NCBI GenBank assembly: GCA_001778695.1
Contig: MFHU01000004.1
Coordinates: 210-64,209 of the forward strand
Direction of reading: 5' to 3'
DNA from: Candidatus Giovannonibacteria bacterium RIFCSPHIGHO2_12_FULL_44_22
GTDB lineage: Bacteria; Patescibacteriota; Minisyncoccia; UBA11713; 2-01-FULL-45-33
Length of the DNA stretch: 64,000 nucleotides
Shown here: positions 1 to 64,000 of the stretch, in pieces
How positions within the stretch are numbered: position 1 is the stretch's first letter
How the letters are laid out: the number at the start of each line of letters is the position of its first letter
Notes under the pieces: model-generated
What the model saw: the letters and a program-made list of their open reading frames with translations, nothing else
Told to the model about the DNA's origin: nothing
Databases searched by the model: none
Position numbers and translations under genes: made by a program

Positions 1-32
1 ATTATTAAACTTATGGTATCATTAATACAATC

Positions 33-671
33 ATGAATCAAGCCCTGCAGTTTATTTTTCAAATCGCCATTTTAATTTTTTCGGTGATAATCCACGAAGT
101 TTCCCATGGCGCAGTGGCTTATGCTTTGGGCGATTCCACTGCCAAAGATGAAGGCCGGCTCACTCTAAACCCCGTGAACCACCTTGACCCTTTCGGATCT
201 ATTTTACTGCCGGTTTTAACTTATCTAATGGGAGGATTTATTTTCGGCTGGGCGAAACCGGTGCCTTATAATCCCTATAATTTAAAAAGACCTCGCTGGC
301 TCGGACGGATTTCGCCAGATGCTTTGGTCGGCGTGGCGGGGCCTTTGAGTAATATTTTTTTGGCGGTTATTTTCGGTTTTTTCATCAGATTCAGCGGCGC
401 TTACGCTTTTTTTCCGCCAGCTTTTTTTCAAATCGCTTCTTTTGTAGTTTTTTTAAATCTAGTGCTCGCGATTTTTAATTTGGCGCCGATTCCTCCTTTG
501 GACGGTTCAAAAGTTCTTTTCGCGTTTCTTCCGGGCCGGGCTTATGAAATCCAGCGCTTTATGGAAAGATACGGCATTATTTTGTTTTTGGCATTTATTT
601 TTCTTTTATCCGGCATAATAATTCCCATCGCCGATTTTCTTTTCCGCATTATCACCGGTTTGGGAGTTTGA
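33..671 (+). CDS. Site-2 protease family (M50) membrane metalloprotease
   Basis: HEVSHG (HExxH) motif in TM helix, multiple hydrophobic segments, LDGS-like motif (PPLDGSK). Confidence 0.7.
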
Positions 672-706
672 CGCCCTGTTTTTATTTTGTTAGCATGGTT
701 TCTACA

Positions 707-1117
707 ATGCCGACCATTAATCAATTGGTAAAAAGAGGCCGGAAGAAGATTCAATATAAAGCCAAGTCGGTTGCCTTAGCTAAAAGTTTTAACGCGCTTC
801 AAAACCGGCCGAAATTTTATCCTTCGCCTTTCAAACGCGGGGTATGTTTGGCGGTAAAAACAATGACGCCCAAAAAACCCAACTCCGCTTTGCGGAAAGT
901 CGCCCGGGTGCGCCTCACCAACGGCATGGAAGTCACCGCTTATATTCCGGGAGAGAAACATTCTTTGCAGGAGCACTCGGTTGTCGTAATCCGCGGAGGG
1001 CGCGTGAAAGATTTGCCTGGGGTGCAGTATCATATTGTGCGCGGAGTGCTGGATACGACCGGCGTTGAAGGCAGAAAACAGCAAAGGTCAAAATATGGAG
1101 CGAAACGCCCGAAATAA
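707..1117 (+). CDS. rpsL: 30S ribosomal protein S12
   Basis: [14 protein letters not shown]...[11 protein letters not shown]...[11 protein letters not shown]; ORF-track start 668 is a TTG inside the upstream gene's end. ATG at 707 matches homolog N-termini. Confidence 0.92.
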
Positions 1118-1148
1118 TACCAATTACGAATTTTATACGAATATACAA

Positions 1149-1640
1149 ATGAGGAGAAAAAAGAAAGAAAAACGAGAATTAGTTTTAGACGCTATTTATG
1201 ATTCGTCTTTGGTTTCCAAATTGACGAATTATTTAATGTTTTCCGGAAAAAAATCCACCGCCCAAAAAGTAATCTGGGGCGCTTTAGAAGAAATAAAAAA
1301 AACCCTGTCTGCCAACAAGGCAGGAAAAAAAACGGATAACCCCGTGGCTGTTTTGGAGCTTGCCATGAAAAACATAACGCCGATGGTGGAAATCCGCCCG
1401 AGAAGAATAGGAGGAGCGACCTACCAAGTGCCTCGGGAAGTCCAGCAGGACCGCGGATTTTCTTTGGCTTCCAGATGGCTAATCGGCGCGGCTCGCGCCA
1501 AAAAAGGCAAGCCCATGGCGCAAAAACTGGCCGAGGAGATTCTTTTGGCGACAAAAAATGAGGGTGCCGCCATCAAGAAAAAATTAGACACGCATCGCAT
1601 GGCCGAAGCCAACAGAGCGTTCGCGCACTTTGCATGGTAA
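1149..1640 (+). CDS. rpsG: 30S ribosomal protein S7
   Basis: MRRKKKEKRELVLDAIYDS...MVEIRPRRIGGATYQVP...; conserved S7 core; start chosen at Met aligning with S7 N-terminus. Confidence 0.9.
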   Translation: MRRKKKEKRELVLDAIYDSSLVSKLTNYLMFSGKKSTAQKVIWGALEEIKKTLSANKAGKKTDNPVAVLELAMKNITPMVEIRPRRIGGATYQVPREVQQDRGFSLASRWLIGAARAKKGKPMAQKLAEEILLATKNEGAAIKKKLDTHRMAEANRAFAHFAW

Positions 1641-1643
1641 TTT

Positions 1644-3779
1644 ATGGCACGGGAATATCCATTAGAAAGAGTCCGCGATATTGGAATTATCGCCCACATA
1701 GACGCCGGCAAAACCACCGTTTCCGAGCGGGTGCTTTTTTATACCGGAGTTTCGCATAAAATCGGCGAGGTGCATGAAGGCGAGGCGATTATGGATTGGA
1801 TGGAGCAGGAGCAGGAGCGCGGAATTACCATAACAGCCGCCGCCACGACCTGTTTTTGGACACCGACTTATCTTGGCGCGCGGAGTGACGCGGACGAAAA
1901 CGCAGAAAAACTCGGCAAAGAAAACGAATATCGCATTAACATAATTGACACGCCGGGGCACGTGGATTTTACGGTGGAGGTGGAACGCTCTTTGCGGGTT
2001 TTGGACGGAGGTGTGGTGGTTTTTGACGGCGTCGCCGGAGTTGAACCGCAATCGGAAACTGTCTGGCGTCAAGCCGACAAATACAATGTTCCCAGAATTT
2101 GCTTTATAAATAAATTGGATAGAATGGGCGCCTCTTTTGAAAATAGTTTCAAATCAATTTTGGATCGCCTGACTCCCAACGCCGTGGCTTTAAATATTCC
2201 AGTGGGTTTGGAGGCGGCGTTTTCCGGAGTGATTGACCTTATACGGATGAAATTTGTTAAATTTGAAGGCGATCACGGCGAAAAAATGGTCGTAGAAGAA
2301 ATTCCGGCGGAGCGCAAAAAAGAAGCTGAAGACTGGCGCCACAAGCTTGTTGAAAAAATCGCCGAGCAGGACGACACTCTTACGGAAAAATATTTGGAAG
2401 GGAAAGAAATTTCGCAGGAAGAATTAAAAAAAGTTTTACGCGCGTCCTCTCTGGCCTACACTTTGGTGCCGGTTTTTTGCGGATCGGCTTTGAAAAATAA
2501 AGGAGTTCAACTGATGCTGGACGGCGTGGTGGATTATCTGCCAAGCCCCCAAGACCTTCCTCCGGTAAAAGGCACTGACCTTAAAACCGGCGAGGAAATT
2601 TTCCGCGAATCCAAAGATGACGCGCCTTTGGCCGCTTTAGCTTTCAAACTTCAGACCGACCCCTACGTCGGCCAGCTTACATATTTCAGAGTTTATTCAG
2701 GCACATTATCCTCCGGCTCCTACGTTTTTAATTCAACAAAAAATGAAAAAGAAAGAGTCGGGAGAATTTTGCGGATGCACGCCAATCACAGGGAGGAAGC
2801 GAAAGAAATGCAGGCCGGAGACATCGGAGCGATAGTCGGTTTAAAAAGCACAAAAACCGGCGACACGCTTTGCGATCCGGACAAGCCGATTATTTTGGAA
2901 AATATTATTTTCCCGGAGCCGGTGGTATCTTTGCGGATTGAGCCCAAAACCAAGGCCGACCAAGAGCGCATGGGTTTGGCTCTGCATAGGCTTAGCGAAG
3001 AGGACCCGACCTTCAGAATCAAAGGAGACGAAGAAACAATGGAGACGATTATTTCCGGAATGGGCGAACTCCATTTGGAAATAATAGTTGACCGGATGAA
3101 GCGCGAATTTAAAGTTGGGGCCAATGTCGGGCGCCCGCAGGTGGCTTACAAAGAAACCATTAAAAAAACGGCGGAAGCCGAAGGAAAATATATTAAACAA
3201 TCCGGCGGGCACGGGCAATATGGTCATGTCTGGTTGAGAGTTGAACCGCAGGAGCGTGGCAAGGGATTTGAATTTGAAAGCGAAATCAGGGGAGGAGTAA
3301 TTCCGCAGGAATTTATTCCGGCGGTTGAAAAGGGTGTTAAGGAGGCAGTTGAAAAAGGAGTGGTGGCGGGGTTTCCACTGGTAGACATAAAAGTCGCGCT
3401 TTACGACGGCTCTTACCACGACGTGGATTCGTCCGAATCAGCTTTTAAAATCGCTGGCTCCATTGCTTTGCAGGAAGCCGCAAAGCGAGCCCAAGCAATT
3501 CTTTTGGAACCGATTATGAAAGTTGAGGTGGTGACGCCGGAGCATTTTTTGGGGGATGTAACTGGCGACCTTTCTTCAAAACGCGGAAAAATTGAGCGTA
3601 TGTTTGAACGCGGTACCGCGAAAGTCGTTGACGCCAAAGTCCCGCTTTCCGAAATGTTCGGCTATGTGACGAAACTTCGCTCAATGACCGAAGGCCGCGC
3701 TTCCTATACTATGGAATTCTCGCACTACGAAGAAGTCCCCACCAATATCGCGGAGTTAATTAAAGAAGGGAAGAAGTAA
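1644..3779 (+). CDS. fusA: Elongation factor G
   Basis: [23 protein letters not shown]-domain motifs; full EF-G domain order; ~14-aa insertion before [10 protein letters not shown] relative to E. coli. Confidence 0.95.
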
Positions 3780-3798
3780 ACCCCTCCCTTTTCTCGCC

Positions 3799-4062
3799 AT
3801 GTTTTATGTCTATTTGATAAAAAATAATAATAAGCGCTGGTATATTGGGTCTACAAATGACTTAAAAAGAAGGATGACTGAGCATAATGCCGGCAAAAAC
3901 TTTTCAACTAAATATGATAAAACATGGAAATTAATATACTACGAAGCTTACTTGGACGAACACATGGCTAGAATAAGAGAGAAAAAGTTGAAAAGTTTTG
4001 GAAGTGCTTTTGGACACCTGTTAAAGCGTTTAGATATGGGCAATAAAAAAAAGGAGGGGTAA
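3799..4062 (+). CDS. GIY-YIG domain protein (YhbQ/UPF0213-like)
   Basis: YVYLIKNNNKRWYIGSTNDLKRRMTEHN GIY-YIG signature; paralog of 52924..53199. Confidence 0.7.
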   Translation: MFYVYLIKNNNKRWYIGSTNDLKRRMTEHNAGKNFSTKYDKTWKLIYYEAYLDEHMARIREKKLKSFGSAFGHLLKRLDMGNKKKEG

Positions 4063-4066
4063 ATTT

Positions 4067-4198
4067 ATGGAAAACGAAAAAATAGAAAAAGAAGATCAGC
4101 CCAAGGCTGACCAGCCTATGGCTGGAAAAATATTGTCCGATGAATTGCTCGCCGAAGATTTGGATTCGGAGCCGTCCCTTGACGATCTGCCGGTTTAA
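4067..4198 (+). CDS. Small acidic hypothetical protein (43 aa)
   Basis: Not in ORF track (<60 aa); strong SD AAGGAGGGG 11 nt upstream of ATG; MENEKIEKEDQPKADQPMAGKILSDELLAEDLDSEPSLDDLPV. Confidence 0.35.
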   Translation: MENEKIEKEDQPKADQPMAGKILSDELLAEDLDSEPSLDDLPV

Positions 4199-4234
4199 TT
4201 CTAATCTTGGCGTAGAGGTAAAAGGAGGGGCTCT

Positions 4235-4915
4235 ATGACAACAAAACCGAGGAATGGGAAAAATTTTCGGAGATTAATTATCGATACTATAAAGAAGGAT
4301 GAAGACGCTATTCCAGGCAGGGCTGGAGAAACGCCGATTTCGGATCTCGCCTGTATGTTTAAAAAGCTTAAAGATAAAGAGGCTGACGAAGCGATCAAAA
4401 CAATTGTTGACCTCATAAACACGCCGCCTGACCCACTTCTTGTTGCCGATCCAAAAAAATTCTGGTTCAACGTTATGTTTCTCTCACATTATCCTAAAGG
4501 CGAGAAAAATTCACTAAGAGATGCGTTTTTCGCTCGCTTGTTCGGGGAGAGGGCGCTGGATCGTAGTCTATTAATATGGATGTTTAATGGGTATATTGAA
4601 GCCGGAGGAATTTTTGATCAACCCATGCTTCTTGCATTATCGTTTCTTCGGGACGAATCTCCAATCGCATGGCTCAATGCGGCTGCCCGAAGCAGAGAAT
4701 TTGATTTTGTAAAAAATGAAGCCGTTCAGCTACTCCGAGATGGGAAAATTTCTTCTAGGACAGGAAGTGTTTTCATTTACTTTCTCGATTTTTTAAAAAA
4801 ACTTTGGCCGTCCGAAGAAGATTTTTTCAAAGTTGTTGAAGAATTCCACGACGCGGCACAAGATCAGGACACAAAAGAAAAGCTTCAAGGATGGATTGAT
4901 AGGCACAAAAAGTAG
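4235..4915 (+). CDS. Hypothetical protein (226 aa), no recognisable domain
   Basis: Long ORF with identical strong SD (AAGGAGGGG) 7 nt upstream; sits inside the fusA-tuf interval. Confidence 0.6.
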   Translation: MTTKPRNGKNFRRLIIDTIKKDEDAIPGRAGETPISDLACMFKKLKDKEADEAIKTIVDLINTPPDPLLVADPKKFWFNVMFLSHYPKGEKNSLRDAFFARLFGERALDRSLLIWMFNGYIEAGGIFDQPMLLALSFLRDESPIAWLNAAARSREFDFVKNEAVQLLRDGKISSRTGSVFIYFLDFLKKLWPSEEDFFKVVEEFHDAAQDQDTKEKLQGWIDRHKK

Positions 4916-4936
4916 AACAAATTTGATTCAGATAAA

Positions 4937-4960
4937 GGCGCTTCAGCGCCTATTTTTTTA
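4937..4960 (+). terminator. Rho-independent terminator (GGCGC-TTCA-GCGCC + T8)
   Basis: GC hairpin followed by TATTTTTTT directly after 4235..4915 ORF. Confidence 0.65.
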
Positions 4961-4985
4961 CGCAAAAAGGCGGAATTGAGGGGTG

Positions 4986-5012
4986 TTGACAGCGTTTTAA
5001 CTATCATATAAC
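4986..5012 (+). promoter_or_regulatory. Putative sigma70-like promoter for tuf (TTGACA ... TATAAC)
   Basis: TTGACA at 4986-4991, TATAAC at 5007-5012 (15-nt spacer), ~60 nt upstream of tuf ATG. Confidence 0.35.
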
Positions 5013-5073
5013 ATACTTCTATACGCTAAATCAGCGTATTGGCTTTTATAAGCGTTAATTTTTAAAACAATTT

Positions 5074-6267
5074 ATGGCGGAAAAATTTGAGAGGACAAAG
5101 CCCCACTTGAATGTGGGCACAATCGGCCACGTTGACCACGGCAAGACCACTTTGACGGCGGCTATTTTACACGTGCTTAATTTGGCGGGGAAAAAGGTGC
5201 GCATTGAAAAAATTGAGGACATTGATAACGCTCCCGAAGAGAGGAAGCGCGGAATTACCATCGCCTTGCACCATTCTGAATACGAAACCGACAAGCGCCA
5301 CTACGCGCACATTGATGCTCCGGGGCACGCCGACTATATTAAAAATATGATAACCGGAGCCGCGCAAATGGACGGCGCAATTTTGGTGGTTTCGGCTGCG
5401 GACGGCCCGATGCCTCAAACCAGAGAACACATTCTTTTGGCGCGCCAAGTAGGCGTTCCAGCAGTTATTGTTTTTTTAAACAAAGTTGACACGGTGGACG
5501 ACAAAGAATTAGTTGATTTAGTGGAAACGGAAATCAGAGAACTTCTTACCAAATATGAATACCCCGGCGATAAAACTCCGATTATCCGCGGTTCGGCTTT
5601 AAAGGCTTTAGCGGCAAAATCCGCGGATGACGAATGGGCCAAGCCGATTTTGGAACTTGCCAAACAACTTGATGAATATATTCCCGAACCTGTTCGTGAT
5701 ATTGACATGCCTTTTCTTATGCCGGCTGAAGATGTTTTTTCAATTGAAGGCCGTGGCACCGTGGTTACCGGAAGAATTGAGCGCGGAAAAGTTAAATTAA
5801 ACGATGAAGTTGAAATCGTGGGATTAAAAGATACCCAAAAAACCGTAGTCACCGGAATTGAAATGTTCAACAAACAATTGGATGAAGGCATGGCCGGAGA
5901 CAACGCCGGGATTTTGCTAAGAGGAGTTAAAAAAGAAGACGTGGAGCGCGGGCAGGTAATCGCCAAGCCGGGGTCTATTACTCCGCATACCGATTTTGAT
6001 TCCGAAGTTTATATTCTCACCAAAGAAGAAGGCGGACGGCACACGCCGTTTTTCACGGGCTATAAGCCGCAGTTCTACATCAGGACAACTGATGTGACTG
6101 GAGACGTAACCTTGCCAACGGGGACGGAAATGGTAATGCCCGGAGACACGATTAAATTTACTGTGAAGCTAATCGCGCCGGTTGCCATGGAAGAAAAATT
6201 GCGCTTCGCGATTCGCGAGGGAGGCAAGACGGTAGGCGCTGGAGTTGTCACAAAAATCAATAAATAA
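5074..6267 (+). CDS. tuf: Elongation factor Tu
   Basis: [22 protein letters not shown] motifs; 397 aa, full-length EF-Tu. Confidence 0.97.
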
Positions 6268-6269
6268 AA

Positions 6270-6623
6270 ATGACCAAGGCGCTCGCAAAAGCGAAAGAAA
6301 AAGAAAAGGAGGCGGAGGAAAAGCAAAGGTTAAGAATCCGCGTGCGGGCTTATGACCATAAAATTTTGGACTCATCCGTAAAACAAATCGTGGACACGGC
6401 TTTGAGATACGGCTCGGAAATACAGGGGCCGGTGCCACTACCTACGGAGATAAAAAAATACACCGTAAACCGTTCTTCTTTCGTCCATAAAAACGCGCGT
6501 GAGCAGTTTGAGATGCGCGTGCACCGGCGCTTGATTGATGTTTTAAACCCCACGGCGAAAGTCGTGGAAGCAATGACTAATCTAAATCTTCCTGCCGGCG
6601 TGGATATTGAAATTAAGATGTAG
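6270..6623 (+). CDS. rpsJ: 30S ribosomal protein S10 (with ~20-aa Lys/Glu-rich N-terminal extension)
   Basis: [13 protein letters not shown]...[33 protein letters not shown]. Confidence 0.9.
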
Positions 6624-6663
6624 CATAACAAAATAAAAAAATCGTTTTATTTTGTTTAAACTT

Positions 6664-7254
6664 ATGAAATTCATACTCGCAAAAAAAGTTGAAATGTCGC
6701 AGGTTTTTGATGAAAATGGCCGGGTGCATCCGGTAACCTGGCTTTTGGCTGGGCCTATTTTTGTAACTCAAAAAAAATCAGCGGAAAAAGACGGCTATGT
6801 GTCGGTGCAAGTAGGTTTTGGTTCCAAAAAAGAAAAAAATGTTAAAAAGCCACAGAAAAAATTGGGAAATTTTGAGGGGTTCAGGGAATTTCGCGGAGAA
6901 CACCCGATGAATGTCGGGGACAAAATTGATGTTTCGGTTTTTAAAGAGGGGGACATTGTAAATGTTTCAGGAACTTCCAAAGGAAAAGGTTTTCAAGGCG
7001 TGGTGAAAAGGCACGGCTTTGCCGGCGGTCCGCGCACTCATGGGCAGAAGCATTCGGAAAGAGAGCCCGGATCTATTGGGGCCACTTGGCCGCAAAGGGT
7101 GTTAAAAGGCAGGCGCATGCCCGGGCGAATGGGCAGCGACCGCGTTACAGTGCGAAATCTTAAAATAATAAAAATAATTCCCGAAAAAAATTTGATGGCC
7201 ATAGAAGGCGCCATCCCCGGCAACCGCGGCAGTTTGGTGGAAATAAGAGGATAA
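6664..7254 (+). CDS. rplC: 50S ribosomal protein L3
   Basis: GFQGVVKRHGFAGGPRTHGQ...PGSIGA motif; start at 6652 or 6664. Confidence 0.9.
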   Translation: MKFILAKKVEMSQVFDENGRVHPVTWLLAGPIFVTQKKSAEKDGYVSVQVGFGSKKEKNVKKPQKKLGNFEGFREFRGEHPMNVGDKIDVSVFKEGDIVNVSGTSKGKGFQGVVKRHGFAGGPRTHGQKHSEREPGSIGATWPQRVLKGRRMPGRMGSDRVTVRNLKIIKIIPEKNLMAIEGAIPGNRGSLVEIRG

Positions 7255-7404
7255 AAGCTCCCTTGCGGGGGGTTTTTGGTTATGCTATCATCAAAATCAC
7301 TTGTGGGAAGCGAACCAAAATACGATTTAGGAGGGTAAAAAGGATTAGAATCCAAGGTTTTTAACCGAGGGGGGTTCTGCCTCCTTGTTTTTGTTTTAAA
7401 AAAG

Positions 7405-8055
7405 ATGAAAGTCAATACATATAATATAAAAGGAGAAAAAGCGGAGACTACGGAATTACCGGAGGGGATTTTTGGAGCGGCGTGGAAACCAGCACTAGTG
7501 AAGCAGGTTTTTGACGGCGAGATGGCAAATAAAAGACGCCCTTGGGCGCATACTAAAACCAGGGGCGAGGTCCGTGGCGGAGGCAGAAAGCCATGGCGGC
7601 AAAAAGGAACCGGACGCGCGAGGCATGGCTCAACCAGATCGCCATTGTGGGTTGGGGGAGGAATTGCTCACGGACCGAGAAATGAAAGGGATTATAGCGT
7701 AAAAATAAATAAAAAAATGAGGCGAGGGGCGCTGTTTTCTTTGCTTTCCAGAAAATTAAAAGACAAAGAAATTATTTTGATTGATAATTTTGAAATGGCT
7801 AAATCCAAAACTAGAGAAGCTTTTAATATTTTTAAAAATTTGAGGACAACGGGAGATATTTATAATTTAGGGATAAAAGGGGGGAAAGCGCTTCTGGCTT
7901 TGGCGAAAGGCGACGCTAAAAGGGCGGTCCATAATCTGCCTTTTGTAAATTTTATAGAGCCGAGAAATTTAAACGTCTCCGCGCTTTTGCAGAATAAATA
8001 TTTAATTTTGGATAAGGCCAGCATTAAAGAATTAGAAAAAACTTATGCCAGGTAG
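7405..8055 (+). CDS. rplD: 50S ribosomal protein L4
   Basis: KPWRQKGTGRARHGS...SPLWVGGG L4 signature. Confidence 0.9.
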   Translation: MKVNTYNIKGEKAETTELPEGIFGAAWKPALVKQVFDGEMANKRRPWAHTKTRGEVRGGGRKPWRQKGTGRARHGSTRSPLWVGGGIAHGPRNERDYSVKINKKMRRGALFSLLSRKLKDKEIILIDNFEMAKSKTREAFNIFKNLRTTGDIYNLGIKGGKALLALAKGDAKRAVHNLPFVNFIEPRNLNVSALLQNKYLILDKASIKELEKTYAR

Positions 8056-8186
8056 TGAAAAAATCGATTGCTTTTCGGTGATATTACAAAATCCAGCAGC
8101 TATCCTGCAGCTTTACATTGGGTCGAAATTTGAGGTTATATTTACAAAAGCATTATCATTAATCGATTTTTCTACTACCTGGTATG
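8044..8186 (+). repeat. Start-codon-associated hairpin element, long form (MITE-like), copy 1
   Basis: TATG|CCAGGTAGTGAAAAAATCGATTG...CAATCGATTTTTCTACTACCTGG|TATG; termini are inverted repeats; 3' ATG = rplW start; L4 stop TAG lies inside left terminus. Confidence 0.85.
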
Positions 8187-8651
8187 CCGTTTAATTTATC
8201 GCAAATTTTCGGGGGATGGAGGAAGAAGAAAAATAAGGGGCGCAAGGCGCCTGAGAGCTCGCCTCATTCATTCCGTTCGCGCTTAACCCTCCCCGCAGAG
8301 CGGGGGGGCTCCGATGCGTCTCACGGTCCGAACGAGGCTCGCTCTTCTAAAGTCGCCACCCAAACTAAAAATAAAAGCGAACTGGCTTGGAAATTAATTA
8401 TCGCGCCTCATATTTCTGAAAAATCAACTATGCTTGGCGAGGGTCGGTATGTTTTTAAAGTCGCCGGCTCCGCGAACAAGCCATCTCTCAAGCAAGCTAT
8501 AGAAGCCAGATACGGCGTCACGGTTCTATCAATAAACATGCTCGCGGCAAGAAACAAAAAACGAAGGCGCGGCGTAATTTTGGGAATTAAGCCGGGATTT
8601 AAAAAAGCAATAGTGACATTAAAAGCAGGACAAAACATAACCGAATTTTAA
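8184..8651 (+). CDS. rplW: 50S ribosomal protein L23 (with ~60-aa basic low-complexity N-terminal extension)
   Basis: Core LIIAPHISEKS...KKAIVTLKAGQNI matches L23; only in-frame ATG is the one at the end of the hairpin element. Confidence 0.85.
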   Translation: MPFNLSQIFGGWRKKKNKGRKAPESSPHSFRSRLTLPAERGGSDASHGPNEARSSKVATQTKNKSELAWKLIIAPHISEKSTMLGEGRYVFKVAGSANKPSLKQAIEARYGVTVLSINMLAARNKKRRRGVILGIKPGFKKAIVTLKAGQNITEF

Positions 8652-8654
8652 TTT

Positions 8655-9485
8655 ATGAAAACTTTCGCTCCCACATCTCCGTCAAGAAGGCAGATGACCG
8701 GAATAAATTACCGGGAGTTTTTGACGCGCCATGACCCCGAAAAATCTTTGGTGTTTGGAAAGCATCGCGCAGTCGGCCGAAACAATTTGGGCCGCATCAC
8801 TACGCGCCACAAGGGAGGCGGGGCGAAACGGCTTTTACGGATCGTTGATTTTCAATTTGATAAAAAAGATATCCCCGGGCGCGTGGATTCGGTTGAATAC
8901 GACCCCAACCGCACGGCTTTTATCGGGCTGATTATTTATAAAGACGGCGAGAAACGCTACATGGTTTTGCCTAAAGATATCCGCCCCGGGCGCGAAATTT
9001 TAATATCCGAAAAAGCTCCTATCATAGCAGGCAATCGCTTGCCGTTGGGCGCTTTGCCGCCTGGAACGCTTATTTATAACATTGCTTTAGCTCCGGAAGG
9101 CAAAGCTGTTCTAGTGCGCTCCGCCGGAAGTTTTGCGGAAGTAGTGGCTCATGACGGCGGATATGCCACAATAAAATTGCCGTCCGGAGAAGTGAGAAAA
9201 ATAAAAGACAACGCCTGGGCTTCGGTGGGGCAGGTTTCAAATGAAGAAAATAATCTGGTGGTTATCGGCAAAGCTGGCCGGTCGCGCCTTTTGGGCATCC
9301 GCCCCACGGTGAGAGGTTCGGCCATGAATCCGGTTGACCATCCTTACGGAGGAGGCGAGGGGCGCACGATGCGCGGAACAAGGCGCCCTAAAAATAAATG
9401 GGGCAAAGGAACTAGGGGTGTTAAAACCAGGAATCGCAACAAATATTCTTCCAAATTTATAATTAGCCGGAGGACCAAAAATTAA
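8655..9485 (+). CDS. rplB: 50S ribosomal protein L2
   Basis: GRNNLGRITTRHKGGG...MNPVDHPYGGGEG signature. Confidence 0.96.
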   Translation: MKTFAPTSPSRRQMTGINYREFLTRHDPEKSLVFGKHRAVGRNNLGRITTRHKGGGAKRLLRIVDFQFDKKDIPGRVDSVEYDPNRTAFIGLIIYKDGEKRYMVLPKDIRPGREILISEKAPIIAGNRLPLGALPPGTLIYNIALAPEGKAVLVRSAGSFAEVVAHDGGYATIKLPSGEVRKIKDNAWASVGQVSNEENNLVVIGKAGRSRLLGIRPTVRGSAMNPVDHPYGGGEGRTMRGTRRPKNKWGKGTRGVKTRNRNKYSSKFIISRRTKN

Positions 9486-9493
9486 TTTAAAAT

Positions 9494-9844
9494 ATGCCGC
9501 GAAGCTTAAAAAAAGGCCCATATACGGATCCGAAATTGCTTAAAAAATTAAGCAAGTTTAAATCCGGCGGGCGAGATATAATCAAAACTTGGTCCAGGAG
9601 GTCGCAAATCGCTCCGGAGATGATCGGATATACTTTTGGAGTGCATAATGGCAAGGATTTTATTTCGGTTGCGGTTTCCGAAGAAATGGTCGGACATCGT
9701 TTGGGCGAATTTTCTCCAACCCGTAAATTCGTGAAGCACGGAGGGAAAATGCAAAAAGAATTGGAAATGCAGGCCAAGGAAGCCGAAAAAACAAAAGCCG
9801 CCGCTTCAACCGCGACAGCATCGGCAGTTCCGGCCAAAAAATAA
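9494..9844 (+). CDS. rpsS: 30S ribosomal protein S19 (Ala/Lys-rich C-terminal extension)
   Basis: [10 protein letters not shown]...[11 protein letters not shown]...[11 protein letters not shown]. Confidence 0.92.
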
Positions 9845-9849
9845 AAATT

Positions 9850-10185
9850 ATGGAAGAAATAAAAGCACATTTGAGATATTTAAGAATGGCGCCAAGAAAA
9901 GTAAGATTGGCGGCTGATTTAATCCGCGGAAAATCGGCCGAAGAAGCTGAGGCGGCTTTGGGATTTCTCGCCCGCCGGTCCGCCGAACCTTTAAAAAAGC
10001 TTTTGCATTCTGCCATTGCCAACGCCAAGCATAATTTTAATCTTGAAAAAGAAAATTTGTTTGTAAAAAGCATCAGGGTTGACAAAGGGCCGACCTTAAA
10101 GCGCTTTATGCCGCGCGCCAGAGGAGTGGCTTCGCCCATCAGGAAGCGCGTCAGCCATGTTACCATTATACTTTCAGGAAAATAA
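9850..10185 (+). CDS. rplV: 50S ribosomal protein L22
   Basis: RMAPRKVRLAADLIRGK...PTLKRFMPRARG. Confidence 0.9.
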   Translation: MEEIKAHLRYLRMAPRKVRLAADLIRGKSAEEAEAALGFLARRSAEPLKKLLHSAIANAKHNFNLEKENLFVKSIRVDKGPTLKRFMPRARGVASPIRKRVSHVTIILSGK

Positions 10186-10186
10186 C

Positions 10187-10909
10187 ATGACACACACATC
10201 GCATCCATATGCAATGAGGTTGGGAATTATCAGGCCGTGGAAATCACGCTGGTTTTCCGTTAAGAATTACCAGAAATTCCTGAAAGAAGATGTGTTGTTG
10301 AGAGAGCATCTTGAGGAAAAATTGCGCGGCATGCTGGTGGACGCCATTGAAATTGAAAGATCTCCTTCAACACTCAATGTAATTATAAAAACGGCCCGGC
10401 CGGGACTTTTGATCGGCAGGGGAGGCGAGGGCATAGAAAAATTAAAAAAAGAAGTTGACGCTTTTTTGAAAAAAAAGAGAAAAGGCCTCCGCCAGCCGGC
10501 TGATAGTCCGTCAAAATCTTCAGCTAAAACAGGTCTTAAGCTCACGGTTGAAGAAATAAAATCTCCCGAACAGCATTCTAGAGTAATGGCTGAAACAATC
10601 GCGCAGGATTTGGAAAAACGTCTGCCTTTCAGAAGGGTGCTCAAACATACCATCAGCAAAATAATGTCATCCAAGGGCGTTAAGGGCGCCAAAATCACGC
10701 TTTCGGGGAGACTGGACGGCGCGGAAATGGCGCGGTACGAATGGCTGAAAGAAGGTCAGATTCCTTTGCAGACACTGCGCGCCGATGTTGATTTTGCCAG
10801 AGGCCGCGCGCATTTGCCTTATGGAGATTTAGGAATAAAGGTTTGGATTTATAAGGGAGAAATTTTTAACAAAGAAAAAGATGTTGCTACCCAAAAGAGT
10901 AAAATTTAG
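10187..10909 (+). CDS. rpsC: 30S ribosomal protein S3
   Basis: KH domain + S3 C-terminal domain ([17 protein letters not shown]); internal Lys/Ser-rich insertion; ORF-track start 10157 overlaps rplV, ATG 10187 preferred. Confidence 0.9.
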
Positions 10910-11291
10910 GAAATGGCAGAGGCTGGCTACCAAAAGAAACCTCAAAGAAACCAGAGGCGTGTCTTTGGCTTTTGGGTCCTACGGCCTCAAAGCCGAGGAA
11001 GCTCTTTGGGTAAAATCAAAACAATTGGAGGCGGCCAGAAAAGCTATGACCAATTATATCCAGAGGGGCGGGAAAATCTGGATCCGCATTTTTCCCGACA
11101 AACCAATTACCCAAAAACCGCCGGAGGTGACCATGGGTGCCGGAAAGGGAGACGTGGCCGGATATGTTTTCCCGGTGCTTCCGGGAAGAATAATTTTTGA
11201 AATGGAAGGCGTGACAAAAGAAGTTGCCAAAGAAGCATTGCGCCGCGCTGGAGCCAAATTGCCGATTAGAACTAAATTTGTATCAAGATAA
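10881..11291 (+). CDS. rplP: 50S ribosomal protein L16
   Basis: [11 protein letters not shown]...[12 protein letters not shown].. Confidence 0.92.
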
Positions 11292-11295
11292 TTTT

Positions 11296-11490
11296 ATGGC
11301 AAAGCTTAAAATAAAAGATTTAAAAAATAAAGGCGGGACGGAGCTTGCGGAGCTTTTGTCGGAGGAGCGGGAAAAATTACTTACACTAAAAATGCGCGCC
11401 AGGGAATCCAAAGTAAAAAACGTGAAAGAAGCCAAAGAAATTAGAAAAAATATCGCCCGCATGCTTACAATTCTAAAAATAAACAAATAA
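11296..11490 (+). CDS. rpmC: 50S ribosomal protein L29
   Basis: MAKLKIKDLKNKGGTELAELLSEEREKLLTLKMRA; start chosen at Met after rplP stop. Confidence 0.85.
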   Translation: MAKLKIKDLKNKGGTELAELLSEEREKLLTLKMRARESKVKNVKEAKEIRKNIARMLTILKINK

Positions 11491-11635
11491 TATGCCAGGT
11501 AGTGAAAAAATCGATTGCTTTTCAGTGATATTACATAACCCGATAAATATCTGGCAATTTTACAGTTGGTCGAATTTTGCTATGTTTGGTTTATTAAAGC
11601 ATTATCACTAATCGATTTTTCTACTACCTGGTATG
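11491..11635 (+). repeat. Start-codon-associated hairpin element, long form, copy 2
   Basis: ~80% identical to copy 1 across 137 nt; same termini; 3' ATG = rpsQ start. Confidence 0.85.
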
Positions 11636-11860
11636 GCGCAAGAATTAAAAGGGAAAATAGTTTCAAATAAAATGGCCAAGACTGTGGTCGTGGAAGTTTC
11701 GCGCCTAAAAAAGCACCGCCTTTACGGCAAATTCATGAAAATTTCCAAAAAATATAAAGCGCACGCCGATGAGCAAATTCCGGAAGGCGCCACGGTTATT
11801 ATTAAATCCACCAAGCCGATATCAAAGGATAAAAAATGGCGAGTTTTTAAAATTTTATGA
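11633..11860 (+). CDS. rpsQ: 30S ribosomal protein S17
   Basis: [18 protein letters not shown] aligns with S17 N-terminus; start is the hairpin-element ATG. Confidence 0.9.
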
Positions 11861-12222
11861 TACAACACCGCACCATGCTAAACGTTGCCGACAATTCCGG
11901 AGCAAAACTGGTCCAGTGTATTAAGGTTTTGGGCGGAACTCGTCGCAGGTACGCCGGCATCGGTGATATTGTGGTTGTTTCGGTAAAAATCGCCGAGCCC
12001 AGAAAACCGGTTAAAAGAAAAGAGATTCACAAGGCGCTGGTTGTCAGGCAAAAAAACGCGCTAAGGCGCCAGGACGGATCCTACATCAGGTTTGACGACA
12101 ACGCCGTGGTTATTTTGGACGGCAAGGAGCCGAAGGGAGGAAGAATTTTCGGGCCAATCCCCAGAGAAATAAAAGAAAAAGGTTTTAATAAAATAGTTTC
12201 CTTGGCGGAAGAAATTGTATAA
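11857..12222 (+). CDS. rplN: 50S ribosomal protein L14
   Basis: [17 protein letters not shown]. Confidence 0.96.
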
Positions 12223-12226
12223 ATAT

Positions 12227-12532
12227 ATGAAAATAAAAAAAGGCGATAATATAATAATAATTTCTGGAAAAGACCGTGGCAAGCAAGGCAAGGTTCTTGG
12301 GGTCTTTCCTAAATCTGAAAAGATTTTGGTGGATGGCGTGGCGCTTCGCAAAAAACACCAGCGCTCGCGAAAGCAGGGCCAGAAAGGCGAGGTTGTAACT
12401 TTGCCGACTCCGTTCCATGTTTCCAATGCCATGCTCTTCTGTAAAAACTGCGGAAGGGGCGCGAGAGCCGGATATAAATTTTCCGGAGATATTAAAACCA
12501 GAATTTGCAAAAGATGCAAAAATGAAATTTAA
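12227..12532 (+). CDS. rplX: 50S ribosomal protein L24 with C-terminal CxxC...CxxC zinc-ribbon extension
   Basis: MKIKKGDNIIIISGKDRGKQGKV KOW motif; C-terminal CKNCG...CKRC; ORF could start at 12215. Confidence 0.85.
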   Translation: MKIKKGDNIIIISGKDRGKQGKVLGVFPKSEKILVDGVALRKKHQRSRKQGQKGEVVTLPTPFHVSNAMLFCKNCGRGARAGYKFSGDIKTRICKRCKNEI

Positions 12533-12537
12533 ATTTT

Positions 12538-13077
12538 ATGCAATCTATCAAAGAAAAATATAAAGAAGCGGTGCCTAAAATAATGAAAGAATTCGGATTT
12601 AAATCGCCGATGGCTGTTCCATCTATTTTGAAAGTTGTGGTAAATGTTGGCACAGGCAAGATGCGTGAAAAAAAAGAAGCGGTGGAGACCGTGGAAAAGC
12701 ATCTAGCGCTGATCACCGGCCAAAAAGCTTCTCCGCGCCCTGCCCGGGTAGCCATCGCTTCCTACAAAACCAGAGAAGGTATGGTGATCGGATACAAGGT
12801 TACGCTTCGTGGCGAGAGAATGTATGATTTTCTGGACCGCTTGATTAATTTTGCCATTCCCAGAACCAGGGACTTCCGCGGGATTCCTTTAAAATCGTTG
12901 GATGCCGGAGGCAATTTGACAGTAGGCATAAAAGAGCATATCATATTTCCTGAAATGATCGGAGAAGACGTAAGGAATATTTTCGGGCTGGAGGCGACAA
13001 TTGTGACCAGCGCGAAAAAAAGAGAAGAAGCTTTGGCTCTTTTTAAATTACTGGGTGTGCCTTTTGAAAAAAACTAA
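12538..13077 (+). CDS. rplE: 50S ribosomal protein L5
   Basis: NVGTGK..., [22 protein letters not shown]. Confidence 0.95.
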
Positions 13078-13078
13078 T

Positions 13079-13264
13079 ATGGCTAAAACTTCAACATACG
13101 TAAGGTCTCTAAAACCGCCGAAATTTAAAAGCCGCGTGGTCAGGCGCTGTTTTAGATGCTGGCGCAAGCGCGGTTATATGCGCGATTTTGACCTTTGCCG
13201 GATTTGTTTTAGGGAATTGGCCAACGAAGGCCTAATACCGGGGATTAGAAAAAGTAGCTGGTAA
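13079..13264 (+). CDS. rpsZ: 30S ribosomal protein S14 type Z (zinc-binding)
   Basis: 61 aa, CFRCWRKRG...CRICFRE. Confidence 0.9.
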
Positions 13265-13289
13265 CGAGTAAAAATTAGTAATTAGTACT

Positions 13290-13682
13290 ATGACTGACCC
13301 AATCGCGGATATGTTAGTAAGAATAAAAAATGCCCAAGCGGCCAAAAAAGAAACCGCTTCTTTTGAGCATTCCAATATTAAAATGGAAATCGCCAAAGTT
13401 TTGGAGCGCGCCGGCTATCTGGGAAGCATCGAGCGGAAAGGCAGAAAGGGCGGCAAGCAGATAGAAGTAAAGCTTTTATACGACGAATCCGGAGGCCCAA
13501 AAATTTCGGGCGGCAAAAGAGTTTCCAAGCCTTCGCAGAGAATCTACCGGGGATACCGCGAAATTTACGCTTTAAAAAACGGATTTGGAATCGCGATTTA
13601 TTCCACGCCCAGAGGAATTATGACTGGCCGCGAGGCTAGAAAAAATAAATTAGGAGGCGAGGTTTTAATAGAATTATGGTAA
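13290..13682 (+). CDS. rpsH: 30S ribosomal protein S8
   Basis: MTDPIADMLVRIKNA. Confidence 0.95.
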   Translation: MTDPIADMLVRIKNAQAAKKETASFEHSNIKMEIAKVLERAGYLGSIERKGRKGGKQIEVKLLYDESGGPKISGGKRVSKPSQRIYRGYREIYALKNGFGIAIYSTPRGIMTGREARKNKLGGEVLIELW

Positions 13683-13689
13683 AAAATTT

Positions 13690-14235
13690 ATGAGCCGACT
13701 TGCTAAAAAACCAATAACTTTGCCACCGGGCGTATTTGTAAAAAAAGAAGGCGACTTTTGGATTTTTAAGGGGCCGAAAGGGGAGCTTAGAAAATCTTTT
13801 TCTGATTACGTCAATATTGAAGAACGTGACGGCGCTTTTCTAATTTCTCTAAAAAACGATTCCATTAAAAACGCCTATGCTATGCTGGGCACGACCGCCG
13901 CGCTTTTTAAAAATTGCGTTGATGGCGTCCAAAACGGATTTGAAAAGAAACTGGAAATTGAAGGAGTGGGCTACCGCGCACAGATTGACGGCAAGGATTT
14001 AGTTTTATCTTTGGGGTTTTCGCATCCCGTAAAAATTCAGGCTCCGGAAGGCATAACTTTTAAAGTTGAAAAAAATACTATTACCATAAACGGCGTAGAC
14101 AAAGAAAAAACAGGCCTGGTGGCAGCCAAAATCAGGGCGGAGAAAAAACCGGAGCCTTACAAGGGCAAGGGCATACATTACATGGGCGAAGTTATCAGGA
14201 GAAAGGCCGGCAAGAAAGCAGTTTCAACCGCATAG
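13690..14235 (+). CDS. rplF: 50S ribosomal protein L6
   Basis: MSRLAKKPITLPPGV...two L6 repeats. Confidence 0.95.
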   Translation: MSRLAKKPITLPPGVFVKKEGDFWIFKGPKGELRKSFSDYVNIEERDGAFLISLKNDSIKNAYAMLGTTAALFKNCVDGVQNGFEKKLEIEGVGYRAQIDGKDLVLSLGFSHPVKIQAPEGITFKVEKNTITINGVDKEKTGLVAAKIRAEKKPEPYKGKGIHYMGEVIRRKAGKKAVSTA

Positions 14236-14244
14236 CAATTTACT

Positions 14245-14589
14245 ATGGCTCAAAAAAGAAAAATCAGGCATAAGCGCGTAAGAGCAAAAATTTCCGGAAC
14301 CACTCAAAAGCCGCGCCTTTCGGTTTACCGCTCAAACAAACATTTATTTTTACAATTGATTGACGACGAAAAAAATAAAACCTTGCTTTCCGTTTCCGAC
14401 CGGGAATTTAAATCAAAAAAGAAAAATTTAAAGAAATCAGACGCCGCTTACGAAGCAGGCAAGCTTTTGGCAAAAAAAGCCAAAGAAAAAAATATTAAAA
14501 AAGCCGTTTTTGACAGGGGCGGTTACCAATATCACGGCCGGGTGCGCCGAGTAGCCGAAGGCGCGCGAGAAGGCGGATTAGAATTTTAA
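14245..14589 (+). CDS. rplR: 50S ribosomal protein L18
   Basis: RLSVYRSNKHLFLQLIDD...VFDRGGYQYHGRV. Confidence 0.92.
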   Translation: MAQKRKIRHKRVRAKISGTTQKPRLSVYRSNKHLFLQLIDDEKNKTLLSVSDREFKSKKKNLKKSDAAYEAGKLLAKKAKEKNIKKAVFDRGGYQYHGRVRRVAEGAREGGLEF

Positions 14590-14602
14590 CTATTTAACTA
14601 AC

Positions 14603-15064
14603 ATGGCAAGAATTCAAAAACCAAAAAGCGAATACGAGCAAAAATTAATTGACCTAAGGCGCGTGGCCCGCGTGATGGCGGGCGGCCGGCGGTTTACTTT
14701 TCGTGCGGCGATGGTCATCGGCAACCAAAGAGGACAGGTGGGCTTCGGCTTGGGTAAAGCCGCCGATACTTCGCAGGCAATTGAAAAAGCGGTGCGCCGG
14801 GCTAGGCAAAATTTGATTTCCGTGCCGCTGACTAAAGACCAGTCCATTCCGCATGAAATTTACGCGAAATTCGGCAGCGCCAGAGTGATTTTAAAGCCGG
14901 CCAAATCCGGCAAGGGGCTGGTGGCAGGGGGCTCGGCCCGCGCGGTGCTCGCCATGGCCGGAGTGAAAAACGTCAGCGCAAAAATTTTATCGCACACCAA
15001 AAACAAACTCACCAACGCCTTGGCGACTCTGGAAGCGCTGAAAAAATTAAAAACACTGAAATAA
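14603..15064 (+). CDS. rpsE: 30S ribosomal protein S5
   Basis: LIDLRRVARVMAGGRRFTFRAAMVIGN. Confidence 0.95.
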   Translation: MARIQKPKSEYEQKLIDLRRVARVMAGGRRFTFRAAMVIGNQRGQVGFGLGKAADTSQAIEKAVRRARQNLISVPLTKDQSIPHEIYAKFGSARVILKPAKSGKGLVAGGSARAVLAMAGVKNVSAKILSHTKNKLTNALATLEALKKLKTLK

Positions 15065-15072
15065 ATAATTTT

Positions 15073-15501
15073 ATGCAAGTTCATAATCTGTTAAAGTCAA
15101 TCAATAAAAAGCAAAAAAGAATCGGCCGGGGGGGGAAGCGCGGGTCGTTTTCGGGCAGGGGAATTAAAGGGCAAAAAGCTCGTGCCGGCAGACGCGTCCG
15201 CCCGCAGATTCGTGATATTATAAAGAAGATACACAAGCGCCGGGGCTACGGTAGAAACCGGGCCCAGTCGGTAAACGCTGTTAAAGCCAAACCGGCGGTG
15301 GTAAATTTAGGCGCGTTGGACAAAACATTCAAAGGCGGCGAAAAAGTGACCGTAAAACTTTTAGTGGAGCGCGGATTGATTCAAGCTTCTGGCGGAAAAA
15401 TTCCGCAAGTAAAAATTTTAGGCGATGGCGCGCTAACAAAAAAATTGATTTTTGATAAAAATCTTTTAATGTCAAAATCAGCCAAAGAAAAAATCGGCTA
15501 A
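15073..15501 (+). CDS. rplO: 50S ribosomal protein L15 (rpmD/L30 absent between S5 and L15)
   Basis: KRIGRGGKRGSFSGRGIKGQKAR. Confidence 0.9.
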   Translation: MQVHNLLKSINKKQKRIGRGGKRGSFSGRGIKGQKARAGRRVRPQIRDIIKKIHKRRGYGRNRAQSVNAVKAKPAVVNLGALDKTFKGGEKVTVKLLVERGLIQASGGKIPQVKILGDGALTKKLIFDKNLLMSKSAKEKIG

Positions 15502-15502
15502 T

Positions 15503-16768
15503 ATGTGGGAAAAATTCAAACTTATTTTAAGAGACACTGACCTTAGAAGAAAATTTCTTTATCTTTTGGGTTTTTTGGCGGTTTTTCGCCTGATTTCCTC
15601 CATTCCCATTCCGGGGATTGACGCTTTAAGACTCCGCCAATTTTTTGAGGCCAACCAATTTTTCGGGCTATTGAATCTTTTTTCGGGAGGCGCCCTGGGA
15701 AATCTTTCCATTATGATGCTGGGAGTCGGTCCTTATATCACTGGCTCCATTATCATGCAGCTTTTAACAATGATTTTCCCGCAGCTGAAAGAATTGCAGC
15801 AGGAAGAAGGCGAAGCCGGCAAACAAAAATTTAACCAGTATTCGCGCCTCTTAACCGTGCCTTTGGCTTTTGTCCAGGGGTTCGGATTACTCACCATTTT
15901 GGAACGGCAGGGGATTTTGCAGTTTCTGACTTTTTACGAAAAATTCGCCAATGTAATAATTGTCGCGGCCGGTTCTATATTGCTGATGTGGATAGGCGAG
16001 CTGATTTCCGAATACGCCTTGGGAAACGGCGTTTCTTTGCTTATTTTTGCCGGTATTGTAGCCAGCTTTCCTTCCGACCTACGGCAGACTTTTTTGGCTT
16101 TTGACGCCACGCAACTTCCAACACTCATCGCTTTTACGGCGATTGCGATTATAACCGTGGCGGCGGTTGTCTTTATATCGGAAGGCGATAGGCCGGTTCC
16201 GGTTTACTACGCCAAAAGAATTCGCGGCATGCGTATGTACGGCGGCACGACCACTTATCTTCCTTTGAAGGTGAACCAAGCAGGAGTTATTCCAATAATT
16301 TTCGCGCTTTCCATTTTGCTTTTACCTCAAATGATCGCCAGTTTTTTCGCCAATTCCGCTAACATCGTGTTAAAAGTTGTTTCGTCTTTCGTAATTAATT
16401 TTTTCGCGAGTCCATGGCCTTACGCAGCGGCTTATTTTCTTTTGGTTTTTCTTTTCACTTATTTTTACACCGCCGTCACCTTTGACCCGCAATCGGTTTC
16501 CAAAAATCTCCAGCAAAGCGGAGCTTTTGTGCCTGGAATCCGCCCGGGAAATTCCACGGCCGAATTTTTAAGCAAAATCGTCACGCGCATAACTTTCGTT
16601 GGCGCTTTATTTTTGGGCGCGGTGGCGGTTTTGCCGCTTATCTGGAGCGCCATGACCGGCATTTCAACTCTCACTATAGGTGGGACCGCTTTGCTGATTG
16701 TGGTCTCCGTGGTTTTGGAAACCGCCAAACAGGTTGAAGGCCAGCTCTCATTGCGGAGCTATGACTAG
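15503..16768 (+). CDS. secY: Preprotein translocase SecY
   Basis: 10 TM segments, SecY family signatures (GVGPYITGSIIMQLL). Confidence 0.95.
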   Translation: MWEKFKLILRDTDLRRKFLYLLGFLAVFRLISSIPIPGIDALRLRQFFEANQFFGLLNLFSGGALGNLSIMMLGVGPYITGSIIMQLLTMIFPQLKELQQEEGEAGKQKFNQYSRLLTVPLAFVQGFGLLTILERQGILQFLTFYEKFANVIIVAAGSILLMWIGELISEYALGNGVSLLIFAGIVASFPSDLRQTFLAFDATQLPTLIAFTAIAIITVAAVVFISEGDRPVPVYYAKRIRGMRMYGGTTTYLPLKVNQAGVIPIIFALSILLLPQMIASFFANSANIVLKVVSSFVINFFASPWPYAAAYFLLVFLFTYFYTAVTFDPQSVSKNLQQSGAFVPGIRPGNSTAEFLSKIVTRITFVGALFLGAVAVLPLIWSAMTGISTLTIGGTALLIVVSVVLETAKQVEGQLSLRSYD

Positions 16769-16774
16769 GTGTTT

Positions 16775-17377
16775 ATGATAAATCAACCCTACAATTTTAC
16801 TTTTATTGGACGGTCCGGCTGCGGCAAAGGTGCCCAATCGGAACTTCTTAAAAAATTATTGGAGGGAAAAAATGGCCCCGGCAGCGCGCTTTATATTTAT
16901 ACTGGCGCGCGTTTAAGAGAGCTCGCAGGCCACTCGGAGTTTTTTACAGCGAGATTGTTGAATGAAAAAAGTTTAAAATCCGGTGAGCTAACCCCAAATT
17001 CTTTAGCTATTTGGGCCTACACGACCGAATTTATTCACGGAGTGACGGAAAACAACCACATTATTGTAGACGGTTCTCCGCGCGCGGCGCTGGAAGCGCA
17101 AACGCTGGATGAAATGTTTGATTTTTATGGCAGAGAAAACGTTTTTCATGTTTGGCTGAATGTGAGCGAGGCATGGGCAAACGCGCGCATGAAAGAAAGG
17201 GGGCGATTCGATGACAGTCCTGAGAGCATTAAACACCGTTTCGCTTATTATGAAAGAGAAGTTGTTCCGACAATTGAATTTTACAAAAAAGATAAAAAAC
17301 ACAAGCTTATAGAAATCAATGGCGAGCAGACGATAGAAAAGGTTCACGAAGATATTGTAAAAGCGGCGGGATTATGA
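16775..17377 (+). CDS. adk: Adenylate kinase family protein (atypical P-loop GRSGCGKG, short LID)
   Basis: Position after secY; P-loop NMP kinase fold; ORF-track start 16769 is GTG, ATG at 16775. Confidence 0.65.
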   Translation: MINQPYNFTFIGRSGCGKGAQSELLKKLLEGKNGPGSALYIYTGARLRELAGHSEFFTARLLNEKSLKSGELTPNSLAIWAYTTEFIHGVTENNHIIVDGSPRAALEAQTLDEMFDFYGRENVFHVWLNVSEAWANARMKERGRFDDSPESIKHRFAYYEREVVPTIEFYKKDKKHKLIEINGEQTIEKVHEDIVKAAGL

Positions 17378-17517
17378 CCAGGTAGTGAAAAACTTGATCG
17401 CTTTTTTAAAATTTGTTTGCGATATGGGTTTACTGGGTTATATTGTAGTGGTAGGTGTTTAGCGATAGACTATTGAAAGCAATAAATTTTTAATCAAGTT
17501 TTTTACTACCTGGTATG
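17373..17517 (+). repeat. Start-codon-associated hairpin element, long form, copy 3
   Basis: Same termini (CCAGGTAGTGAAA / TTTTACTACCTGG), different interior; adk stop TGA overlaps left flank; 3' ATG = map start. Confidence 0.8.
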
Positions 17518-18267
17518 ATTATTAAAAATAAAAAAGAGCTGGAAATTTTGCGGGAAGGCGGCAAGAGACTTGCCGCCGTTTTAAACAAGGCAGCCAATAA
17601 CGCGATAGAAGGCGTCACGACCAGGGAGTTGAATGATTTGGCGGAAAGTTTAATTTTAAAATCCGGAGGCGCGCCGTCTTTTAAAGGATATAAAGCGCAG
17701 GGAGCTCCGCATCCTTACCCGGATGCGCTTTGTGTTTCAATAAACGAAGAGGTGGTGCATGGGTTGCCGGCTGGTCGCAAATTAAAAAATGGCGATATCG
17801 TTGGGTTGGACATAGGTATGTGGTATGAAGGCCTATGCACTGATACGGCTCTTACTGTTTTGGTTGGCGGAGGGAAAAATAAATTAATTGATGCCACAAA
17901 AAAATCTCTGGAGCTGGGGATTGCCGAAGTCCGCGCCGGCGCGCATGCCGGCGATATTGGTTTTGCGATTCAAAAATATTTGAAGAGTGAGGGTTTTGGC
18001 GTAGTGCGAGAATTGGTTGGGCATGGCGTTGGAAGAGCGGTTCACGAAGACCCGGAAATCCCAAATTGGGGAAAACGCGGCGTCGGACCGGAACTGGTTG
18101 AAAATATGATTATTGCTTTAGAGCCTATGGCCACTGAAGGCGGATATAAAGTAAAACTTTCCAAAGACGGTTGGACATGGCTCACTTGCGACGGCTCCCG
18201 CTCCGCGCATTTTGAGCATACTTTGGTGGTGACAAAAGGCGGGGCGGAGGTATTGACTCTACTTTAG
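17515..18267 (+). CDS. map: Type I methionine aminopeptidase
   Basis: Pita-bread fold metal ligands (D..D..H..E..E), 250 aa. Confidence 0.95.
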   Translation: MIIKNKKELEILREGGKRLAAVLNKAANNAIEGVTTRELNDLAESLILKSGGAPSFKGYKAQGAPHPYPDALCVSINEEVVHGLPAGRKLKNGDIVGLDIGMWYEGLCTDTALTVLVGGGKNKLIDATKKSLELGIAEVRAGAHAGDIGFAIQKYLKSEGFGVVRELVGHGVGRAVHEDPEIPNWGKRGVGPELVENMIIALEPMATEGGYKVKLSKDGWTWLTCDGSRSAHFEHTLVVTKGGAEVLTLL

Positions 18268-18286
18268 ATTTTGCTAGTATTACCTT

Positions 18287-18505
18287 ATGAGGAAAATTGA
18301 TCTACAAAACGTGATTTGGAAAGAGGGCAAATATTATGTTGCCCAATGTTTGAATGTTGATGTTTCTAGTTTCGGCAAAACCAAAAAGGACGCTTTAGCC
18401 AACCTGCAAGAAGCCCTGGAACTTTATTTTGACGGAGCTAAAATATCAGATTTACTGAAAGTGGAGCAACCGACTATCGTGAAGCGCCAACTTCAGTATG
18501 CCTAA
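18287..18505 (+). CDS. hicB: HicB-family antitoxin (UPF0150)
   Basis: KYYVAQCLNVDVSSFGKTKKDALANLQEALELYFDG. Confidence 0.6.
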   Translation: MRKIDLQNVIWKEGKYYVAQCLNVDVSSFGKTKKDALANLQEALELYFDGAKISDLLKVEQPTIVKRQLQYA

Positions 18506-18707
18506 ATTTTATTCTTCGGATTATATCATCAAGGTCCTTCGCAGGAAGGGCTTTGTTTTTGTTTCTCAAAAAGGAAGCCATATGAAATTTCAAAAAGCAA
18601 GTTTGCCATTGACTGTGATCGTTCCGGCTAACCGTAAAGAAATTCCTATTGGCACTTTCCGCTCGATTTTACGGCAATCAAAATTAAAAGATGAAGATTT
18701 TAAATAA
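18498..18707 (+). CDS. hicA: HicA-family mRNA interferase toxin
   Basis: VLRRKGFVFVSQKGSHMKF...LTVIVPANRKEIPIGTFRSILRQ; 8-nt overlap with hicB. Confidence 0.65.
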   Translation: MPKFYSSDYIIKVLRRKGFVFVSQKGSHMKFQKASLPLTVIVPANRKEIPIGTFRSILRQSKLKDEDFK

Positions 18708-18721
18708 TTTCCTCGACAGCT

Positions 18722-18818
18722 GGACATGAGTAACTCGCGACGGCTCCCGCTCCGCCAATTTTGAACATACAGTTGTGGTAACAAAAACCGGCGCGGAAGT
18801 TTTGACTATGCTAAAATA
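18722..18818 (+). pseudogene. Diverged duplicate of the map 3' end (pseudo-fragment)
   Basis: ~80% nt identity to 18168..18267; in-frame TGA; brackets the hicBA cassette. Confidence 0.7.
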
Positions 18819-18823
18819 AAAGC

Positions 18824-19561
18824 ATGCCCAAACCGGATATATATTTGTCTGTTATAGTTCCTGCATATAATGAAGCGGAGAAACTGCCTAAAACTTTAAA
18901 GCGTTTTCAAGAGTATCTGTTTCAACAGGCCTACTCCTATGAAATTATTGTCGTAAACGACGGCGCGAGGGATAATACCGCCGATGTCGTAAGAAATATG
19001 GAGCGAGATATTAAAAATTTGCGTTTTATTGACCGCAAAAAAAATATGGGCAAGGGCTACACGGTGCGCGAGGGGATGCTAGCGGCTTACGGCAGAATTC
19101 GGCTTTTTGCCGACGCCGATAATGCCACCGATATTTCACATTTTGATAAAATGCGCCCGTTTTTTGACAAGGGTTTTGACGCGGTGATTTGCTCAAGAGA
19201 CCCCAAAGACGCCCTAGGCGCCAAACAAGCTGTAGCGCAAGCGTGGTGGAAGCGCGCGCTCGGCAATATGGGCAATTTATATATTCAATGGATGGCGGTT
19301 CCGGGGATTTGGGACACTCAATGCGGTTTTAAAGCGTTTCGCGATTACGCCGCCGAAAAAATTTTTTCCGCGACAAAAATAAACAGATGGGCTTTTGACG
19401 TGGAAGTTCTGGCACTGGCCAAGCGCTTCGGATATAAAATTGGGATTATTCCGGCAAACTGGGTTAATGACCCGCGCTCTAGCGTAAAATTTATGGCGTA
19501 TTTTCACACCCTTTGGGAGGTTTTTAAAATCAGGAGGTTGTTAAATAAATTAAAAATTTAA
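18824..19561 (+). CDS. Family 2 glycosyltransferase (Dpm1/ArnC-like)
   Basis: VIVPAYNE...IIVVNDGARDNT...DAD motif. Confidence 0.8.
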   Translation: MPKPDIYLSVIVPAYNEAEKLPKTLKRFQEYLFQQAYSYEIIVVNDGARDNTADVVRNMERDIKNLRFIDRKKNMGKGYTVREGMLAAYGRIRLFADADNATDISHFDKMRPFFDKGFDAVICSRDPKDALGAKQAVAQAWWKRALGNMGNLYIQWMAVPGIWDTQCGFKAFRDYAAEKIFSATKINRWAFDVEVLALAKRFGYKIGIIPANWVNDPRSSVKFMAYFHTLWEVFKIRRLLNKLKI

Positions 19562-19562
19562 A

Positions 19563-20561
19563 ATGAAAAGCACCATAGAATTTCGCAAAGATATTGTTTC
19601 GGGAGACTGGGTTTTGATTTCTACGGATATTCAAAAAAAACCGGTATTTTTTAAAAAAGTGGAAAGCAAGCCCCTTCCAAAATCAAAATGCCCTTTTGAC
19701 GGAATCCAAAAATCAAAACAAGAGAAAGTTTTGCTGTGGATGCCAAAGCCCGGCGGGAAGGATTTGAAAGACTGGTGGATTCAGATTTTGCCGAATAAAT
19801 ATCCGGTCGTGGCAAGCTCCAGAATTTGTCCACCGCTTACAAAATACGGCATACATGAGAAAAAAATCGGCGTCGGCTTTCAAGAGGTAATTGTGACACG
19901 GTCGCACGAAAAACATTTTGGGCTGATGGCCAAAAATGAAATTGAGTTGGTTATTGAGGCATATCAGTCAAGATTTCAGGCGCTTTCCGCCGAACCTTGC
20001 GTTGATTATATTTTAATAATTCATAATCACGGCTCGCGCGCTGGCGCCACAGTGCCCCACCCGCATTCGCAGATTTTCGCAATTCCCATAATCCCGCCTG
20101 ATGTTAAAAGAAGTTTGGAGGGTTCCAGAAAATATTTTCATGAAAATAAAAAATGCGTCCACTGCGCTATTTTAAAAGATGAATTAAAAGAAAAAGAGCG
20201 CGTTATTTATCAAAACAAGCTTTTTGTTGTTTTGGCTCCATACGCTTCGCGGGTGGCGTATGAAGTCAGAATTTTTCCTAAACTTCATGAGTCGCGCTTT
20301 GAGGCGATTGATCAGGCGCAAAGGAATGATTTAGCCGATGCCTTAAAAATAATACTCTCTAAAATCTTTAAAAAATTAAAAAATCCGGATTACAATATGT
20401 TTATCCACACCGCGCCTCCCAAGGAGCGCCACGCAGAGCATTATCATTGGCATTTGGAAATTTTGCCAAGAATTGCCACTTGGGGCGGGTTGGAATTGGG
20501 CGCGGGGATTGATGTTGTAAAAATCTCTCCCGAGGAAACCGCTAAATTTTTCAGACAATGA
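19563..20561 (+). CDS. galT: Galactose-1-phosphate uridylyltransferase (HIT superfamily)
   Basis: HPHSQIFAIP HxHxQ motif, two HIT-like halves, ~330 aa. Confidence 0.75.
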   Translation: MKSTIEFRKDIVSGDWVLISTDIQKKPVFFKKVESKPLPKSKCPFDGIQKSKQEKVLLWMPKPGGKDLKDWWIQILPNKYPVVASSRICPPLTKYGIHEKKIGVGFQEVIVTRSHEKHFGLMAKNEIELVIEAYQSRFQALSAEPCVDYILIIHNHGSRAGATVPHPHSQIFAIPIIPPDVKRSLEGSRKYFHENKKCVHCAILKDELKEKERVIYQNKLFVVLAPYASRVAYEVRIFPKLHESRFEAIDQAQRNDLADALKIILSKIFKKLKNPDYNMFIHTAPPKERHAEHYHWHLEILPRIATWGGLELGAGIDVVKISPEETAKFFRQ

Positions 20562-20571
20562 ACCAACAAAT

Positions 20572-21330
20572 ATGAAACGACTCATTATTGCAAATTGGAA
20601 GATGGCGCCGCAAACTTCTCGCGAGGCATTGCGCCTTGCGCAAGGAATTGCGCGCGGAGTTAAAGGTGTAAAAAATGTCGAAGTTGTCTTGACCCCACCT
20701 TTTATTTATTTGCTATTGCTTAAACTTGGCCTGCCTCGCCTGACGCGAGTCAAGGCGGGCGCGCAAGATGTTTTTTGGGAAAAGAACGGGGCTTACACGG
20801 GAGAAATTTCGACCAATCAACTTAAAGCCTCTGGCGTAAGGTTGGTGATTGTGGGTCATTCCGAGCGTAGGGCGTTGTGGGAAACCAATGAAATCGTAAA
20901 TAAAAAATTAAAAGCGGTTTTGGGCGCGGGTATGCGGGCAGTGCTTTGCGTGGGGGAAGCGGAAAAACAAAAAGAAGTAGCCTTTCCAAAAATAATCAGG
21001 GACGAACTTCATGAAGGACTTGCGCGCATTAAAAAGTCATTGTTCCGGAATTTGATTATTGCTTATGAACCGATTTGGGCGGTTGGAACGGGAAGGGCTG
21101 ACACGCCAAAAAACGTTTACGAAATTACGACGATTATCCGCCGAGAGCTTTACCGCATGGTTGGAAAAAGAATCGCTTCCAAAATCCCTGTGCTTTACGG
21201 CGGATCGGTGGACGAAAAAAATGCCCATGCTTTCGTGAAAGACGGTGCTGTCGACGGCTTGCTGGTTGGCGGGGCGAGTCTCAACGCCAAAAAATTTATA
21301 AACATAGTGAAAGCGGTGTCTGAAGTATGA
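20572..21330 (+). CDS. tpiA: Triosephosphate isomerase
   Basis: IANWKM, VIVGHSERR, IAYEPIWAVGTG. Confidence 0.92.
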   Translation: MKRLIIANWKMAPQTSREALRLAQGIARGVKGVKNVEVVLTPPFIYLLLLKLGLPRLTRVKAGAQDVFWEKNGAYTGEISTNQLKASGVRLVIVGHSERRALWETNEIVNKKLKAVLGAGMRAVLCVGEAEKQKEVAFPKIIRDELHEGLARIKKSLFRNLIIAYEPIWAVGTGRADTPKNVYEITTIIRRELYRMVGKRIASKIPVLYGGSVDEKNAHAFVKDGAVDGLLVGGASLNAKKFINIVKAVSEV

Positions 21331-22352
21331 AAAGAATAATTTTGCGCGTTGATTTTAACTGGCCGTATGAATATCGGATTGAAAAAACACTTCCTACTAT
21401 ACGCGCTCTTTTGAAAAATGGCGCGGCGAGTGTTGTTTTAATCACGCATTGCGAAAAAGACGGCAAAATCCCGCATTTAAACGGCCTTTATAAATATTTA
21501 AAAAAGTTTTTCAAAAATATTTTGTTTGTTGAGGGGCCGATAAAAAAAATGCCGGAAGATTTTTTTAACCGGCACAAAAATCGCGTTGTGCTTTTGGATA
21601 ATTTAAGATTTGGTTCAGGAGAAAAAAATAATAGTTTGGCGTTCGCGAAGGTCTTGGCTTCTTGGGGCGACTGTTATATAAATGACGCTTTTGCCGAATC
21701 CCATCGCAATTATGCTTCCATTGTTTTACTGCCCAAATTACTGCCTCACGAGACCGGAACGTTATTTAAAGAAGAAATTAAAAATCTTTCCAGATTTTTC
21801 AAGCCCCAGCATCCATTTTTGGTGATTATCGCCGGGAAAAAATTCGCGACCAAAGAACCATTGGTATCGCGATTTTTAAAATCGGCGGATGCGGTATTTA
21901 TCGGGGGCGCCATCGGCAATACTTTTTTGGCTAGGCGCGGAATTAGCGCAGGAAAATCAAAAATTGAGAGCGTAAAAATTCCCAAAAGCGTTATTTGGAA
22001 CAATAAAATTTTACTGCCCGAGGATTGGGCTATGCGTAACAGCTTGATTTTAGACGCTGGGCCGAAAACTGTAGAAATTTTGGGCGAGCTTGCCAAAGCG
22101 TCCAAGTTTGTTTTATGGAATGGGACTTTGGGCCTTTGCGAAAAAGGATTTGAATATGGCACAAAAACTTTTGCCAAAGAGTTGGGAAAATCCAAGGCTT
22201 ATAAAGTTGTGGGCGGAGGAGATACCGTCGCGGCTATCCGGAAATTCAAGCTTGAAAAAAACTTTGATTTTATTTCAACGGGCGGCGGCGCCATGCTGGA
22301 ATTTTTGGCGAAAGGAACCCTCCCGGGGATTGAAGCATTGAAGGAGAAATAA
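21327..22352 (+). CDS. pgk: Phosphoglycerate kinase (shortened, divergent)
   Basis: RVDFNWP...LPTI; C-terminal FISTGGGAMLEFLAKGTLPGIEAL; 341 aa vs typical ~395. Confidence 0.75.
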   Translation: MKRIILRVDFNWPYEYRIEKTLPTIRALLKNGAASVVLITHCEKDGKIPHLNGLYKYLKKFFKNILFVEGPIKKMPEDFFNRHKNRVVLLDNLRFGSGEKNNSLAFAKVLASWGDCYINDAFAESHRNYASIVLLPKLLPHETGTLFKEEIKNLSRFFKPQHPFLVIIAGKKFATKEPLVSRFLKSADAVFIGGAIGNTFLARRGISAGKSKIESVKIPKSVIWNNKILLPEDWAMRNSLILDAGPKTVEILGELAKASKFVLWNGTLGLCEKGFEYGTKTFAKELGKSKAYKVVGGGDTVAAIRKFKLEKNFDFISTGGGAMLEFLAKGTLPGIEALKEK

Positions 22353-22374
22353 AGTGCTATACTGATTTAATCTT

Positions 22375-23169
22375 ATGCGCTACGACAATGCGGAACATTT
22401 TAAAAAAGAGAATGGCTACGAGGTGGGTGGGACTTGGTACCCTAGAGTCACCAGAATTTTGGAAGTGAAAGCCAAGCCGGGGCTTCAAGTTTTTTTTAAA
22501 GAGATGGGAAGTTTTGATGCCGCGGAAGATGTAAAAAACAAGTCGGCCGAGGAAGGTTCCGCGGTTCACGAAGCTATTCAGAAACTTTTGGTGGGCAAAA
22601 AAGTAGCGGTGCCTCGCGAGATTGAGCCCTCCGTAAATAAATTTTTGGAATTTAACCAATTAAAACAGATTTATTTTCATCCAGAGTATGTTGAACGGAG
22701 AATTTGGTCCGGCCTTCATAAATACGCCGGAACGGTTGACGCGCTTGCGACCATAGACGGCAAATTCGGCGTTTTAGACATTAAAACCTCAACCGGATTT
22801 TTTCCGGAATATAATCTCCAGACCGCGGCTTATATTCAGGCGCTTCAGGAACTGGAAATTAAAAAATCGCTGGCGTTGCCGAAAGAAATTCAAACCAGAT
22901 GGATTTTGAGAATCAACCAGCACAAAGTTTGTAAAAAATGCAATTCAACGCTCCGCGAAAAAGGAGGGAGAAGTAAAACGCGGAACGGAAAATCCAACGG
23001 TACGCCGCGCTGTATAGACGCCGAACATGATTGGGGCGAACCAGAGGGCGACGTGGAGCTCAAGGAATTTCCGTATTATTTCAAGGACGTTCGCGCTTTC
23101 TTAGCCGCCAAAATCCTCTGGGAATGGGACAATGATTACTGGCTCCGTCAGATCGGGTATTCAAGATGA
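22375..23169 (+). CDS. PD-(D/E)xK (RecB/Cas4-like) nuclease family protein with Cys-rich insert
   Basis: Motifs E(AVHEAIQ), D(GTVDAL), LDIKT (ExK-type), QTAAYIQAL (QxxxY); CKKC...C...H cluster. Confidence 0.5.
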   Translation: MRYDNAEHFKKENGYEVGGTWYPRVTRILEVKAKPGLQVFFKEMGSFDAAEDVKNKSAEEGSAVHEAIQKLLVGKKVAVPREIEPSVNKFLEFNQLKQIYFHPEYVERRIWSGLHKYAGTVDALATIDGKFGVLDIKTSTGFFPEYNLQTAAYIQALQELEIKKSLALPKEIQTRWILRINQHKVCKKCNSTLREKGGRSKTRNGKSNGTPRCIDAEHDWGEPEGDVELKEFPYYFKDVRAFLAAKILWEWDNDYWLRQIGYSR

Positions 23170-24008
23170 AGAAAAATAAAGAAATCGTAGTTTTGTATCA
23201 TAAAGGGTGCAAGGATGGCTTTGGCGCCGCTTGGGCAGCTTGGAGAAAATTTGGCGCGCGCGCGAAATATATCGGAGTCAATCATGGCGATAAATTACCT
23301 GCTGGTTTAGCAAGAAAAGAGGTTTATATGGTTGATTTTACATATTCAGCGAAAGAAATGCAGTGGCTTCTTAAGATTTGCAAAAAGGTTGTAGCTCTAG
23401 ACCATCATGTTAGTTCGATGGCTGCTACAATGTTGGCGCATGATTATCGTTATAATGTTTCTCATTCCGGAGCGACTCTCGCATGGTTATATTTTTTCCC
23501 TAACAAAAAAACACCACAAATTCTTCGTTATTTAGAGGACACAGATATTTGGCGCTTTAAAATGCAGCATACTCGTGAGATCATTGCGAGCATTCATACC
23601 TATGGTCAAGATTTTCGCATTTGGAGTAAATTAGCCAAAGAGATTGAGAAATTTTCTACTAGAAAAATTCATATCATGCGCGGGAAAGCGATTCTTCAAT
23701 ACCAGGGGCAACTTATTAAAAAAGCCGTTGATGAAGCAGAAGAAGTATTGTTTTTAAAACATCGAGTTTTAGTTTCTAATTCCTCAGTATTAATAAGTGT
23801 TATTGGGCATAAACTTGCGCAAAAAAAGAAATCATTTGGGATTGTTTGGCGAAGGTCCAAAGGGCTCATTTTGGTAAGTCTTCGCTCAATTCCATCGTTT
23901 AATGTATCAAAAATTGCCGCGCATTTTGGCGGTGGTGGCCATAAAAATGCTGCTGCTTTCACCCTTTCTGGTCACAAATCATTACCATGGAAAAGAATCA
24001 AAAAATAG
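23166..24008 (+). CDS. DHH-DHHA1 family phosphoesterase (NrnA-like)
   Basis: N-terminal DHH motifs (LDHH), C-terminal GGGGHKNAAAF (DHHA1). Confidence 0.75.
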   Translation: MKKNKEIVVLYHKGCKDGFGAAWAAWRKFGARAKYIGVNHGDKLPAGLARKEVYMVDFTYSAKEMQWLLKICKKVVALDHHVSSMAATMLAHDYRYNVSHSGATLAWLYFFPNKKTPQILRYLEDTDIWRFKMQHTREIIASIHTYGQDFRIWSKLAKEIEKFSTRKIHIMRGKAILQYQGQLIKKAVDEAEEVLFLKHRVLVSNSSVLISVIGHKLAQKKKSFGIVWRRSKGLILVSLRSIPSFNVSKIAAHFGGGGHKNAAAFTLSGHKSLPWKRIKK

Positions 24009-24574
24009 TTTTTATAATTCACGGCTGGTGGGGGTATCCGAAAGAAGGGTGGTTTCCTTGGCTTAAGAAAGAGCTTGAAAAAAGAGGGTTTGAGGTTTTT
24101 ATTCCAAAAATGCCGGATACTGGCAAGCCAAAAATAGATAGATGGGTTGGAAAACTCGCTAAAATTGCGGGGAGGGTGGATAAAAATACATATTTTGTCG
24201 GACACAGCATTGGCGCGCAGGCGATTATGAGATATTTGGAAAAATTGCCAAAAAATAAAAAAATCGGCGGAGCTATTTTTGTTGCCGGGTGGTTTAAATT
24301 GACAAATTTAGAGCCCAAAGAGAAACCAATTGCGAAACCTTGGCTGGAAACGCCGTTGAATTTTAAGAAAATAAAAAAGACCGACAATAAATTCGTTGCG
24401 ATATTCTCCGATAATGATTTATATGTGCCGCTTAAGATAAACAGCGATATTTTTAGAAAAAAGCTTGGAGCAAAAATTATTATTCAGCATAAAAAAGGCC
24501 ACTTTTCCGGAAGCGACGGAATCAAAAAATTACCCATTGTTTTAAATGAGTTATTAAAAATGGCTAATAAATAA
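23987..24574 (+). CDS. RBBP9/YdeN-family alpha/beta serine hydrolase
   Basis: IVFIIHGWWGYP..., GHSIGA nucleophile elbow, ~190 aa. Confidence 0.7.
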   Translation: MEKNQKIVFIIHGWWGYPKEGWFPWLKKELEKRGFEVFIPKMPDTGKPKIDRWVGKLAKIAGRVDKNTYFVGHSIGAQAIMRYLEKLPKNKKIGGAIFVAGWFKLTNLEPKEKPIAKPWLETPLNFKKIKKTDNKFVAIFSDNDLYVPLKINSDIFRKKLGAKIIIQHKKGHFSGSDGIKKLPIVLNELLKMANK

Positions 24575-24577
24575 ATT

Positions 24578-25027
24578 ATGCCAAAAAAAGAATCTGAAAA
24601 ACTGATTGTCTATACCGACGGGGGCTCGCGGGGGAATCCGGGGCCGGCGGCGCTTGGGGTGGTAATTTCAGACCAAAAGGGAAATTTAATCAAAGAATAT
24701 GGCGAAGCGCTGGGGGTAAAAACAAATAATGAAGCAGAATACGCGGCTGTAATTTTTGCGCTAAAAAAAATCAAAGCGCTATATGGGAAAGAAAAAACCA
24801 AAAAAATGCATATTGATATGAAAATGGACAGTGAGTTTGTGATGAAGCAATTAAACGGCGAATATAAAATTGAAGAAGAAAGAATGTTCCCGCTTTTTGT
24901 CGCCGTGTGGAATTTGAAGATGGATTTTGGTAAAGTTACTTTCAGCCATGTTCCCCGTGAAAAAAATCGCGCCGCCGACAGATTGGTGAACGCGGCGCTA
25001 GACCGGGAGCAGGGCAAATTGTGGTAA
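24578..25027 (+). CDS. rnhA: Ribonuclease HI
   Basis: YTDGGSRGNPGPAA...NNEAEY...D in SHVPREKNRAADRL. Confidence 0.85.
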   Translation: MPKKESEKLIVYTDGGSRGNPGPAALGVVISDQKGNLIKEYGEALGVKTNNEAEYAAVIFALKKIKALYGKEKTKKMHIDMKMDSEFVMKQLNGEYKIEEERMFPLFVAVWNLKMDFGKVTFSHVPREKNRAADRLVNAALDREQGKLW

Positions 25028-26379
25028 CAAAATATACACCTTATTTACTCACAGCGTTTTTAGGCGGAGTACTTCTGCGCTCTTTTTTCAATATTCCGCA
25101 AAATTGGATTTTGGGAATATTAGGATTGGCGGGCGGAGTTTTATTTATTTTTTATTTTTTCAAACTTGGCGGCAGGTTTTTAATTTTTAGTCTTGTATTT
25201 TTGGGTTTTCTTCTTGGTATGCTCCGCTTTTCTATTTTTGAAAATAAAATCGCGGCCGATAAGCTTCACAATTATTACGGTCAAACTTTGATTTTGCGGG
25301 GCAAAGTTTTATCAAGCGTTCTTAAGCCAAACAGTTCCCGAATCACTTTAGAAACCGATTTGGGTAGGATTTTAATAATAAAAAGAATTTATCCGGAATA
25401 TAAATACGGAGATGTTTTGGAAATTTCCGGAAAAGTGGCCGAACCCGAAAATTACGCCGGGTTTGACACGGCTAAATTTCTGGCAAAACAGCAAATTTAT
25501 TCCCAGATGATTTTCCCTGAAATTAAAAAGACCGGCCACTCTCCCAATAAATTTTTAAACTCTCTATTTTTTATAAAAAATAAATTTGAAGAAAGCTTAA
25601 AAAGTATTTTGCCGGAGCCAGAGGCCTCACTAGCTTCCGGAATGCTTTTGGGGATTGAAGGCGTGATTCCCCAGGGTATTTTGGATAATTTTAGGAAAGC
25701 CGGCGTGATTCATATTTTGGTGCTTTCCGGATACAATATTACTGTTGTTGGCGCCTTTATTATGGCTTTTTTGGGGTTTATTTTTCCGAATTTTTTGGCA
25801 TGGACCGGCTCTCTTTTTGGTATCTTGGTTTTTACTTTAATGACCGGCGGGGAGCCGGCGGCAATCAGAGCCGCGATTATGGCCGTAATCGGCCTTTTGG
25901 CCATGCGCACGGGCAGAAGCTACCTCGCGATACTCGGCCTTTTGTGGGCGGCATTTTTCATGGCTTTTTGGAATCCGATGTATGTCCGGTTTGATAGAGG
26001 TTTCCAGCTTTCTTTTTTGGCGACTTTGGGGCTGATACTTTTTTCTTCCTGGTTTATGAAAAAACTTTGGTTTTTGCCAAAATTTTTAGGTATTCGCGAA
26101 TCAGCCGCTTCCACGCTTTCCGCCCAAATTTTTGTGACGCCCGTGCTTCTTTCTTGGGGCAATCTGGTTTCTTATCTAAGTCCATTGGCTAATGTCGTGA
26201 TAGTCGGCTTTGTGCCGACTATCATGTTTTTTAGTTTCGCCGCCGGCATTTTGGGATTTTTCTCAAATTTTTTGGGGACAACGCTGGCTTTGGTCCCTTA
26301 TTTTTTGATAAAATTTCAAATTTTGGCCGCCCAGTTTTTGGCGAGTTTTGACTGGGCCGTGATTTATTTTAATTTTTGA
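25021..26379 (+). CDS. comEC: ComEC/Rec2 competence channel, membrane domain only
   Basis: Polytopic; DUF4131-like N-term + Competence domain; GTG start overlapping rnhA stop. Confidence 0.75.
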   Translation: MVTKYTPYLLTAFLGGVLLRSFFNIPQNWILGILGLAGGVLFIFYFFKLGGRFLIFSLVFLGFLLGMLRFSIFENKIAADKLHNYYGQTLILRGKVLSSVLKPNSSRITLETDLGRILIIKRIYPEYKYGDVLEISGKVAEPENYAGFDTAKFLAKQQIYSQMIFPEIKKTGHSPNKFLNSLFFIKNKFEESLKSILPEPEASLASGMLLGIEGVIPQGILDNFRKAGVIHILVLSGYNITVVGAFIMAFLGFIFPNFLAWTGSLFGILVFTLMTGGEPAAIRAAIMAVIGLLAMRTGRSYLAILGLLWAAFFMAFWNPMYVRFDRGFQLSFLATLGLILFSSWFMKKLWFLPKFLGIRESAASTLSAQIFVTPVLLSWGNLVSYLSPLANVVIVGFVPTIMFFSFAAGILGFFSNFLGTTLALVPYFLIKFQILAAQFLASFDWAVIYFNF

Positions 26380-26381
26380 AT

Positions 26382-27266
26382 ATGAAAAATTTTTTAAAAC
26401 TTCATAAAAATAAAATTTTATCCGGCGGGCTGTTGTTTTTAGCGGCGCTCATGGCGCTTACCGGATTATATGTTTGGAATCTGGAGCATAAGCCCGAACT
26501 CCAAATTTATTTTTTTGACGTAGGGCAGGGGGATTCCATTTTTATTGAAGCCAAAGATGGCACGCAGATTTTAATTGACGGCGGGCCCACGAATAAAATT
26601 CTTCCGCTTTTGGGCGGCGTTATGCCCTTTTACGACCATTCCATAGATGTCGTTATTTTAACCCACCCGCATGCCGATCATGTTTCTGGACTTATGGAGG
26701 TTTTAAAAAGATATAATGTAGAGATGATTTTTGAAAGCGGAGCAAGTTACCACACGGCCGAAGCCAAAGAATTTGAAAGTATGGTTATTGAAAAAAATAT
26801 AAAAAAAATAATTATAGATAGGCCAGTTAAACTTTCTTTTTTTAAAAACGCCGCGCTGAATTTTTTATTTCCTGACAAATCTTTTGAGGGGCAAGTTTTA
26901 AAAAATGTTCATGATTCGGCTTTGATAAGTGAGCTGGATTTTGAAGGCAAAAAGATTTTGTTTATGTCGGACGCCGAAAAAAATTTGGAGCGCTATTTGC
27001 TTCAAAAAGGGGCTTTGGAGGACATTGATGTTTTGAAAGTTGGCCATCACGGCTCCAAAACTTCCAGCACCGCCGATTTTCTTAAAATCGTAAAACCGGA
27101 ATACGCCGTTATTTCAGCTAGCGACAGAAATCGCTACGGGCATCCGCATCCCGATGTTCTTTCTCGCCTTTCCGCCATAGGAGCCCAAATTTTCCGCACG
27201 GATATTAACGGCACCATTATTTTAAATATCAACAACGGCCGGCTGACTTTGCAAAAAGAAAAATAA
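26382..27266 (+). CDS. MBL-fold metallo-hydrolase (ComEC C-terminal beta-lactamase-like domain as separate ORF)
   Basis: ILTHPHADHVSGL; N-terminal TM; ORF-track start 26376 is TTG overlapping the comEC stop. Confidence 0.75.
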   Translation: MKNFLKLHKNKILSGGLLFLAALMALTGLYVWNLEHKPELQIYFFDVGQGDSIFIEAKDGTQILIDGGPTNKILPLLGGVMPFYDHSIDVVILTHPHADHVSGLMEVLKRYNVEMIFESGASYHTAEAKEFESMVIEKNIKKIIIDRPVKLSFFKNAALNFLFPDKSFEGQVLKNVHDSALISELDFEGKKILFMSDAEKNLERYLLQKGALEDIDVLKVGHHGSKTSSTADFLKIVKPEYAVISASDRNRYGHPHPDVLSRLSAIGAQIFRTDINGTIILNINNGRLTLQKEK

Positions 27267-27284
27267 TCTGCTATATTTTTGGAA

Positions 27285-27359
27285 TATGCCAGGTAGTGAA
27301 ATTTCGCATCACTACTTGGTAGTAATTAAAATTAATGCGAAATTCTACTACCTGGTATG
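27285..27359 (+). repeat. Start-codon-associated hairpin element, short form (67 nt), copy 4
   Basis: TATG|CCAGGTAGTGAAATTTCGCATC-ACTACTTGGTAGT-...-AATGCGAAATTCTACTACCTGG|TATG; 3' ATG = ndk start. Confidence 0.85.
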
Positions 27360-27947
27360 AAAAAACCCAAAGATGAGAGGACATTGGTTCTGGTAAAACC
27401 CGATGGCGTGATCCGCGGTTTGGTCGGCGAGGTGATTATGCGTTTTGAAAAGCGCGGGCTTAAAATAATCGCGTTAAAGATGGTCTGGCCCACTTCGGAA
27501 CACATTAACAAACACTATCCTTCGCACAATGAATGGTTTGAATCCGTTGGAAGCCGGACGAAGGAGTTTTTTCAGGGGAAAAATATTGATGTCAACGAAC
27601 ATTTTGGCACCGAAAATCCAGCCGAGATCGGTAAGCAGGTAAAGAGCTGGCTTTTGGACTATATGACTGTGGGTCCTGTTGTCGCGATGGTTATTGAGGG
27701 CATGCACGCGATAACGACTGTGAGAAAATTGGTCGGGCATACTTATCCAATAGAAGCGTTGCCGGGCAGTATCCGCGGGGATTTTTCCGTGGATACGCCT
27801 TCGGCGGCTAATGTTGAAAAAAGAGTAGTAAAAAATATTGTGCACGCTTCTGGAAATGACGCGGAAGCGTCCCATGAAATTGAACACTGGTTTTCTCCGG
27901 AAGAAATCAACGATTATAAGCGCTCCGATGAAGATATAATGTTTTAG
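27357..27947 (+). CDS. ndk: Nucleoside diphosphate kinase
   Basis: TLVLVKPDGV...NIVHASGN (active-site His). Confidence 0.9.
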   Translation: MKKPKDERTLVLVKPDGVIRGLVGEVIMRFEKRGLKIIALKMVWPTSEHINKHYPSHNEWFESVGSRTKEFFQGKNIDVNEHFGTENPAEIGKQVKSWLLDYMTVGPVVAMVIEGMHAITTVRKLVGHTYPIEALPGSIRGDFSVDTPSAANVEKRVVKNIVHASGNDAEASHEIEHWFSPEEINDYKRSDEDIMF

Positions 27948-27948
27948 T

Positions 27949-28329
27949 ATGAAAAGATTTTTTGAATCGTGGGCGTTTATTTTATTATTTTTGATTTTTA
28001 TTTTGGTCAATTTTGCTTTTGCACTTTACTTTAGGCTTTATTATCTGTTTTGGTGGCTGGATATAACGCATCATTTTCTGGGCGGGTTTTGGCTGGCCTT
28101 TTTACTTAATTTTTATCTGAAAAAAACCGGTTTTACTGTCTTTAACTTCCCGCTTTTATTATTATTATTTTTAGGTTTCGTGGCGCTAGTCGGAGTTTTG
28201 TGGGAATTTTTTGAGTTTGGCTTGAATCGTTACATTGTGCATATTGGTTTTATAAACTATGAAGATACTCTTTTGGATCTGTTTTTTGACTTATTGGGCG
28301 GAGCTGTGGGATTTATTTTAATTTTATGA
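27949..28329 (+). CDS. Hypothetical small membrane protein (4 TM)
   Basis: Hydrophobic, Trp/Phe-rich; no recognisable motif. Confidence 0.4.
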   Translation: MKRFFESWAFILLFLIFILVNFAFALYFRLYYLFWWLDITHHFLGGFWLAFLLNFYLKKTGFTVFNFPLLLLLFLGFVALVGVLWEFFEFGLNRYIVHIGFINYEDTLLDLFFDLLGGAVGFILIL

Positions 28330-29660
28330 TTAAACTTTCATTTTACGGCGCATCGCAGGAAGTTACCGGAAGCTGTTTTTTACTGGATGATGGCAAGAAT
28401 AAAATTTTAATAGACTGCGGGCTTTTCCAGTGCCCGAAATTTTGCGATATCCGAAGCCGCGAATCTCTGCCTTTTGATCCAAAAAATATATCCGCTCTTT
28501 TTGTGACCCATCCGCACATTGACCACACCGGGCGCATTCCTAAATTGGTAAAAGACGGTTTCGCGGGGAAAATTTATTCAACTTACCCTGCGCGCGATCT
28601 GGCGGAGCTGATGCTGAAAGACAGCACCGGAGTTATGATGAAAGAAGCAAAGCGGGAAGGTGTGCCGGCGCTTTACACGGAGGAGGATGTTGACCGCGCC
28701 ATGGCTCTTTGGGAAGGGAAAAATTATCATGAGAAAATATCGGTGGGTAATTTTAACGTAACTCTTTACGACGCCGGCCATGTTTTGGGTTCAGCCATGA
28801 TTTTGGTAAATAACAAAATTCTATTCAGCGGCGATTTGGGGAATCCTTCCAACCCATTACTTTCCGGTTTTGAGGAAGTGGCGGGAGTGAACACCTTAAT
28901 TGTTGAATCCACTTATGGCGACAGGGGGCATGAAGACGCAAAGGAAAAAAAAATAAAATTGGAGCGTGTGATTGAACAAAGCGTCGCCAGAGGAGGGGCT
29001 CTCATGATTCCGGCTTTTTCTTTGGAAAGAACCCAAGAGCTTCTTTGGGAAATTTCCGGCATGCTGAAAAACAAGCAGATTCCCAACGTGCCGATTTTTT
29101 TGGACAGCCCCTTGGCTATACGCGCCACGGAAGTTTACCAAAAATATTATTCATATCTTAACCGCGCCTATGTTGACCAAAAAACTTTTTCTTTTTTGAA
29201 TCTGCCAAATGTGCATCCGACTTTGGCCACGGAAGAATCCAAAAAAATAAATGGTGTCCCAAATCCCAAAATAATTATCGCGGGCTCCGGCATGTCCACT
29301 GGCGGAAGAATTTTGCACCATGAAAGAAGATATTTGCAAGATCCTAAAAGCACAATTTTATTCATCGGCTATCAGGCGCCAGGGTCTTTGGGGCGCAGAA
29401 TAGAAGACGGCGCGGAGAGCGTGACGCTTTTTGGCGAAGAGATTCCAATAAGGTGCCACAAGGAAATTATTTACGGTTATTCGGCCCATCCAGACGAGGC
29501 GACGCTTTTTGAATTTGTGAGAGACAAATCCGACACTTTAAAAAAAGTTTACGCGGTTCACGGCGAACCGAAATCTTCTCTGGCTCTTATCCAAAAAATC
29601 CGCGACTATCTGGGCATTCCCGCCTTCGCCCCAAAATACGGCGAGAGTGTTATAATATAA
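28326..29660 (+). CDS. Beta-CASP family MBL-fold ribonuclease (RNase J / CPSF73-like)
   Basis: HPHIDHTG motif, beta-CASP and C-terminal RNA-specificity region, 444 aa. Confidence 0.75.
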   Translation: MIKLSFYGASQEVTGSCFLLDDGKNKILIDCGLFQCPKFCDIRSRESLPFDPKNISALFVTHPHIDHTGRIPKLVKDGFAGKIYSTYPARDLAELMLKDSTGVMMKEAKREGVPALYTEEDVDRAMALWEGKNYHEKISVGNFNVTLYDAGHVLGSAMILVNNKILFSGDLGNPSNPLLSGFEEVAGVNTLIVESTYGDRGHEDAKEKKIKLERVIEQSVARGGALMIPAFSLERTQELLWEISGMLKNKQIPNVPIFLDSPLAIRATEVYQKYYSYLNRAYVDQKTFSFLNLPNVHPTLATEESKKINGVPNPKIIIAGSGMSTGGRILHHERRYLQDPKSTILFIGYQAPGSLGRRIEDGAESVTLFGEEIPIRCHKEIIYGYSAHPDEATLFEFVRDKSDTLKKVYAVHGEPKSSLALIQKIRDYLGIPAFAPKYGESVII

Positions 29661-29663
29661 CCC

Positions 29664-29722
29664 ATGGACGGACAGCATATACATTTGAAGTATAAAATTT
29701 GCGTGTCGGGGGCGGCGGAGAT
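29664..29722 (+). pseudogene. Duplicated 5' end (plus ~12 nt upstream) of the 30394 LOG-family gene
   Basis: Near-identical to 30394..30452 (ATGGACGGnAAGCATATACATTTGAAGTATAAAATTTGCGTGTC...); truncated 27-codon ORF. Confidence 0.75.
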
Positions 29723-29764
29723 CGGGCTTGATTTTCTTTTAAATTGAATTATAATTAAGATATT

Positions 29765-30004
29765 ATGAAATATTTTGAGCGGATAGAAGTAAATCCAAAG
29801 ATTATGATGGGTAAGCCCGTAATTAGAGGCACGCGCATTCCAGTGTACGTTATTTTAAATTTGCTGGCTGAAGGATACAACGAAAAAGAGGTACAAAAAG
29901 AGTACCCAGATCTTGGAAAAGCAGATATTTTGGCGGCCTTGCGGTTTGCTGCGCTTACAACGCAGTTTGAGGAACTTCGAAAAGAACCGCAATTTGCGAG
30001 ATAA
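29765..30004 (+). CDS. DUF433 family protein (putative antitoxin)
   Basis: MGKPVIRGTRIPVYVILNLLAEGYNEKEVQKEYPDLGKADILAALRFAA. Confidence 0.55.
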   Translation: MKYFERIEVNPKIMMGKPVIRGTRIPVYVILNLLAEGYNEKEVQKEYPDLGKADILAALRFAALTTQFEELRKEPQFAR

Positions 30005-30006
30005 AC

Positions 30007-30381
30007 ATGACGCTCTTTCTTTTGGACGAAAACTTATCTCCGCATTTGGCAATTTGGTTAAGACATTTAGGTTACGCGGCTAAAGCGGCGCGAGAAACAA
30101 ATCTTAAAGGAAGAAGTGACGAAGATGTTGTAAGATGGGCGCAAAAACATAAAGCTGTTATTTTAACCTCCGATTTGGATTTCGGAGAATTTTTTTACGG
30201 GAAAAGCTTAGGAGCTTTCGGCGTTATTATTTTAAGAAGCAGATCTCAAGGCATAGATTCGTTTAAAAAAATACTTAAAACGCTTCACGCCGGCAAGGTC
30301 TTAAAAGATAAGAGGCTTATTAGCTCTCTATTGGTGGCTGATGAAAACAATTATCGTTGGCGGAAATTCAATATAGAATGA
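30007..30381 (+). CDS. DUF5615 (Mut7-C/PIN-like) protein (putative toxin)
   Basis: MTLFLLDENLSPHL...ILTSDLDFGEF; typical partner of DUF433. Confidence 0.55.
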   Translation: MTLFLLDENLSPHLAIWLRHLGYAAKAARETNLKGRSDEDVVRWAQKHKAVILTSDLDFGEFFYGKSLGAFGVIILRSRSQGIDSFKKILKTLHAGKVLKDKRLISSLLVADENNYRWRKFNIE

Positions 30382-30393
30382 TATAATATAATA

Positions 30394-30966
30394 ATGGACG
30401 GGAAGCATATACATTTGAAGTATAAAATTTGCGTGTCTGGGGCGGCGGAGACGGGACATTGCGCCCCGGGCACTTTGGAAAAGGCCAAAATTTTGGGTGA
30501 AGAAATCGCTAAACATAAAGCAATTTTAGTGAACGGCGCTACAACCGGGTTTCCAATGTGGGCGGCAATCGGCGCCAAAGAGGCCGGCGGTTTTACCATC
30601 GGGCTTTCTCCGGCAAGTACAGAAAAAGAGCATGTTGAAGCTTACCATCTGCCGGTTGATTATATGGATATAATACTTTACACCGGCTTTGGATACTCCG
30701 GAAGGAATTTGTTTTTGACGCGCTCGGCCGACGCTGCGATCGTGGGCTGCGGCCGTTGGGGGACGATTAACGAGTTTTCCATCGCTTTGGAAGACGGCAA
30801 ACCCATCGGCGTTTTGGAGGGAGCTGGCGGGAGCACGGATGTGATAAAAGATATTATAGAAAAATCCGCCCGCGGCCCGGGAAATATTGTTTATGACGCC
30901 GATCCAAAAAAATTGGTTGAAAAAGTTTTGGAGCTAGTCAAAAAAGAAAAAATTATTAAAGTTTAA
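30394..30966 (+). CDS. TIGR00725/LOG-family Rossmann-fold protein
   Basis: ICVSGAAETGHCAP...LVNGATTGFPMWAAIGAKEAGGFTIGLSP. Confidence 0.6.
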   Translation: MDGKHIHLKYKICVSGAAETGHCAPGTLEKAKILGEEIAKHKAILVNGATTGFPMWAAIGAKEAGGFTIGLSPASTEKEHVEAYHLPVDYMDIILYTGFGYSGRNLFLTRSADAAIVGCGRWGTINEFSIALEDGKPIGVLEGAGGSTDVIKDIIEKSARGPGNIVYDADPKKLVEKVLELVKKEKIIKV

Positions 30967-32102
30967 TGATATTTCGGATATCTCCATTTTGGGAGGCGAT
31001 AGGAATTACAGGAAGCGTGATTATTGGCTCCGGCATATTTATACTGCCTTATGCGGTGAGCATCTCCGGCCTTTGGGCGGCATTAGGCATGGGAGCGCTC
31101 GCGCTGTTTTTGGTGCTTTCAATTCATTTGGCCTACGGAGAAATAGTATCCAATACGGAGGAGCGGCACCGGCTTCCCGGATACGCGCGGCTGTATTTAG
31201 GGAAATTTGCCGGCAATTTATCCAAAGCCACCGAACTTTTGCTGTTTAACGCCGTGCTTTTGACTTACGGCATTTTAGGAGGTAAATTTCTTTCCGTGGT
31301 TTTCGGGGGGAACTCCACGGCTTGGTCGCTTCTTTTTTTTGCGGCCGCCGCTTTGGTCTTGCTCTATTCACACGTAGAGCGCATCGGCTCAATAAATTTT
31401 TTAATTATGAGCGTGGTTATATTAATGGAATTGGCCATCGCGTTTTTATCTTTTAAGGCGGGCTCTTTTTCTAATCTGCCTTTATCCGGGCGCGACCCGT
31501 TTTTTTCTTTTGGCGTGTTTGTGTTCGCGTTGGCGGGCCTTTCTATTATTGCCGACGCTAGAGAAATTTTTAGGCGGGGCAATATTGAGCATAAACTTAA
31601 ATCAGTGATTATTTTAATCACATCTCTCCCGCTTTTGCTTTATTTTATTTTTATAGTGTCAGTGCTGATGGCAACCGGCATGGACGCGACCAAGGATGTT
31701 TTTTCCGGCTTGGCCAAGGTCTTAGGCAGCCGCGTCATCATGGCCGGCGCGTTTATCGGCGCGTTTTCAATGTTTTCTTCTTTTTTGGCTTTGGGGTATG
31801 ACCTTAAAAAAATCTACGAGCTGGACATTGCCTTACCGAAGCTTATGTCTTGGGCTTTGGCGGCGCTGCTTCCCGCGGCAGTTTTTATTTTAATCAGGAT
31901 TGACTTTGTGAAATTGGTGTCTATTGTTGGCGGAATATTTATCGCAATTGATGGCATCTTGGTTTTTTTTATTTTAAGAAAAATGCGCGCGCAGGGCCTC
32001 TCGCGCGTCAAATTTCTCCCATTCGGGTTTTTACAAAGGGCGCTTCTCCTGCCCATTTTGGTTTTGAGCATAGTTTATGAAATTATTTATCAGATTTTTT
32101 AA
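30966..32102 (+). CDS. Polytopic membrane protein, probable amino-acid/aromatic permease-like transporter
   Basis: ~11 TM helices, 378 aa. Confidence 0.45.
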   Translation: MIFRISPFWEAIGITGSVIIGSGIFILPYAVSISGLWAALGMGALALFLVLSIHLAYGEIVSNTEERHRLPGYARLYLGKFAGNLSKATELLLFNAVLLTYGILGGKFLSVVFGGNSTAWSLLFFAAAALVLLYSHVERIGSINFLIMSVVILMELAIAFLSFKAGSFSNLPLSGRDPFFSFGVFVFALAGLSIIADAREIFRRGNIEHKLKSVIILITSLPLLLYFIFIVSVLMATGMDATKDVFSGLAKVLGSRVIMAGAFIGAFSMFSSFLALGYDLKKIYELDIALPKLMSWALAALLPAAVFILIRIDFVKLVSIVGGIFIAIDGILVFFILRKMRAQGLSRVKFLPFGFLQRALLLPILVLSIVYEIIYQIF

Positions 32103-32104
32103 AT

Positions 32105-34777
32105 ATGAATCAGTGGCACGCCAAAACAATTCCCGAAATTCTTGATGCGCTTCATTCGCGCGAACAGGGCTTAACAAAAGAAGAAGCAACGAAACGTCTC
32201 AAAGAATATGGCCAGAATTATCTTCCCGAAGGTAAGGTAACGAGCCTCCACATTATTTTTCTGCGCCAGTTCCAAAGTCCGCTGATTTACATTCTTCTTG
32301 CGGCAAGCATAATTGTTTTTGCGATGGGAGAAACAATAGACGGCTCAATCATTCTCACAGTTCTTATTTTCAATGCCATTGTCGGGACCATCCAAGAGGG
32401 CAAGGCGCAAAACACGCTTCGGGCGCTCAAGAAATTCGTAGAGACGAAAGCAACCGTGCTTCGCGAAGGAAAAGAGCTTATTATCTCTGACAGCGAAGTG
32501 GTGCCAGGCGATATTATTATTCTGCAGGAAGGCGATAAAGCGCCAGCGGACGCGCGAATCATCGCGGCCGCGAACCTCAAAATTGACGAAGCGGCTCTTA
32601 CGGGCGAATCAGAGCCGGTGCATAAAATTGCCGATACTCTGGAGAGAGATGGCTTGCCAATTACGGAGCAGAAAAACATGATTTTCAAAGGGACGCATGT
32701 TCTTGCCGGAAACGGCAGAGCGATTGTGGTGGCAACTGGCATTGAGACAGTCATTGGAAAAATTTCAAAGGAGATTGCGGCGATTGATACCGAAATTCCT
32801 CTCAAGACAAACATCCGTTATCTTTCACGGCTTATTATTATCACAGTCGCAGGTATCAGCGCTCTCTTGTTTTTTCTCGGCATTGTTTCGGGAAAATCGG
32901 TAAAAGAAATGTTTACTACTATAGTTTCGCTTTCTGTTTCTATCATCCCCGAAGGGCTGCCTATTGTGATGACATTAATACTCGCCACTGGCGTATGGAG
33001 AATGTCAAAGCGAAATGCTCTGGTAAAAAAACTTCAGGCGGTAGAAGCATTGGGGCAAGCACGCGTGATTGCGGTTGATAAAACCGGAACCATCACCAAA
33101 AACGAGATGGTAATCCAGAAAGTGTACCTGGACGGCAAATTTTTCGAAATAGGCGGCATCGGCTACGAACCGAAAGGAGCAATTCAATTAAACGGGAATG
33201 TGGTTGATTCGGTTAATCACCCAGAACTTCTTTTTGCGGGGAAAATCGCCGCTTTTTGCGCAAGCGCCCACGTGATGTTTTCTGAAGAAGAGAAAGTATG
33301 GCGCGTTGCCGGCGACCCAACTGAAGCGGCAATGCTCGTGCTCGCCCAAAAGCTCGGTTTTTACAAGGATGATTTAGAGCGGGAGTCGCCGCTTGTTGGC
33401 GAGATTCCGTTTGATTACAAACTCAAGTATCACGCGACGATTCACCGATTTGACGGCCAAAAGTTTTTAGCCGTTGTTGGCGCGCCGGAAGTAATTTTAA
33501 ACCTTTCTCAAATATCAAAAGAAGAAAAACAAAAATTGGAATCTGTTTTTCTCTCTATGTCGCAAGAAGGGTTGCGGATTATCGCGTTAGCTGAAACTCG
33601 CGACGCGCCGGAAATACTTGCGCCAGAAGAAATTAAATCACTTACTTTTGTAGGATTTTTCGGCATGAAAGACGCGCTTCGGCCAGAGGTGGCGGGAGCT
33701 ATGCAAAAAGCGGTTTCTGCCGGCATCCGAGTGGTAATGATAACAGGAGATCATAAAGTTACGGCGCGGGCGATCGCCAAAGAGGCCGGCATTTATCAAG
33801 ATGGCGATACTATTCTTACAGGACAAGACATTGACGCTTTTTCCGACAACGAGCTTTCCGAAAAATTGGCCGGAACCTCGGTATTCGCGCGAGTAACGCC
33901 GGAACACAAATTGAGAATTATCAAGGCGTATAAGGCGCGCGGGGAAATTGTCGCCATGACCGGAGACGGCGTAAATGACGCCCCCTCGCTCGTTGCCGCC
34001 GACCTTGGCGTGGCAATGGGAAAGATCGGCACGGAGGTGGCAAAAGAAGCTTCGGATATAGTGCTTCTTGACGACAACTTTGGAAGCATTGTTTCTGCAG
34101 TAGAAGAAGGGCGAAGTATTTACAAAACAATTAAAAAAGTAATCCTCTATCTCTTCTCCACCAGCTTGGGAGAAGCGTTGACCATCACAGGCGCGCTTCT
34201 CTTGGGTTATCCTCTCCCTCTTTTGCCGGCGCAGATTATTTGGCTCAACTTTGTTACCGATGGTTTCCTTGATGTGGCGCTTGCCATGGAGCCGAAAGAA
34301 GAAGGACTGCTTCGCGGCAACTTCGAGCGGCCCAAAAAGTATCTGGTAGACAAACTTATGGCGCAGAGAATGTTTATCATGGCTATACCTATGATGATTG
34401 GAACACTGTTTCTTTTTCAGAAATATTTTTCCGCCGGAGGCGGATCCGCCTTTGGCGGAGAAAACGATCTTGCCAAGGCTTGGACAATTTCGCTCACCAC
34501 ACTCGCGGTATTTCAATGGTTCAACGCCTGGAACTGCCGGCACGAATCAAAATCCATTTTCCAAATGAATCCCTTTTCCAACAAATTCTTGGTGGGGGCA
34601 ACGCTTATCATTATCTCCTTGCAGCTTTTAGTGATTTATAATCCGCTCATGCAAAAAATTCTCCGAACCATCGAACTCTCTTTTTCAGAATGGGCGATTA
34701 TTATTCCGATTGCCGCTTCTATCGTTCTTGTCGAGGAAATAAGAAAATTCTTTTATCGGAGAAAAATGGTAACATGA
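32105..34777 (+). CDS. Cation-transporting P-type ATPase (type IIA-like)
   Basis: DKTGTITKN phosphorylation site, TGDGVNDAPSL hinge; contains a 30-nt palindromic in-frame insert. Confidence 0.92.
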   Translation: MNQWHAKTIPEILDALHSREQGLTKEEATKRLKEYGQNYLPEGKVTSLHIIFLRQFQSPLIYILLAASIIVFAMGETIDGSIILTVLIFNAIVGTIQEGKAQNTLRALKKFVETKATVLREGKELIISDSEVVPGDIIILQEGDKAPADARIIAAANLKIDEAALTGESEPVHKIADTLERDGLPITEQKNMIFKGTHVLAGNGRAIVVATGIETVIGKISKEIAAIDTEIPLKTNIRYLSRLIIITVAGISALLFFLGIVSGKSVKEMFTTIVSLSVSIIPEGLPIVMTLILATGVWRMSKRNALVKKLQAVEALGQARVIAVDKTGTITKNEMVIQKVYLDGKFFEIGGIGYEPKGAIQLNGNVVDSVNHPELLFAGKIAAFCASAHVMFSEEEKVWRVAGDPTEAAMLVLAQKLGFYKDDLERESPLVGEIPFDYKLKYHATIHRFDGQKFLAVVGAPEVILNLSQISKEEKQKLESVFLSMSQEGLRIIALAETRDAPEILAPEEIKSLTFVGFFGMKDALRPEVAGAMQKAVSAGIRVVMITGDHKVTARAIAKEAGIYQDGDTILTGQDIDAFSDNELSEKLAGTSVFARVTPEHKLRIIKAYKARGEIVAMTGDGVNDAPSLVAADLGVAMGKIGTEVAKEASDIVLLDDNFGSIVSAVEEGRSIYKTIKKVILYLFSTSLGEALTITGALLLGYPLPLLPAQIIWLNFVTDGFLDVALAMEPKEEGLLRGNFERPKKYLVDKLMAQRMFIMAIPMMIGTLFLFQKYFSAGGGSAFGGENDLAKAWTISLTTLAVFQWFNAWNCRHESKSIFQMNPFSNKFLVGATLIIISLQLLVIYNPLMQKILRTIELSFSEWAIIIPIAASIVLVEEIRKFFYRRKMVT
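34430..34459. repeat. 30-nt double-hairpin palindromic element, in-frame in P-type ATPase
   Basis: TCCGCCGGAGGCGGATCCGCCTTTGGCGGA encodes SAGGGSAFGG. Confidence 0.9.
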
Positions 34778-34962
34778 ATATAAAAATCACGATCAAAAAA
34801 ATAATCGGTGTTCTCTTAATCGTTATTGGTTTGCTTGCCCTTATAACTCCTTTTACGCCGGGCTCGTGGCTTATTTTTATAGGTTTAGAGTTTTTTGGCT
34901 TTCGCGTTTTGTTTTGGGATAGATTAAAGGCATGGTTTAGCAACAAACAAAAACATGATTGA
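34774..34962 (+). CDS. Small membrane protein (62 aa, PGPGW-like hairpin)
   Basis: MNIKITIKKIIGVLLIVIGLLALITPFTPGSWLIFIGLEFFG; ATG overlaps ATPase stop. Confidence 0.4.
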   Translation: MNIKITIKKIIGVLLIVIGLLALITPFTPGSWLIFIGLEFFGFRVLFWDRLKAWFSNKQKHD

Positions 34963-35569
34963 TTTACTAATTGGTTTTGATCTCGTTGCGATTATAAAAT
35001 CGGTTGGATATATCGGCCTTTTTACCATAATTTTTGCGGAGTCGGGTCTCTTTATCGGATTTTTCCTGCCGGGCGATTCTTTACTTTTTACTGCGGGTTT
35101 CTTGGCCTCGCAGGGTTTCTTGAATATCTGGCTTCTTTCTTTGCTCACTTTTTTTGGGGCCATTTTAGGAGATAATTTCGGCTATGCTTTCGGGAAAAAA
35201 GTTGGGCCGGCGATTTTTAAGCGCGAAGATTCGTGGTTTTTCCATAAAGACCACTTGGAGCGCGCTAGGATTTTTTATGAAAAGCATGGAGCAAAAACTT
35301 TGGTGCTTGCCCGTTTTTTGCCGATTATCCGCACTTTCGCACCGATTTTGGCCGGAGTCGGCCAGATGCATTATCGGACATTCTTTTTTTATAATGTTTT
35401 TGGTGGCTTTCTTTGGGCGATTGGAATGACCTGGCTGGGCTATTTCTTGGGCGCCACAGTTCCTAACATAGACAAATATCTTATCCCGATAATTTTAGCG
35501 ATTATTATTGTTTCTGTTTTGCCAACACTAATTCATATTTTAAGAAATAGAAATTACACACGGAAATAA
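34955..35569 (+). CDS. DedA family membrane protein
   Basis: GYIGLFTIIFAESGLFIGFFLPGDSLLFTAG. Confidence 0.8.
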   Translation: MIDLLIGFDLVAIIKSVGYIGLFTIIFAESGLFIGFFLPGDSLLFTAGFLASQGFLNIWLLSLLTFFGAILGDNFGYAFGKKVGPAIFKREDSWFFHKDHLERARIFYEKHGAKTLVLARFLPIIRTFAPILAGVGQMHYRTFFFYNVFGGFLWAIGMTWLGYFLGATVPNIDKYLIPIILAIIIVSVLPTLIHILRNRNYTRK

Positions 35570-35597
35570 AATTGATGTTTACAGAAACCAAACTAAA

Positions 35598-35632
35598 CAA
35601 TATTAACCGATCGGCACAATTGTTTAGTATAG
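35598..35632. promoter_or_regulatory. Palindromic site CTAAACAAT-N17(CGATCGG)-ATTGTTTAG upstream of the 35637 gene
   Basis: Perfect 9-bp inverted repeat; related copy immediately downstream of the same gene. Confidence 0.5.
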
Positions 35633-35636
35633 ATAT

Positions 35637-36200
35637 ATGAAATCAAATAGGAAGATTTTAAAGAGAAATCCTGTTTTTATAAGGCCGACCATAGCCGCTC
35701 TTATTCTTAAAAAGCTTACCGAGGTTGGCTACGGCACAATAAATGCATTTTTTCCGGCAAAATATCCAGAAGCTAGAATATGGAGGCGGATTTTGGGGCT
35801 GGATAAAACTTACAAGTTTTCCAAACAAACTTTCCATTCCGTACTATGGCGTCTTCAAAAACAAAAACTTGTTGAACGCGATATTAAAGGATGGAATATT
35901 ACGGAGTTGGGGCGAAAATTGGTTGGCAAGGTAAAATATACTCCGCAAGCCGCTTTGCCAAAAGAGGATGGTATTATTCGGCTTGTAATTTTTGATATAC
36001 CAGAATATGAGAGAAAGAAACGTGTTTGGCTGCGGTTGGAATTGATTGCCCACAGATTTAAGATTTTACAAAAAAGCGTGTGGATAGGTTATCGCCCTTT
36101 ACCGCAGGAATTATTAGAATCTTTGGAAGATTTAAGTCTGCAAAAATTTGTTCACATTATCAGTATTGAGCACTCTGGCACCTTAGAAAATGCTGACTAA
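35637..36200 (+). CDS. PaaX-like protein: N-terminal winged-helix + C-terminal Cas2/VapD-like domain
   Basis: C-terminal RLVIFDIPEYERKKRVWLRLELIAHRFKILQKSVWIGY fits the Cas2-like (PaaX_C) pattern. Confidence 0.45.
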   Translation: MKSNRKILKRNPVFIRPTIAALILKKLTEVGYGTINAFFPAKYPEARIWRRILGLDKTYKFSKQTFHSVLWRLQKQKLVERDIKGWNITELGRKLVGKVKYTPQAALPKEDGIIRLVIFDIPEYERKKRVWLRLELIAHRFKILQKSVWIGYRPLPQELLESLEDLSLQKFVHIISIEHSGTLENAD

Positions 36201-36236
36201 ACATTTATAACGATCGGACAAAAATGTTTAGTAGTT
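36201..36236. promoter_or_regulatory. Second palindromic site CTAAACATTT-N-AAATGTTTAG (related to 35598..35632)
   Basis: 10-bp perfect inverted repeat, CGATCGG core conserved; followed by T-run (possible terminator). Confidence 0.5.
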
Positions 36237-36289
36237 ATTTTTTAATAAACTAAGTTGTTTTTTGGCTTGGGCGGTGATAAAGTAGCAAT

Positions 36290-36826
36290 ATGATCAGAAT
36301 CCTCATTATAAATGCGTCTCCTAAAATTAAAGGACATACCAGTGGACTTCTGGAAATTTTTAAACGGGAAGCTCAAAAAAGAGGAGCAAAAATTGATGTG
36401 CTGTTTCTTTATCATGAAAAAGTTAAGCCGATTAGCGGAAAATTAGGCAAAAAATTTGATTCGATCCCAAAATTCTTGAAAAAAGTTTTAGATGCCGACG
36501 GTGTAGTTATTGGAACACCAACTTATTGGTTTAACGTGCCGGGGACTTTGAAAAATTTTATTGATCAACTTACTATTTTAGAAGAAAGCGGATTTTTGTT
36601 AGAAGGGAAAGTTGCTGGATTTATAGTTTATGCCCCTCAGGGTGGCAGTACGAATGTGCTTTCCGGTCTCGCGCTCACCGCTTCTCATATGGGTATGGTT
36701 CTCCCGCCCTATTCGCTAATTTTTGATGATGGCAGAAAGGACAAATGGGTTAAAGACGATATTAAACTTTTGGCAAAGAATATGCTTTTGCAGATTAAAG
36801 CTCAAAAAGATTTTGATATTAACTAA
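36290..36826 (+). CDS. Flavodoxin-like NAD(P)H-dependent FMN reductase family protein
   Basis: MIRILIINASPKIKGHTSGL... Confidence 0.7.
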   Translation: MIRILIINASPKIKGHTSGLLEIFKREAQKRGAKIDVLFLYHEKVKPISGKLGKKFDSIPKFLKKVLDADGVVIGTPTYWFNVPGTLKNFIDQLTILEESGFLLEGKVAGFIVYAPQGGSTNVLSGLALTASHMGMVLPPYSLIFDDGRKDKWVKDDIKLLAKNMLLQIKAQKDFDIN

Positions 36827-36830
36827 GGTT

Positions 36831-37418
36831 ATGGAAAATAAAAAGGAGGCGTTAGATAAATTAAAAAAAGAAATGGAGGACGATAAAGAACTGCCGCTTT
36901 ATGGCCAAGCCAATTTGGTTTTTGGGGAAGGAAACTCGGAAGCGGAGGTAATGTTTATCGGAGAAGCCCCTGGGTTTCATGAGGACAAATTTATGCGCCC
37001 GTTTGTGGGGCAAGCCGGAAAACTTTTGGATAAGCTTTTTGTTTTGATTAACTGGCCGCGCGAGTCGGTTTATATTACCAATATCGTAAAACGGCGTCCG
37101 CCGGAAAACCGCGACCCTTTACCGGAGGAAATTGAGGCCTATAAATCTTATTTAAAAAAACAAATCCAAGTTATCAACCCAAAGATTATCGCAACCTTGG
37201 GAAGATTTTCAATGAATTATTTTCTGCCTGATTTTAAAATCTCTCAAAGCCATGGAAAGGGCGTCATATTGCGCGGAAAAATTATTTATCCTTTATATCA
37301 TCCCGCCGCCGCTTTGCGCGCCACGGCTATTCTTAAAGAATTAGAGGCGGATTTTAAAAAACTACCTACATTACTAAAAAATTACGATAATGTTAAAGCG
37401 GAGGCAAAGATAGAATAA
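36831..37418 (+). CDS. Uracil-DNA glycosylase, family 4
   Basis: GEAPGFHEDKFMRPFVGQAGKLL motif; C-terminal HPAA motif. Confidence 0.8.
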   Translation: MENKKEALDKLKKEMEDDKELPLYGQANLVFGEGNSEAEVMFIGEAPGFHEDKFMRPFVGQAGKLLDKLFVLINWPRESVYITNIVKRRPPENRDPLPEEIEAYKSYLKKQIQVINPKIIATLGRFSMNYFLPDFKISQSHGKGVILRGKIIYPLYHPAAALRATAILKELEADFKKLPTLLKNYDNVKAEAKIE

Positions 37419-37459
37419 CCAACAAAACAGACTTCACTTTTCTAGTTTTATCGGTTATT

Positions 37460-37720
37460 ATGGGCTATATGCCAACATTAACCATTACATTACCGCCCGC
37501 ATATTCGGAAAAAGCAAAAGAGCAGGCAAAAAGGGAGGGGTTTAAAAGCCCTGCCCTTTGGTTGCGGTTTTTAGTTGAAAGTCGCGTTAGCTTTGAAGAA
37601 TCTCCAAAACTTAAACCGTCACGAGTTATTTCTGAAATGCAAAAGGCCGGCCTTTATAAGGCAAACTTTCTGCGCGAATTAAAAAAATCTTTGGAGTATG
37701 CAGATAAGACCTATAAATGA
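37460..37720 (+). CDS. Putative antitoxin (RHH/ParD-like)
   Basis: Small, overlaps downstream RelE/ParE-like ORF by 23 nt. Confidence 0.35.
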   Translation: MGYMPTLTITLPPAYSEKAKEQAKREGFKSPALWLRFLVESRVSFEESPKLKPSRVISEMQKAGLYKANFLRELKKSLEYADKTYK

Positions 37721-37946
37721 GCTTGTTAAGAAACAGCTTGCAAAATGGAAGCTCTCCAGAAAATTTGAAAAGCAAATCAGAATTTTTGAGGTTGACCCAT
37801 CTCATACCAGTTTAAATACAGAAAAATTAGAGCCCAAATCAGTCGGGCTTTATTCTTTTAGAATAGATAAAAAATACCGCGCAATGTTTAGAATTAGAGA
37901 TGGCATTGCCGAGATAGTGCATATAACAAAACATTATCAGCAATAA
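37698..37946 (+). CDS. RelE/ParE-superfamily toxin-like protein
   Basis: LYSFRIDKKYRAMFRIRDGIAEIVHITKHY. Confidence 0.45.
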   Translation: MQIRPINELVKKQLAKWKLSRKFEKQIRIFEVDPSHTSLNTEKLEPKSVGLYSFRIDKKYRAMFRIRDGIAEIVHITKHYQQ

Positions 37947-37965
37947 AATTTGATATAATTTAAAG

Positions 37966-38622
37966 ATGCGCATCAAAATCAATATCACCGTAAACCGTGC
38001 CGTGCAGATTTTGCTTTTGTATCTGTTTTTCGTGGTGACATCCACCGCTCTTTTTGTGCCGATTTTTGCGGTATTCGTCACAGATTTTATCGGCGGCGCA
38101 ACTTTAAAAACTGTGGGTTTCGCGCTCGGGCTTTATGCGGTTGCGAAGTCCGTTTTGCAAGTTCCTCTGGCGAGATTTTTAGATAAACACAATGGCGAAC
38201 GCGACGATTTTTACGCTTTAATCACCGGCGCGATTGTCGCGGTCATTTATCCATTCGCGCTTCTGGGCGTTTCTAAAGTCTGGCATCTTTACGCGCTGGA
38301 AGCCTTTGTGGGCTTGGGAGACGCGGCGCTTATGGCCGCATATTATTCTTTGTTTGCGCGCCATGTGGATAAAGGAGCGGAGGGATTTGAATGGAGTTTA
38401 TTTAGCGTAGGCGGGCTGACAATTTCCAGCGCTATCGGAGGAGCGATTGGCGGAGTTTTGGCCGACGCTTTCGGATTTAAATTATTGTTTTTGATAAGCG
38501 GTATTGTGAATCTCGCGGTGCTTTTTTTGTTGATTCGTCTCTATCCCTTGCTTGACGGCGCCCGCCCAGTATCTTTGCCGCCGTTTACGCCGATTCCAAA
38601 AAATCCGATAACAAAACATTAA
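37966..38622 (+). CDS. MFS-like membrane protein, half-size (6 TM) - possible truncated transporter
   Basis: Resembles an MFS half; no N-terminal half present. Confidence 0.4.
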   Translation: MRIKINITVNRAVQILLLYLFFVVTSTALFVPIFAVFVTDFIGGATLKTVGFALGLYAVAKSVLQVPLARFLDKHNGERDDFYALITGAIVAVIYPFALLGVSKVWHLYALEAFVGLGDAALMAAYYSLFARHVDKGAEGFEWSLFSVGGLTISSAIGGAIGGVLADAFGFKLLFLISGIVNLAVLFLLIRLYPLLDGARPVSLPPFTPIPKNPITKH

Positions 38623-38896
38623 AGCAAAACTCCCTGTGCTATGACAGGGGTTGCGAGATTGATTATGGTTTGTTGTTTAAGAACAAATTATTTCGGTGCG
38701 AGCAAATGGCACACTGGTGCTCGATCGGAGCGCGTTTTGGCTTTAAAAAGCCATGTTTTAATACGCTATTTGCTTGCGCCAGCTCGATAAACAAGCGAAA
38801 ATAAATCTACTTTCATTATCCCAACAAATGAAAACTCGCGCAACATGGGGCTGTGGATAACATACAACCCTCGCTTTTTGGTGTTAAAATAATCTT

Positions 38897-40621
38897 ATGA
38901 CCAATCAGGAAATCGCTAAAATTTTGCGGGAGATGGCGGAGCTCTATGAAATGGAGGATGTGCTTTTCAAGCCGCGCGCTTATGAAAAAGCCGCTTCTGG
39001 CGTGGAAGCTTTGGACAAGGAAATTAAAGAAATTTTCAAAGCAGAGGGCGAAAAAAGTTTGCTCAAAATTCCTGGCGTTGGGCAAGGGATCGCCTTTCAT
39101 ATTTCGGAGCTTTTAAAAAAGGGACATTTTCAAGAATACGACCGGCTCAAGAAAAAAACTCCTGTAAATATTTCGGAACTATCCACGATTGAGGGTGTTG
39201 GCCCAAAAATGATAAAAATTTTATACCAAAAATTAAAAATAAAAAATTTAAAAGATTTAGAACGCGCAGCTCAAGCCGGCAAAATCGCGAAGCTCTCCCG
39301 TTTCGGCAAAAAATCAGAAGAGAAAATTTTAAAAGGCATAGAATTTTTGAAAAAATCCGGCGGCCGGCAAGTTTTAGGGTTTTTACTTCCGGAAATCAGG
39401 GCTTTGGAAAAAATGATTCAAAATTTTCCTGAAGTTGAGGAGGCGATCGTGGCCGGCTCTGTCAGAAGAAGAAAAGAGACAATCGGCGATATTGATATTT
39501 TGGCGATTTCCAAAAAACCGGAGAAAGTAATGGAGCGCTTTATAACTTTGCCTCAAGTGGCGCATGTTTATGCCAAAGGCAAAACTAAAACAATGATTAA
39601 ATTAAAAAACGATTTGGACGCGGATTTACGCGTCGTACCCAAAGAATCATACGGGGCGGCGCTTAATTATTTTACCGGTTCCAAAGATCACAATGTGGCT
39701 TTGAGAGAGACGGCAATTAAACGAGGATGGAAATTAAACGAATATGGGCTGTGGCGCGGCAAAAAACAGGTCGCCGGTCGCACGGAGGAAGAAATTTATA
39801 AAGCGCTGGGGTTCCATTATATTGAACCGGAGATGAGAGAAAATAATGGCGAGTTGGCATTAGCCAAGGCCGGCAAATTGCCGAAACTGATTGGCTACGG
39901 AGATTTACTGGGAGATTTACAAACGCAGACAAATTGGACCGACGGCGAGGACTCAATTGAAAAAATGGCTGAGGAAGCCGAAAAGTTTGGCTTGGAATAT
40001 ATTGTGATAACCGACCACACAAAATCTTTGGCAATGACCGGCGGCGCGGACGAAAAAAAATTGCTGAAGCAGATGGCGGAGATTGATAAAATTAATCTTA
40101 AATTGAAAATTAAAAATTGTAAATTGAAAATTCTTAAGGGCGCGGAGGTGAATATCGGAAAAGACGGCTCTTTGGATATTAAAGATGAGGTTTTGAAAAA
40201 ATTAGATGTGGTCGGGGCGGCTGTGCACAGCCATTTTAAGCTTTCTCGTAATGAGGAGACCAAGCGCGTAATCCGGGCGATGGAAAATCCCAATGTGGAC
40301 ATAATTTTTCACCTGACCGGCAGGATTATAAACCGCCGGGAGCCGATTGAAATTGATATTGATGAAATTATAAAAGCCGCCAAGCGCACCGGCACGGTTT
40401 TGGAAATTGACGCTTTTCCTGACAGGTTAGACATTAAGGATGATTATATAAAAAAGTGCGTGGAAGCGGGCGTGAAAATGTCCATTGATTCCGACGCGCA
40501 TTCAGCCGCGCATTTTAAATTTTTAGAAATCGGCATTGCTCAAGCTCGCCGCGGCTGGGCGGAGAAAAGCGACATAATAAACGCCTGGCCGTTGGAAAAA
40601 ATGCTGAAAATGCTAAAGTAG
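38897..40621 (+). CDS. polX: DNA polymerase/3'-5' exonuclease PolX (Pol beta-like NT domain + PHP domain)
   Basis: HhH motifs, GSVRRRKETIGDIDIL nucleotidyltransferase motif, C-terminal PHP histidines. Confidence 0.85.
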   Translation: MTNQEIAKILREMAELYEMEDVLFKPRAYEKAASGVEALDKEIKEIFKAEGEKSLLKIPGVGQGIAFHISELLKKGHFQEYDRLKKKTPVNISELSTIEGVGPKMIKILYQKLKIKNLKDLERAAQAGKIAKLSRFGKKSEEKILKGIEFLKKSGGRQVLGFLLPEIRALEKMIQNFPEVEEAIVAGSVRRRKETIGDIDILAISKKPEKVMERFITLPQVAHVYAKGKTKTMIKLKNDLDADLRVVPKESYGAALNYFTGSKDHNVALRETAIKRGWKLNEYGLWRGKKQVAGRTEEEIYKALGFHYIEPEMRENNGELALAKAGKLPKLIGYGDLLGDLQTQTNWTDGEDSIEKMAEEAEKFGLEYIVITDHTKSLAMTGGADEKKLLKQMAEIDKINLKLKIKNCKLKILKGAEVNIGKDGSLDIKDEVLKKLDVVGAAVHSHFKLSRNEETKRVIRAMENPNVDIIFHLTGRIINRREPIEIDIDEIIKAAKRTGTVLEIDAFPDRLDIKDDYIKKCVEAGVKMSIDSDAHSAAHFKFLEIGIAQARRGWAEKSDIINAWPLEKMLKMLK

Positions 40622-40626
40622 AAACA

Positions 40627-41328
40627 ATGCCTATCTTGGAAGTAAAAAATTTAAAAGTGCGCCTTGCCGACCAAATTGTTTTGGAAAACACCGATTTTGT
40701 TTTAGGAAAAGGCGACACCTTAGCCGTCATTGGCCCCAATGGTTCCGGCAAAACCACATTGCTCCGCGCCATTTTAGGAGCGCTATCTTATGAGGGCGAA
40801 ATTATACTTGCTCCCGAAACGCGCATAGGATACGTGCCCCAAAAAATTGATTTGGAAAGGGATTTGCCCATCACCGTCCAAGAATTTCTTCTGCTTAAAT
40901 CAATGCAAGGCGAATCCTCGGCCTACTCTCCGCGCCAAGCTTTGGAGCTGGTGAACCTTTCGGCGGATTTTTTAAAAAAAAGAATCGGAGAACTTTCCGC
41001 CGGCGAGTTTCAGCGCGCGCTGATTGCATGGGCTGTGATTGACCGACCGAATCTTTTGCTTTTTGACGAGCCCACGGCTAGCGTGGACGTGGCTGGGCAA
41101 GAAACAGTCTACGAGCTATTGCACCGGCTTCATGATAAATACGATCTCACTTTGATTTTGATTTCACACGACCTTACCGTGGTTTATCGCTACGCAAATA
41201 AAGTGCTTTGCTTAAATCGCGCCCAGGTTTGCTTCGGCGCGCCCAGCGAAGTTTTAACTCCGCAGGAATTGGAAAAACTTTACGGCGGGGGACATAAATT
41301 TTATCATCATACTCACGAAAAAACTTAA
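40627..41328 (+). CDS. znuC: Metal (Zn/Mn) ABC transporter ATP-binding protein
   Basis: Walker A GPNGSGKTT, LSGGE signature, Walker B. Confidence 0.8.
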   Translation: MPILEVKNLKVRLADQIVLENTDFVLGKGDTLAVIGPNGSGKTTLLRAILGALSYEGEIILAPETRIGYVPQKIDLERDLPITVQEFLLLKSMQGESSAYSPRQALELVNLSADFLKKRIGELSAGEFQRALIAWAVIDRPNLLLFDEPTASVDVAGQETVYELLHRLHDKYDLTLILISHDLTVVYRYANKVLCLNRAQVCFGAPSEVLTPQELEKLYGGGHKFYHHTHEKT

Positions 41329-41333
41329 AATAT

Positions 41334-42098
41334 ATGGATGCAAATTTATTAAAAATTTTTATCGCAGCTGGCTTGATTGCCGCTTCGGGCGGCATGCTGG
41401 GATCTTTGGCGCTTTTAAGGCGCATGGCTTTGGTTGGGGACGCGCTTTCCCACGTGGCACTTCCGGGTGTGGCTTTGGGGATTTTATTTCATTTTAATCC
41501 ATTTTTGGGCGCTTTAATTTTTCTGGTTTTTGGCACCTTTGTGATTTGGGCGGTGGAGCATAAAACAAAACTGCCAGTGGACACTTTAGTTGGCGTAATG
41601 TTTACTCTGGCTTTGGCAGTGGGGGCTTTACTTACCCCCAAAGAAGATATTTTAGATGCCTTGTTTGGGGATATTTCCAACATCAGTTCGTTGGATTTTT
41701 GGCTGGCTTCTATTACCTCAATCGTGATCATTATTTTGCTTTTGATGTTTTATAAAAAATTCACGCTGTCTTTAATTTCTCCCGACCTAGCCTTGGCGGC
41801 GGGACAAAAACCGCATATGCTTGAGCTTTTATTTCTTATGATTTTCGCTTTCGCCGTGGCTGTGGGTATAAAATTTACAGGCGCGCTTCTTATGGGCTCG
41901 CTTATCATTATTCCCGCGGCGACCTCCAGGAATATTTCCAAAAGCATGAACCAATACCTAACGCTTTCCGCTCTTTTGGGCGTTTTGGGAGCGGTTTTAG
42001 GGGTTTTGGTTTCCTATTTTTACGGATTCTCTCCCGGCCCTACTTTTGTCCTTTTCTCCGGCGCCATTTTTTTTATTTCAATCTTTTTCAGGAGATGA
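41334..42098 (+). CDS. znuB: Metal ABC transporter permease (ZnuB/MntB-like)
   Basis: ABC-3 family, 8 TM, GDALSHVALPGVA motif. Confidence 0.8.
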   Translation: MDANLLKIFIAAGLIAASGGMLGSLALLRRMALVGDALSHVALPGVALGILFHFNPFLGALIFLVFGTFVIWAVEHKTKLPVDTLVGVMFTLALAVGALLTPKEDILDALFGDISNISSLDFWLASITSIVIIILLLMFYKKFTLSLISPDLALAAGQKPHMLELLFLMIFAFAVAVGIKFTGALLMGSLIIIPAATSRNISKSMNQYLTLSALLGVLGAVLGVLVSYFYGFSPGPTFVLFSGAIFFISIFFRR

Positions 42099-42314
42099 AA
42101 AAGCCCTCACGGATGTGGGGCTTTGTTTCGATTGACTCGCCCTTTTTTAGGCAGAGCAGTTCGGGCTTTCACCAATTGAGGGTTAAGCAAGCGACGAATA
42201 CGTGGAGTCATTATCAATCTCTGGTGCTGATATTGGTTCCCGCTCATCCCCATATCCATACTCATGCCGTGTTTACTCATTATTCATTCCTCCTATTTTG
42301 ATATTAGCACCTTG

Positions 42315-43361
42315 TTAAATATTGTAAAGCTGCTTTAAACTATCGGAATGCATCTCATAAAAATTATTAAGAGTCGTTACGCTTGAATTTGCAGCCATCC
42401 AAGCCGCTACTGCAAAATTAAATTTCGCATCTTTTTTATTTTTTTCTTTCAAAACATTTTTTTCTACAAATGCTTCCAAATGTGCTGGATATTTTCTTAA
42501 TGTTTCATCGAGATATTTTTCTTCGCCAGTCATTTCATAAAGCCGGAAAAGGTATCGAGAATCACCACCGCCGATTTCTATATATTGTTTATAAGAATCT
42601 TTTTTAAGATCTTCGTCCTTCATTTCTTGAGCGATGCCCCATAATAAAGAATATGCTTCTCGATTTTCAGACCAAAGTTTTAAAGCTTTGGCGCATAGTT
42701 CTTTTAAATATGCCCTATCATATTTTCTTGATACAAGAATATCTCTAGCTTGTTGCAAATAAATATGGCTTGCTAAAGCTTCGAATGTCGCCGGAATTCT
42801 TGATTCGGCTTCAGGCGACCATCTAGGATTTTCTTCTATGTCATCTAAATTTGTGGTTTCAAATGTTTTCCTGTCTAGAATAAGATTCGGGTGTTGAATT
42901 GGCATAAAGCGATAAAGCGGATGCTCGGCTTGGTCGCTTATTTTTGGAAGCATTGGTTTATCATAATCAAAATGATCGCCTCGCAAAAGCTCTTCAAAGA
43001 TTTCTTTCTCTTTCTCAAACACCGCGTCTTTCGGAGTTGTAATAATTTCATATTGCGGCTTGAATCCGCGCTCATAAAGAAGGGAACCGATCATTAGGCT
43101 AAGGCCAAGGCAATTCCCGCTTTTTTCGCGAATCATATCCTGCAGTTTGAAAACGCGCTCGTCGTAAACGAAGCCGGTTTTTATAAGAAAATGCCTAATA
43201 GCTACCGCGGCTTGAAATGCGTCTTGGGGTAGCTCTGGCAAATCTTTAAAATATTCTTGTGTTTTTTCTATATCCGAAACGTTAGCTCCGGATACTTCTT
43301 GGAATAACTGATAGTATTTATTCTTTTCACCAATTGGTTTGTTTTCTAGATTTTCCATCAT
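42315..43361 (-). CDS. Hypothetical protein (348 aa), possible transglutaminase-like Cys (SGNCLGLSLM)
   Basis: Only sizeable minus-strand ORF here; no clear family. Confidence 0.45.
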   Translation of the reverse strand: MMENLENKPIGEKNKYYQLFQEVSGANVSDIEKTQEYFKDLPELPQDAFQAAVAIRHFLIKTGFVYDERVFKLQDMIREKSGNCLGLSLMIGSLLYERGFKPQYEIITTPKDAVFEKEKEIFEELLRGDHFDYDKPMLPKISDQAEHPLYRFMPIQHPNLILDRKTFETTNLDDIEENPRWSPEAESRIPATFEALASHIYLQQARDILVSRKYDRAYLKELCAKALKLWSENREAYSLLWGIAQEMKDEDLKKDSYKQYIEIGGGDSRYLFRLYEMTGEEKYLDETLRKYPAHLEAFVEKNVLKEKNKKDAKFNFAVAAWMAANSSVTTLNNFYEMHSDSLKQLYNI

Positions 43362-43389
43362 ATTTTACTTCAAATCAATGCATTTTGGA

Positions 43390-43734
43390 TTACCGCGTTT
43401 CTTTCACTATATGTTGAAAAACCGCGGGATATTTTTCGGCGAGTTCGGCGAGCATTTTGCGGTTGATTTCCACGCCGGATTTTTTTAGTTGAAATATCAG
43501 CTTGCTGTAAGATAATCCATTCTCGCGCGAGGCAGCGTTTATTTTTATATTCCAAAGTTTTCGGAAATTTCTTTTCTTTTTTCTGCGGTCGTGGAAAGCG
43601 TGCACGCCAGCGTGGAGCAACGCCTCTTTAGCGGCGCGCTCTTTGGATTTTCTTTGCCACCTAAAACCCTTGGTTTGCCCAAGAACTTTATGCCGCCTTT
43701 TTAACGCGATTTTAGCCCGTTTAACTCTGGTCAT
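43390..43734 (-). CDS. rplT: 50S ribosomal protein L20
   Basis: MTRVKRAKIALKRRHKVL... Confidence 0.92.
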   Translation of the reverse strand: MTRVKRAKIALKRRHKVLGQTKGFRWQRKSKERAAKEALLHAGVHAFHDRRKKKRNFRKLWNIKINAASRENGLSYSKLIFQLKKSGVEINRKMLAELAEKYPAVFQHIVKETR

Positions 43735-43735
43735 A

Positions 43736-43924
43736 TCAGTGTTTTAAATAAGCGATAATCATGCGCTTTTGGATTTGGCTCAAATCCGAGGCACGCTTTT
43801 TTGGAAGCTGTTTCTCGCGGCTTTTTTTTGCTTGAAAGTGGTTGATGCCGCTTCCGTGTTTTAAAATTTTTCCGGAAGAGGTAATGCGCATTCTTTTTAA
43901 TATTGATTTTCTTGTTTTTGCCAT
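43736..43924 (-). CDS. rpmI: 50S ribosomal protein L35
   Basis: MAKTRKSILKRMRITSSGK. Confidence 0.88.
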   Translation of the reverse strand: MAKTRKSILKRMRITSSGKILKHGSGINHFQAKKSREKQLPKKRASDLSQIQKRMIIAYLKH

Positions 43925-43940
43925 TGGTCTGAATAATGTA

Positions 43941-44447
43941 TCATTTTTTAGGCCCGATAGTCAAGGAGAGCCCCCGAGGTCCCTTTTTGATTACGTCTTT
44001 TTCAAAACCGTGCGAGATAATGCTCAAAACGCGCTCAATACGGCCCTCCAAAAATTTTCTGTCCAAATATTTTTCCCGCCCCCGCAAAGCAAGATCTATT
44101 TTTATTTTATTGCCCTCTTTTAAAAATTCGTCGGCTTGCTGGGCTTTCATTTCCAGATCGTGCGGAGACGTTCCGATGCCGATGCGCACGCTTTTTATTT
44201 CAACATCTTTTTGTTTTTTAGCAGCAGCCCTCCGCTTTTTTTCCTGCTCGTAAAAATATTTCCCGCGGTCCATTATTTTGGCCACGGGGGGATTTGCGGC
44301 GGGGGAAATTTCTATAAGGTCCATCCCGACCTCGCGGGCGAGCCGCAGGGCTTCCTCCGTAGCCAAAACTCCGAGGTTTTTCCCCTCTTGGTCTATTACC
44401 CGCAATTCCCGCGCGCTTATTTGATTATTGATTCTTGATCGTTGGAT
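43941..44447 (-). CDS. infC: Translation initiation factor IF-3 (probable non-AUG start: AUC ~44447; ORF track uses TTG 44405)
   Basis: In-frame upstream codons encode ...IQRSRINNQISARELRVIDQEGKNLGV, matching the IF3 N-domain. Confidence 0.8.
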   Translation of the reverse strand: MQRSRINNQISARELRVIDQEGKNLGVLATEEALRLAREVGMDLIEISPAANPPVAKIMDRGKYFYEQEKKRRAAAKKQKDVEIKSVRIGIGTSPHDLEMKAQQADEFLKEGNKIKIDLALRGREKYLDRKFLEGRIERVLSIISHGFEKDVIKKGPRGLSLTIGPKK

Positions 44448-44492
44448 AGGATTATCTTAGCAGATTTCACGCGCTTTGGCTATACTTAGCTT

Positions 44493-44939
44493 ATGGCAAC
44501 CTTGGCGGAAAATAGGAAAGCGAGATTTGAGTTTGAGATAATGGAAGCTTTTGAAGCGGGGCTGGAGCTTTTTGGTTTTGAAGTGAAAGCAATAAAATCG
44601 CGCAAGATGAGTTTGGAGGGTTCCTATGTTTTTCCGCGTCTAGGCGAATTTTATTTAGTTGGAGCGACCGTTGCGCCGTATCAGCCGAAAAATACGCCCA
44701 AGGATTATGACCAGGCACGCGAGCGCCGGCTATTATTGCATAAAAAAGAGATAGATTATTTAATTGGCAAGGCCGCCGCCAGAAGCTTGACGATATTGCC
44801 CCTTCGGGTATATACTAAGGGTTCTATAATTAAGCTGGAAATCGCGGTTGCCCGAAGGTTGAAACAACGCGACCAAAGAGCGAAAATTATGGAAAGGGAA
44901 GACAAAAGAAAAATTGAGAGAACATTGAAAGAAATTTAA
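44493..44939 (+). CDS. smpB: SsrA-binding protein SmpB
   Basis: ENRKARFEFEI...GFEVKAIK... Confidence 0.92.
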   Translation: MATLAENRKARFEFEIMEAFEAGLELFGFEVKAIKSRKMSLEGSYVFPRLGEFYLVGATVAPYQPKNTPKDYDQARERRLLLHKKEIDYLIGKAAARSLTILPLRVYTKGSIIKLEIAVARRLKQRDQRAKIMEREDKRKIERTLKEI

Positions 44940-45283
44940 GGGGATGATCGGCCTCGAGGGAGAGCGATTGATCATGCGTTCAGGCACCCCGCCAGGGCGG
45001 GGTTAAATCTCACCCCTGGGAAATCAATAAGTGCAAACTTATTTTCTAAAGTAACCGCTGCTTTTGGCGCTTTGCGTCCAATGCAGTTGGCAACTTCTTA
45101 CGCTTAACCGCGTAGGCATCCGTCCTTGATTCTCGCTAAAGGGTCGCGGGTGTTATAAGCGAGAAAAACTCTATCAAGAGTATAACTTGAAAAAATTTTT
45201 CCCGAGAGCAATCGAGGGAATAAGCCTGTAAACCGTAGATCATGATTTTTTCCGACCCGGGTTCAATTCCCGGCATCTCCACA
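44940..45283 (+). ncRNA. ssrA: tmRNA (SsrA)
   Basis: 5' GGGGAUG pairs with 3' CAUCUCC acceptor stem; T-arm CCGGGTTCAATTCCCGG; follows smpB; candidate tag ORF ...ATSYA*. Confidence 0.7.
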
Positions 45284-45312
45284 TCTTGGGTTTTTTAAGC
45301 TAAAGTTAACTT

Positions 45313-46914
45313 ATGTTTCGCGCCGAAATTAAGGAAGAGATAAAAAAGATTGTTAAAAAAATTTTTCTCGCCCAAGGCGGGCCAACCTTAGGCTGGTCGG
45401 TTGAAAGAAGTGAATCCGCCAGCTGGCGGACGGAGCATGGAGATTATTCCAGCAACGCGGCTCTGGTTTTAGCAAAAAGAGAGACGAAAAATCCTAGAGA
45501 AGTTGCGGAGGAAATTAAACAACAGTTACTTAGACGTCCGACATCTAAGTCCGAGAAGACGTTCGACGTCTTGAAATTTATCGAGCGGGTTGAAATCGCA
45601 GGACCGGGATTTTTGAATTTTTTTATTTCGCGCTCCGCGCTAACCGCAGAGCTCCAAGGTATTTTAAAAAATAAGAAATCTATTTTTAAATCCAATAATG
45701 ATAAATTGCGAATAAATCTTGAATTTGTTTCGGCAAACCCAACTGGACCGTTAACCATGGCCAATAGCAGAGGCGGTTTTTACGGCGACGCGCTGGCAAA
45801 TATTTTAAAGGCGGTTGGCCACAAGGTCACGCGAGAATATTTTATTAATGACGCAGGCAACCAAATAAAACTTTTGGGCGAAAGTATTTTAGCGGCTGAA
45901 GGCAATCTGCCAGCTGGCGGACCCGTAAAAGAAGAATATTATAAGGGCGCGTATATAAAAAAATTAAAAGGCAAGACCGCGGACGAGGCTGTAAAAATTT
46001 TGCTTTCTGGAATCAAAAAGTCTTTAAAAAAAGCAGGAATAAAATTTGATGTTTGGTTTTCGGAAGAAAAGAATTTGCGAAAAAAAGGGGAACTAAAAAA
46101 AGTTTTAGAGCTTTTAAATAAAAAAAAGTTATTAAAAGAGAGGGGGGGAGCGTTATGGCTTGGGGATGCCGTAGCTGTCAAATCAAATCAGGAATATACT
46201 TATTTTTTGGCGGATTTGGCGTACCACTATGATAAATTTATAAAAAGAAAATTTGATTTGGTTATTAATATTTGGGGAGCGGATCACCATGGCTATGTCG
46301 CGCGGATGCAAAAAGGAGCCGAAGCTCTAAGCGTTAATCCGGCGCGCCTTAAAATTATTATTATGCAGTTGGTGCGCTTGATAAGCCAGGGAAAAGAAGT
46401 AAAAATGTCCAAGCGCGCTGGGGAATTCATAACTTTGGACGATTTATTAAAAGAAGTTGGGCTTGACGCCGCTCGTTGGTTTTTTTTAGAGCGCTCGCCG
46501 GACACCCATATGGATTTTGATTTGGATTTGGCGAAAGAGCGTTCTAAAAAAAATCCGGTTTATTACGTCCAGTACGCGCACGCGAGAGCATGCAGTATTT
46601 TACGAAAAGGCAAGGCGGGGAAAAAGCCCAATCTTCAATTATTAATTCAACCAGAAGAATTTACTCTCATCAAAAAAATTCTGCAACTTTCTGAAATTAT
46701 TGAAGATATCACTGGCGATTTTCAGGTTCATCGGCTTACCCGCTATGTCTATGAGCTTGCGCAGGCCTTTACGAATTTTTATGAAAAACAACATGTAATT
46801 GATAAAGAAAATAAAGAGCTAACACAAGCCCGCTTAGCATTAGTTTCGGCAACGCAAAAAACCATAAAAAACGGTCTGAATCTTCTGGGTATTTCCGCTC
46901 CGGAGAAAATGTGA
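45313..46914 (+). CDS. argS: Arginine--tRNA ligase
   Basis: ArgRS N-domain, class I catalytic core, DALR anticodon-binding domain. Confidence 0.9.
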   Translation: MFRAEIKEEIKKIVKKIFLAQGGPTLGWSVERSESASWRTEHGDYSSNAALVLAKRETKNPREVAEEIKQQLLRRPTSKSEKTFDVLKFIERVEIAGPGFLNFFISRSALTAELQGILKNKKSIFKSNNDKLRINLEFVSANPTGPLTMANSRGGFYGDALANILKAVGHKVTREYFINDAGNQIKLLGESILAAEGNLPAGGPVKEEYYKGAYIKKLKGKTADEAVKILLSGIKKSLKKAGIKFDVWFSEEKNLRKKGELKKVLELLNKKKLLKERGGALWLGDAVAVKSNQEYTYFLADLAYHYDKFIKRKFDLVINIWGADHHGYVARMQKGAEALSVNPARLKIIIMQLVRLISQGKEVKMSKRAGEFITLDDLLKEVGLDAARWFFLERSPDTHMDFDLDLAKERSKKNPVYYVQYAHARACSILRKGKAGKKPNLQLLIQPEEFTLIKKILQLSEIIEDITGDFQVHRLTRYVYELAQAFTNFYEKQHVIDKENKELTQARLALVSATQKTIKNGLNLLGISAPEKM

Positions 46915-46959
46915 TAGATTTGAGTTAGATAAAAAGATACACAAAGAGAGGAGGCTGTT

Positions 46960-47613
46960 ATGCAAAAATATATCGCAATTGCTTTTTTATTTTTTCTTTG
47001 GTCATTTTCAATCGGGCTTGCCCAAGATAGGCCGGCGGAATTCAAAGAATTCGAGGAAATAGTTTCATGGGTTCTTAGATTTTCTGATGGATACGCGATT
47101 CCTAATCAAAGGCAAGCATGGATTAAGCAAGCAGAACGATATGAAGCTTTTGCTGCAAAATATCCGAAATCACCGCTTGTCGCTGAAGCAAAACTGCAGG
47201 CAGCTTCCATTTACCGGACGATAGAAACTCCGGAAGTCGGCGATTTGCGCATAGAAGCGGAAAATTGCGTCGCCAGAGCTCCCAGAAAAACATACATAGA
47301 GATTTGCGAAATTCTGTTTAATTTGAAAATTCGCGGGATGGAAAAAGATAAATTTTTCTTAGACAAGGCCAACAAAATGTTCTTGGAAATTGCGGAAAAA
47401 TTTGGGCACGAGAAAAGATATGTAATGTCCAGTCAACGCGCGGGCCGCTTCGAATTTGTGGATGAAGACGTTGGCGCTTACGCCCTTATGATATTTGTGG
47501 AGAGTATTTCTGACAAGCAAACACATCGTAGTTTGATGAGTATAATTTTGAAGCATTTCAAAATAAATGATCAAATTAAAGAAGCCCTTGAGAGTTATTT
47601 GAAAAACAATTAA
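46960..47613 (+). CDS. Hypothetical secreted protein (signal peptide)
   Basis: SD GAGGAGG; MQKYIAIAFLFFLWSFSIGLAQD signal. Confidence 0.5.
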   Translation: MQKYIAIAFLFFLWSFSIGLAQDRPAEFKEFEEIVSWVLRFSDGYAIPNQRQAWIKQAERYEAFAAKYPKSPLVAEAKLQAASIYRTIETPEVGDLRIEAENCVARAPRKTYIEICEILFNLKIRGMEKDKFFLDKANKMFLEIAEKFGHEKRYVMSSQRAGRFEFVDEDVGAYALMIFVESISDKQTHRSLMSIILKHFKINDQIKEALESYLKNN

Positions 47614-47644
47614 CATTTTTCCGTGGTTTGCGCGGAAAAAGACT

Positions 47645-47673
47645 GCCCCGCCTTTCATTAGGCGGGTTTTTTT
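47645..47673 (+). terminator. Rho-independent terminator (CCCCGCC...GGCGGG + T7)
   Basis: GC stem, 8-nt loop, TTTTTTT. Confidence 0.8.
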
Positions 47674-47686
47674 GTTATACTTTTTT

Positions 47687-47761
47687 TATACCAGGCAGTG
47701 AAACTTCGCGTTGCTGCTTGGCAGTTATTAAACTTAACGCGAAGTTCTACTACCTGGTATG
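47687..47761 (+). repeat. Start-codon-associated hairpin element, short form (67 nt), copy 5
   Basis: TATA|CCAGGCAGTGAAACTTCGCGTTG-GCTGCTTGGCAGT-...-AACGCGAAGTTCTACTACCTGG|TATG; 3' ATG = ileS start. Confidence 0.8.
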
Positions 47762-50700
47762 TTTGATGAAAAGGAGATTTTGAATTTTTGGGAGAAAAAT
47801 AAGATTTTTGAGCGCAGTGTAAATAACAGAAAAGGCAAGAAACCGTTTATTTTTTATGAGGGCCCGCCGACGGCCAATAATGTCCCGCATATGGGGCATT
47901 TTGAAACGCGCGTTTTTAAAGATGTAGTTTTAAGGTATAAAACAATGCGTGGGTTCTACGCGCCCCGCCGAGCGGGGTGGGACACGCACGGTCTGCCGGT
48001 GGAGGTGGAGGTTGAAAAAACCTTGGGGCTGAAAAATAAAAAAGATATAGAAAAATATGGCATTGCGGCTTTTAACAAAAAGTGCAGAGAATCGGTTTGG
48101 AAATATAAGGAGCTTTGGGAAAGGATGACACATCGCATGGGTTTTTGGATAGATATGGAACGCCCCTATATCACTTATGGAAATTCTTACATAGAATCTC
48201 TTTGGGGAATAATAAAAAAATTCGCGGATAAAAATTTGCTTTATGAAGATTACAAAGTAATGCCCTGGTGCGCGAGGTGTGGCACGGCATTATCCAGCCA
48301 TGAATTGGCACAAGGATATGAGAAAATCAACGAAAACTCTATTTTCGTTAAATTTCCAATTCGCCTGCCGGACGGACAGGTTTCCAATTCACAATTTTCA
48401 AACTCATATTTTCTAGTTTGGACAACAACTCCCTGGACATTGCCTGGAAACGTTGCCTTGGCTGTGAATCCAAAAATTGATTATGTCTTTGCAAAAAAAG
48501 ATGATTCAGACGAAACGCTGATTTTAGCGGAATCGCGAGTATCTGCTTTGGGAGAAGAATTTAAAATTTTAAAAAAAGCGCGCGGATCAGAATTTGTCGG
48601 CAATAAATATGAACCATTATATTCAAATAACGCTCCATATAAAGTAGTCGGTGGCGATTTTGTTTCTGCGGAAGAGGGCACGGGCATTGTTCATATCGCT
48701 CCAGCTTTTGGCGAAGACGATTTTCAACTTTCCAAAAAATTTAATTTGCCGGTTCTTGCGACAACGGATGAGCGTGGTCTGATGCGCGCGCCGGGAAAAC
48801 CATGGAATGGCGAGTGGTTTTCCGCCCTAGGCGGACCCGCCTCTGGCGGGAAAAAAGCGAACGAATTAATTATTGAAGACCTAAAATCACGCGGACTTTT
48901 ATTTAAAACTGAACTTTACGAACACGATTATCCATTTTGCTGGAGATGCAAAACGCCCTTGATGTATTTCGCCAGAAAATCTTGGTGGGTGGACGTAAAT
49001 AAAGTGAGAAAAAATCTGATAGCCAATAACCGCTCCATAAATTGGTATCCCGAGCATACTAAAGAGGGCCGGATGGGCGAGTGGCTGAAGGAAGAAAAAA
49101 ATTGGGCGTTTTCTAGAGAACGTTATTGGGGCACACCTTTGCCGATTTGGCGGTGCGAAAAGTGCAAGAAATGGGAAACATTCGGTTCAATAGAAGAATT
49201 AAAAAAACGCAACGCAACTTCAGGAAATAAATATTTTATAATGCGCCACGGAGAGGCGGAGAGCAACATAAAAAATATTGTGAACGGGGACATAAATAAA
49301 AATCACTACCCGCTTACACCGAGAGGCAAAAAACAAGTTGAGGTCTCGGTTAAAAATTTGCTTAAGAAAAAAATAAAACCCGATTTAATTTTTTCTTCCC
49401 CGTTTTTGCGCGCAGAAGAAACAGCAGAACTCATCGGGCAAAAATTAAGCATTGATAAGCAAAATATAAAAATTGATCCGCGATTTGGGGAAGTATATTG
49501 GGGTATTTTTGATGATACTGACCCTGCCAAATATCACGCTTATTATAAAAATCCGTTGGAGAAATTCGAGAAAGCTCCGCCGGAAGGCGAATCATTTTTG
49601 GATGTTAAAAAAAGAGTTTGGGACGCGCTTTCAGAGATTGAAGCGAGATACAAAAATAAAACCGTTTTAATAATAAGCCATGAAGACCCTATTTGGATGC
49701 TTTGGGCGGCCGCGGAAGGCAAAAACAATACGGAGTCGCTTTTGGAAAACAAAAAGCGAGATCAGTTTATAAAAACCGCAGAGTTTATCGAATTAAATCC
49801 TAATTTCCCGGCGCTTCCGCGCGACGAGAGTCTGATTTTGAATTTACACAAGCCGTATATTGATGAAATTAAATTAAAATGCCAATGCGGAGGCCAAATG
49901 CGAAGAGTGTCGGAGGTTTGCGATGTTTGGTTTGATTCGGGGGCAATGCCATTTGCGGCCAAGTATTATCCCAAATTGTATCCATCGGACTACATAACAG
50001 AAGGAGTTGATATGACTCGCGGATGGTTTTACACGCTTTTGGCCGTGGCTACTTTGCTTGGTAAAAAAGCGCCTTACAAAAATATAATTTCATTAGGGCA
50101 TGTTTTGGATGAAAAAGGGAAGAAGCTTTCCAAATCTTTGGGAAATTTTGTGGACCCGATGATTTTGATTGAAAAATACGGCGCGGAGCCGGCTCGGTGG
50201 TATTTTCTTACGGTAAACCAGCCGTGGGATTCCAAGCTTTTCAGGGAAGCAGACATCAAAGACGCCTCGCGCAGATTCCTCGTGATTCTGTGGAATGTTT
50301 TGCAATTTTGGAAAATATATGGAGGGAAATCTGGGAAAATTATTAGGTCCAAACTTCTAATCAATAAATGGGTTTTGGCGAAACTATCTGAAACCGCAAA
50401 TGCTATCACAAAAAAACTAGACAATTATGATATTGTCGGCGCCGCGCGCGAGCTGGAAAATTTTGTGACGGAGGATATTTCCCGTTGGTATATTCGCCGG
50501 ATTCGCGACGTGATGAAAGAAAATTCCTCCGTATCCAAAGAGACAAGTGCGGTTTTGCGCCATGTGCTTTTGGAAATTTCAAAACTTCTCGCCCCCTTCG
50601 CGCCGTTTATTTCGGAAAAAATTTGGTTGGAACTCGGAAATAAAAATAGCGTTCATCTGGAAGATTGGCCTCGCGGCCTGGAAATACAGCGAGGCAGTAT

Positions 50701-51151
50701 TTTGAAATTCATGCAAGAAACCAGAAGGATAGTTGGTCTTGCGCTGGAGGAGAGAGCCAAAGTAGGTATTAAAGTTAGACAGCCGCTCGCGCTTTTAAAA
50801 TTAAATAAAACTTATTCAAAACTCACCGCGGACTTTTTAGCGTTAATTAAAGCCGAGGTCAATGTTAAAGATATTGTTTTTGATTCTACATTGAAGGACG
50901 AAGTCCGGTTAGATACAAATATTACACCAAAATTAAAAGAAGAAGGCCTGCTCCGCGATCTTATCCGCGAAATCCAATCGGCTAGAAAAACGGCTGGTTT
51001 GAAGCCCAAAGACAAAGTAGCCGCCCAAATCTTCCTACCAAAAGAAATTTTAGAAATCGCCGAAAAATATGAAAAAGACTTAATGAAAGAGACAGGTTTA
51101 AAATCTCTCCACCTTTCCGAATCTCCCGCAATAAAAATTTCATTGAAATAA
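47759..51151 (+). CDS. ileS: Isoleucine--tRNA ligase with inserted histidine-phosphatase (PGM-like) domain
   Basis: HMGH, KLSKSLGN, DVWFDSG; RHGEAESN ... ISHEDPIWMLW module inserted at ~49225..49800 between CxxC and CxC. Confidence 0.9.
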   Translation: MFDEKEILNFWEKNKIFERSVNNRKGKKPFIFYEGPPTANNVPHMGHFETRVFKDVVLRYKTMRGFYAPRRAGWDTHGLPVEVEVEKTLGLKNKKDIEKYGIAAFNKKCRESVWKYKELWERMTHRMGFWIDMERPYITYGNSYIESLWGIIKKFADKNLLYEDYKVMPWCARCGTALSSHELAQGYEKINENSIFVKFPIRLPDGQVSNSQFSNSYFLVWTTTPWTLPGNVALAVNPKIDYVFAKKDDSDETLILAESRVSALGEEFKILKKARGSEFVGNKYEPLYSNNAPYKVVGGDFVSAEEGTGIVHIAPAFGEDDFQLSKKFNLPVLATTDERGLMRAPGKPWNGEWFSALGGPASGGKKANELIIEDLKSRGLLFKTELYEHDYPFCWRCKTPLMYFARKSWWVDVNKVRKNLIANNRSINWYPEHTKEGRMGEWLKEEKNWAFSRERYWGTPLPIWRCEKCKKWETFGSIEELKKRNATSGNKYFIMRHGEAESNIKNIVNGDINKNHYPLTPRGKKQVEVSVKNLLKKKIKPDLIFSSPFLRAEETAELIGQKLSIDKQNIKIDPRFGEVYWGIFDDTDPAKYHAYYKNPLEKFEKAPPEGESFLDVKKRVWDALSEIEARYKNKTVLIISHEDPIWMLWAAAEGKNNTESLLENKKRDQFIKTAEFIELNPNFPALPRDESLILNLHKPYIDEIKLKCQCGGQMRRVSEVCDVWFDSGAMPFAAKYYPKLYPSDYITEGVDMTRGWFYTLLAVATLLGKKAPYKNIISLGHVLDEKGKKLSKSLGNFVDPMILIEKYGAEPARWYFLTVNQPWDSKLFREADIKDASRRFLVILWNVLQFWKIYGGKSGKIIRSKLLINKWVLAKLSETANAITKKLDNYDIVGAARELENFVTEDISRWYIRRIRDVMKENSSVSKETSAVLRHVLLEISKLLAPFAPFISEKIWLELGNKNSVHLEDWPRGLEIQRGSILKFMQETRRIVGLALEERAKVGIKVRQPLALLKLNKTYSKLTADFLALIKAEVNVKDIVFDSTLKDEVRLDTNITPKLKEEGLLRDLIREIQSARKTAGLKPKDKVAAQIFLPKEILEIAEKYEKDLMKETGLKSLHLSESPAIKISLK
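48821..48850. repeat. 30-nt double-hairpin palindromic element (degenerate copy), in-frame in ileS
   Basis: TCCGCCCTAGGCGGACCCGCCTCTGGCGGG encodes SALGGPASGG. Confidence 0.8.
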
Positions 51152-51158
51152 AAAAATA

Positions 51159-51174
51159 GGGGCGACTTCGCCCC
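51159..51174. terminator. GC hairpin (GGGGCG-ACTT-CGCCCC) between convergent ileS and 51202 gene
   Basis: T-run on minus-strand side (rc of AAATAAAAAAATAG). Confidence 0.55.
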
Positions 51175-51201
51175 AATTCGGGACCAGATTGATTCCAAAA
51201 C

Positions 51202-51585
51202 CTAATTTGGCCATAGCGCGAGCAATTTTATCAGCCCGCCATCAAAAATGAACAGGAACAGCCAGTGCCCGGCTGAGATTGCTATGACAAACGGCCAGGC
51301 AATCTGTATCAGTCTCCATTGCCACATTGCCATTTCTTCTCCGCCGCAAAACAGATATACGCCATTCCCCATGACTGTTTCCACTAGCCCTGAGCCGACC
51401 ATGTTTTTGCAGGCTCGCTCAATGTCGCCCGCGATCAAATATCCGACATTGAGATAGATTGCCGCGATAAACAGAAGTATTAAGATTCCTACTACTAGCT
51501 TCTTCTTGCGATATTTGGCATTTACTGCCTCCGCCATTTTTTGGCCGTCAATCCTGCTATCATCCCTGCTAATACTACTTTCCAT
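51202..51585 (-). CDS. Hypothetical membrane protein (127 aa)
   Basis: Strong SD AAGGAGGGG upstream; 3 TM. Confidence 0.45.
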   Translation of the reverse strand: MESSISRDDSRIDGQKMAEAVNAKYRKKKLVVGILILLFIAAIYLNVGYLIAGDIERACKNMVGSGLVETVMGNGVYLFCGGEEMAMWQWRLIQIAWPFVIAISAGHWLFLFIFDGGLIKLLALWPN

Positions 51586-51717
51586 AAAATACCCCTCCTT
51601 TTGGGTTGTTTTTGAGCCTAAATAAGGCTAGTTTTTATTGTTCTCTGCTTCTATTATACACCCAAAGGAGGTGGTTGTCAATAGTGACAATTCGGACAGA
51701 TGATATAAGCTTTAGAT

Positions 51718-52005
51718 ATGGCTAACGGTACTATAACAATAATTCCTAAAAAAATTACCGGTGGAGTTGAAGATTTGGTCATGTTGCCGCGCGGTGAATT
51801 TGAGGAAATGCAGGAGCGCCTGCGCCAAGTGCCGGTCCTGAAAAGATACGAAATTGTACATCATCAAAAAAAACAATACCAAGTTCCAGTATATCAATTG
51901 ATTGGAAAAGCAGCTTCGCGTCTTGATAGAAGAGTCAAAGCGGCTCTGAGAGAATTTAAGGCTGGCAGAACAAAGCCGCTTAAGTCTTTGGCGGAGCTTA
52001 GGTAA
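51718..52005 (+). CDS. Putative antitoxin (AbrB/MazE-like N-terminus)
   Basis: Small ORF immediately upstream of RelE-like toxin; C-terminus related to the 61729 ORF (RTKPLKSLAELR vs KTRKLKSFRDLR). Confidence 0.4.
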   Translation: MANGTITIIPKKITGGVEDLVMLPRGEFEEMQERLRQVPVLKRYEIVHHQKKQYQVPVYQLIGKAASRLDRRVKAALREFKAGRTKPLKSLAELR

Positions 52006-52019
52006 TAATTTTGAAGTAG

Positions 52020-52280
52020 ATGAATATCTATAAATTGCCGCGGTTTGATCGCAGATATAAAAAATTACCTGCTAAAATTAAAGACCGCGCAGAAGAACGC
52101 GAGGCAATTTTTAAATTAAACCCATTCGATCTTAGACTAGAAACGCACAAGCTTCATGGCAAACAAAAAGACGAATGGTCGTATTCCATCGGCTATGATT
52201 ACCGCATTATGTTTATATTCCTAAAAAACGGCGATGTTATATATACCGATGTCGGGACACACGACGAAGTTTATATTTGA
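52020..52280 (+). CDS. RelE/ParE-family toxin
   Basis: LETHKLHGKQKDEWSYSIGYDYRIMFIF...GTHDEVY. Confidence 0.6.
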   Translation: MNIYKLPRFDRRYKKLPAKIKDRAEEREAIFKLNPFDLRLETHKLHGKQKDEWSYSIGYDYRIMFIFLKNGDVIYTDVGTHDEVYI

Positions 52281-52361
52281 ATAAAAAAACTTTGGCCAAA
52301 GAAACCAATCTAAAATCCCTATACCCCCCGAATCCATGGAAACAAAAATTTCACTGAAATA

Positions 52362-52922
52362 ATGCCCAGCGCGTATTTTAAAACCGAAGGTTTAATTATT
52401 AAAAAGATGCCTTTTGCGGAGGCGGATTTTTTGGTGAGAGTTTTTACGAAAGATTTCGGCAAAATGGACGCGCTGGCGAAAGGCGCGAGGAAAACCGCTT
52501 CAAAACTCAATCCGCATCTGGATATTTTAAACCATATCCGCATGCAGTTTGTGAAAAACGGCGAGCGGATTTCGACATTAATGGACGCCGAGATTATCTC
52601 TAAATACGATGATTGGTTTTTGACCGCGGATAAACTCTCTGTCGCGGGAAGAATTTTACAGGTAATTGATATGGTTATTCTGCCCGGCGCCAAAGACGGA
52701 AAATTATTTTTTATGTTACTGGATTTTTTTTCCGCCCGAGGCGGATCCGCCTTTGGCGGAGGATCTTTTGAGACTGTGGCAATAAATTTCCTCCGCAATT
52801 TTTTTAAGCACGAGGGCTACGGCGACACTTTGCCGGGTAGTGAAGCGCAGCTCTACTACCCGGCTTTGCCAGATTATTGTAGAGAAGCTATTATTAAACT
52901 TTGGCCTCAATTAAAAAATTGA
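52362..52922 (+). CDS. recO: DNA repair protein RecO (short, C-terminal region remodelled)
   Basis: N-terminal OB-fold FKTEGLIIKKMPFAEADFLVRVFTKDFGKMDALAKGARK; 186 aa; C-terminus carries two palindromic inserts. Confidence 0.65.
   Translation: MPSAYFKTEGLIIKKMPFAEADFLVRVFTKDFGKMDALAKGARKTASKLNPHLDILNHIRMQFVKNGERISTLMDAEIISKYDDWFLTADKLSVAGRILQVIDMVILPGAKDGKLFFMLLDFFSARGGSAFGGGSFETVAINFLRNFFKHEGYGDTLPGSEAQLYYPALPDYCREAIIKLWPQLKN
52731..52760. repeat. 30-nt double-hairpin palindromic element, in-frame in recO
   Basis: TCCGCCCGAGGCGGATCCGCCTTTGGCGGA encodes SARGGSAFGG. Confidence 0.9.
52833..52863 (+). repeat. 31-nt mini version of the start-codon hairpin element, in-frame inside recO
   Basis: CCGGGTAGTGAAG-CGCAG-CTCTACTACCCGG encodes PGSEAQLYYP. 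Confidence 0.75.
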
Positions 52923-52923
52923 T

Positions 52924-53199
52924 ATGAAGTTTTATTATGTTTATCTTTTAGAAAGCATTAAGAATGGCAATTTATATATTGGCTATACTAAGGATTTACT
53001 TAGGCGTATTAAAGAACATAATCAGGGTTTAAATTTTTCTACTAAACCTTATCGTCCTTGGCGTTTAATTTATTACGAGGCATGTCTTAACGAGAAGGAC
53101 GCGGAGAGAAGAGAAAAATATTTAAAGACAAATCAAGACGCCAGGCTCATTAAGCGCAGAATAAAAGAATATCTTTATTTAAAGCGCATTCAGGAGTAA
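52924..53199 (+). CDS. GIY-YIG domain protein (YhbQ/UPF0213-like), paralog of 3799..4062
   Basis: YVYLLESIKNGNLYIGYTKDLLRRIKEHN. Confidence 0.7.
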   Translation: MKFYYVYLLESIKNGNLYIGYTKDLLRRIKEHNQGLNFSTKPYRPWRLIYYEACLNEKDAERREKYLKTNQDARLIKRRIKEYLYLKRIQE

Positions 53200-53208
53200 T
53201 ATAAAAAT

Positions 53209-53598
53209 ATGAAGCCAGAATCAATTAATCACATACTGCTTATGGTTAGTAATGTGAAAAAAACCGAGAAGTTTTATGTCAAAATTTTGGGCAAACCAAT
53301 ACATAAAGACAAAGATTCTGTGGCATGGAAAATTAGGGACACAAAATTATTTTTCGGTTTGCCATTTAAGAAATTGAGAGGCAATGTGTTTAATCGAAAT
53401 CACATTGGTCTCAATCATTTGGCTTTCGCGGTTCGTACTTTGAACGAATTGAAGAAATGGGAGAAAAAATTAAATGACTCAGGAATTAAAAACAGTGGGA
53501 TAATTAAAGATAAATACAAAAATCAAGATTATATTTGGTTTGATGACCCAGATAATATAAGACAGGAATTTTATCTACATCCACCTAATGAGGAATGA
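53209..53598 (+). CDS. VOC/glyoxalase-like family protein
   Basis: HILLMVSNVKKTEKFYVKILG ... HLAFAV. Confidence 0.5.
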   Translation: MKPESINHILLMVSNVKKTEKFYVKILGKPIHKDKDSVAWKIRDTKLFFGLPFKKLRGNVFNRNHIGLNHLAFAVRTLNELKKWEKKLNDSGIKNSGIIKDKYKNQDYIWFDDPDNIRQEFYLHPPNEE

Positions 53599-53608
53599 AA
53601 CTAAAAAC

Positions 53609-53753
53609 TATGCCAGGTAGTGAAATTTCGCATCGTCGCTACGCGACGCGCTTTTATTGAGTGTGGCAGGCGCATTATTTTAAGGTATAATGGTTTTATG
53701 TTCAACAACGTCAAAACAATTACTAGCAATGCGAAATTCTACTACCTGGTATG
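53609..53753 (+). repeat. Start-codon-associated hairpin element, long form, copy 6
   Basis: Shares subterminal TTTCGCATC/ATGCGAAA with short copy 4; 137 nt; 3' ATG = start of 53751 gene. Confidence 0.85.
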
Positions 53754-55625
53754 GCCAATCTTGAAGAGCTGAAAAAACGGCTTTATAAAGAAAAAGAAGC
53801 ATTTGGCGAGCGTATGATCTCGCCGGAACTTGCCCGCTCGAAAAGAGCGAAGGCTTTTTTTTGGCACGAAACCGCGAGGGAAGTCAGCCGTAATGGATGG
53901 TTTTTGTGGGCGCTGGTTTTAGTTTTTATTTTAATTTTTTTGGGATTCCTATTTTTTATTTTCGGTTCGCCCACGATTTTTAAATCACAAAAAGTTGAGT
54001 TAAAAATTGAGGGAGCCAAGGAAATAAAAAGCGGAGATAGGATAACTTGGCAGGTGAAAGTAACCAACAACAATAGCGACACTTTAGAGGGCGCGGCTTT
54101 GGTTTTTAATTTTCCGGACGGAGCCATGCCGGCGGTTGGCGCCAAGCCCGCGGGAATTTTTAGGGAACGGCGCTCTTTGGGGAAAATCCTCCCGGGCGAG
54201 AGCGCCTCGGAAAATTTTGACGCCTTTGTTTTTGGCGGCCGGGGCGCCTTAAAAGAAGCTTCTGCGGTTTTGGAATACCGCCCGGCTGGAGGAAGCGCGG
54301 TTTTTGCCACTGACACGTCTTTTCAATTTTCCGTCGCCAGCGCGCCGGTCACGGTTTCGTTTAAGATGCCGGGGGATCTTCGCATAGGCCAGAGGGTGGA
54401 AATAGAAGTGGATTACGGTTCGCAGGCTGCCGAAATTGTCCCCGGCCTTTCGCTGATGCTCACATTGCCGGACGGTTTTGAATTTATTTCCGCTTCGCCC
54501 GCAGCTTCGGCGCAAAATAAAAATATTTGGCCGGTAGGAAACCTGAAACCCTCTCAAACCGGGTCCATAAAAATAAAGGGCATTGTGAGAGGCGCCAATC
54601 TTGAATCAAAAGTTTTTAAAGCGGCTTTGGGGATTCTTAATGAAGCCGACAATTCTTTTTTGGCTTACGATGAAATTATGGAGCCCGCTATATTGCACGC
54701 GCCGTTTTTGGAAGCCGATATTTTGGTGAATGACCAGCAGAAATACATCGCTTTTCCCGGGGACACGCTTTCTTTTGAGATAAGATTAAAAAATAATTTG
54801 CCGACCGAGGTTAAAAACGCGAGCCTGGAGGCAAAAATAGAAAGCGCGGACGGCGCGGCCGACTTGGGCTCCATCAGAGTAGAAGGCGGATCATACAGTG
54901 AGTCGTCCAAAAGTATTTTATGGAACGCTTCCACTCACGGCGCATTTAAAGTGTTAGCTCCGGACGCGGAGGACAGAGTGACTTTCTCGGTTAAAGTAAA
55001 AAATAATTTGCCGCTTTCAAGCGAGTCTTTGCGCCCGTCAATAAAATTAAGCGTCACGTTTAATCCTGGCGGAGAGGTGGCCGGATTTTCTGGCACGGAC
55101 GTGTCCGGGTCGGTGGCGCTGGAAATTAAAGTTTCTTCCAAACTGCAAGCGGCGGCCAGCGCGCTTTATGCGAATTCCATCATTTCCAACAGCGGCCCTC
55201 TGCCACCCAAGACGGGGCAAGAAACAACTTACACAGTTTTCTGGTCGCTGGCCAATATGGCAAATGACGTTGATAATGTCGTGGTGAAATCTTCTCTGCC
55301 GCCGTATATTAATTTTAAAAATGTGATTATGCCTGCGGATGCCGATATTTCTTTTGATAAAGCCAGCAATGAAATTATTTGGAAGGTTGGAAGAATTCCG
55401 GCCGGAATCGGTTTTTTGCGCCCCGCCATCCAGGTAGCTTTTCAAGTGGGGCTTACGCCTTCTCAAAATCAGGTGGATACGGCGCCGGTTATTTTAAACG
55501 CCACGGAAGTTTCTGGCCGCGATACTTATACCGACCAAATTTTGAATTCCGGCGACGGCCCGATCTCCACCGACCTTCCGGACGACCCCAATATTGGATT
55601 TAGCCAGAAAAAAGTAGTACCATAA
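53751..55625 (+). CDS. Large membrane-anchored protein with beta-rich repeats (DUF11/CARDB-like)
   Basis: N-terminal cytoplasmic stretch, one TM (~aa 50-75), ~540-aa Ser/Thr/Asn-rich ectodomain with VKVxNN repeats. Confidence 0.55.
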   Translation: MANLEELKKRLYKEKEAFGERMISPELARSKRAKAFFWHETAREVSRNGWFLWALVLVFILIFLGFLFFIFGSPTIFKSQKVELKIEGAKEIKSGDRITWQVKVTNNNSDTLEGAALVFNFPDGAMPAVGAKPAGIFRERRSLGKILPGESASENFDAFVFGGRGALKEASAVLEYRPAGGSAVFATDTSFQFSVASAPVTVSFKMPGDLRIGQRVEIEVDYGSQAAEIVPGLSLMLTLPDGFEFISASPAASAQNKNIWPVGNLKPSQTGSIKIKGIVRGANLESKVFKAALGILNEADNSFLAYDEIMEPAILHAPFLEADILVNDQQKYIAFPGDTLSFEIRLKNNLPTEVKNASLEAKIESADGAADLGSIRVEGGSYSESSKSILWNASTHGAFKVLAPDAEDRVTFSVKVKNNLPLSSESLRPSIKLSVTFNPGGEVAGFSGTDVSGSVALEIKVSSKLQAAASALYANSIISNSGPLPPKTGQETTYTVFWSLANMANDVDNVVVKSSLPPYINFKNVIMPADADISFDKASNEIIWKVGRIPAGIGFLRPAIQVAFQVGLTPSQNQVDTAPVILNATEVSGRDTYTDQILNSGDGPISTDLPDDPNIGFSQKKVVP

Positions 55626-55633
55626 AAAATCAA

Positions 55634-56863
55634 ATGGAAAATCAAATGGAAAAAATAGTAAGCTTAGCCAAACGGCGCGGATTTGTGTTCCCGGGCTCGG
55701 AGATTTACGGCGGTTTTGCCGGAACATACGACTACGGGCCCTTGGGCGCGGAATTGGCGCATAACATCAAGGAACTTTGGTGGAACCATTTTGTAAGAAA
55801 TCATGAAGAGATGTTTGGGCTCGCAAGCAGTATTTTAATGCCGGAAGCGGTATGGAAAGCCAGCGGACACTTAGAAGGTTTCGCCGATCCATTCGGTGAA
55901 GGCCAGCGCTTTAATTTGATGTTTAAAACCGAAGTTGGGGCGACCAAACCCGAAAATGCTTATTTGCGACCGGAAATCGCGCAAGGGATGTTTACTAATT
56001 TTAAAAATGTTTTAAATACAATGTGCCCAGAATTGCCTTTCGGCATTGCCCAGATCGGCAAAGCTTTCAGAAACGAAATCGCGCCTAGGGATTTTCTTTT
56101 CAGAGTCCGCGAGTTTGATCTGATGGAATTTGAGTATTTTGTAAAAGAGTCGGAGTGGGAAAAATATTTTGAAAAATGGCGCAAGGAAATGTGGGCTTGG
56201 ATAGAACGCGTCGGAATTGATAAAGAAAAAGTGAACGAGCTTGAAGTGCCTAAAGAAGACCGGGCGCATTATTCAAAAAGAACTATTGATTTTGAGTTTG
56301 AATATCCCTTCGGCAAGAAGGAACTTTACGGCTTGGCTTACCGCGCCGATTTTGACCTCTCTAATCATATGAAGCATTCTGGGGTTGATTTGAGATATAC
56401 CGACCCTGCCTCAGGAGAAAAATTTATTCCGCACGTGATTGAGCCGACTTTCGGATTGGGGCGCACGGTGCTTGCGGTTTTACTTTCGGCTTACCGCGAA
56501 GACGAACTAGGAGGAGAAAAGCGCGTATATTTGGCATTCAAGCCGCAAATTGCCCCGGTTACTGCCGCTGTGTTTCCGCTTGTTAAAAACAAGCCGGATT
56601 TGATCGCGAAAGCAAGAGAAATTTATCAAAATCTTAAACGTTCCATGCTTTATGTTTCAAGTTTTACGATTGCCTGGGACGACAACGGCAACATTGGCAA
56701 GCGCTACCGCAGGCAAGATGAAATCGGCACGCCCTGGTGCGTGACGATTGACTACCAAACTTTGGGAGACGATACCGTCACCATCCGCGACAGAGATACT
56801 GGAAAACAAGAACGGCATCCAGTTGCCGAGCTTGATAAGTATTTTAAGGAGATGTTAAAATAG
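55634..56863 (+). CDS. glyS: Glycine--tRNA ligase (class II, alpha2 type)
   Basis: KRRGFVFPGSEIYGG..., class II motifs; 409 aa. Confidence 0.85.
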   Translation: MENQMEKIVSLAKRRGFVFPGSEIYGGFAGTYDYGPLGAELAHNIKELWWNHFVRNHEEMFGLASSILMPEAVWKASGHLEGFADPFGEGQRFNLMFKTEVGATKPENAYLRPEIAQGMFTNFKNVLNTMCPELPFGIAQIGKAFRNEIAPRDFLFRVREFDLMEFEYFVKESEWEKYFEKWRKEMWAWIERVGIDKEKVNELEVPKEDRAHYSKRTIDFEFEYPFGKKELYGLAYRADFDLSNHMKHSGVDLRYTDPASGEKFIPHVIEPTFGLGRTVLAVLLSAYREDELGGEKRVYLAFKPQIAPVTAAVFPLVKNKPDLIAKAREIYQNLKRSMLYVSSFTIAWDDNGNIGKRYRRQDEIGTPWCVTIDYQTLGDDTVTIRDRDTGKQERHPVAELDKYFKEMLK

Positions 56864-56887
56864 AAGAAGAAAATACAGGAGGAACAT

Positions 56888-57079
56888 ATGAAAGATATAA
56901 ATAATCGCTTGCATGAGATTTTGCGATTGGAATCAGAAGCGCTCAAAAGATGCGTAGATCTTGGCGAGCAGATAGAGTTGCTCCAAAAAGCCGATAAAGT
57001 GGCGATGGCCATGCGGGGGGTTGCCAAATTCAATGTGATAAAGGCGGTTTATAGGGAAGCCATCAATAAAGGCAAATAA
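56888..57079 (+). CDS. Small hypothetical protein (63 aa)
   Basis: SD AGGAGG upstream; helical. Confidence 0.3.
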   Translation: MKDINNRLHEILRLESEALKRCVDLGEQIELLQKADKVAMAMRGVAKFNVIKAVYREAINKGK

Positions 57080-57146
57080 ACAACAGCGGCTCGTTTCTAA
57101 AAAATGAGCCCATTTTTATTTTTGAAAAAGTGTGTTAAATTAAATC

Positions 57147-58895
57147 GTGGCGAAATTGAAGAAGGAAAATTTAATCGCGGGATGGCGCATCATCCTAAAA
57201 TATTTGAAGCCACATAAAGAGGCCGTTTTTGTTTTGGGCGTTTTTAGTGTAATTTCCGCGGTTGCCGACGCCAGCGTGCCGTATTTGGCGGGGAAAATAG
57301 TAGACAATATAAAAACGCCGGTGGCTTTTTATTTTATTGGCACATGGGTTTTGGTGAGAATATTAGGCGACGCGATAGATTGGAGATCCACATTGTTCAA
57401 TAACAAGCTACAAGGAAATTTAGAAAGCGAATATTTGGCGCATGGGCACGGTAAACTTTTAGAACTTTCGATGCCTTTTCATAAAACTCACAAGATGGGC
57501 GAGGTTGCCAATCGAATTTCTCGCGCTTCCAATTGGCTCAATAGTATTATTGGCGACGTGATAATTAATTTAGCCCCTCGGTTTTTGAGTATTATTTTCG
57601 CATTAGCTTTTGCTTTCTATATTAAGCCGGTGCTGGCGCTGGCCTTGATAGCGGGAGTTTTAATATATTGCTTTATTTTAACCAAAACCGCTCCCCAGAT
57701 TGCTGAGATGTCCCTAAAAATGCATCGCGCTTACAATATTGCCTATGGAGACGCGTATGATGCGGTTCTCAATGTACAGTCCGTAAAACAGGCTACGGCT
57801 GAAAATTATGAAAAGAAAAAAATGTATAGGAATTTTTTTACTCGAGCGTATGGTATTTGGTTTAACATGGAAAAACTCTGGAGCATGCTCGATATCTCGC
57901 AAAGAATTCTTGTAATTTTAGTACAGCTTTCGATTTTTATATTTTCCGTCGCTTTCGTACAAAATGGAACAATGACTATCGGTGAGTTGGTTATGTTTAA
58001 TGGATACGCCGCAATGTTTTTCGGCCCGTTTGTCGTTTTGGGAAACAATTGGAGGACAATTCAAAATGGGGTTGTAGCGCTAGAACGGGCCGAAAAAATT
58101 TTAAATTTGCCCACTGAACCGTATGTTCCGCAAAATGCAATAATTTTAGAAAAAGTTAGCGGCGGCGTAGAATTTCAAAATTTAAACTTTTCTTACAACA
58201 AAAAACAAGGAGAAATTTTAAAAAATATCTCTTTTAAAGTTTCGCCCGGGGAGAGTGTGGCTTTGGTCGGGGAATCTGGTGTCGGTAAAAGCACTCTGGT
58301 GGACTTGATTTCCTATTATTATAAACCGACTTCAGGAAAAATATTGATTGATGGGCACAATCTGAAAAATTTTGACCTTAAATTTTTGCGTTCGCAGATC
58401 GCGGTTGTGCCGCAGGAGATTCTGCTTTTTAACGATACCGTGAAAAACAATATCAGCTACGGAAGCTTTGGCGCGTCCGACACAAAAATACAAAATGCGG
58501 CCCGCCTTGCGCACGCCGATGAATTTATTGAAAATTTTCCCAAAAAATACGAACAGATGGTGGGAGAGCGCGGAATCAAGCTTTCCATGGGGCAGAAGCA
58601 GCGCGTTGCTTTGGCGCGGGCGTTTTTGAGGAATCCGAAAATTTTAATTTTGGACGAGCCGACCTCGGCTTTGGATGCAAAATCCGAGCGCTATATTCAG
58701 GACTCTTTCAAAGAGCTTATGCGTGGGCGCACGACTTTTATCATCGCGCATCGCTTAAGCACTGTGCGCGAAGTTGATGAAATTTTAGTTTTAGATCAAG
58801 GCGCTATTGTGGAACGAGGTTCGCATGACGCGCTTATCAAAAAGAAAGATGGAATTTACCGCAAGCTCTACGAACTCCAGCTTGGTTTCTCTTAG
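57147..58895 (+). CDS. ABC exporter, fused permease/ATPase (MsbA-like)
   Basis: 6 TM + GESGVGKST Walker A, LSMGQKQR signature, ILILDEPTSALD. Confidence 0.85.
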   Translation: MAKLKKENLIAGWRIILKYLKPHKEAVFVLGVFSVISAVADASVPYLAGKIVDNIKTPVAFYFIGTWVLVRILGDAIDWRSTLFNNKLQGNLESEYLAHGHGKLLELSMPFHKTHKMGEVANRISRASNWLNSIIGDVIINLAPRFLSIIFALAFAFYIKPVLALALIAGVLIYCFILTKTAPQIAEMSLKMHRAYNIAYGDAYDAVLNVQSVKQATAENYEKKKMYRNFFTRAYGIWFNMEKLWSMLDISQRILVILVQLSIFIFSVAFVQNGTMTIGELVMFNGYAAMFFGPFVVLGNNWRTIQNGVVALERAEKILNLPTEPYVPQNAIILEKVSGGVEFQNLNFSYNKKQGEILKNISFKVSPGESVALVGESGVGKSTLVDLISYYYKPTSGKILIDGHNLKNFDLKFLRSQIAVVPQEILLFNDTVKNNISYGSFGASDTKIQNAARLAHADEFIENFPKKYEQMVGERGIKLSMGQKQRVALARAFLRNPKILILDEPTSALDAKSERYIQDSFKELMRGRTTFIIAHRLSTVREVDEILVLDQGAIVERGSHDALIKKKDGIYRKLYELQLGFS

Positions 58896-58916
58896 ATAAC
58901 GTGTTAAAATTCTAAA

Positions 58917-60188
58917 ATGAAGTTTGAGAAGAGAACTTTTAAGAACGGCTTACGGTGCGTGGTAGCGCCGATGAAAGATACCCAGGCGGCGACTTTGTGG
59001 GCGCTTTTCGGGACGGGTTCAAAATACGAAATTAAAAAAACTAACGGCATTTCGCATTTTCTGGAGCATTTATTTTTTAAGGGCACAAAAAGCCGCCCTA
59101 AACCAGGACAAGTTTGGGAGGAACTTGATAGAATCGGCGCCCAAAAAAACGCTTTTACTTCTAAAGAATACACCGGTTATTACGTGAAAGCGGCTGCCAA
59201 GCATTTTGATATCGGACTGGATGTTGTCTCGGATATTTTATTGGAGCCGTTGTTTAAAAAAGAAGAAATTGAAAAAGAAAGAGGAGTAATTTTGCAGGAA
59301 ATCGCGATGTATGAAGATAACCCGCAACGCCAGGCCTATGATCTTTTTGAAGATTTAATGTATGGCGACCAGCCGGCAGGCTGGGATACTGCGGGGACGC
59401 CTGAAACGGTTAATAACATAAAACGCGATGATATTTTAAAATATAAAAACAGCCACTACCATGCTTCCAACGCAGTAGTCGCAGTTGCCGGGAACATTGA
59501 CCCCGAAGTTGCTTTTTCCAAGGTTGAGCGGGCTTTTAAAAACATGTCCGACGGCAGAAAAATTACGAAACTCAAAGTAAGGGAACGCCAAAAAAATCCC
59601 AGAGTTAAATTTAAGAAAAAAGATTTGGACCAAACTCATCTTAGATTGGGAGCGCGCTCCTATGAAATGTATGACGAAAGGCGCTACGCGCTTCAGGTTC
59701 TGGCTACGATTTTAGGAGGCAATTGTTCAAGTTATCTATGGAGAGAAATAAGAGAAAAACGCGGGCTGGCTTATTATGTGGGCGCATCTGCCGAAGAATA
59801 CACCGATTCTGGCTATCTTTTAGCAACCGCCGGCGTGGCTCATGAAAATTTGCCTAAAGCCGTAAAAAAAATTGTTGAAATTATGCGTCATCTTCGGACC
59901 AAAGGCGTGTCGGACAAAGAAATTAATTTTGCTAAGGAATATATCCGCGGTTCAATGGCTCTGGCTTTTGAAACAACCGACGAAGTCGCGACATTTTTAT
60001 CTTCCCAGGAGCTTTTTTATAAAAAAATAATGGCTCCGGAAGACATTTTAAGAAAGATTGAAGCCGTGAAAAGAAGTGATATTATAAAGGTAGCCAAGGA
60101 TATCTTCAGGCCGGAGAAAATCAACCTGGCGGCTATAGGTCCGCACGAAGAAGGCCAAGTTTATGAAAAAATATTAGCCCAAATTTAA
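58917..60188 (+). CDS. M16 family (pitrilysin/insulinase-like) zinc peptidase
   Basis: HFLEHLFFKGT inverted HxxEH motif. Confidence 0.8.
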   Translation: MKFEKRTFKNGLRCVVAPMKDTQAATLWALFGTGSKYEIKKTNGISHFLEHLFFKGTKSRPKPGQVWEELDRIGAQKNAFTSKEYTGYYVKAAAKHFDIGLDVVSDILLEPLFKKEEIEKERGVILQEIAMYEDNPQRQAYDLFEDLMYGDQPAGWDTAGTPETVNNIKRDDILKYKNSHYHASNAVVAVAGNIDPEVAFSKVERAFKNMSDGRKITKLKVRERQKNPRVKFKKKDLDQTHLRLGARSYEMYDERRYALQVLATILGGNCSSYLWREIREKRGLAYYVGASAEEYTDSGYLLATAGVAHENLPKAVKKIVEIMRHLRTKGVSDKEINFAKEYIRGSMALAFETTDEVATFLSSQELFYKKIMAPEDILRKIEAVKRSDIIKVAKDIFRPEKINLAAIGPHEEGQVYEKILAQI

Positions 60189-60190
60189 TT

Positions 60191-61231
60191 ATGCCAAACC
60201 GCGAACAATTGATAGAAATTTCTTTCTGGACGATGCTTAAAGCGGCGCTTTTGGTGTTTTTGATATGGGCGCTTTGGGAGCTCCGCGATTTTATGGCGGT
60301 GATGCTGCTTTCCATTGTCATTGCTTCGGCCATTGAGCCGGCTAATCATTTTTTCGCCAGATACCGCATTCCGAGAGCGCTTTCTGTAATTTTTATTTAT
60401 CTGGCCGCGTTTTTGATTTTTGCTTTGGTATTTTATTTAATAATCCCGCCGCTTTTTGGCGACGTGCTGGATTTTCTTTCATTTCTGCCTTCTTACATTG
60501 ATCAGGCCGTTGGTCCGCGAGGGTCGCTATTTTTACTGTTTCCGGAAATTCCAAAAGAACTTAATGGAATTATAAAACAAGGCGCGATTTCTTTGGAAAA
60601 ATATGTTGTTGATGTTTCTCCGGGGCTTTTTTCGGTTGGTACGACTTTATTCGGAGGAATTGCGTCCTTTGTTTTACTTATCGTGATATCTTTTTATTTG
60701 TCGGTACAAGAACACGGTATAGAAAATTTCTTGCGCATCGTAACGCCCTTAGAGCATGAGGCCTATATCTTGGATCTCTGGCAAAGATCTCAGAGAAAAC
60801 TTGGCAGATGGTTCCAGGGGCAGATTTTGCTCGGCGTTTTGGTCGGGGTTATGGTGTTTTTAGGGCTTACCATTTTAAACATCAAATATGCGATTTCTCT
60901 GGCTATATTGGCGGCCATTTTTGAGATTATTCCTGTATTCGGCCCTATAATGGCTGCCATACCAGCCGTTGTCATAGCTTTTATCCAAGCGCCTCTTTCC
61001 GGGCTTATGGTTTTGGGGCTTTTTATAATCGTCCAACAATTTGAAAATCATCTGATTTATCCCTTGGTGGTGAGAAAAACTATCGGTGTGCCTCCTTTGT
61101 TGGTGGTGATTTCTTTGGTGATCGGCGGAACTTTGGGAGGATTTTACGGCATAATCCTTTCGGTGCCAACAGCCGCTGTTTTGGTTGAATTTTTAAATGA
61201 CATCGCTTCCCGAAAAGCGCGAGTAAAATAA
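60191..61231 (+). CDS. AI-2E family transporter (UPF0118/PerM-like)
   Basis: 8 TM, 346 aa, characteristic topology. Confidence 0.75.
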   Translation: MPNREQLIEISFWTMLKAALLVFLIWALWELRDFMAVMLLSIVIASAIEPANHFFARYRIPRALSVIFIYLAAFLIFALVFYLIIPPLFGDVLDFLSFLPSYIDQAVGPRGSLFLLFPEIPKELNGIIKQGAISLEKYVVDVSPGLFSVGTTLFGGIASFVLLIVISFYLSVQEHGIENFLRIVTPLEHEAYILDLWQRSQRKLGRWFQGQILLGVLVGVMVFLGLTILNIKYAISLAILAAIFEIIPVFGPIMAAIPAVVIAFIQAPLSGLMVLGLFIIVQQFENHLIYPLVVRKTIGVPPLLVVISLVIGGTLGGFYGIILSVPTAAVLVEFLNDIASRKARVK

Positions 61232-61728
61232 AAAAATAGGGCAGCGTTTGATTTCCGCTACCCAATTTAGGGCAAGAGATGTTAAGTCAGTCCCAGCCAA
61301 CTTGCTATGGACGCTGCTAGGACTGTGGCATTCTCAATTTGTACACCCACCCACATCATGGCGGTCCCGCCAATGTAATAAATTGGCCACAATATCACGG
61401 CAAAAATTCTCACTTGTTTATCTCTTTTTCCGATTACCGGAATTGTATTATTGGCTGTTACAACTTTTTCCAAAAAACCATGTGGTTCTTGCACAAAAGG
61501 AAACACTGAATAAAATTCTTTTAATCATAATAATTCCTTCCTTTTGGGTTTATTTGGTTGCTGAGCCTATTTTATCTAAGATCATCTAGCCAAAGTATAC
61601 ACCCAAAAAAGGCCATTGTCAAGCCCTAGATTTAGCTTTAATTTTGAGATAAAATTGCGGGATGGCGAAGAAAGAAAGATGCGAATATCGTTGTTGATTT
61701 TTAGTAGAGCGTTTGCTATGATAGATTT

Positions 61729-61935
61729 ATGAACGGCGTATCAATTTTAGAAAAGACAAAAGATTATGTAACACTACGGTTTCCAAGGCGAATAGCGGAT
61801 TCTTTGGACCTGGAAAAATTTGCCCAAAAACGGGCAAAAACCGAGGATGAAATTTTACGGAAATTAGAGGTTGGGATGGCGGAATATCATGCCGGGAAAA
61901 CAAGGAAACTTAAGTCATTTCGCGATTTACGATGA
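61729..61935 (+). CDS. Putative antitoxin (paralog of 51718 ORF)
   Basis: 4-nt overlap with downstream RelE-like gene. Confidence 0.4.
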   Translation: MNGVSILEKTKDYVTLRFPRRIADSLDLEKFAQKRAKTEDEILRKLEVGMAEYHAGKTRKLKSFRDLR

Positions 61936-62201
61936 AGCGGAAGATCAATGTAGAATATTCTAGCGGCTTTAAACGCGCTTATGGGAAGTTAGATAACATT
62001 ATAAAAAAGAAAACAGAGCGCAGGATTAGTATTTTTCTACAAGATCTATTTGATAAGAGGTTGGATACTCACAAGCTTCACGGAAAGCTCCAAAACTTTT
62101 GGGCTTTTTCTATTGATGATAAATACCGCGTTGTTTTTGGTTTTGTGAATGATATGCAAGCAGTGCTTTTAGACATAGATGATCATGACTTGTATCGTTA
62201 A
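61932..62201 (+). CDS. RelE/ParE-family toxin (paralog of 52020 ORF)
   Basis: LDTHKLHGKLQNFWAFSIDDKYRVVFGF. Confidence 0.55.
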   Translation: MKRKINVEYSSGFKRAYGKLDNIIKKKTERRISIFLQDLFDKRLDTHKLHGKLQNFWAFSIDDKYRVVFGFVNDMQAVLLDIDDHDLYR

Positions 62202-62213
62202 ATAAAAAACAAC

Positions 62214-63800
62214 ATGGCAGAAAAATTTTATATTACAACTTCCATCCCTTATTTAAACGCCCCGCCGCATCTGGGGCATGCTTTGGAATATTTGCAGGCG
62301 GATGTTTTGGCGAGACACCAGCGACTTTTGGGCAAAGATGTTTTTTTTCTTTCTGGAACGGATGAGCACGGAGCAAAAGTCGCGCGCACAGCGGAGACCG
62401 CCGGGAAAACGCCCAAAGAATTTGTTGATAACCTTGCCAAAATTTTTCAGGATTTGCTGGGAAAGCTTAGTATTTCCAATGATGACTTTCTCCGCACTTC
62501 CGACCAAGCGCGTCATTGGCCCGGCGCTCAGCTTCTTTGGGAAAAACTGGCCGCTTCCGGAGATATTTACAAAGGTTTATACAAAGGTCTTTACTGCGTG
62601 GGGCATGAAGCTTTTATCACTGAAAAAGATATGGAGGGAGGCATTTGTGTTCTCCATAAAAAATCGCCCGAAGCCGTGGAAGAAGAAAACTATTTTTTTA
62701 AACTTTCAAAATACACTAACCGCCTCAAAGAGGCTCTAATGAAAGGCGAGTTTCAAATTTTACCAGAGTGGCGAAAAACGGAAACATTAAATATGTTGAA
62801 AGAAATCGGCGATGTAAGTTTTTCTCGCCCCGCCAAAGATATTTCTTGGGGGGTGCCTGTGCCAGGAGATGCCACGCAAACAATTTATGTTTGGTCAGAC
62901 GCGCTTGCTAATTACTTGACCGGAATTGGTTTTGGAACTGAATGGACAGAATTTTCCGCCAAAGGCGGATCCGCCTCTGGCGGAAAAAAATACTGGCCGG
63001 CAGATGTGCATGTGGTCGGCAAGGATATTATGAAATTTCATACGATTTTTTGGCCGGCGATGCTGATGTCGGCAGGACTACCGCTCCCCAAAATTATTTT
63101 CGTGCACGGATTTATCAATATGAAAGGGGAAAAAATGTCCAAATCTTTGGGAAATGTCGCCGACCCTTTTCAGCTTTTGGAAAAATACGGCGCGGACGCG
63201 GTAAGATTTTATTTGGCGCACGAAGTTCCAGCTTTCGGGGACTCCGATTATTCCCTAGAACATTTTCATGAGGTTTACGAAGGGTTTTTAATGAATGGCT
63301 TGGGAAATCTTTTGAGCCGCACTGTGAAAATGATGTCTGTTTTGGGCGCCATTTCCCGGCCGGAGGAATCAGCTTTAGCCAGATATCCCATTAAAAAAAG
63401 TTTTAATTTTTTAATGAGCGAAGGAAAATCATGGTCTTTTGAGGAAGCCTCGCCTATGTCTTTGGCGGACGGCGCGCTTTGGCCGGCTTATCAAAAAGCA
63501 ATGGATTCCTATGACATATCTTCCGCCATAAAAAATGTCTGGATTTTTTTGGGAAGGCTGGACGAATATATTGAGGGTTACAAAGTTTACAAAATGGCAA
63601 AATCTAATCCCGAAGAAGCTAAAATTATTTTATGGCATCTGGCATATTCTTTGGCTTCCGTGGCTTGGATGATTAAGCCGTTTATGCCGGATACGGCAGA
63701 TAAAATTTTATCGGTTTTGGGAGTGACAGCTAATTCACGCGAGCCTTGGATAAAATTTTCAGCTAAAGAATCCGCGCATCTTTTTCCAAGAGTTAAATAA
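62214..63800 (+). CDS. metG: Methionine--tRNA ligase
   Basis: PHLGHALEY (HIGH), KMSKSLGN; contains 30-nt palindromic insert. Confidence 0.9.
   Translation: MAEKFYITTSIPYLNAPPHLGHALEYLQADVLARHQRLLGKDVFFLSGTDEHGAKVARTAETAGKTPKEFVDNLAKIFQDLLGKLSISNDDFLRTSDQARHWPGAQLLWEKLAASGDIYKGLYKGLYCVGHEAFITEKDMEGGICVLHKKSPEAVEEENYFFKLSKYTNRLKEALMKGEFQILPEWRKTETLNMLKEIGDVSFSRPAKDISWGVPVPGDATQTIYVWSDALANYLTGIGFGTEWTEFSAKGGSASGGKKYWPADVHVVGKDIMKFHTIFWPAMLMSAGLPLPKIIFVHGFINMKGEKMSKSLGNVADPFQLLEKYGADAVRFYLAHEVPAFGDSDYSLEHFHEVYEGFLMNGLGNLLSRTVKMMSVLGAISRPEESALARYPIKKSFNFLMSEGKSWSFEEASPMSLADGALWPAYQKAMDSYDISSAIKNVWIFLGRLDEYIEGYKVYKMAKSNPEEAKIILWHLAYSLASVAWMIKPFMPDTADKILSVLGVTANSREPWIKFSAKESAHLFPRVK
62955..62984. 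repeat. 30-nt double-hairpin palindromic element, in-frame in metG
   Basis: TCCGCCAAAGGCGGATCCGCCTCTGGCGGA encodes SAKGGSASGG. Confidence 0.9.
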
Positions 63801-64000
63801 TGAAACCGAGATTAATAGATGTTCATACTCATACGCAGTTTGCGGAATTTGATATTGATAGAGACGCTGTGATTTGTCGCGCGCTGGATGCCGGCATTTG
63901 GATGATTAATGTCGGCACGGACCGGCGCATGTCAGAAAGCGCCATCGGACTGGCTTCTAAATATGAAATTGGGGTTTTCGCGACAGCGGGGCTTCATCCG
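63800..64000 (+). CDS. tatD: TatD-family hydrolase (5' partial, runs off window)
   Basis: MKPRLIDVHTHTQFAEFD...; ATG overlaps metG stop. Confidence 0.7.
   Translation, partial: MKPRLIDVHTHTQFAEFDIDRDAVICRALDAGIWMINVGTDRRMSESAIGLASKYEIGVFATAGLHP

Follow-up and report, generated by a model that had tools for sequence, protein, structure and literature searches.

Copies of a double-hairpin element in the window

The stretch of DNA analysed (64 kb, hereafter the window) comes from Candidatus Giovannonibacteria, an uncultured groundwater bacterium. We observed six copies of a 30-bp element in it, five of them in-frame within genes (those for a P-type ATPase, ArgRS, IleRS, RecO and MetRS) and one intergenic. 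The host genes are:

32105-34777, + strand: P-type (Ca2+-type) cation ATPase gene (Pfam Cation_ATPase_N/C, E1-E2_ATPase, Hydrolase)
45313-46914, + strand: arginyl-tRNA synthetase gene (Pfam Arg_tRNA_synt_N, tRNA-synt_1d, DALR_1)
47759-51151, + strand: isoleucyl-tRNA synthetase gene (Pfam and homologs), with an inserted His_Phos_1 domain also present
52362-52922, + strand: RecO gene (Pfam RecO_N; synteny with L123 and L125)
62214-63800, + strand: methionyl-tRNA synthetase gene (Pfam tRNA-synt_1g and homologs)

The copies of the element are:

4096-4125, + strand: intergenic stem variant TCAGCC-CAA-GGCTGA-CCAGCC-TAT-GGCTGG, between the ORFs at 1644-3779 and 4235-4915
34430-34459, no definable strand: canonical dyad-symmetric copy TCCGCC-GGA-GGCGGA-TCCGCC-TTT-GGCGGA in the P-type ATPase gene, peptide SAGGGSAFGG, flanks TTT and GAA
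45367-45396, + strand: diverged copy CTCGCC-CAA-GGCGGG-CCAACC-TTA-GGCTGG, in frame in ArgRS, peptide LAQGGPTLGW, preceded by TTT
48821-48850, + strand: [T-A][C-G] sub-family copy TCCGCC-CTA-GGCGGA-CCCGCC-TCT-GGCGGG, in frame in IleRS, peptide SALGGPASGG
52731-52760, no definable strand: canonical copy TCCGCC-CGA-GGCGGA-TCCGCC-TTT-GGCGGA, in frame in RecO, peptide SARGGSAFGG
62955-62984, no definable strand: canonical copy TCCGCC-AAA-GGCGGA-TCCGCC-TCT-GGCGGA, in frame in MetRS, peptide SAKGGSASGG

An earlier note on this DNA had placed four 30-mers at 34430-34459, 48821-48850, 52731-52760 and 62955-62984. All four are present there and lie in frame in + strand ORFs, which Pfam assigns, as the note had, to a P-type cation ATPase, IleRS, RecO and MetRS. 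An IUPAC pattern search of the window returned only these four sites (0.00 expected from dinucleotide-preserving shuffles), and perfect CCGCC-NNN-GGCGG hairpins occur in the window exclusively as these four tandem pairs. The inventory of four was nevertheless incomplete, as it missed the intergenic copy at 4096-4125 and the ArgRS copy at 45367-45396. The intergenic copy was found by a generic double-hairpin scan and scored 43 bits (E 4e-11) with a covariance model built from 60 copies of the element. It carries A-T in place of a C-G pair in both hairpins, a TGA would fall in its frame 0, and its predicted fold is two hairpins (-11.5 kcal/mol, z -4.8). The ArgRS copy was detected with the same model (25.9 bits, E ~5e-6); as an insertion it is putative, since the solved ArgRS structures do not align over the N-terminus.

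Some details of the earlier description need correction. The ileS copy had been called degenerate, but it belongs to a widespread sub-family in which hairpin 2 is closed by C-G and not T-A, a compensated change. Copies were said to occur in both orientations, but orientation is undefinable for the three dyad-symmetric ones. A TTTT run was said to precede three of the four copies; runs of at least four T precede only two, although TTT precedes all four.

Across all copies collected, the consensus is YCCGCC-NRA-GGCGGR followed by YCCGCC-TYN-GGCGGR, each hairpin being a 6-bp stem with a 3-nt loop. The purine-rich loop marks the 5' hairpin on either strand, and copies of the asymmetric sub-family had no clear bias of orientation relative to genes (19 vs 28). 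We counted 134 doublets, no triplets and 21 singlets, the last mostly decayed doublets. The doublet is therefore the unit, and single or triple hairpin units were rejected on these counts. No hairpin pair separated by an ORF, as an autonomous form might be, was seen.

Empty sites, target and reading frame

The earlier note had claimed that the ten residues are an insertion missing from orthologs, and comparison with orthologs of metG, recO, ileS and the ATPase bears this out, as all four have counterparts without them. In metG, the closest relative (L123, 82% identical) reads TTC|AAA where the window reads TTT[30 nt]AAA, and in recO the syntenic ortholog of L123 reads GAT TTC TTT|GGA AAA at the insertion point. 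For ileS, a 73%-identical homolog without the element reads TGG TTC|AAA, while a 98.7%-identical homolog reads TGG TTT|AAA, the 30 nt being an exact gap. About 110 of 120 ATPase homologs read GYF|ENDL, without the element; the window ATPase protein itself is 100% identical to a Candidatus Giovannonibacteria RIFCSPLOWO2_01_FULL protein and is found on 36 contigs. Mapping onto solved structures gave the same picture, with an exact 10-residue gap against MetRS 4dlp and against T. thermophilus IleRS 1ile. Against the SPCA1 structure 8iww, the window ATPase shows an 8-residue gap in the M7-M8 loop.

We observed no target-site duplication in the four empty-site comparisons or in two nested insertions. 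Both nested copies follow position 24 of the copy that they entered (TCCGCC-TYN|GGCGGA), so that the TYN loop of another copy is itself among the T-Y-N|N-R-A targets. T stands at position -2 in 82% of copies, and the oriented copies have Y at -2 in 95% and R at +2 in 88%; non-coding copies have the same flank preference as the others. Judging from these alignments, the element inserts precisely, without target-site duplication, at T-Y-N|N-R-A.

Sequence comparison also indicates that presence and absence at orthologous sites shift via short-patch homologous recombination, which was seen around the element in ileS and metG. The ileS empty site GGTTT|AAAAAA lies in a 5.9-kb block that is 100% identical apart from a 236-nt patch (47 substitutions) holding the 30-nt indel. 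This clearest within-population polymorphism is a recombination patch and not a clean transposition or excision, in a contig that is mosaic metagenomic and could be chimeric.

The frame census covered 257 copies. Of these, 103 lie well inside ORFs of at least 200 aa, and 57 have no spanning ORF of at least 100 aa. The copies in long ORFs were distributed 87, 11 and 5 over frames 0, 1 and 2 (n=103), frame 0 encoding S-A-x-G-G-(S/P)-A-x-G-G. Target choice does not explain this bias, because the target hexamers are about equal in the three phases of the window coding sequence (155:96:132), and we rejected that explanation. No loop in the 87 frame-0 copies was a stop triplet on the sense strand, whereas 6 copies had one on the antisense strand alone. 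As the earlier note had it, the dyad symmetry of the element makes both orientations give one peptide.

Decayed copies also stay in frame (for example SAKGGPAMGR and GSVLGG). Sixty frame-0 host proteins matched 124 Pfam families, including rpoC, rpoB, dnaE, aminoacyl-tRNA synthetases and Mur ligases. Survival within genes is almost restricted to the S-A-x-G-G-(S/P)-A-x-G-G phase, as a Gly/Ser/Ala loop in surface or linker regions. In the AlphaFold model of MetRS, residues 247-258 have pLDDT below 50 against a model mean of 88.7, suggesting that the inserted peptide is an unstructured loop. The 30 nt are probably translated and not removed from the RNA.

Hairpin structure, stem conservation and spread

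The predicted minimum-energy fold of the symmetric copies is a single long hairpin or cruciform. Covariation contradicts this as the selected structure: when C was fixed at position 16 and position 30 was left free (R), position 30 was G in 121 copies and A in 3. Eleven other stem variants are fully compensated, and several of these could not form one long hairpin. Among orthologous ileS copies, all with the rare loop CTA, one lineage has TCC..GGA as hairpin 2 and three lineages have CCC..GGG. The single long hairpin was rejected because position 16 covaries with position 30 and several variants fit the two-hairpin fold alone; the pattern of changes supports two separate 6-bp hairpins. Predicted RNA folding of the copies ranged from -22 to -29 kcal/mol. 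A search of the window with Rfam 15 at gathering thresholds returned only the tmRNA, with no family for the element.

In orthologous copies, stem codons were identical in 51 of 52 cases (98%), as against 112 of 204 (55%) for flanking codons, up to 20 away in either direction, that encode the same amino acid in both genes (Fisher p = 1e-10, the orthologs compared not being phylogenetically independent). Four-fold sites elsewhere in the host genes were 36-59% identical. By these measures, the stems of resident copies are much more strongly conserved than the synonymous sites around them. This would reflect either recognition by the mobilising machinery, with homogenisation of copies, or use by the host. 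Conserved stems at resident orthologous copies are not what a purely selfish element would predict.

Further copies exist elsewhere, at no fewer than 120 loci in GTDB and at least 120 in metagenomes, against the alternative named in the earlier note that the four were due to chance. The same 30-mer, identical in 24/24 stem bases, is present at more than 240 loci, and the element ranges over more than 10 phylum-level groups of uncultured bacteria. Among the matches listed, all were metagenome-derived, those from GTDB all being MAGs (including 1.6 Mb Ignavibacteriota contigs). About half of the matches listed were labelled CPR, and the others included Omnitrophota, Ignavibacteriota, Planctomycetes and Kiritimatiellae; none was a Rickettsia record. 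Two matches were found in 2.9 million viral contigs, and only partial, chance-level ones in plasmids (7.3 Gb) and phages (2.3 Gb). The element was absent from an E. coli collection of 28 Gb. Phages, plasmids and E. coli were rejected as carriers on these results. A full-text literature search that included the hairpin unit sequences gave no prior description; apart from general papers on REPs, RPEs and MITEs, it returned nothing but primers for cloning at BamHI sites.

Origin of the element and comparison with known systems

The reading that we consider probable is a non-autonomous mobile DNA element of 30 bp, which its structure defines and which is REP/RPE-like in behaviour. It would be mobilised in trans by an enzyme recognising both hairpins. 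As the leading candidate we tentatively suggest an HUH/Y1-type 'peel-and-paste' reaction on single-stranded DNA, in which the excised 30-nt circle would fold as a 12-bp dumbbell, GGCGGATCCGCC, with two triloop caps. A dimeric enzyme acting on duplex DNA would fit the two-sided symmetric target equally well. A Pfam scan of about 25 window ORFs gave no mobilising enzyme or transposase. Two IS200-like Y1_Tnp genes (L163, L178) were present in the 1.8 Mb of loci that bear the element, but these are flanked by their own GTAG-tagged REPs and not by this element, which speaks against these two RAYT-like genes as the source of the cognate enzyme. As a separate observation, 13-15% of the non-coding copies lie at the apex of GTAG-tagged REP-like palindromes. 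IS608-like pairing of loop guides with the flanks was likewise rejected: the T-Y-N and N-R-A consensus sequences are complementary, but loops and flanks of individual copies were unassociated (p > 0.5 for the predicted pairs), and the element has no room for guide sequences of the IS200/IS605 type.

The main alternative, possible but doubtful in our view, is a 'REP inside genes', in which the two hairpins together act, as DNA or as RNA, as a site for binding or processing and are maintained as a cis-acting signal. Mobility would then account for its origin and host selection for its persistence, compact genomes being forced to place the signal in coding sequence; candidate partners are conserved proteins, for instance a topoisomerase, a nucleoid protein, an RNase or a pausing factor. 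Such a signal would fit the conserved stem codons with variable loops, the compensated changes that keep pairing (one of them at an orthologous site), and the single stem sequence across phyla, which suggests that sequence is recognised and not pairing alone. Depletion from coding sequence is also weaker than random insertion plus selection would give, and REPs have been proposed to serve their hosts, for example as gyrase sites or in stabilising mRNA (PMC3733652). However, close relatives do without the copy, including the 98.7%-identical IleRS, insertion sites vary among genomes with 124 unrelated families struck, and genes survive with copies that are decayed, halved or interrupted. The stems could instead be kept by repair without function, through arm-to-arm correction of mismatches in extruded hairpins or short-patch overwriting from other copies or free element DNA. 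The frequency of compensated double changes among variants is in line with this, as are the recombination patches in ileS and metG and the many identical templates per genome (six in the 64 kb here). We regard it as unlikely, since arm-to-arm correction keeps pairing but not sequence, whereas TCCGCC/GGCGGA persists in places where change at four-fold sites has almost reached saturation; many compensated changes between orthologs would be expected and one was seen in seven comparisons, and 30 bp of identity is marginal for homologous conversion.

It is very unlikely that the RNA loses the 30 nt (as a mini-intron) or that the ribosome skips them (by a translational hop), leaving proteins without the ten residues. 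The strong predicted RNA fold and the conserved stems would suit such a process, and in Magnusiomyces mitochondria ribosomes do bypass GC-rich hairpin inserts. Frame and stops would be irrelevant under removal, so the 87:11:5 distribution and the 0/87 sense-strand stop loops argue against it. Furthermore, copies that have lost pairing remain in frame in intact genes, a NifS-like gene reads through a frame-2 copy, and Rfam has no matching family; an intein is ruled out, ten residues being too few to form one. A conserved protein motif under selection for the peptide, with no inserted DNA, has a still smaller chance and is already contradicted by the results. The peptide is uniform, Gly/Ser-rich and linker-like, but it is absent from orthologs, and all 24 stem bases, every synonymous position included, are identical across phyla of differing GC. 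The 57 copies outside any ORF of at least 100 aa follow the same loop rules, and a non-synonymous S-to-P change is coupled with a synonymous GGA-to-GGG change, 121 to 3. We give least credence of all to an artefact of assembly, scaffolding or library construction, which the metagenomic source of all occurrences and the BamHI site at the element centre might suggest. Contig names point to different assemblers and pipelines (RIFCSP scaffolds, k141_, NODE_, megabase MFD contigs), and the window proteins with the insert recur in identical form on 26-41 independent contigs. Orthologous copies with differing loops and flank substitutions were present in four or five independent samples, and the indel is invariably clean, in-frame, 30 nt long and at a loop.

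A mobile element of this kind would be the smallest known to colonise protein-coding genes and may be the smallest gene-invading element described. Its spread over many phyla without cultured members suggests an unrecognised, widespread mobilising activity. The design (open in all frames, the same flexible peptide in either orientation, triloop hairpins kept by covariation) illustrates selfish DNA adapting to genomes nearly without intergenic space. Conservation of the stems at synonymous sites of essential genes poses a testable question, namely whether the host uses them or the element's own machinery keeps them up. More speculatively, the hairpin pair may be selected as a functional unit, the 'REP inside genes' above, with the Gly/Ser loop harmless either way; or it may be the smallest self-propagating DNA yet seen, a single-stranded circle of 30 nt folded as a dumbbell, able both to transpose and to overwrite copies already in place. 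If either form were true, uncultured bacteria would widely possess an enzyme system that inserts a 30-mer at specific sites and leaves no scar, and an enzyme placing a defined 30-mer without target duplication is a potential tool. The positions of the copies show where RNA polymerase, DNA polymerase III, aminoacyl-tRNA synthetases and transporters have permissive loops. The element accounts for some unexplained 10-residue insertions in CPR proteins, and its copies can mislead alignments and phylogenies.

Several known systems share features with the element. REPs and REPINs are likewise GC-rich palindromes (20-40 bp), non-autonomous, with a replicating doublet and compensated hairpins; a few are intragenic, and there are families shared by several species (PMC3116915, PMC3733652). 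With its 30 bp, six copies in 64 kb and more than 240 loci elsewhere, the element matches them in size and in being present in many copies. However, REPs carry a GTAG or CGTC tag (PMC3733652), whereas the element has no tag, starts with TCCGCC, ends with GGCGGA and is flanked by TTN and NAA, GTAG being confined to the larger palindromes that enclose some of its copies. In REPIN doublets, inverted REPs are separated by a spacer (~70-110 bp; PMC3116915, PMC3733652), while the hairpins of the element abut without one. REPs are also mostly extragenic, in contrast to an element that lies mostly in ORFs and in one frame, only 57 of 257 copies being without a spanning ORF of at least 100 aa. MITEs have terminal inverted repeats, a target-site duplication and ~50-500 bp, unlike 30 bp without duplicated bases.

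Like the element, IS200/IS605 elements (IS608) have hairpin ends, insert beside a short specific sequence and make no target-site duplication, and both could pass through a small single-stranded circle. Theirs is a one-sided target, and they carry guides beside their hairpins. The target T-Y-N|N-R-A is instead two-sided and symmetric, flanks and loops do not covary, and there are no spare nucleotides for a guide. Allomyces DHEs and yeast GC clusters consist of adjacent GC-rich hairpins that are mobile, can enter coding regions and are polymorphic for presence and absence. They differ in being organellar, variable in length and often disruptive or in need of bypass, with no sequence relation to the element and no occurrence in bacterial chromosomes. 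The SDR of heterocyst-forming cyanobacteria (Elhai et al., 2008) are reportedly 21-27 nt long and mobile, with hairpin potential, inside genes and nested. They thus share with the element a tiny size, hairpin potential, intragenic position and nesting, and no enzyme has been assigned to either; they have other sequences and are confined to cyanobacteria. SDR are not known to share a fixed double-hairpin architecture or a preference for one reading frame.

The RPEs, to which the earlier note had likened the element, form ten families of ~100-150 bp confined to Rickettsia (Ogata et al., 2000), as PMC10969869 presents them. In that account they too are palindromic, lie in-frame in unrelated housekeeping genes at permissive sites, are translated into an extra peptide and are absent from orthologs (PMC10969869). 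The element, in contrast, is a 30-bp, dyad-symmetric, fixed two-hairpin unit spread over more than 10 phylum-level groups, and it has no sequence similarity to RPEs. The likeness therefore holds for behaviour, the element being in-frame, presumably translated, palindromic and selfish-looking, and not for membership.

Copies in the window and their empty sites

The earlier note had placed a 30-nt element in frame in four genes. Our analysis describes it as two tandem 6-bp hairpins with 3-nt loops (YCCGCC-NRA-GGCGGR, then YCCGCC-TYN-GGCGGR). We observed the four 30-mers at exactly the coordinates it gave, and a pattern search of the window matched these alone; the chance expectation in shuffled sequence was none. 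Perfect CCGCC-NNN-GGCGG hairpins within the window were confined to these four tandem pairs. All four copies were in frame in plus-strand ORFs, with hosts assigned by Pfam. Two further copies came from a search for any pair of neighbouring 6-bp/3-nt hairpins and from a covariance model trained on 60 copies.

Copies of the element in the window (peptide given for the four exact copies)
4096-4125, intergenic, stem variant, from the hairpin scan and covariance model
34430-34459, in a plus-strand ORF, P-type cation ATPase, SAGGGSAFGG
45367-45396, in frame in ArgRS, diverged, from the covariance model
48821-48850, in a plus-strand ORF, IleRS, SALGGPASGG
52731-52760, in a plus-strand ORF, RecO, SARGGSAFGG
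62955-62984, in a plus-strand ORF, MetRS, SAKGGSASGG

The window derives from Candidatus Giovannonibacteria (Patescibacteria). Its ATPase matches a RIFCSPLOWO2_01_FULL protein at every residue, and 26-41 independent contigs encode the proteins that carry inserts.

As judged from ortholog alignments, insertion is established for metG, recO, ileS and the ATPase gene: the insert residues were missing from orthologs of all four, as the earlier note had supposed. In L123, a syntenic relative with 82% nucleotide identity to the window across metG, the empty metG site reads ACA AAA TTC/AAA AAT (slash, junction), against GAA TTT(30 nt)AAA AAA in the window. The recO site reads TTC TTT/GGA AAA in L123 and TTT TTT(30 nt)GGA TCT in the window. 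For ileS, a 73%-identical homolog has TGG TTC/AAA AAA, and GYF/ENDL was seen in about 110 of 120 ATPase homologs (76-89% identical). No base duplication was found at any junction in these comparisons, and insertion is exact.

The solved structures of MetRS (4dlp) and IleRS (1ile) also showed exact 10-residue gaps opposite the insert. The ATPase insert falls in the M7-M8 loop by comparison with SPCA1. In the AlphaFold model of MetRS (mean pLDDT 88.7), residues 247-258, comprising the insert and two neighbours, had pLDDT below 50. A second such segment, aa 400-410 (window 63411-63443), was also seen; around aa 400-411 the protein is gapped against solved MetRS structures, and this may be another lineage-specific insertion.

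Other inserts were observed at or near the same sites. MetRS homologs P0005, P0006, P0015, P0016 and P0058, from other lineages, carry different recurrent peptides (PPTPLLxKEGGEGG, GSPTSxGxRTS) in the loop of the 62955 site, and these look like translated copies of further palindromic repeat families, e.g. CCCCTCCTT...AAGGAGGGG. ATPase homologs P0250 and P0271 (variant LPAGQAG) have another insert, LPAEASAQAG, one residue upstream of the 34430 site; LPAEASAQAG also occurs within P0249, P0279 and P0281. The element copy of P0276 is broken by extra sequence, and P0298 retains one decayed hairpin. IleRS (47759-51151) contains an inserted histidine-phosphatase domain (His_Phos_1) at aa 493-657, listed for 120 of 120 CPR IleRS homologs among the matches listed.

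The window also contains a second repeat family on the plus strand, of the form (T)ATG/CCAGGTAGTGAAA, 40-110 variable nt, TTTCTACTACCTGGT/ATG.

Second repeat family in the window
8046-8186, plus strand
11493-11635, plus strand, no ORF matched
17376-17517, plus strand
27287-27359, plus strand
47689-47761, plus strand
53611-53753, plus strand

At least five of the six end exactly at a gene start codon, that of ileS included, and TATG borders the copies on the left as well. This family looks like either a start-codon-targeting MITE with ~13-nt terminal inverted repeats and TATG/ATG duplication, or a conserved 5' leader hairpin. A 33-nt miniature of it, GCCGGGTAGTGAAGC-GCA-GCTCTACTACCCGGC, lies in frame in recO at 52832-52864 inside the segment GSEAQLYYPALPD; it is missing from both syntenic orthologs, so RecO bears two different palindromic inserts. 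The window further encodes a PHP-domain DNA polymerase of family X (Pol X; 38897-40621) and a tmRNA (44940-45284, tag peptide ANLFSKVTAAFGALRPMQLATSYA).

Distribution and reading frame

We searched a GTDB collection of one genome per species with the exact stems (24 specified bases). At least 120 loci carried them, bearing out the expectation that more copies exist beyond the window; among the matches listed, all were in metagenome-assembled genomes. The element has spread across phyla: CPR lineage labels were on 63 of the matches listed, with Gammaproteobacteria 11 (labels as recorded), Omnitrophota 10, Kiritimatiellae/Lentisphaerae/Verrucomicrobiota 8, Planctomycetes 4 and Ignavibacteria 4 (including contigs of 1.6 Mb), and others labelled Chloroflexota, Margulisiibacteriota, Auribacterota, Firestonebacteria and more. 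A second scan, of metagenome contigs, found at least 120 loci with the asymmetric variant, whose second hairpin closes with C-G. Only 2 of 2.9 million viral contigs had the element, and in collections of plasmids, phages and E. coli there was nothing above partial matches at chance level. In the Kiritimatiellae genome L005, a ~185-nt repeat with two intergenic copies 1.8 kb apart (4569-4752 and 6390-6572) joins the 30-mer to another widespread palindromic repeat (translation HPERSEE...ARNDN).

We observed that 103 of 257 distinct copies sit well inside ORFs of at least 200 aa, and that these are filtered by frame: 87 are in frame 0, read as S-A-x-G-G-(S/P)-A-x-G-G, while frames 1 and 2 have 11 and 5. 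Target availability is excluded as the cause of this bias, since TTB/VAA hexamers fall 155:96:132 across the three phases of window genes. Selection after insertion can account for it. No frame-0 copy had a stop triplet in a sense-strand loop, and six had one on the antisense strand only. Genuine proteins also run through the few copies in frames 1 and 2, e.g. SLRQRRIRLGRKK in a NifS-like gene.

Sixty of the frame-0 hosts match 124 Pfam families, including RNA polymerase beta and beta', DNA polymerase III alpha, Mur ligases, PGK, and class I and II aminoacyl-tRNA synthetases. Decayed copies (SAKGGPAMGR, GSVLGG), one half copy and one interrupted copy were also in frame in intact genes, which argues for an insert that is translated and tolerated.

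Hairpin pairing and orthologous copies

The doublet is the constant, hairpin-defined unit: we counted 134 doublets, no triplets, and 21 singlets that were mostly decayed doublets. On either strand the 5' loop is N-R-A (third-position A 94%) and the 3' loop T-Y-N. As 57 copies outside ORFs also obey this rule, it belongs to the DNA and not to the peptide.

Folding programs prefer one long hairpin for symmetric copies, those closing T-A in both hairpins. Sequence variation points elsewhere. When C was fixed at position 16 and only R was required at position 30, a covariation scan gave G at the latter in 121 cases and A in 3 among the matches listed. A Ser-to-Pro change thus goes together with a synonymous GGA-to-GGG change, a link explained only by pairing inside the second hairpin. 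Eleven further stem variants were all fully compensated, several of them unable to form the long hairpin; these and the 121:3 coupling contradict the single long hairpin as the structure that is kept. At the orthologous ileS site, where lineages have the rare loop CTA in common, one carries TCC...GGA and three carry CCC...GGG.

Each of the insertions in ileS, the ATPase gene and metG is common to a minority of lineages that are not the closest relatives overall, and local identity profiles are mosaic; recombination carries filled and empty alleles laterally. The clearest case is the JGI contig L254 (JGI 3300009031), which matches the window at 100% identity across ~5.9 kb (45,941-51,887) bar one 236-nt patch (48,757-48,992); the patch has 47 substitutions, and exactly the 30 nt are missing from it. 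The patch had no match among sampled lineages. The pattern resembles short-patch homologous recombination moving the element, or its absence, with flanking markers. Compared with window 44700-52000, L254 is unalignable or highly divergent to the left of 45,940 and to the right of 51,888. A contig with such mosaic ends suggests one of two things: co-occurring Giovannonibacteria that recombine often, or a chimeric assembly, which is a caveat on the recombination reading.

Between orthologs that bear the insertion, identity at four-fold sites in the rest of the gene was 36-59%. Stem-codon third positions agreed in 51 of the 52 cases that could be compared, against 112 of 204 identical same-amino-acid codons within 20 codons either side (Fisher p = 1e-10, with comparisons that are phylogenetically non-independent). 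The loops, unlike the stems, vary between orthologous copies. The stem identity beside variable flanks indicates that stems are maintained after insertion, by selection or homogenisation; it would not be expected of a passively decaying selfish insert.

Insertion mechanism and known systems

The flank consensus is T (60%), T (82%), then T, C or G before the junction, and A, G or C, then A-A after it. In the orientable asymmetric sub-family, -2 was Y in 95% and +2 was R in 88%, so that the target, a hexamer, is symmetric with preferences on both sides. Insertion can be nested: two copies entered another copy at the same point, after position 24 (TCCGCC-TYN/GGCGGA), one of them in frame in a ComM-like gene. 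Copies also occupied the apex of larger palindromes, typically GTAG-tagged, REP-like and centred on TT/AA, in 13-15% of non-coding or ambiguous cases versus 1.7% of control TT junctions.

The hairpins would presumably be recognised by an enzyme acting in trans; none of the roughly 25 window ORFs scanned with Pfam was a candidate. We tentatively favour a single-strand HUH-type reaction, while rating it as possible and no better than that, because there is no target duplication, the ends are defined by structure, and a 30-nt circle could fold into a stable 12-bp dumbbell. However, the target is two-sided, guide sequences would have no space in the element, loops do not covary with flanks, and the Y1 genes on two element-bearing contigs possess their own GTAG REPs. 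A dimeric enzyme that works on duplex DNA is just as plausible. The Y1 genes are IS200-like (RAYT-like): that on contig L163 (5917-6489) is bordered by GTAGGGGACGTTTAAACGTCCCCTAC repeats, and that on L178 (10280-10780) has a GTAG repeat like GTAGGGGACGTTTAAACGTCCCCTAC in frame within the gene itself.

Searches of freely accessible full text, which also covered the hairpin unit sequences, found no earlier description of the element. The likeness to Rickettsia palindromic elements proposed in the earlier note holds for behaviour, as these are palindromes that are in frame and translated (PMC10969869), but size and hosts differ. REP/REPIN sequences, in which the doublet is the unit and hairpins are kept by compensatory changes (PMC3116915; PMC3733652), are nearest in anatomy and evolution, the element having both traits; however, it carries neither a GTAG nor a CGTC tag and is not extragenic. 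It is reminiscent of cyanobacterial small dispersed repeats and of mitochondrial double-hairpin elements. The terminal repeats plus duplication of MITEs are absent from it. The element thus departs from every family compared on that family's defining features, and we rate it among the small palindromic non-autonomous elements, where its size, cross-phylum reach, orientation-independent coding design and in-situ stem maintenance are unusual.

Follow-up and report, generated by a model that had tools for sequence, protein, structure and literature searches.

The isoleucyl-tRNA synthetase (IleRS) of Candidatus Giovannonibacteria bacterium RIFCSPHIGHO2_12_FULL_44_22 carries, in the zinc-knuckle loop at the tip of its CP3 domain, a complete branch-1 histidine phosphatase (HP) that, judged by its residues, apparently works. 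The host enzyme is a functional-looking type-2 IleRS, and we lean towards reading the module as an active phosphomonoesterase tied to the class Ia synthetases. The window is the whole 64,000-nt stretch of DNA analyzed, and the parts of ileS located below are on its + strand.

The host gene, ileS (47759..51151), is a single ORF of 1130 aa without interruption. It scored 840.7 bits with the NCBIfam ileS model TIGR00392, above the equivalog cut-off of 621.4, and its best PDB match, at 772 bits, was 1ILE. Pfam found tRNA-synt_1 as two pieces (368 bits), together with His_Phos_1, Anticodon_1 and DUF5915. The HIGH signature of the synthetic site reads HMGH (aa 44-47; 47888..47899) and the KMSKS signature reads KLSKS (aa 789-793; 50123..50137); in an alignment of 79 homologues, which underlies all host-residue counts given here, the last His of the former is kept in 67 and K789 and K792 of the latter in 78. 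The CP1 editing domain (~aa 186-392; 48314..48934), with WTTTPWTLPGN and GTGIVHIAPAFGEDD, matches the isolated editing-domain structure 1WK8. Toward the C terminus are the Anticodon_1 anticodon-binding domain (aa 869-1011; 50363..50791; Pfam E=1.5e-32) and DUF5915, the type-2 IleRS C-terminal domain (aa 1021-1122; 50819..51124; Pfam E=2.3e-14). The two signatures, the editing domain and this C-terminal domain mark the enzyme as a type-2 (T. thermophilus-like) IleRS. Two exception models were rejected: MupA/MupB mupirocin-resistant IleRS (~750 bits vs a threshold of 1900) and NF040702 'ileS_w_GNAT' (315.7 bits vs a cut-off of 1999), the latter likewise an IleRS with an extra catalytic domain, but one that is an N-acetyltransferase. 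Around ileS, Rfam yielded tmRNA only and no regulatory RNA, and a promoter/terminator scan was at background level, bar one hairpin upstream of the gene (47647-47666).

The sequences flanking the module are collinear with 1ILE, residues 4-485 aligning with chain residues 14-480 and residues 696-1004 with 490-821, so that ~210 aa (486-695; 49214..49843), comprising the HP domain and its linkers, stand in place of ~9 residues. The T. thermophilus enzyme (1ILE/1JZQ), whose CP3 zinc motif has been described (PMC7191050), has in common with that of the window the Rossmann fold, CP1, CP2, the CxxC...CxC of CP3 and the anticodon-binding domain, but it has no phosphatase. The first half of the zinc knuckle (49145..49213), with C466 and C469 in the WRCEKC at aa 464 and then the helix GSIEELKKR, was recognized by motif, 1ILE alignment and model; in the full-length AlphaFold model it forms strands 463-466 and 472-474 and helix 478-484. 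The second half, HKPYIDEIKLKCQCGGQMRRV (49844..49906), with C708 and C710 in the KCQCGG at aa 707, pairs with 1ILE residues 490-510, and DVWFDSG follows at aa 722. The original prediction had listed these motifs, along with HMGH, KLSKS, RHG and SHEDP, and all were found where it had put them; its reading of a domain insertion into the zinc-knuckle loop is borne out by the alignment with type-2 IleRS, and the span it gave, 49225-49800 (aa 490-681), is the phosphatase fold proper.

The profile search and structure model that it proposed gave clear results. His_Phos_1 (PF00300) covers aa 493-657 at 107.3 bits, against a Pfam gathering threshold of 21.7 (E=1e-30, highly significant). The insert has the branch-1 alpha/beta/alpha fold, predicted by AlphaFold for the insert alone with a pLDDT of 92.7. 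The full-length IleRS model has a pLDDT of 89 and a pTM of 0.81, with values of 83-97 in the insert and its junctions, and it suggests that the HP is held in a fixed docking on CP3.

The branch-1 catalytic residues R496, H497, G498, R551, E578 and H641 are all present. RHGEAESN begins at aa 496 (nt 49244) and supplies R496, the nucleophile H497 and G498 (49244..49252), followed by N503 of the RHGxxxxN phosphate pocket (49265..49267). The second phosphate-binding arginine, R551, lies in SSPFLRAEETA (49409..49411), the putative general acid is E578 (49490..49492), and the second catalytic histidine, H641, lies in ISHEDP (49679..49681), SHEDP beginning at aa 640 (nt 49676). Counted over 249 related HP modules, R496, H497 and R551 are invariant (249/249), G498 is kept in 245/249, and H641 in 248/249, the exception being a truncated module. 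Position 503 is N in 205/249 and Q in 28/249 (N in 76/79 IleRS homologues); position 578 is E in 202/249 and D in 46/249, acidic in 248/249. The set R496, H497, N503, R551, E578 and H641 is intact and under strict purifying selection. The module had been offered as either an active phosphatase or a decayed one; near-invariance of the catalytic residues across the 249 modules disfavors decay. A nucleotide or a tRNA end had been named as conceivable substrates of an active module. Elsewhere, the four CP3 zinc cysteines are all kept in 43/79 homologues and lost together in 36/79, and the cap subdomain, present in the window module, is missing from nine relatives. The net charge of the modules spans -8 to +19 and says nothing on RNA binding.

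The HP-bearing enzyme is the standard IleRS of Parcubacteria/Paceibacteria. The survey of CPR IleRS sequences that had been suggested found the insertion to be lineage-wide: PF00300 was present in 120/120 best IleRS matches of a full-length protein search, a GTDB scan put the number of GTDB species with the insert at 105 or more, and the identical architecture recurs in over 200 independent assemblies. A search of a word index with the insert only had returned 6 partial IleRS fragments, and the rarity that this implied was overturned by the full-length search and the GTDB scan. The HP has been passed down jointly with IleRS throughout the group; identity of the insert co-varies with that of the IleRS body (r=0.62), with means of 40% and 56%, respectively. 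Recent horizontal acquisition was rejected, as both GC and GC3 of the insert agree with those of the flanks. In public annotation these enzymes go by labels like 'class I tRNA ligase family protein', which masks the module. Full-text literature searches that paired these synthetases (IleRS, ValRS, aaRS) with histidine phosphatase, PGM or CPR turned up no pertinent paper, and a 2026 preprint on IleRS domain architecture, covering ~96,000 IleRS sequences, makes no mention of phosphatase or Patescibacteria.

Further insertions and separated genes came to light that the original prediction could not have seen. HP occurs at three further IleRS sites, four in all, which include the CP3 tip, a position after WFDSG and the start of the anticodon-binding domain. 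A single IleRS can hold up to three modules; enzymes with 2-3 modules at other sites are P0221, P0281, P0270 and L061. In a ValRS search, 71 of the 120 best matches hold 1-4 HP modules, chiefly at the homologous CP3 site; these enzymes belong to Gracilibacteria/Peregrinibacteria and use two HP sites, with tandem arrays. The ValRS modules are ~35% identical to those of IleRS, no closer than unrelated free-standing HPs are, which leaves common ancestry of the two associations without support. No HP was found in the ArgRS, GlyRS and MetRS encoded within the window.

In at least three lineages a separate HP gene is found 1-9 nt upstream of an ileS that lacks the insert. These pairs keep the ArgRS-IleRS-RecO-GlyRS synteny of the fused forms, and the nearest relatives of both partners are insertion-bearing forms. 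Split forms nest among insertion-bearing ones in a neighbor-joining tree without bootstrap, used for this nesting only, in which the only outside sequence is Thermus, with 9 residues unknown. After fission the HP stays translationally coupled to ileS, and this has happened at least three independent times. The split forms show that covalent linkage is dispensable, and with insertion sites this different it is hard to see the HP needing a single exact placement with respect to the active site.

Repeated uptake by IleRS at four sites and by ValRS at two, together with the keeping of the split HP directly upstream of ileS, points to a tie between the HP and class Ia synthetases. On this comparative genomic evidence its task would be linked to these enzymes rather than that of a random passenger. 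The established chemistry of the family would have the HP hydrolyze a phosphomonoester through a phospho-His497 intermediate, with the phosphate held by Arg496, Arg551, His641 and Asn503 and the leaving group protonated by Glu578.

The main competing explanation, which we regard as possible though rather unlikely, is that the HP is indeed a passenger: a housekeeping small-molecule phosphatase (PspA-like phosphoserine or PhoE-like broad-specificity) caught in a loop that tolerates insertions, within a gene that is essential and expressed constitutively, retained since the free copy was lost, and without mechanistic link to aminoacylation. In structure it comes closest to phosphomonoesterases of small molecules (PspA, GpgP, PhoE), the top neighbor being 4IJ5 (PspA/iPSP1). 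Since every one of the nearest structures acts on small molecules, a metabolic phosphatase of the usual sort would fit. Identity to the module is only 22-25% for this structure and for GpgP (6S2Q), PhoE (1H2E), the riboflavin-pathway HFP (9MMH) and CobC (6E4B), all five being branch-1 histidine phosphatases with a cap. Those capped enzymes are free-standing, whereas the window module is nested within a synthetase and falls under every NCBIfam equivalog cut-off. Assignments rejected on this basis were PspA-type phosphoserine phosphatase (NF045917, 57.1 vs 350), CobC alpha-ribazole phosphatase (TIGR03162, 66 vs 162.9) and SixA (TIGR00249, 42 vs 74.5, N-terminal half only), SixA being minimal and cap-less while the window module is capped. 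Residues 483-652 also match the phosphatase half of NF005567, bifunctional RNase H/acid phosphatase of the Rv2228c type (73 bits vs a cut-off of 326); there too a branch-1 HP is joined to a nucleic-acid enzyme, but by end-to-end fusion rather than nested insertion.

Genomic context also speaks for a passenger. Clustering of neighbors at 81 loci found no conserved kinase, toxin or transporter partner beside ileS; the loci share only housekeeping synteny (ArgRS, IleRS, RecO, a DUF11 protein and GlyRS). The free HP P0141, a relative at 39% identity, adjoins the sugar-metabolism genes for ROK kinase, HAD and GlmS. Several different permissive loops are occupied, and the fission forms function without covalent linkage.

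There is, moreover, precedent for class I synthetases capturing domains for reasons unrelated to catalysis: CAAD, homologous to a stand-alone protein, was captured recurrently and independently inside monomeric class I aaRSs including ValRS and IleRS, at alternative insertion points, and the host synthetase remains active (PMC4893482). The likeness to HP is in this recurrent internal capture. CAAD is a non-catalytic membrane anchor confined to cyanobacteria, whereas HP is a predicted enzyme with a conserved active site, found in CPR bacteria, and unlike CAAD it shows tandem amplification and an operon-coupled split gene. Three observations weigh against a mere passenger. The HP clade had only IleRS and ValRS as fusion partners among some two dozen closely inspected of the best 150 matches; uptake recurred in two paralogous synthetases of different CPR classes, with tandem copies up to 3-4; and the split HP has remained coupled to ileS in at least three independent cases.

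Within the link to class Ia synthetases that we favor, a role in cis is possible, with a phosphorylated loop of the enzyme or a phosphorylated tRNA end as candidate targets. The HP would then be a third, cis-acting catalytic site, a repair or immunity phosphatase stripping inhibitory phosphate from the synthetase or its tRNA; we hold this more specific proposal to be doubtful. Hip-family toxin kinases phosphorylate the KMSKS-loop serine in GluRS and TrpRS, and toxic RelA/SpoT-homologue enzymes put a 3'-(pyro)phosphate on the CCA end. A phosphate on the KMSKS-loop serine, or such a 3'-(pyro)phosphate, might be what the HP removes.

It is very unlikely that the HP is catalytically dead and serves as a scaffold or phospho-ligand sensor that modulates IleRS. 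The confident docking on CP3 in the full-length model would suit such a role, and histidine-phosphatase pseudoenzymes exist, one of which (chain 8GDL) is among the structural matches. Against this, the catalytic residues are kept in 248-249 of 249 modules despite deep divergence, while the zinc cysteines and the cap subdomain vary or vanish.

Still less probable is a cofactor-dependent phosphoglycerate mutase (dPGM). The top NCBIfam phosphatase-type match of the insert is dPGM_arch, some Parcubacteria are reported to have PGM only patchily or with none detected (PMC7304191), and the window has genes for TIM and PGK and none for PGM. Scores nonetheless fall far under the cut-offs for dPGM_arch (83.7 vs 225), PRK01295 (36.5 vs 316) and GpmB (31.6 vs 261), the closest structures are phosphatases and not mutases, and the cap subdomain is wholly absent in some lineages. 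The dPGM enzymes have a substrate-binding stretch WRRS..PPP and an HGNS at the second His; by eye, the equivalent segment here is EKFEKAPP and the second His motif reads SHEDP, not HGNS.

An artefact, whether a chimeric assembly or a frameshift joining a phosphatase gene to pieces of ileS, is refuted by the unbroken ORF with flanks collinear with 1ILE, by an identical protein from an independent source in ENA data (P0015), by hundreds of independent MAGs with the same junctions, and by the equal GC of insert and flanks.

Few enzymes have been studied as thoroughly as the aminoacyl-tRNA synthetases, and extra catalytic domains in their cores are rare; those known have usually revealed new biology, in editing, signaling or resistance. 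In the present IleRS the extra domain, an apparently active phosphatase, is a fixture across one of the largest radiations of uncultured bacteria, and ValRS of another CPR class has taken up a module of the same kind. If the HP does act on the synthetase or tRNA, this would be a new layer of translation control or repair. Should it be no more than a passenger, it would offer a clean natural example of essential genes repeatedly capturing a domain and splitting from it, and a warning for CPR metabolic reconstructions, in which HMM matches to 'PGM', 'PspA' or 'CobC' may lie inside ileS or valS.

The window ileS gene (47759–51151, + strand) encodes a 1130-aa protein, which NCBIfam identifies as ileS (840.7 bits; cut-off 621.4). 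Pfam found a tRNA-synt_1 match split in two, Anticodon_1, DUF5915 and a histidine phosphatase (HP) domain, His_Phos_1, at aa 493–657 (E=1e-30; 107 bits vs a gathering score of 21.7). The nearest solved structure is Thermus thermophilus IleRS, with which window residues 4–485 and 696–1004 align collinearly (chain 14–480 and 490–821). Thus ∼210 residues (486–695, nt 49214–49843) occupy the position of ∼9 Thermus residues, in a loop of the CP3 subdomain. CP3 of the Thermus enzyme bears a zinc-binding motif (PMC7191050); all four cysteines of the window motif are present (C466/C469 at 49154–49165, C708/C710 at 49880–49888), and the HIGH, KMSKS, CP-core zinc site and editing motifs are intact. The original prediction, of a phosphatase nested in the zinc-binding loop at 49225–49800, therefore held: the flanks are collinear with Thermus IleRS on both sides, as a terminal fusion would not be, the interval corresponds to aa 490–681, the phosphatase fold proper, and every motif it had quoted was found in place.

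AlphaFold2 models were confident both for the insert with its junctions (pLDDT 92.7, pTM 0.89) and for full-length IleRS (pLDDT 89, pTM 0.81). In the latter, blocks over the insert and both junctions scored 83–97, which suggests that the predicted module packs in a defined way on CP3 rather than hanging on a floppy tether. The histidine-phosphatase fold and active site are intact, as is the IleRS whose CP3 hairpin carries them. Following the established chemistry of the family, His497 would attack a phosphomonoester to form a phospho-enzyme, with Arg496, Arg551, His641 and Asn503 holding the phosphate; Glu578 would give a proton to the leaving group, and water would then free the phosphate.

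These residues are strongly conserved. In an alignment of IleRS genes from 78 GTDB loci plus the window protein, R496, H497, G498, R551 and H641 were identical in 79/79 sequences, and N503 and E578 were each kept in 76, with Asp replacing E578 in the other three. Among 249 HP modules from every context found, R496, H497 and R551 were invariant, H641 was missing from a single truncated module, and the E578 position was E or D in 248. Such conservation makes a dead scaffold unlikely. All four host CP3 zinc cysteines were present in only 43/79 IleRSs, and were jointly lost in 36 with HP intact. Nine IleRSs (P0049, P0053, P0054, P0057, P0060, P0062 and those of loci L062, L065 and L066) lack the ∼40-residue HP cap subdomain, leaving a SixA-like open core with its catalytic residues; the cap is thus not essential to the module's role. 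Evolution is quicker in the insert than in the IleRS body (mean pairwise identity 40% vs 56%), the two identities co-vary (r=0.62), and the GC content of the insert is that of its flanks. Taken together with the intact IleRS signatures, these sequence comparisons point to a module that is old, inherited vertically and kept under catalytic constraint within a working synthetase.

PF00300 was present in 120/120 best full-length homologues (47–100% identity). Carriers named among these, using depositors' taxon assignments, were Giovannonibacteria (the closest, 60–73%), Taga-, Niyogi-, Nealson- and Wildermuthbacteria, all of Parcubacteria/Paceibacteria type. A scan of one genome per species found the insert in at least 105 GTDB species. 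No HP was found in the ArgRS, GlyRS or MetRS of the window, nor was another His_Phos protein seen among the window ORFs scanned. Insert-less Thermus IleRS is 49–50% identical to one Parcubacterial subgroup, closer than the ∼41% between the two Parcubacterial subgroups themselves, and a rough neighbour-joining tree built on IleRS bodies (no support values, a single outside sequence) placed it within the radiation of HP-bearing forms. This may reflect horizontal transfer with insert loss, or poor rooting. An artefact was excluded as the source of the architecture.

Gene order at window 45313–56863 is conserved across Paceibacteria; in 81 related loci we counted IleRS in 81, a large DUF11-containing protein in 63, RecO in 60, ArgRS in 56 and GlyRS in 48. 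Just upstream of the window argS lies a tmRNA gene (44940–45284, +; Rfam 85 bits) with ARAGORN-predicted tag peptide ANLFSKVTAAFGALRPMQLATSYA. A GC-rich hairpin with a T-run behind it (47647–47666), terminator-like on the + strand, separates ileS from the hypothetical gene before it; ileS may therefore be transcribed from a start of its own. Two small adjoining ORFs of 95 and 86 aa (51718–52280, +) separate ileS from recO and may be an inserted toxin–antitoxin pair; the 86-aa ORF matched a YafQ/RelE-type toxin family weakly, under the cut-off (E=6e-4). Directly past recO is a stand-alone 91-aa GIY-YIG nuclease-domain ORF (52924–53199, +; Pfam E=5e-19). Elsewhere in the window, a nucleoside diphosphate kinase (27357–27947, +) seems to have extra sequence relative to the usual ∼140–150 aa, given its 196 aa and a Pfam match in two stretches. 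The TIM and PGK genes are adjacent (20572–22352, +), with no phosphoglycerate mutase beside them.

Three lineages showed the same gene order, ArgRS–(HP)–IleRS–RecO–DUF11–GlyRS, with the phosphatase as a separate gene (L081 8001–11367, L083 6001–9471, L085 4184–7646). Each free-standing HP (P0199, P0178 and P0167; ∼190 aa) precedes an ileS that lacks the insert (931, 962 and 955 aa, respectively), with gaps of 1, 9 and 7 nt. The L081 IleRS has an intact zinc knuckle and a short loop. Nearest kin of the split HPs are other split or embedded HPs (47–57% identity). The L081 and L083 IleRS bodies are 52–54% identical to HP-bearing IleRSs and nest within their clades, and that of L085 is 44–45% identical and forms a long basal branch of the Thermus-like clade (in the same rough tree, without support values and with a single outside sequence). 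This relatedness of split to insertion-bearing forms suggests at least three secondary fissions, with the phosphatase retained and putatively co-transcribed with ileS.

The wider pattern, of other IleRS sites, ValRS and split genes, is our main new result. With only the insert as query, an exhaustive HMMER search yielded 8284 matches (E≤1e-3), of which 756 reached E≤1e-10, and tracing individual matches from it revealed these forms. In another lineage, IleRSs (P0221, P0281, P0270; locus L087 7001–11260) have two to three HP modules each, at differing sites: immediately past the second half of the knuckle, following WFESGSMPYA, and where the anticodon-binding domain begins. The P0281 cluster occurs on contigs of up to 1.06 Mb; PurA, DAHP synthase and an SLH protein are encoded beside its ileS, so the source organism may differ from a typical CPR bacterium. 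In one Paceibacteria genome (L061), IleRS modules occur at CP3 as well as at the post-WFDSG site. The ValRS P0191 contains four HP modules, and 71 of the 120 best matches in a search seeded with it bear one to four, in proteins of ∼1040–1626 aa (the ValRS set, outside the window, is P0191 and P0290–P0407). Most of these modules, some in tandem, lie ∼28 residues past WCISRQ, the CP3 site homologous to that of IleRS; a second site is in CP2. Insert-less ValRS relatives (∼880–980 aa) occur alongside. Named HP-ValRS carriers are Gracilibacteria and Peregrinibacteria, on contigs of up to 1.37 Mb.

On comparative genomics we lean toward HP activity being functionally linked to class Ia synthetases, given that IleRS and ValRS have captured the module repeatedly, that it has been amplified, and that it has stayed in the operon after fission. 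The main rival, a housekeeping small-molecule phosphatase carried in permissive loops, strikes us as possible and rather doubtful; in its favor, the structures nearest to the module are small-molecule enzymes, insertion sites vary, and the covalent link is dispensable. Also in its favor is a precedent for domain capture, in which cyanobacterial class I synthetases repeatedly took up the stand-alone CAAD membrane anchor with catalysis unaffected (PMC4893482). A phosphatase acting in cis for repair or immunity, on a KMSKS loop or tRNA end that carries a phosphate, is a speculative and improbable reading. A dPGM role is unlikely, with the module's NCBIfam scores speaking against it, and merits mention only for the report that PGM went undetected in some Parcubacteria (PMC7304191).

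The component families are known and the architecture is already in public databases, unremarked: the homologues are labeled only 'isoleucine--tRNA ligase' or 'class I tRNA ligase family protein'. A literature search across 8 million full texts found no description of HP in IleRS or ValRS, and HP-IleRS is not described in a 2026 preprint annotating domain architectures of ∼96,000 IleRS sequences. Synthetases with an added catalytic domain are a known kind, of which HP-IleRS is a further case; it stands out by being fixed across a whole lineage, by recurring in ValRS and by also occurring as split genes.
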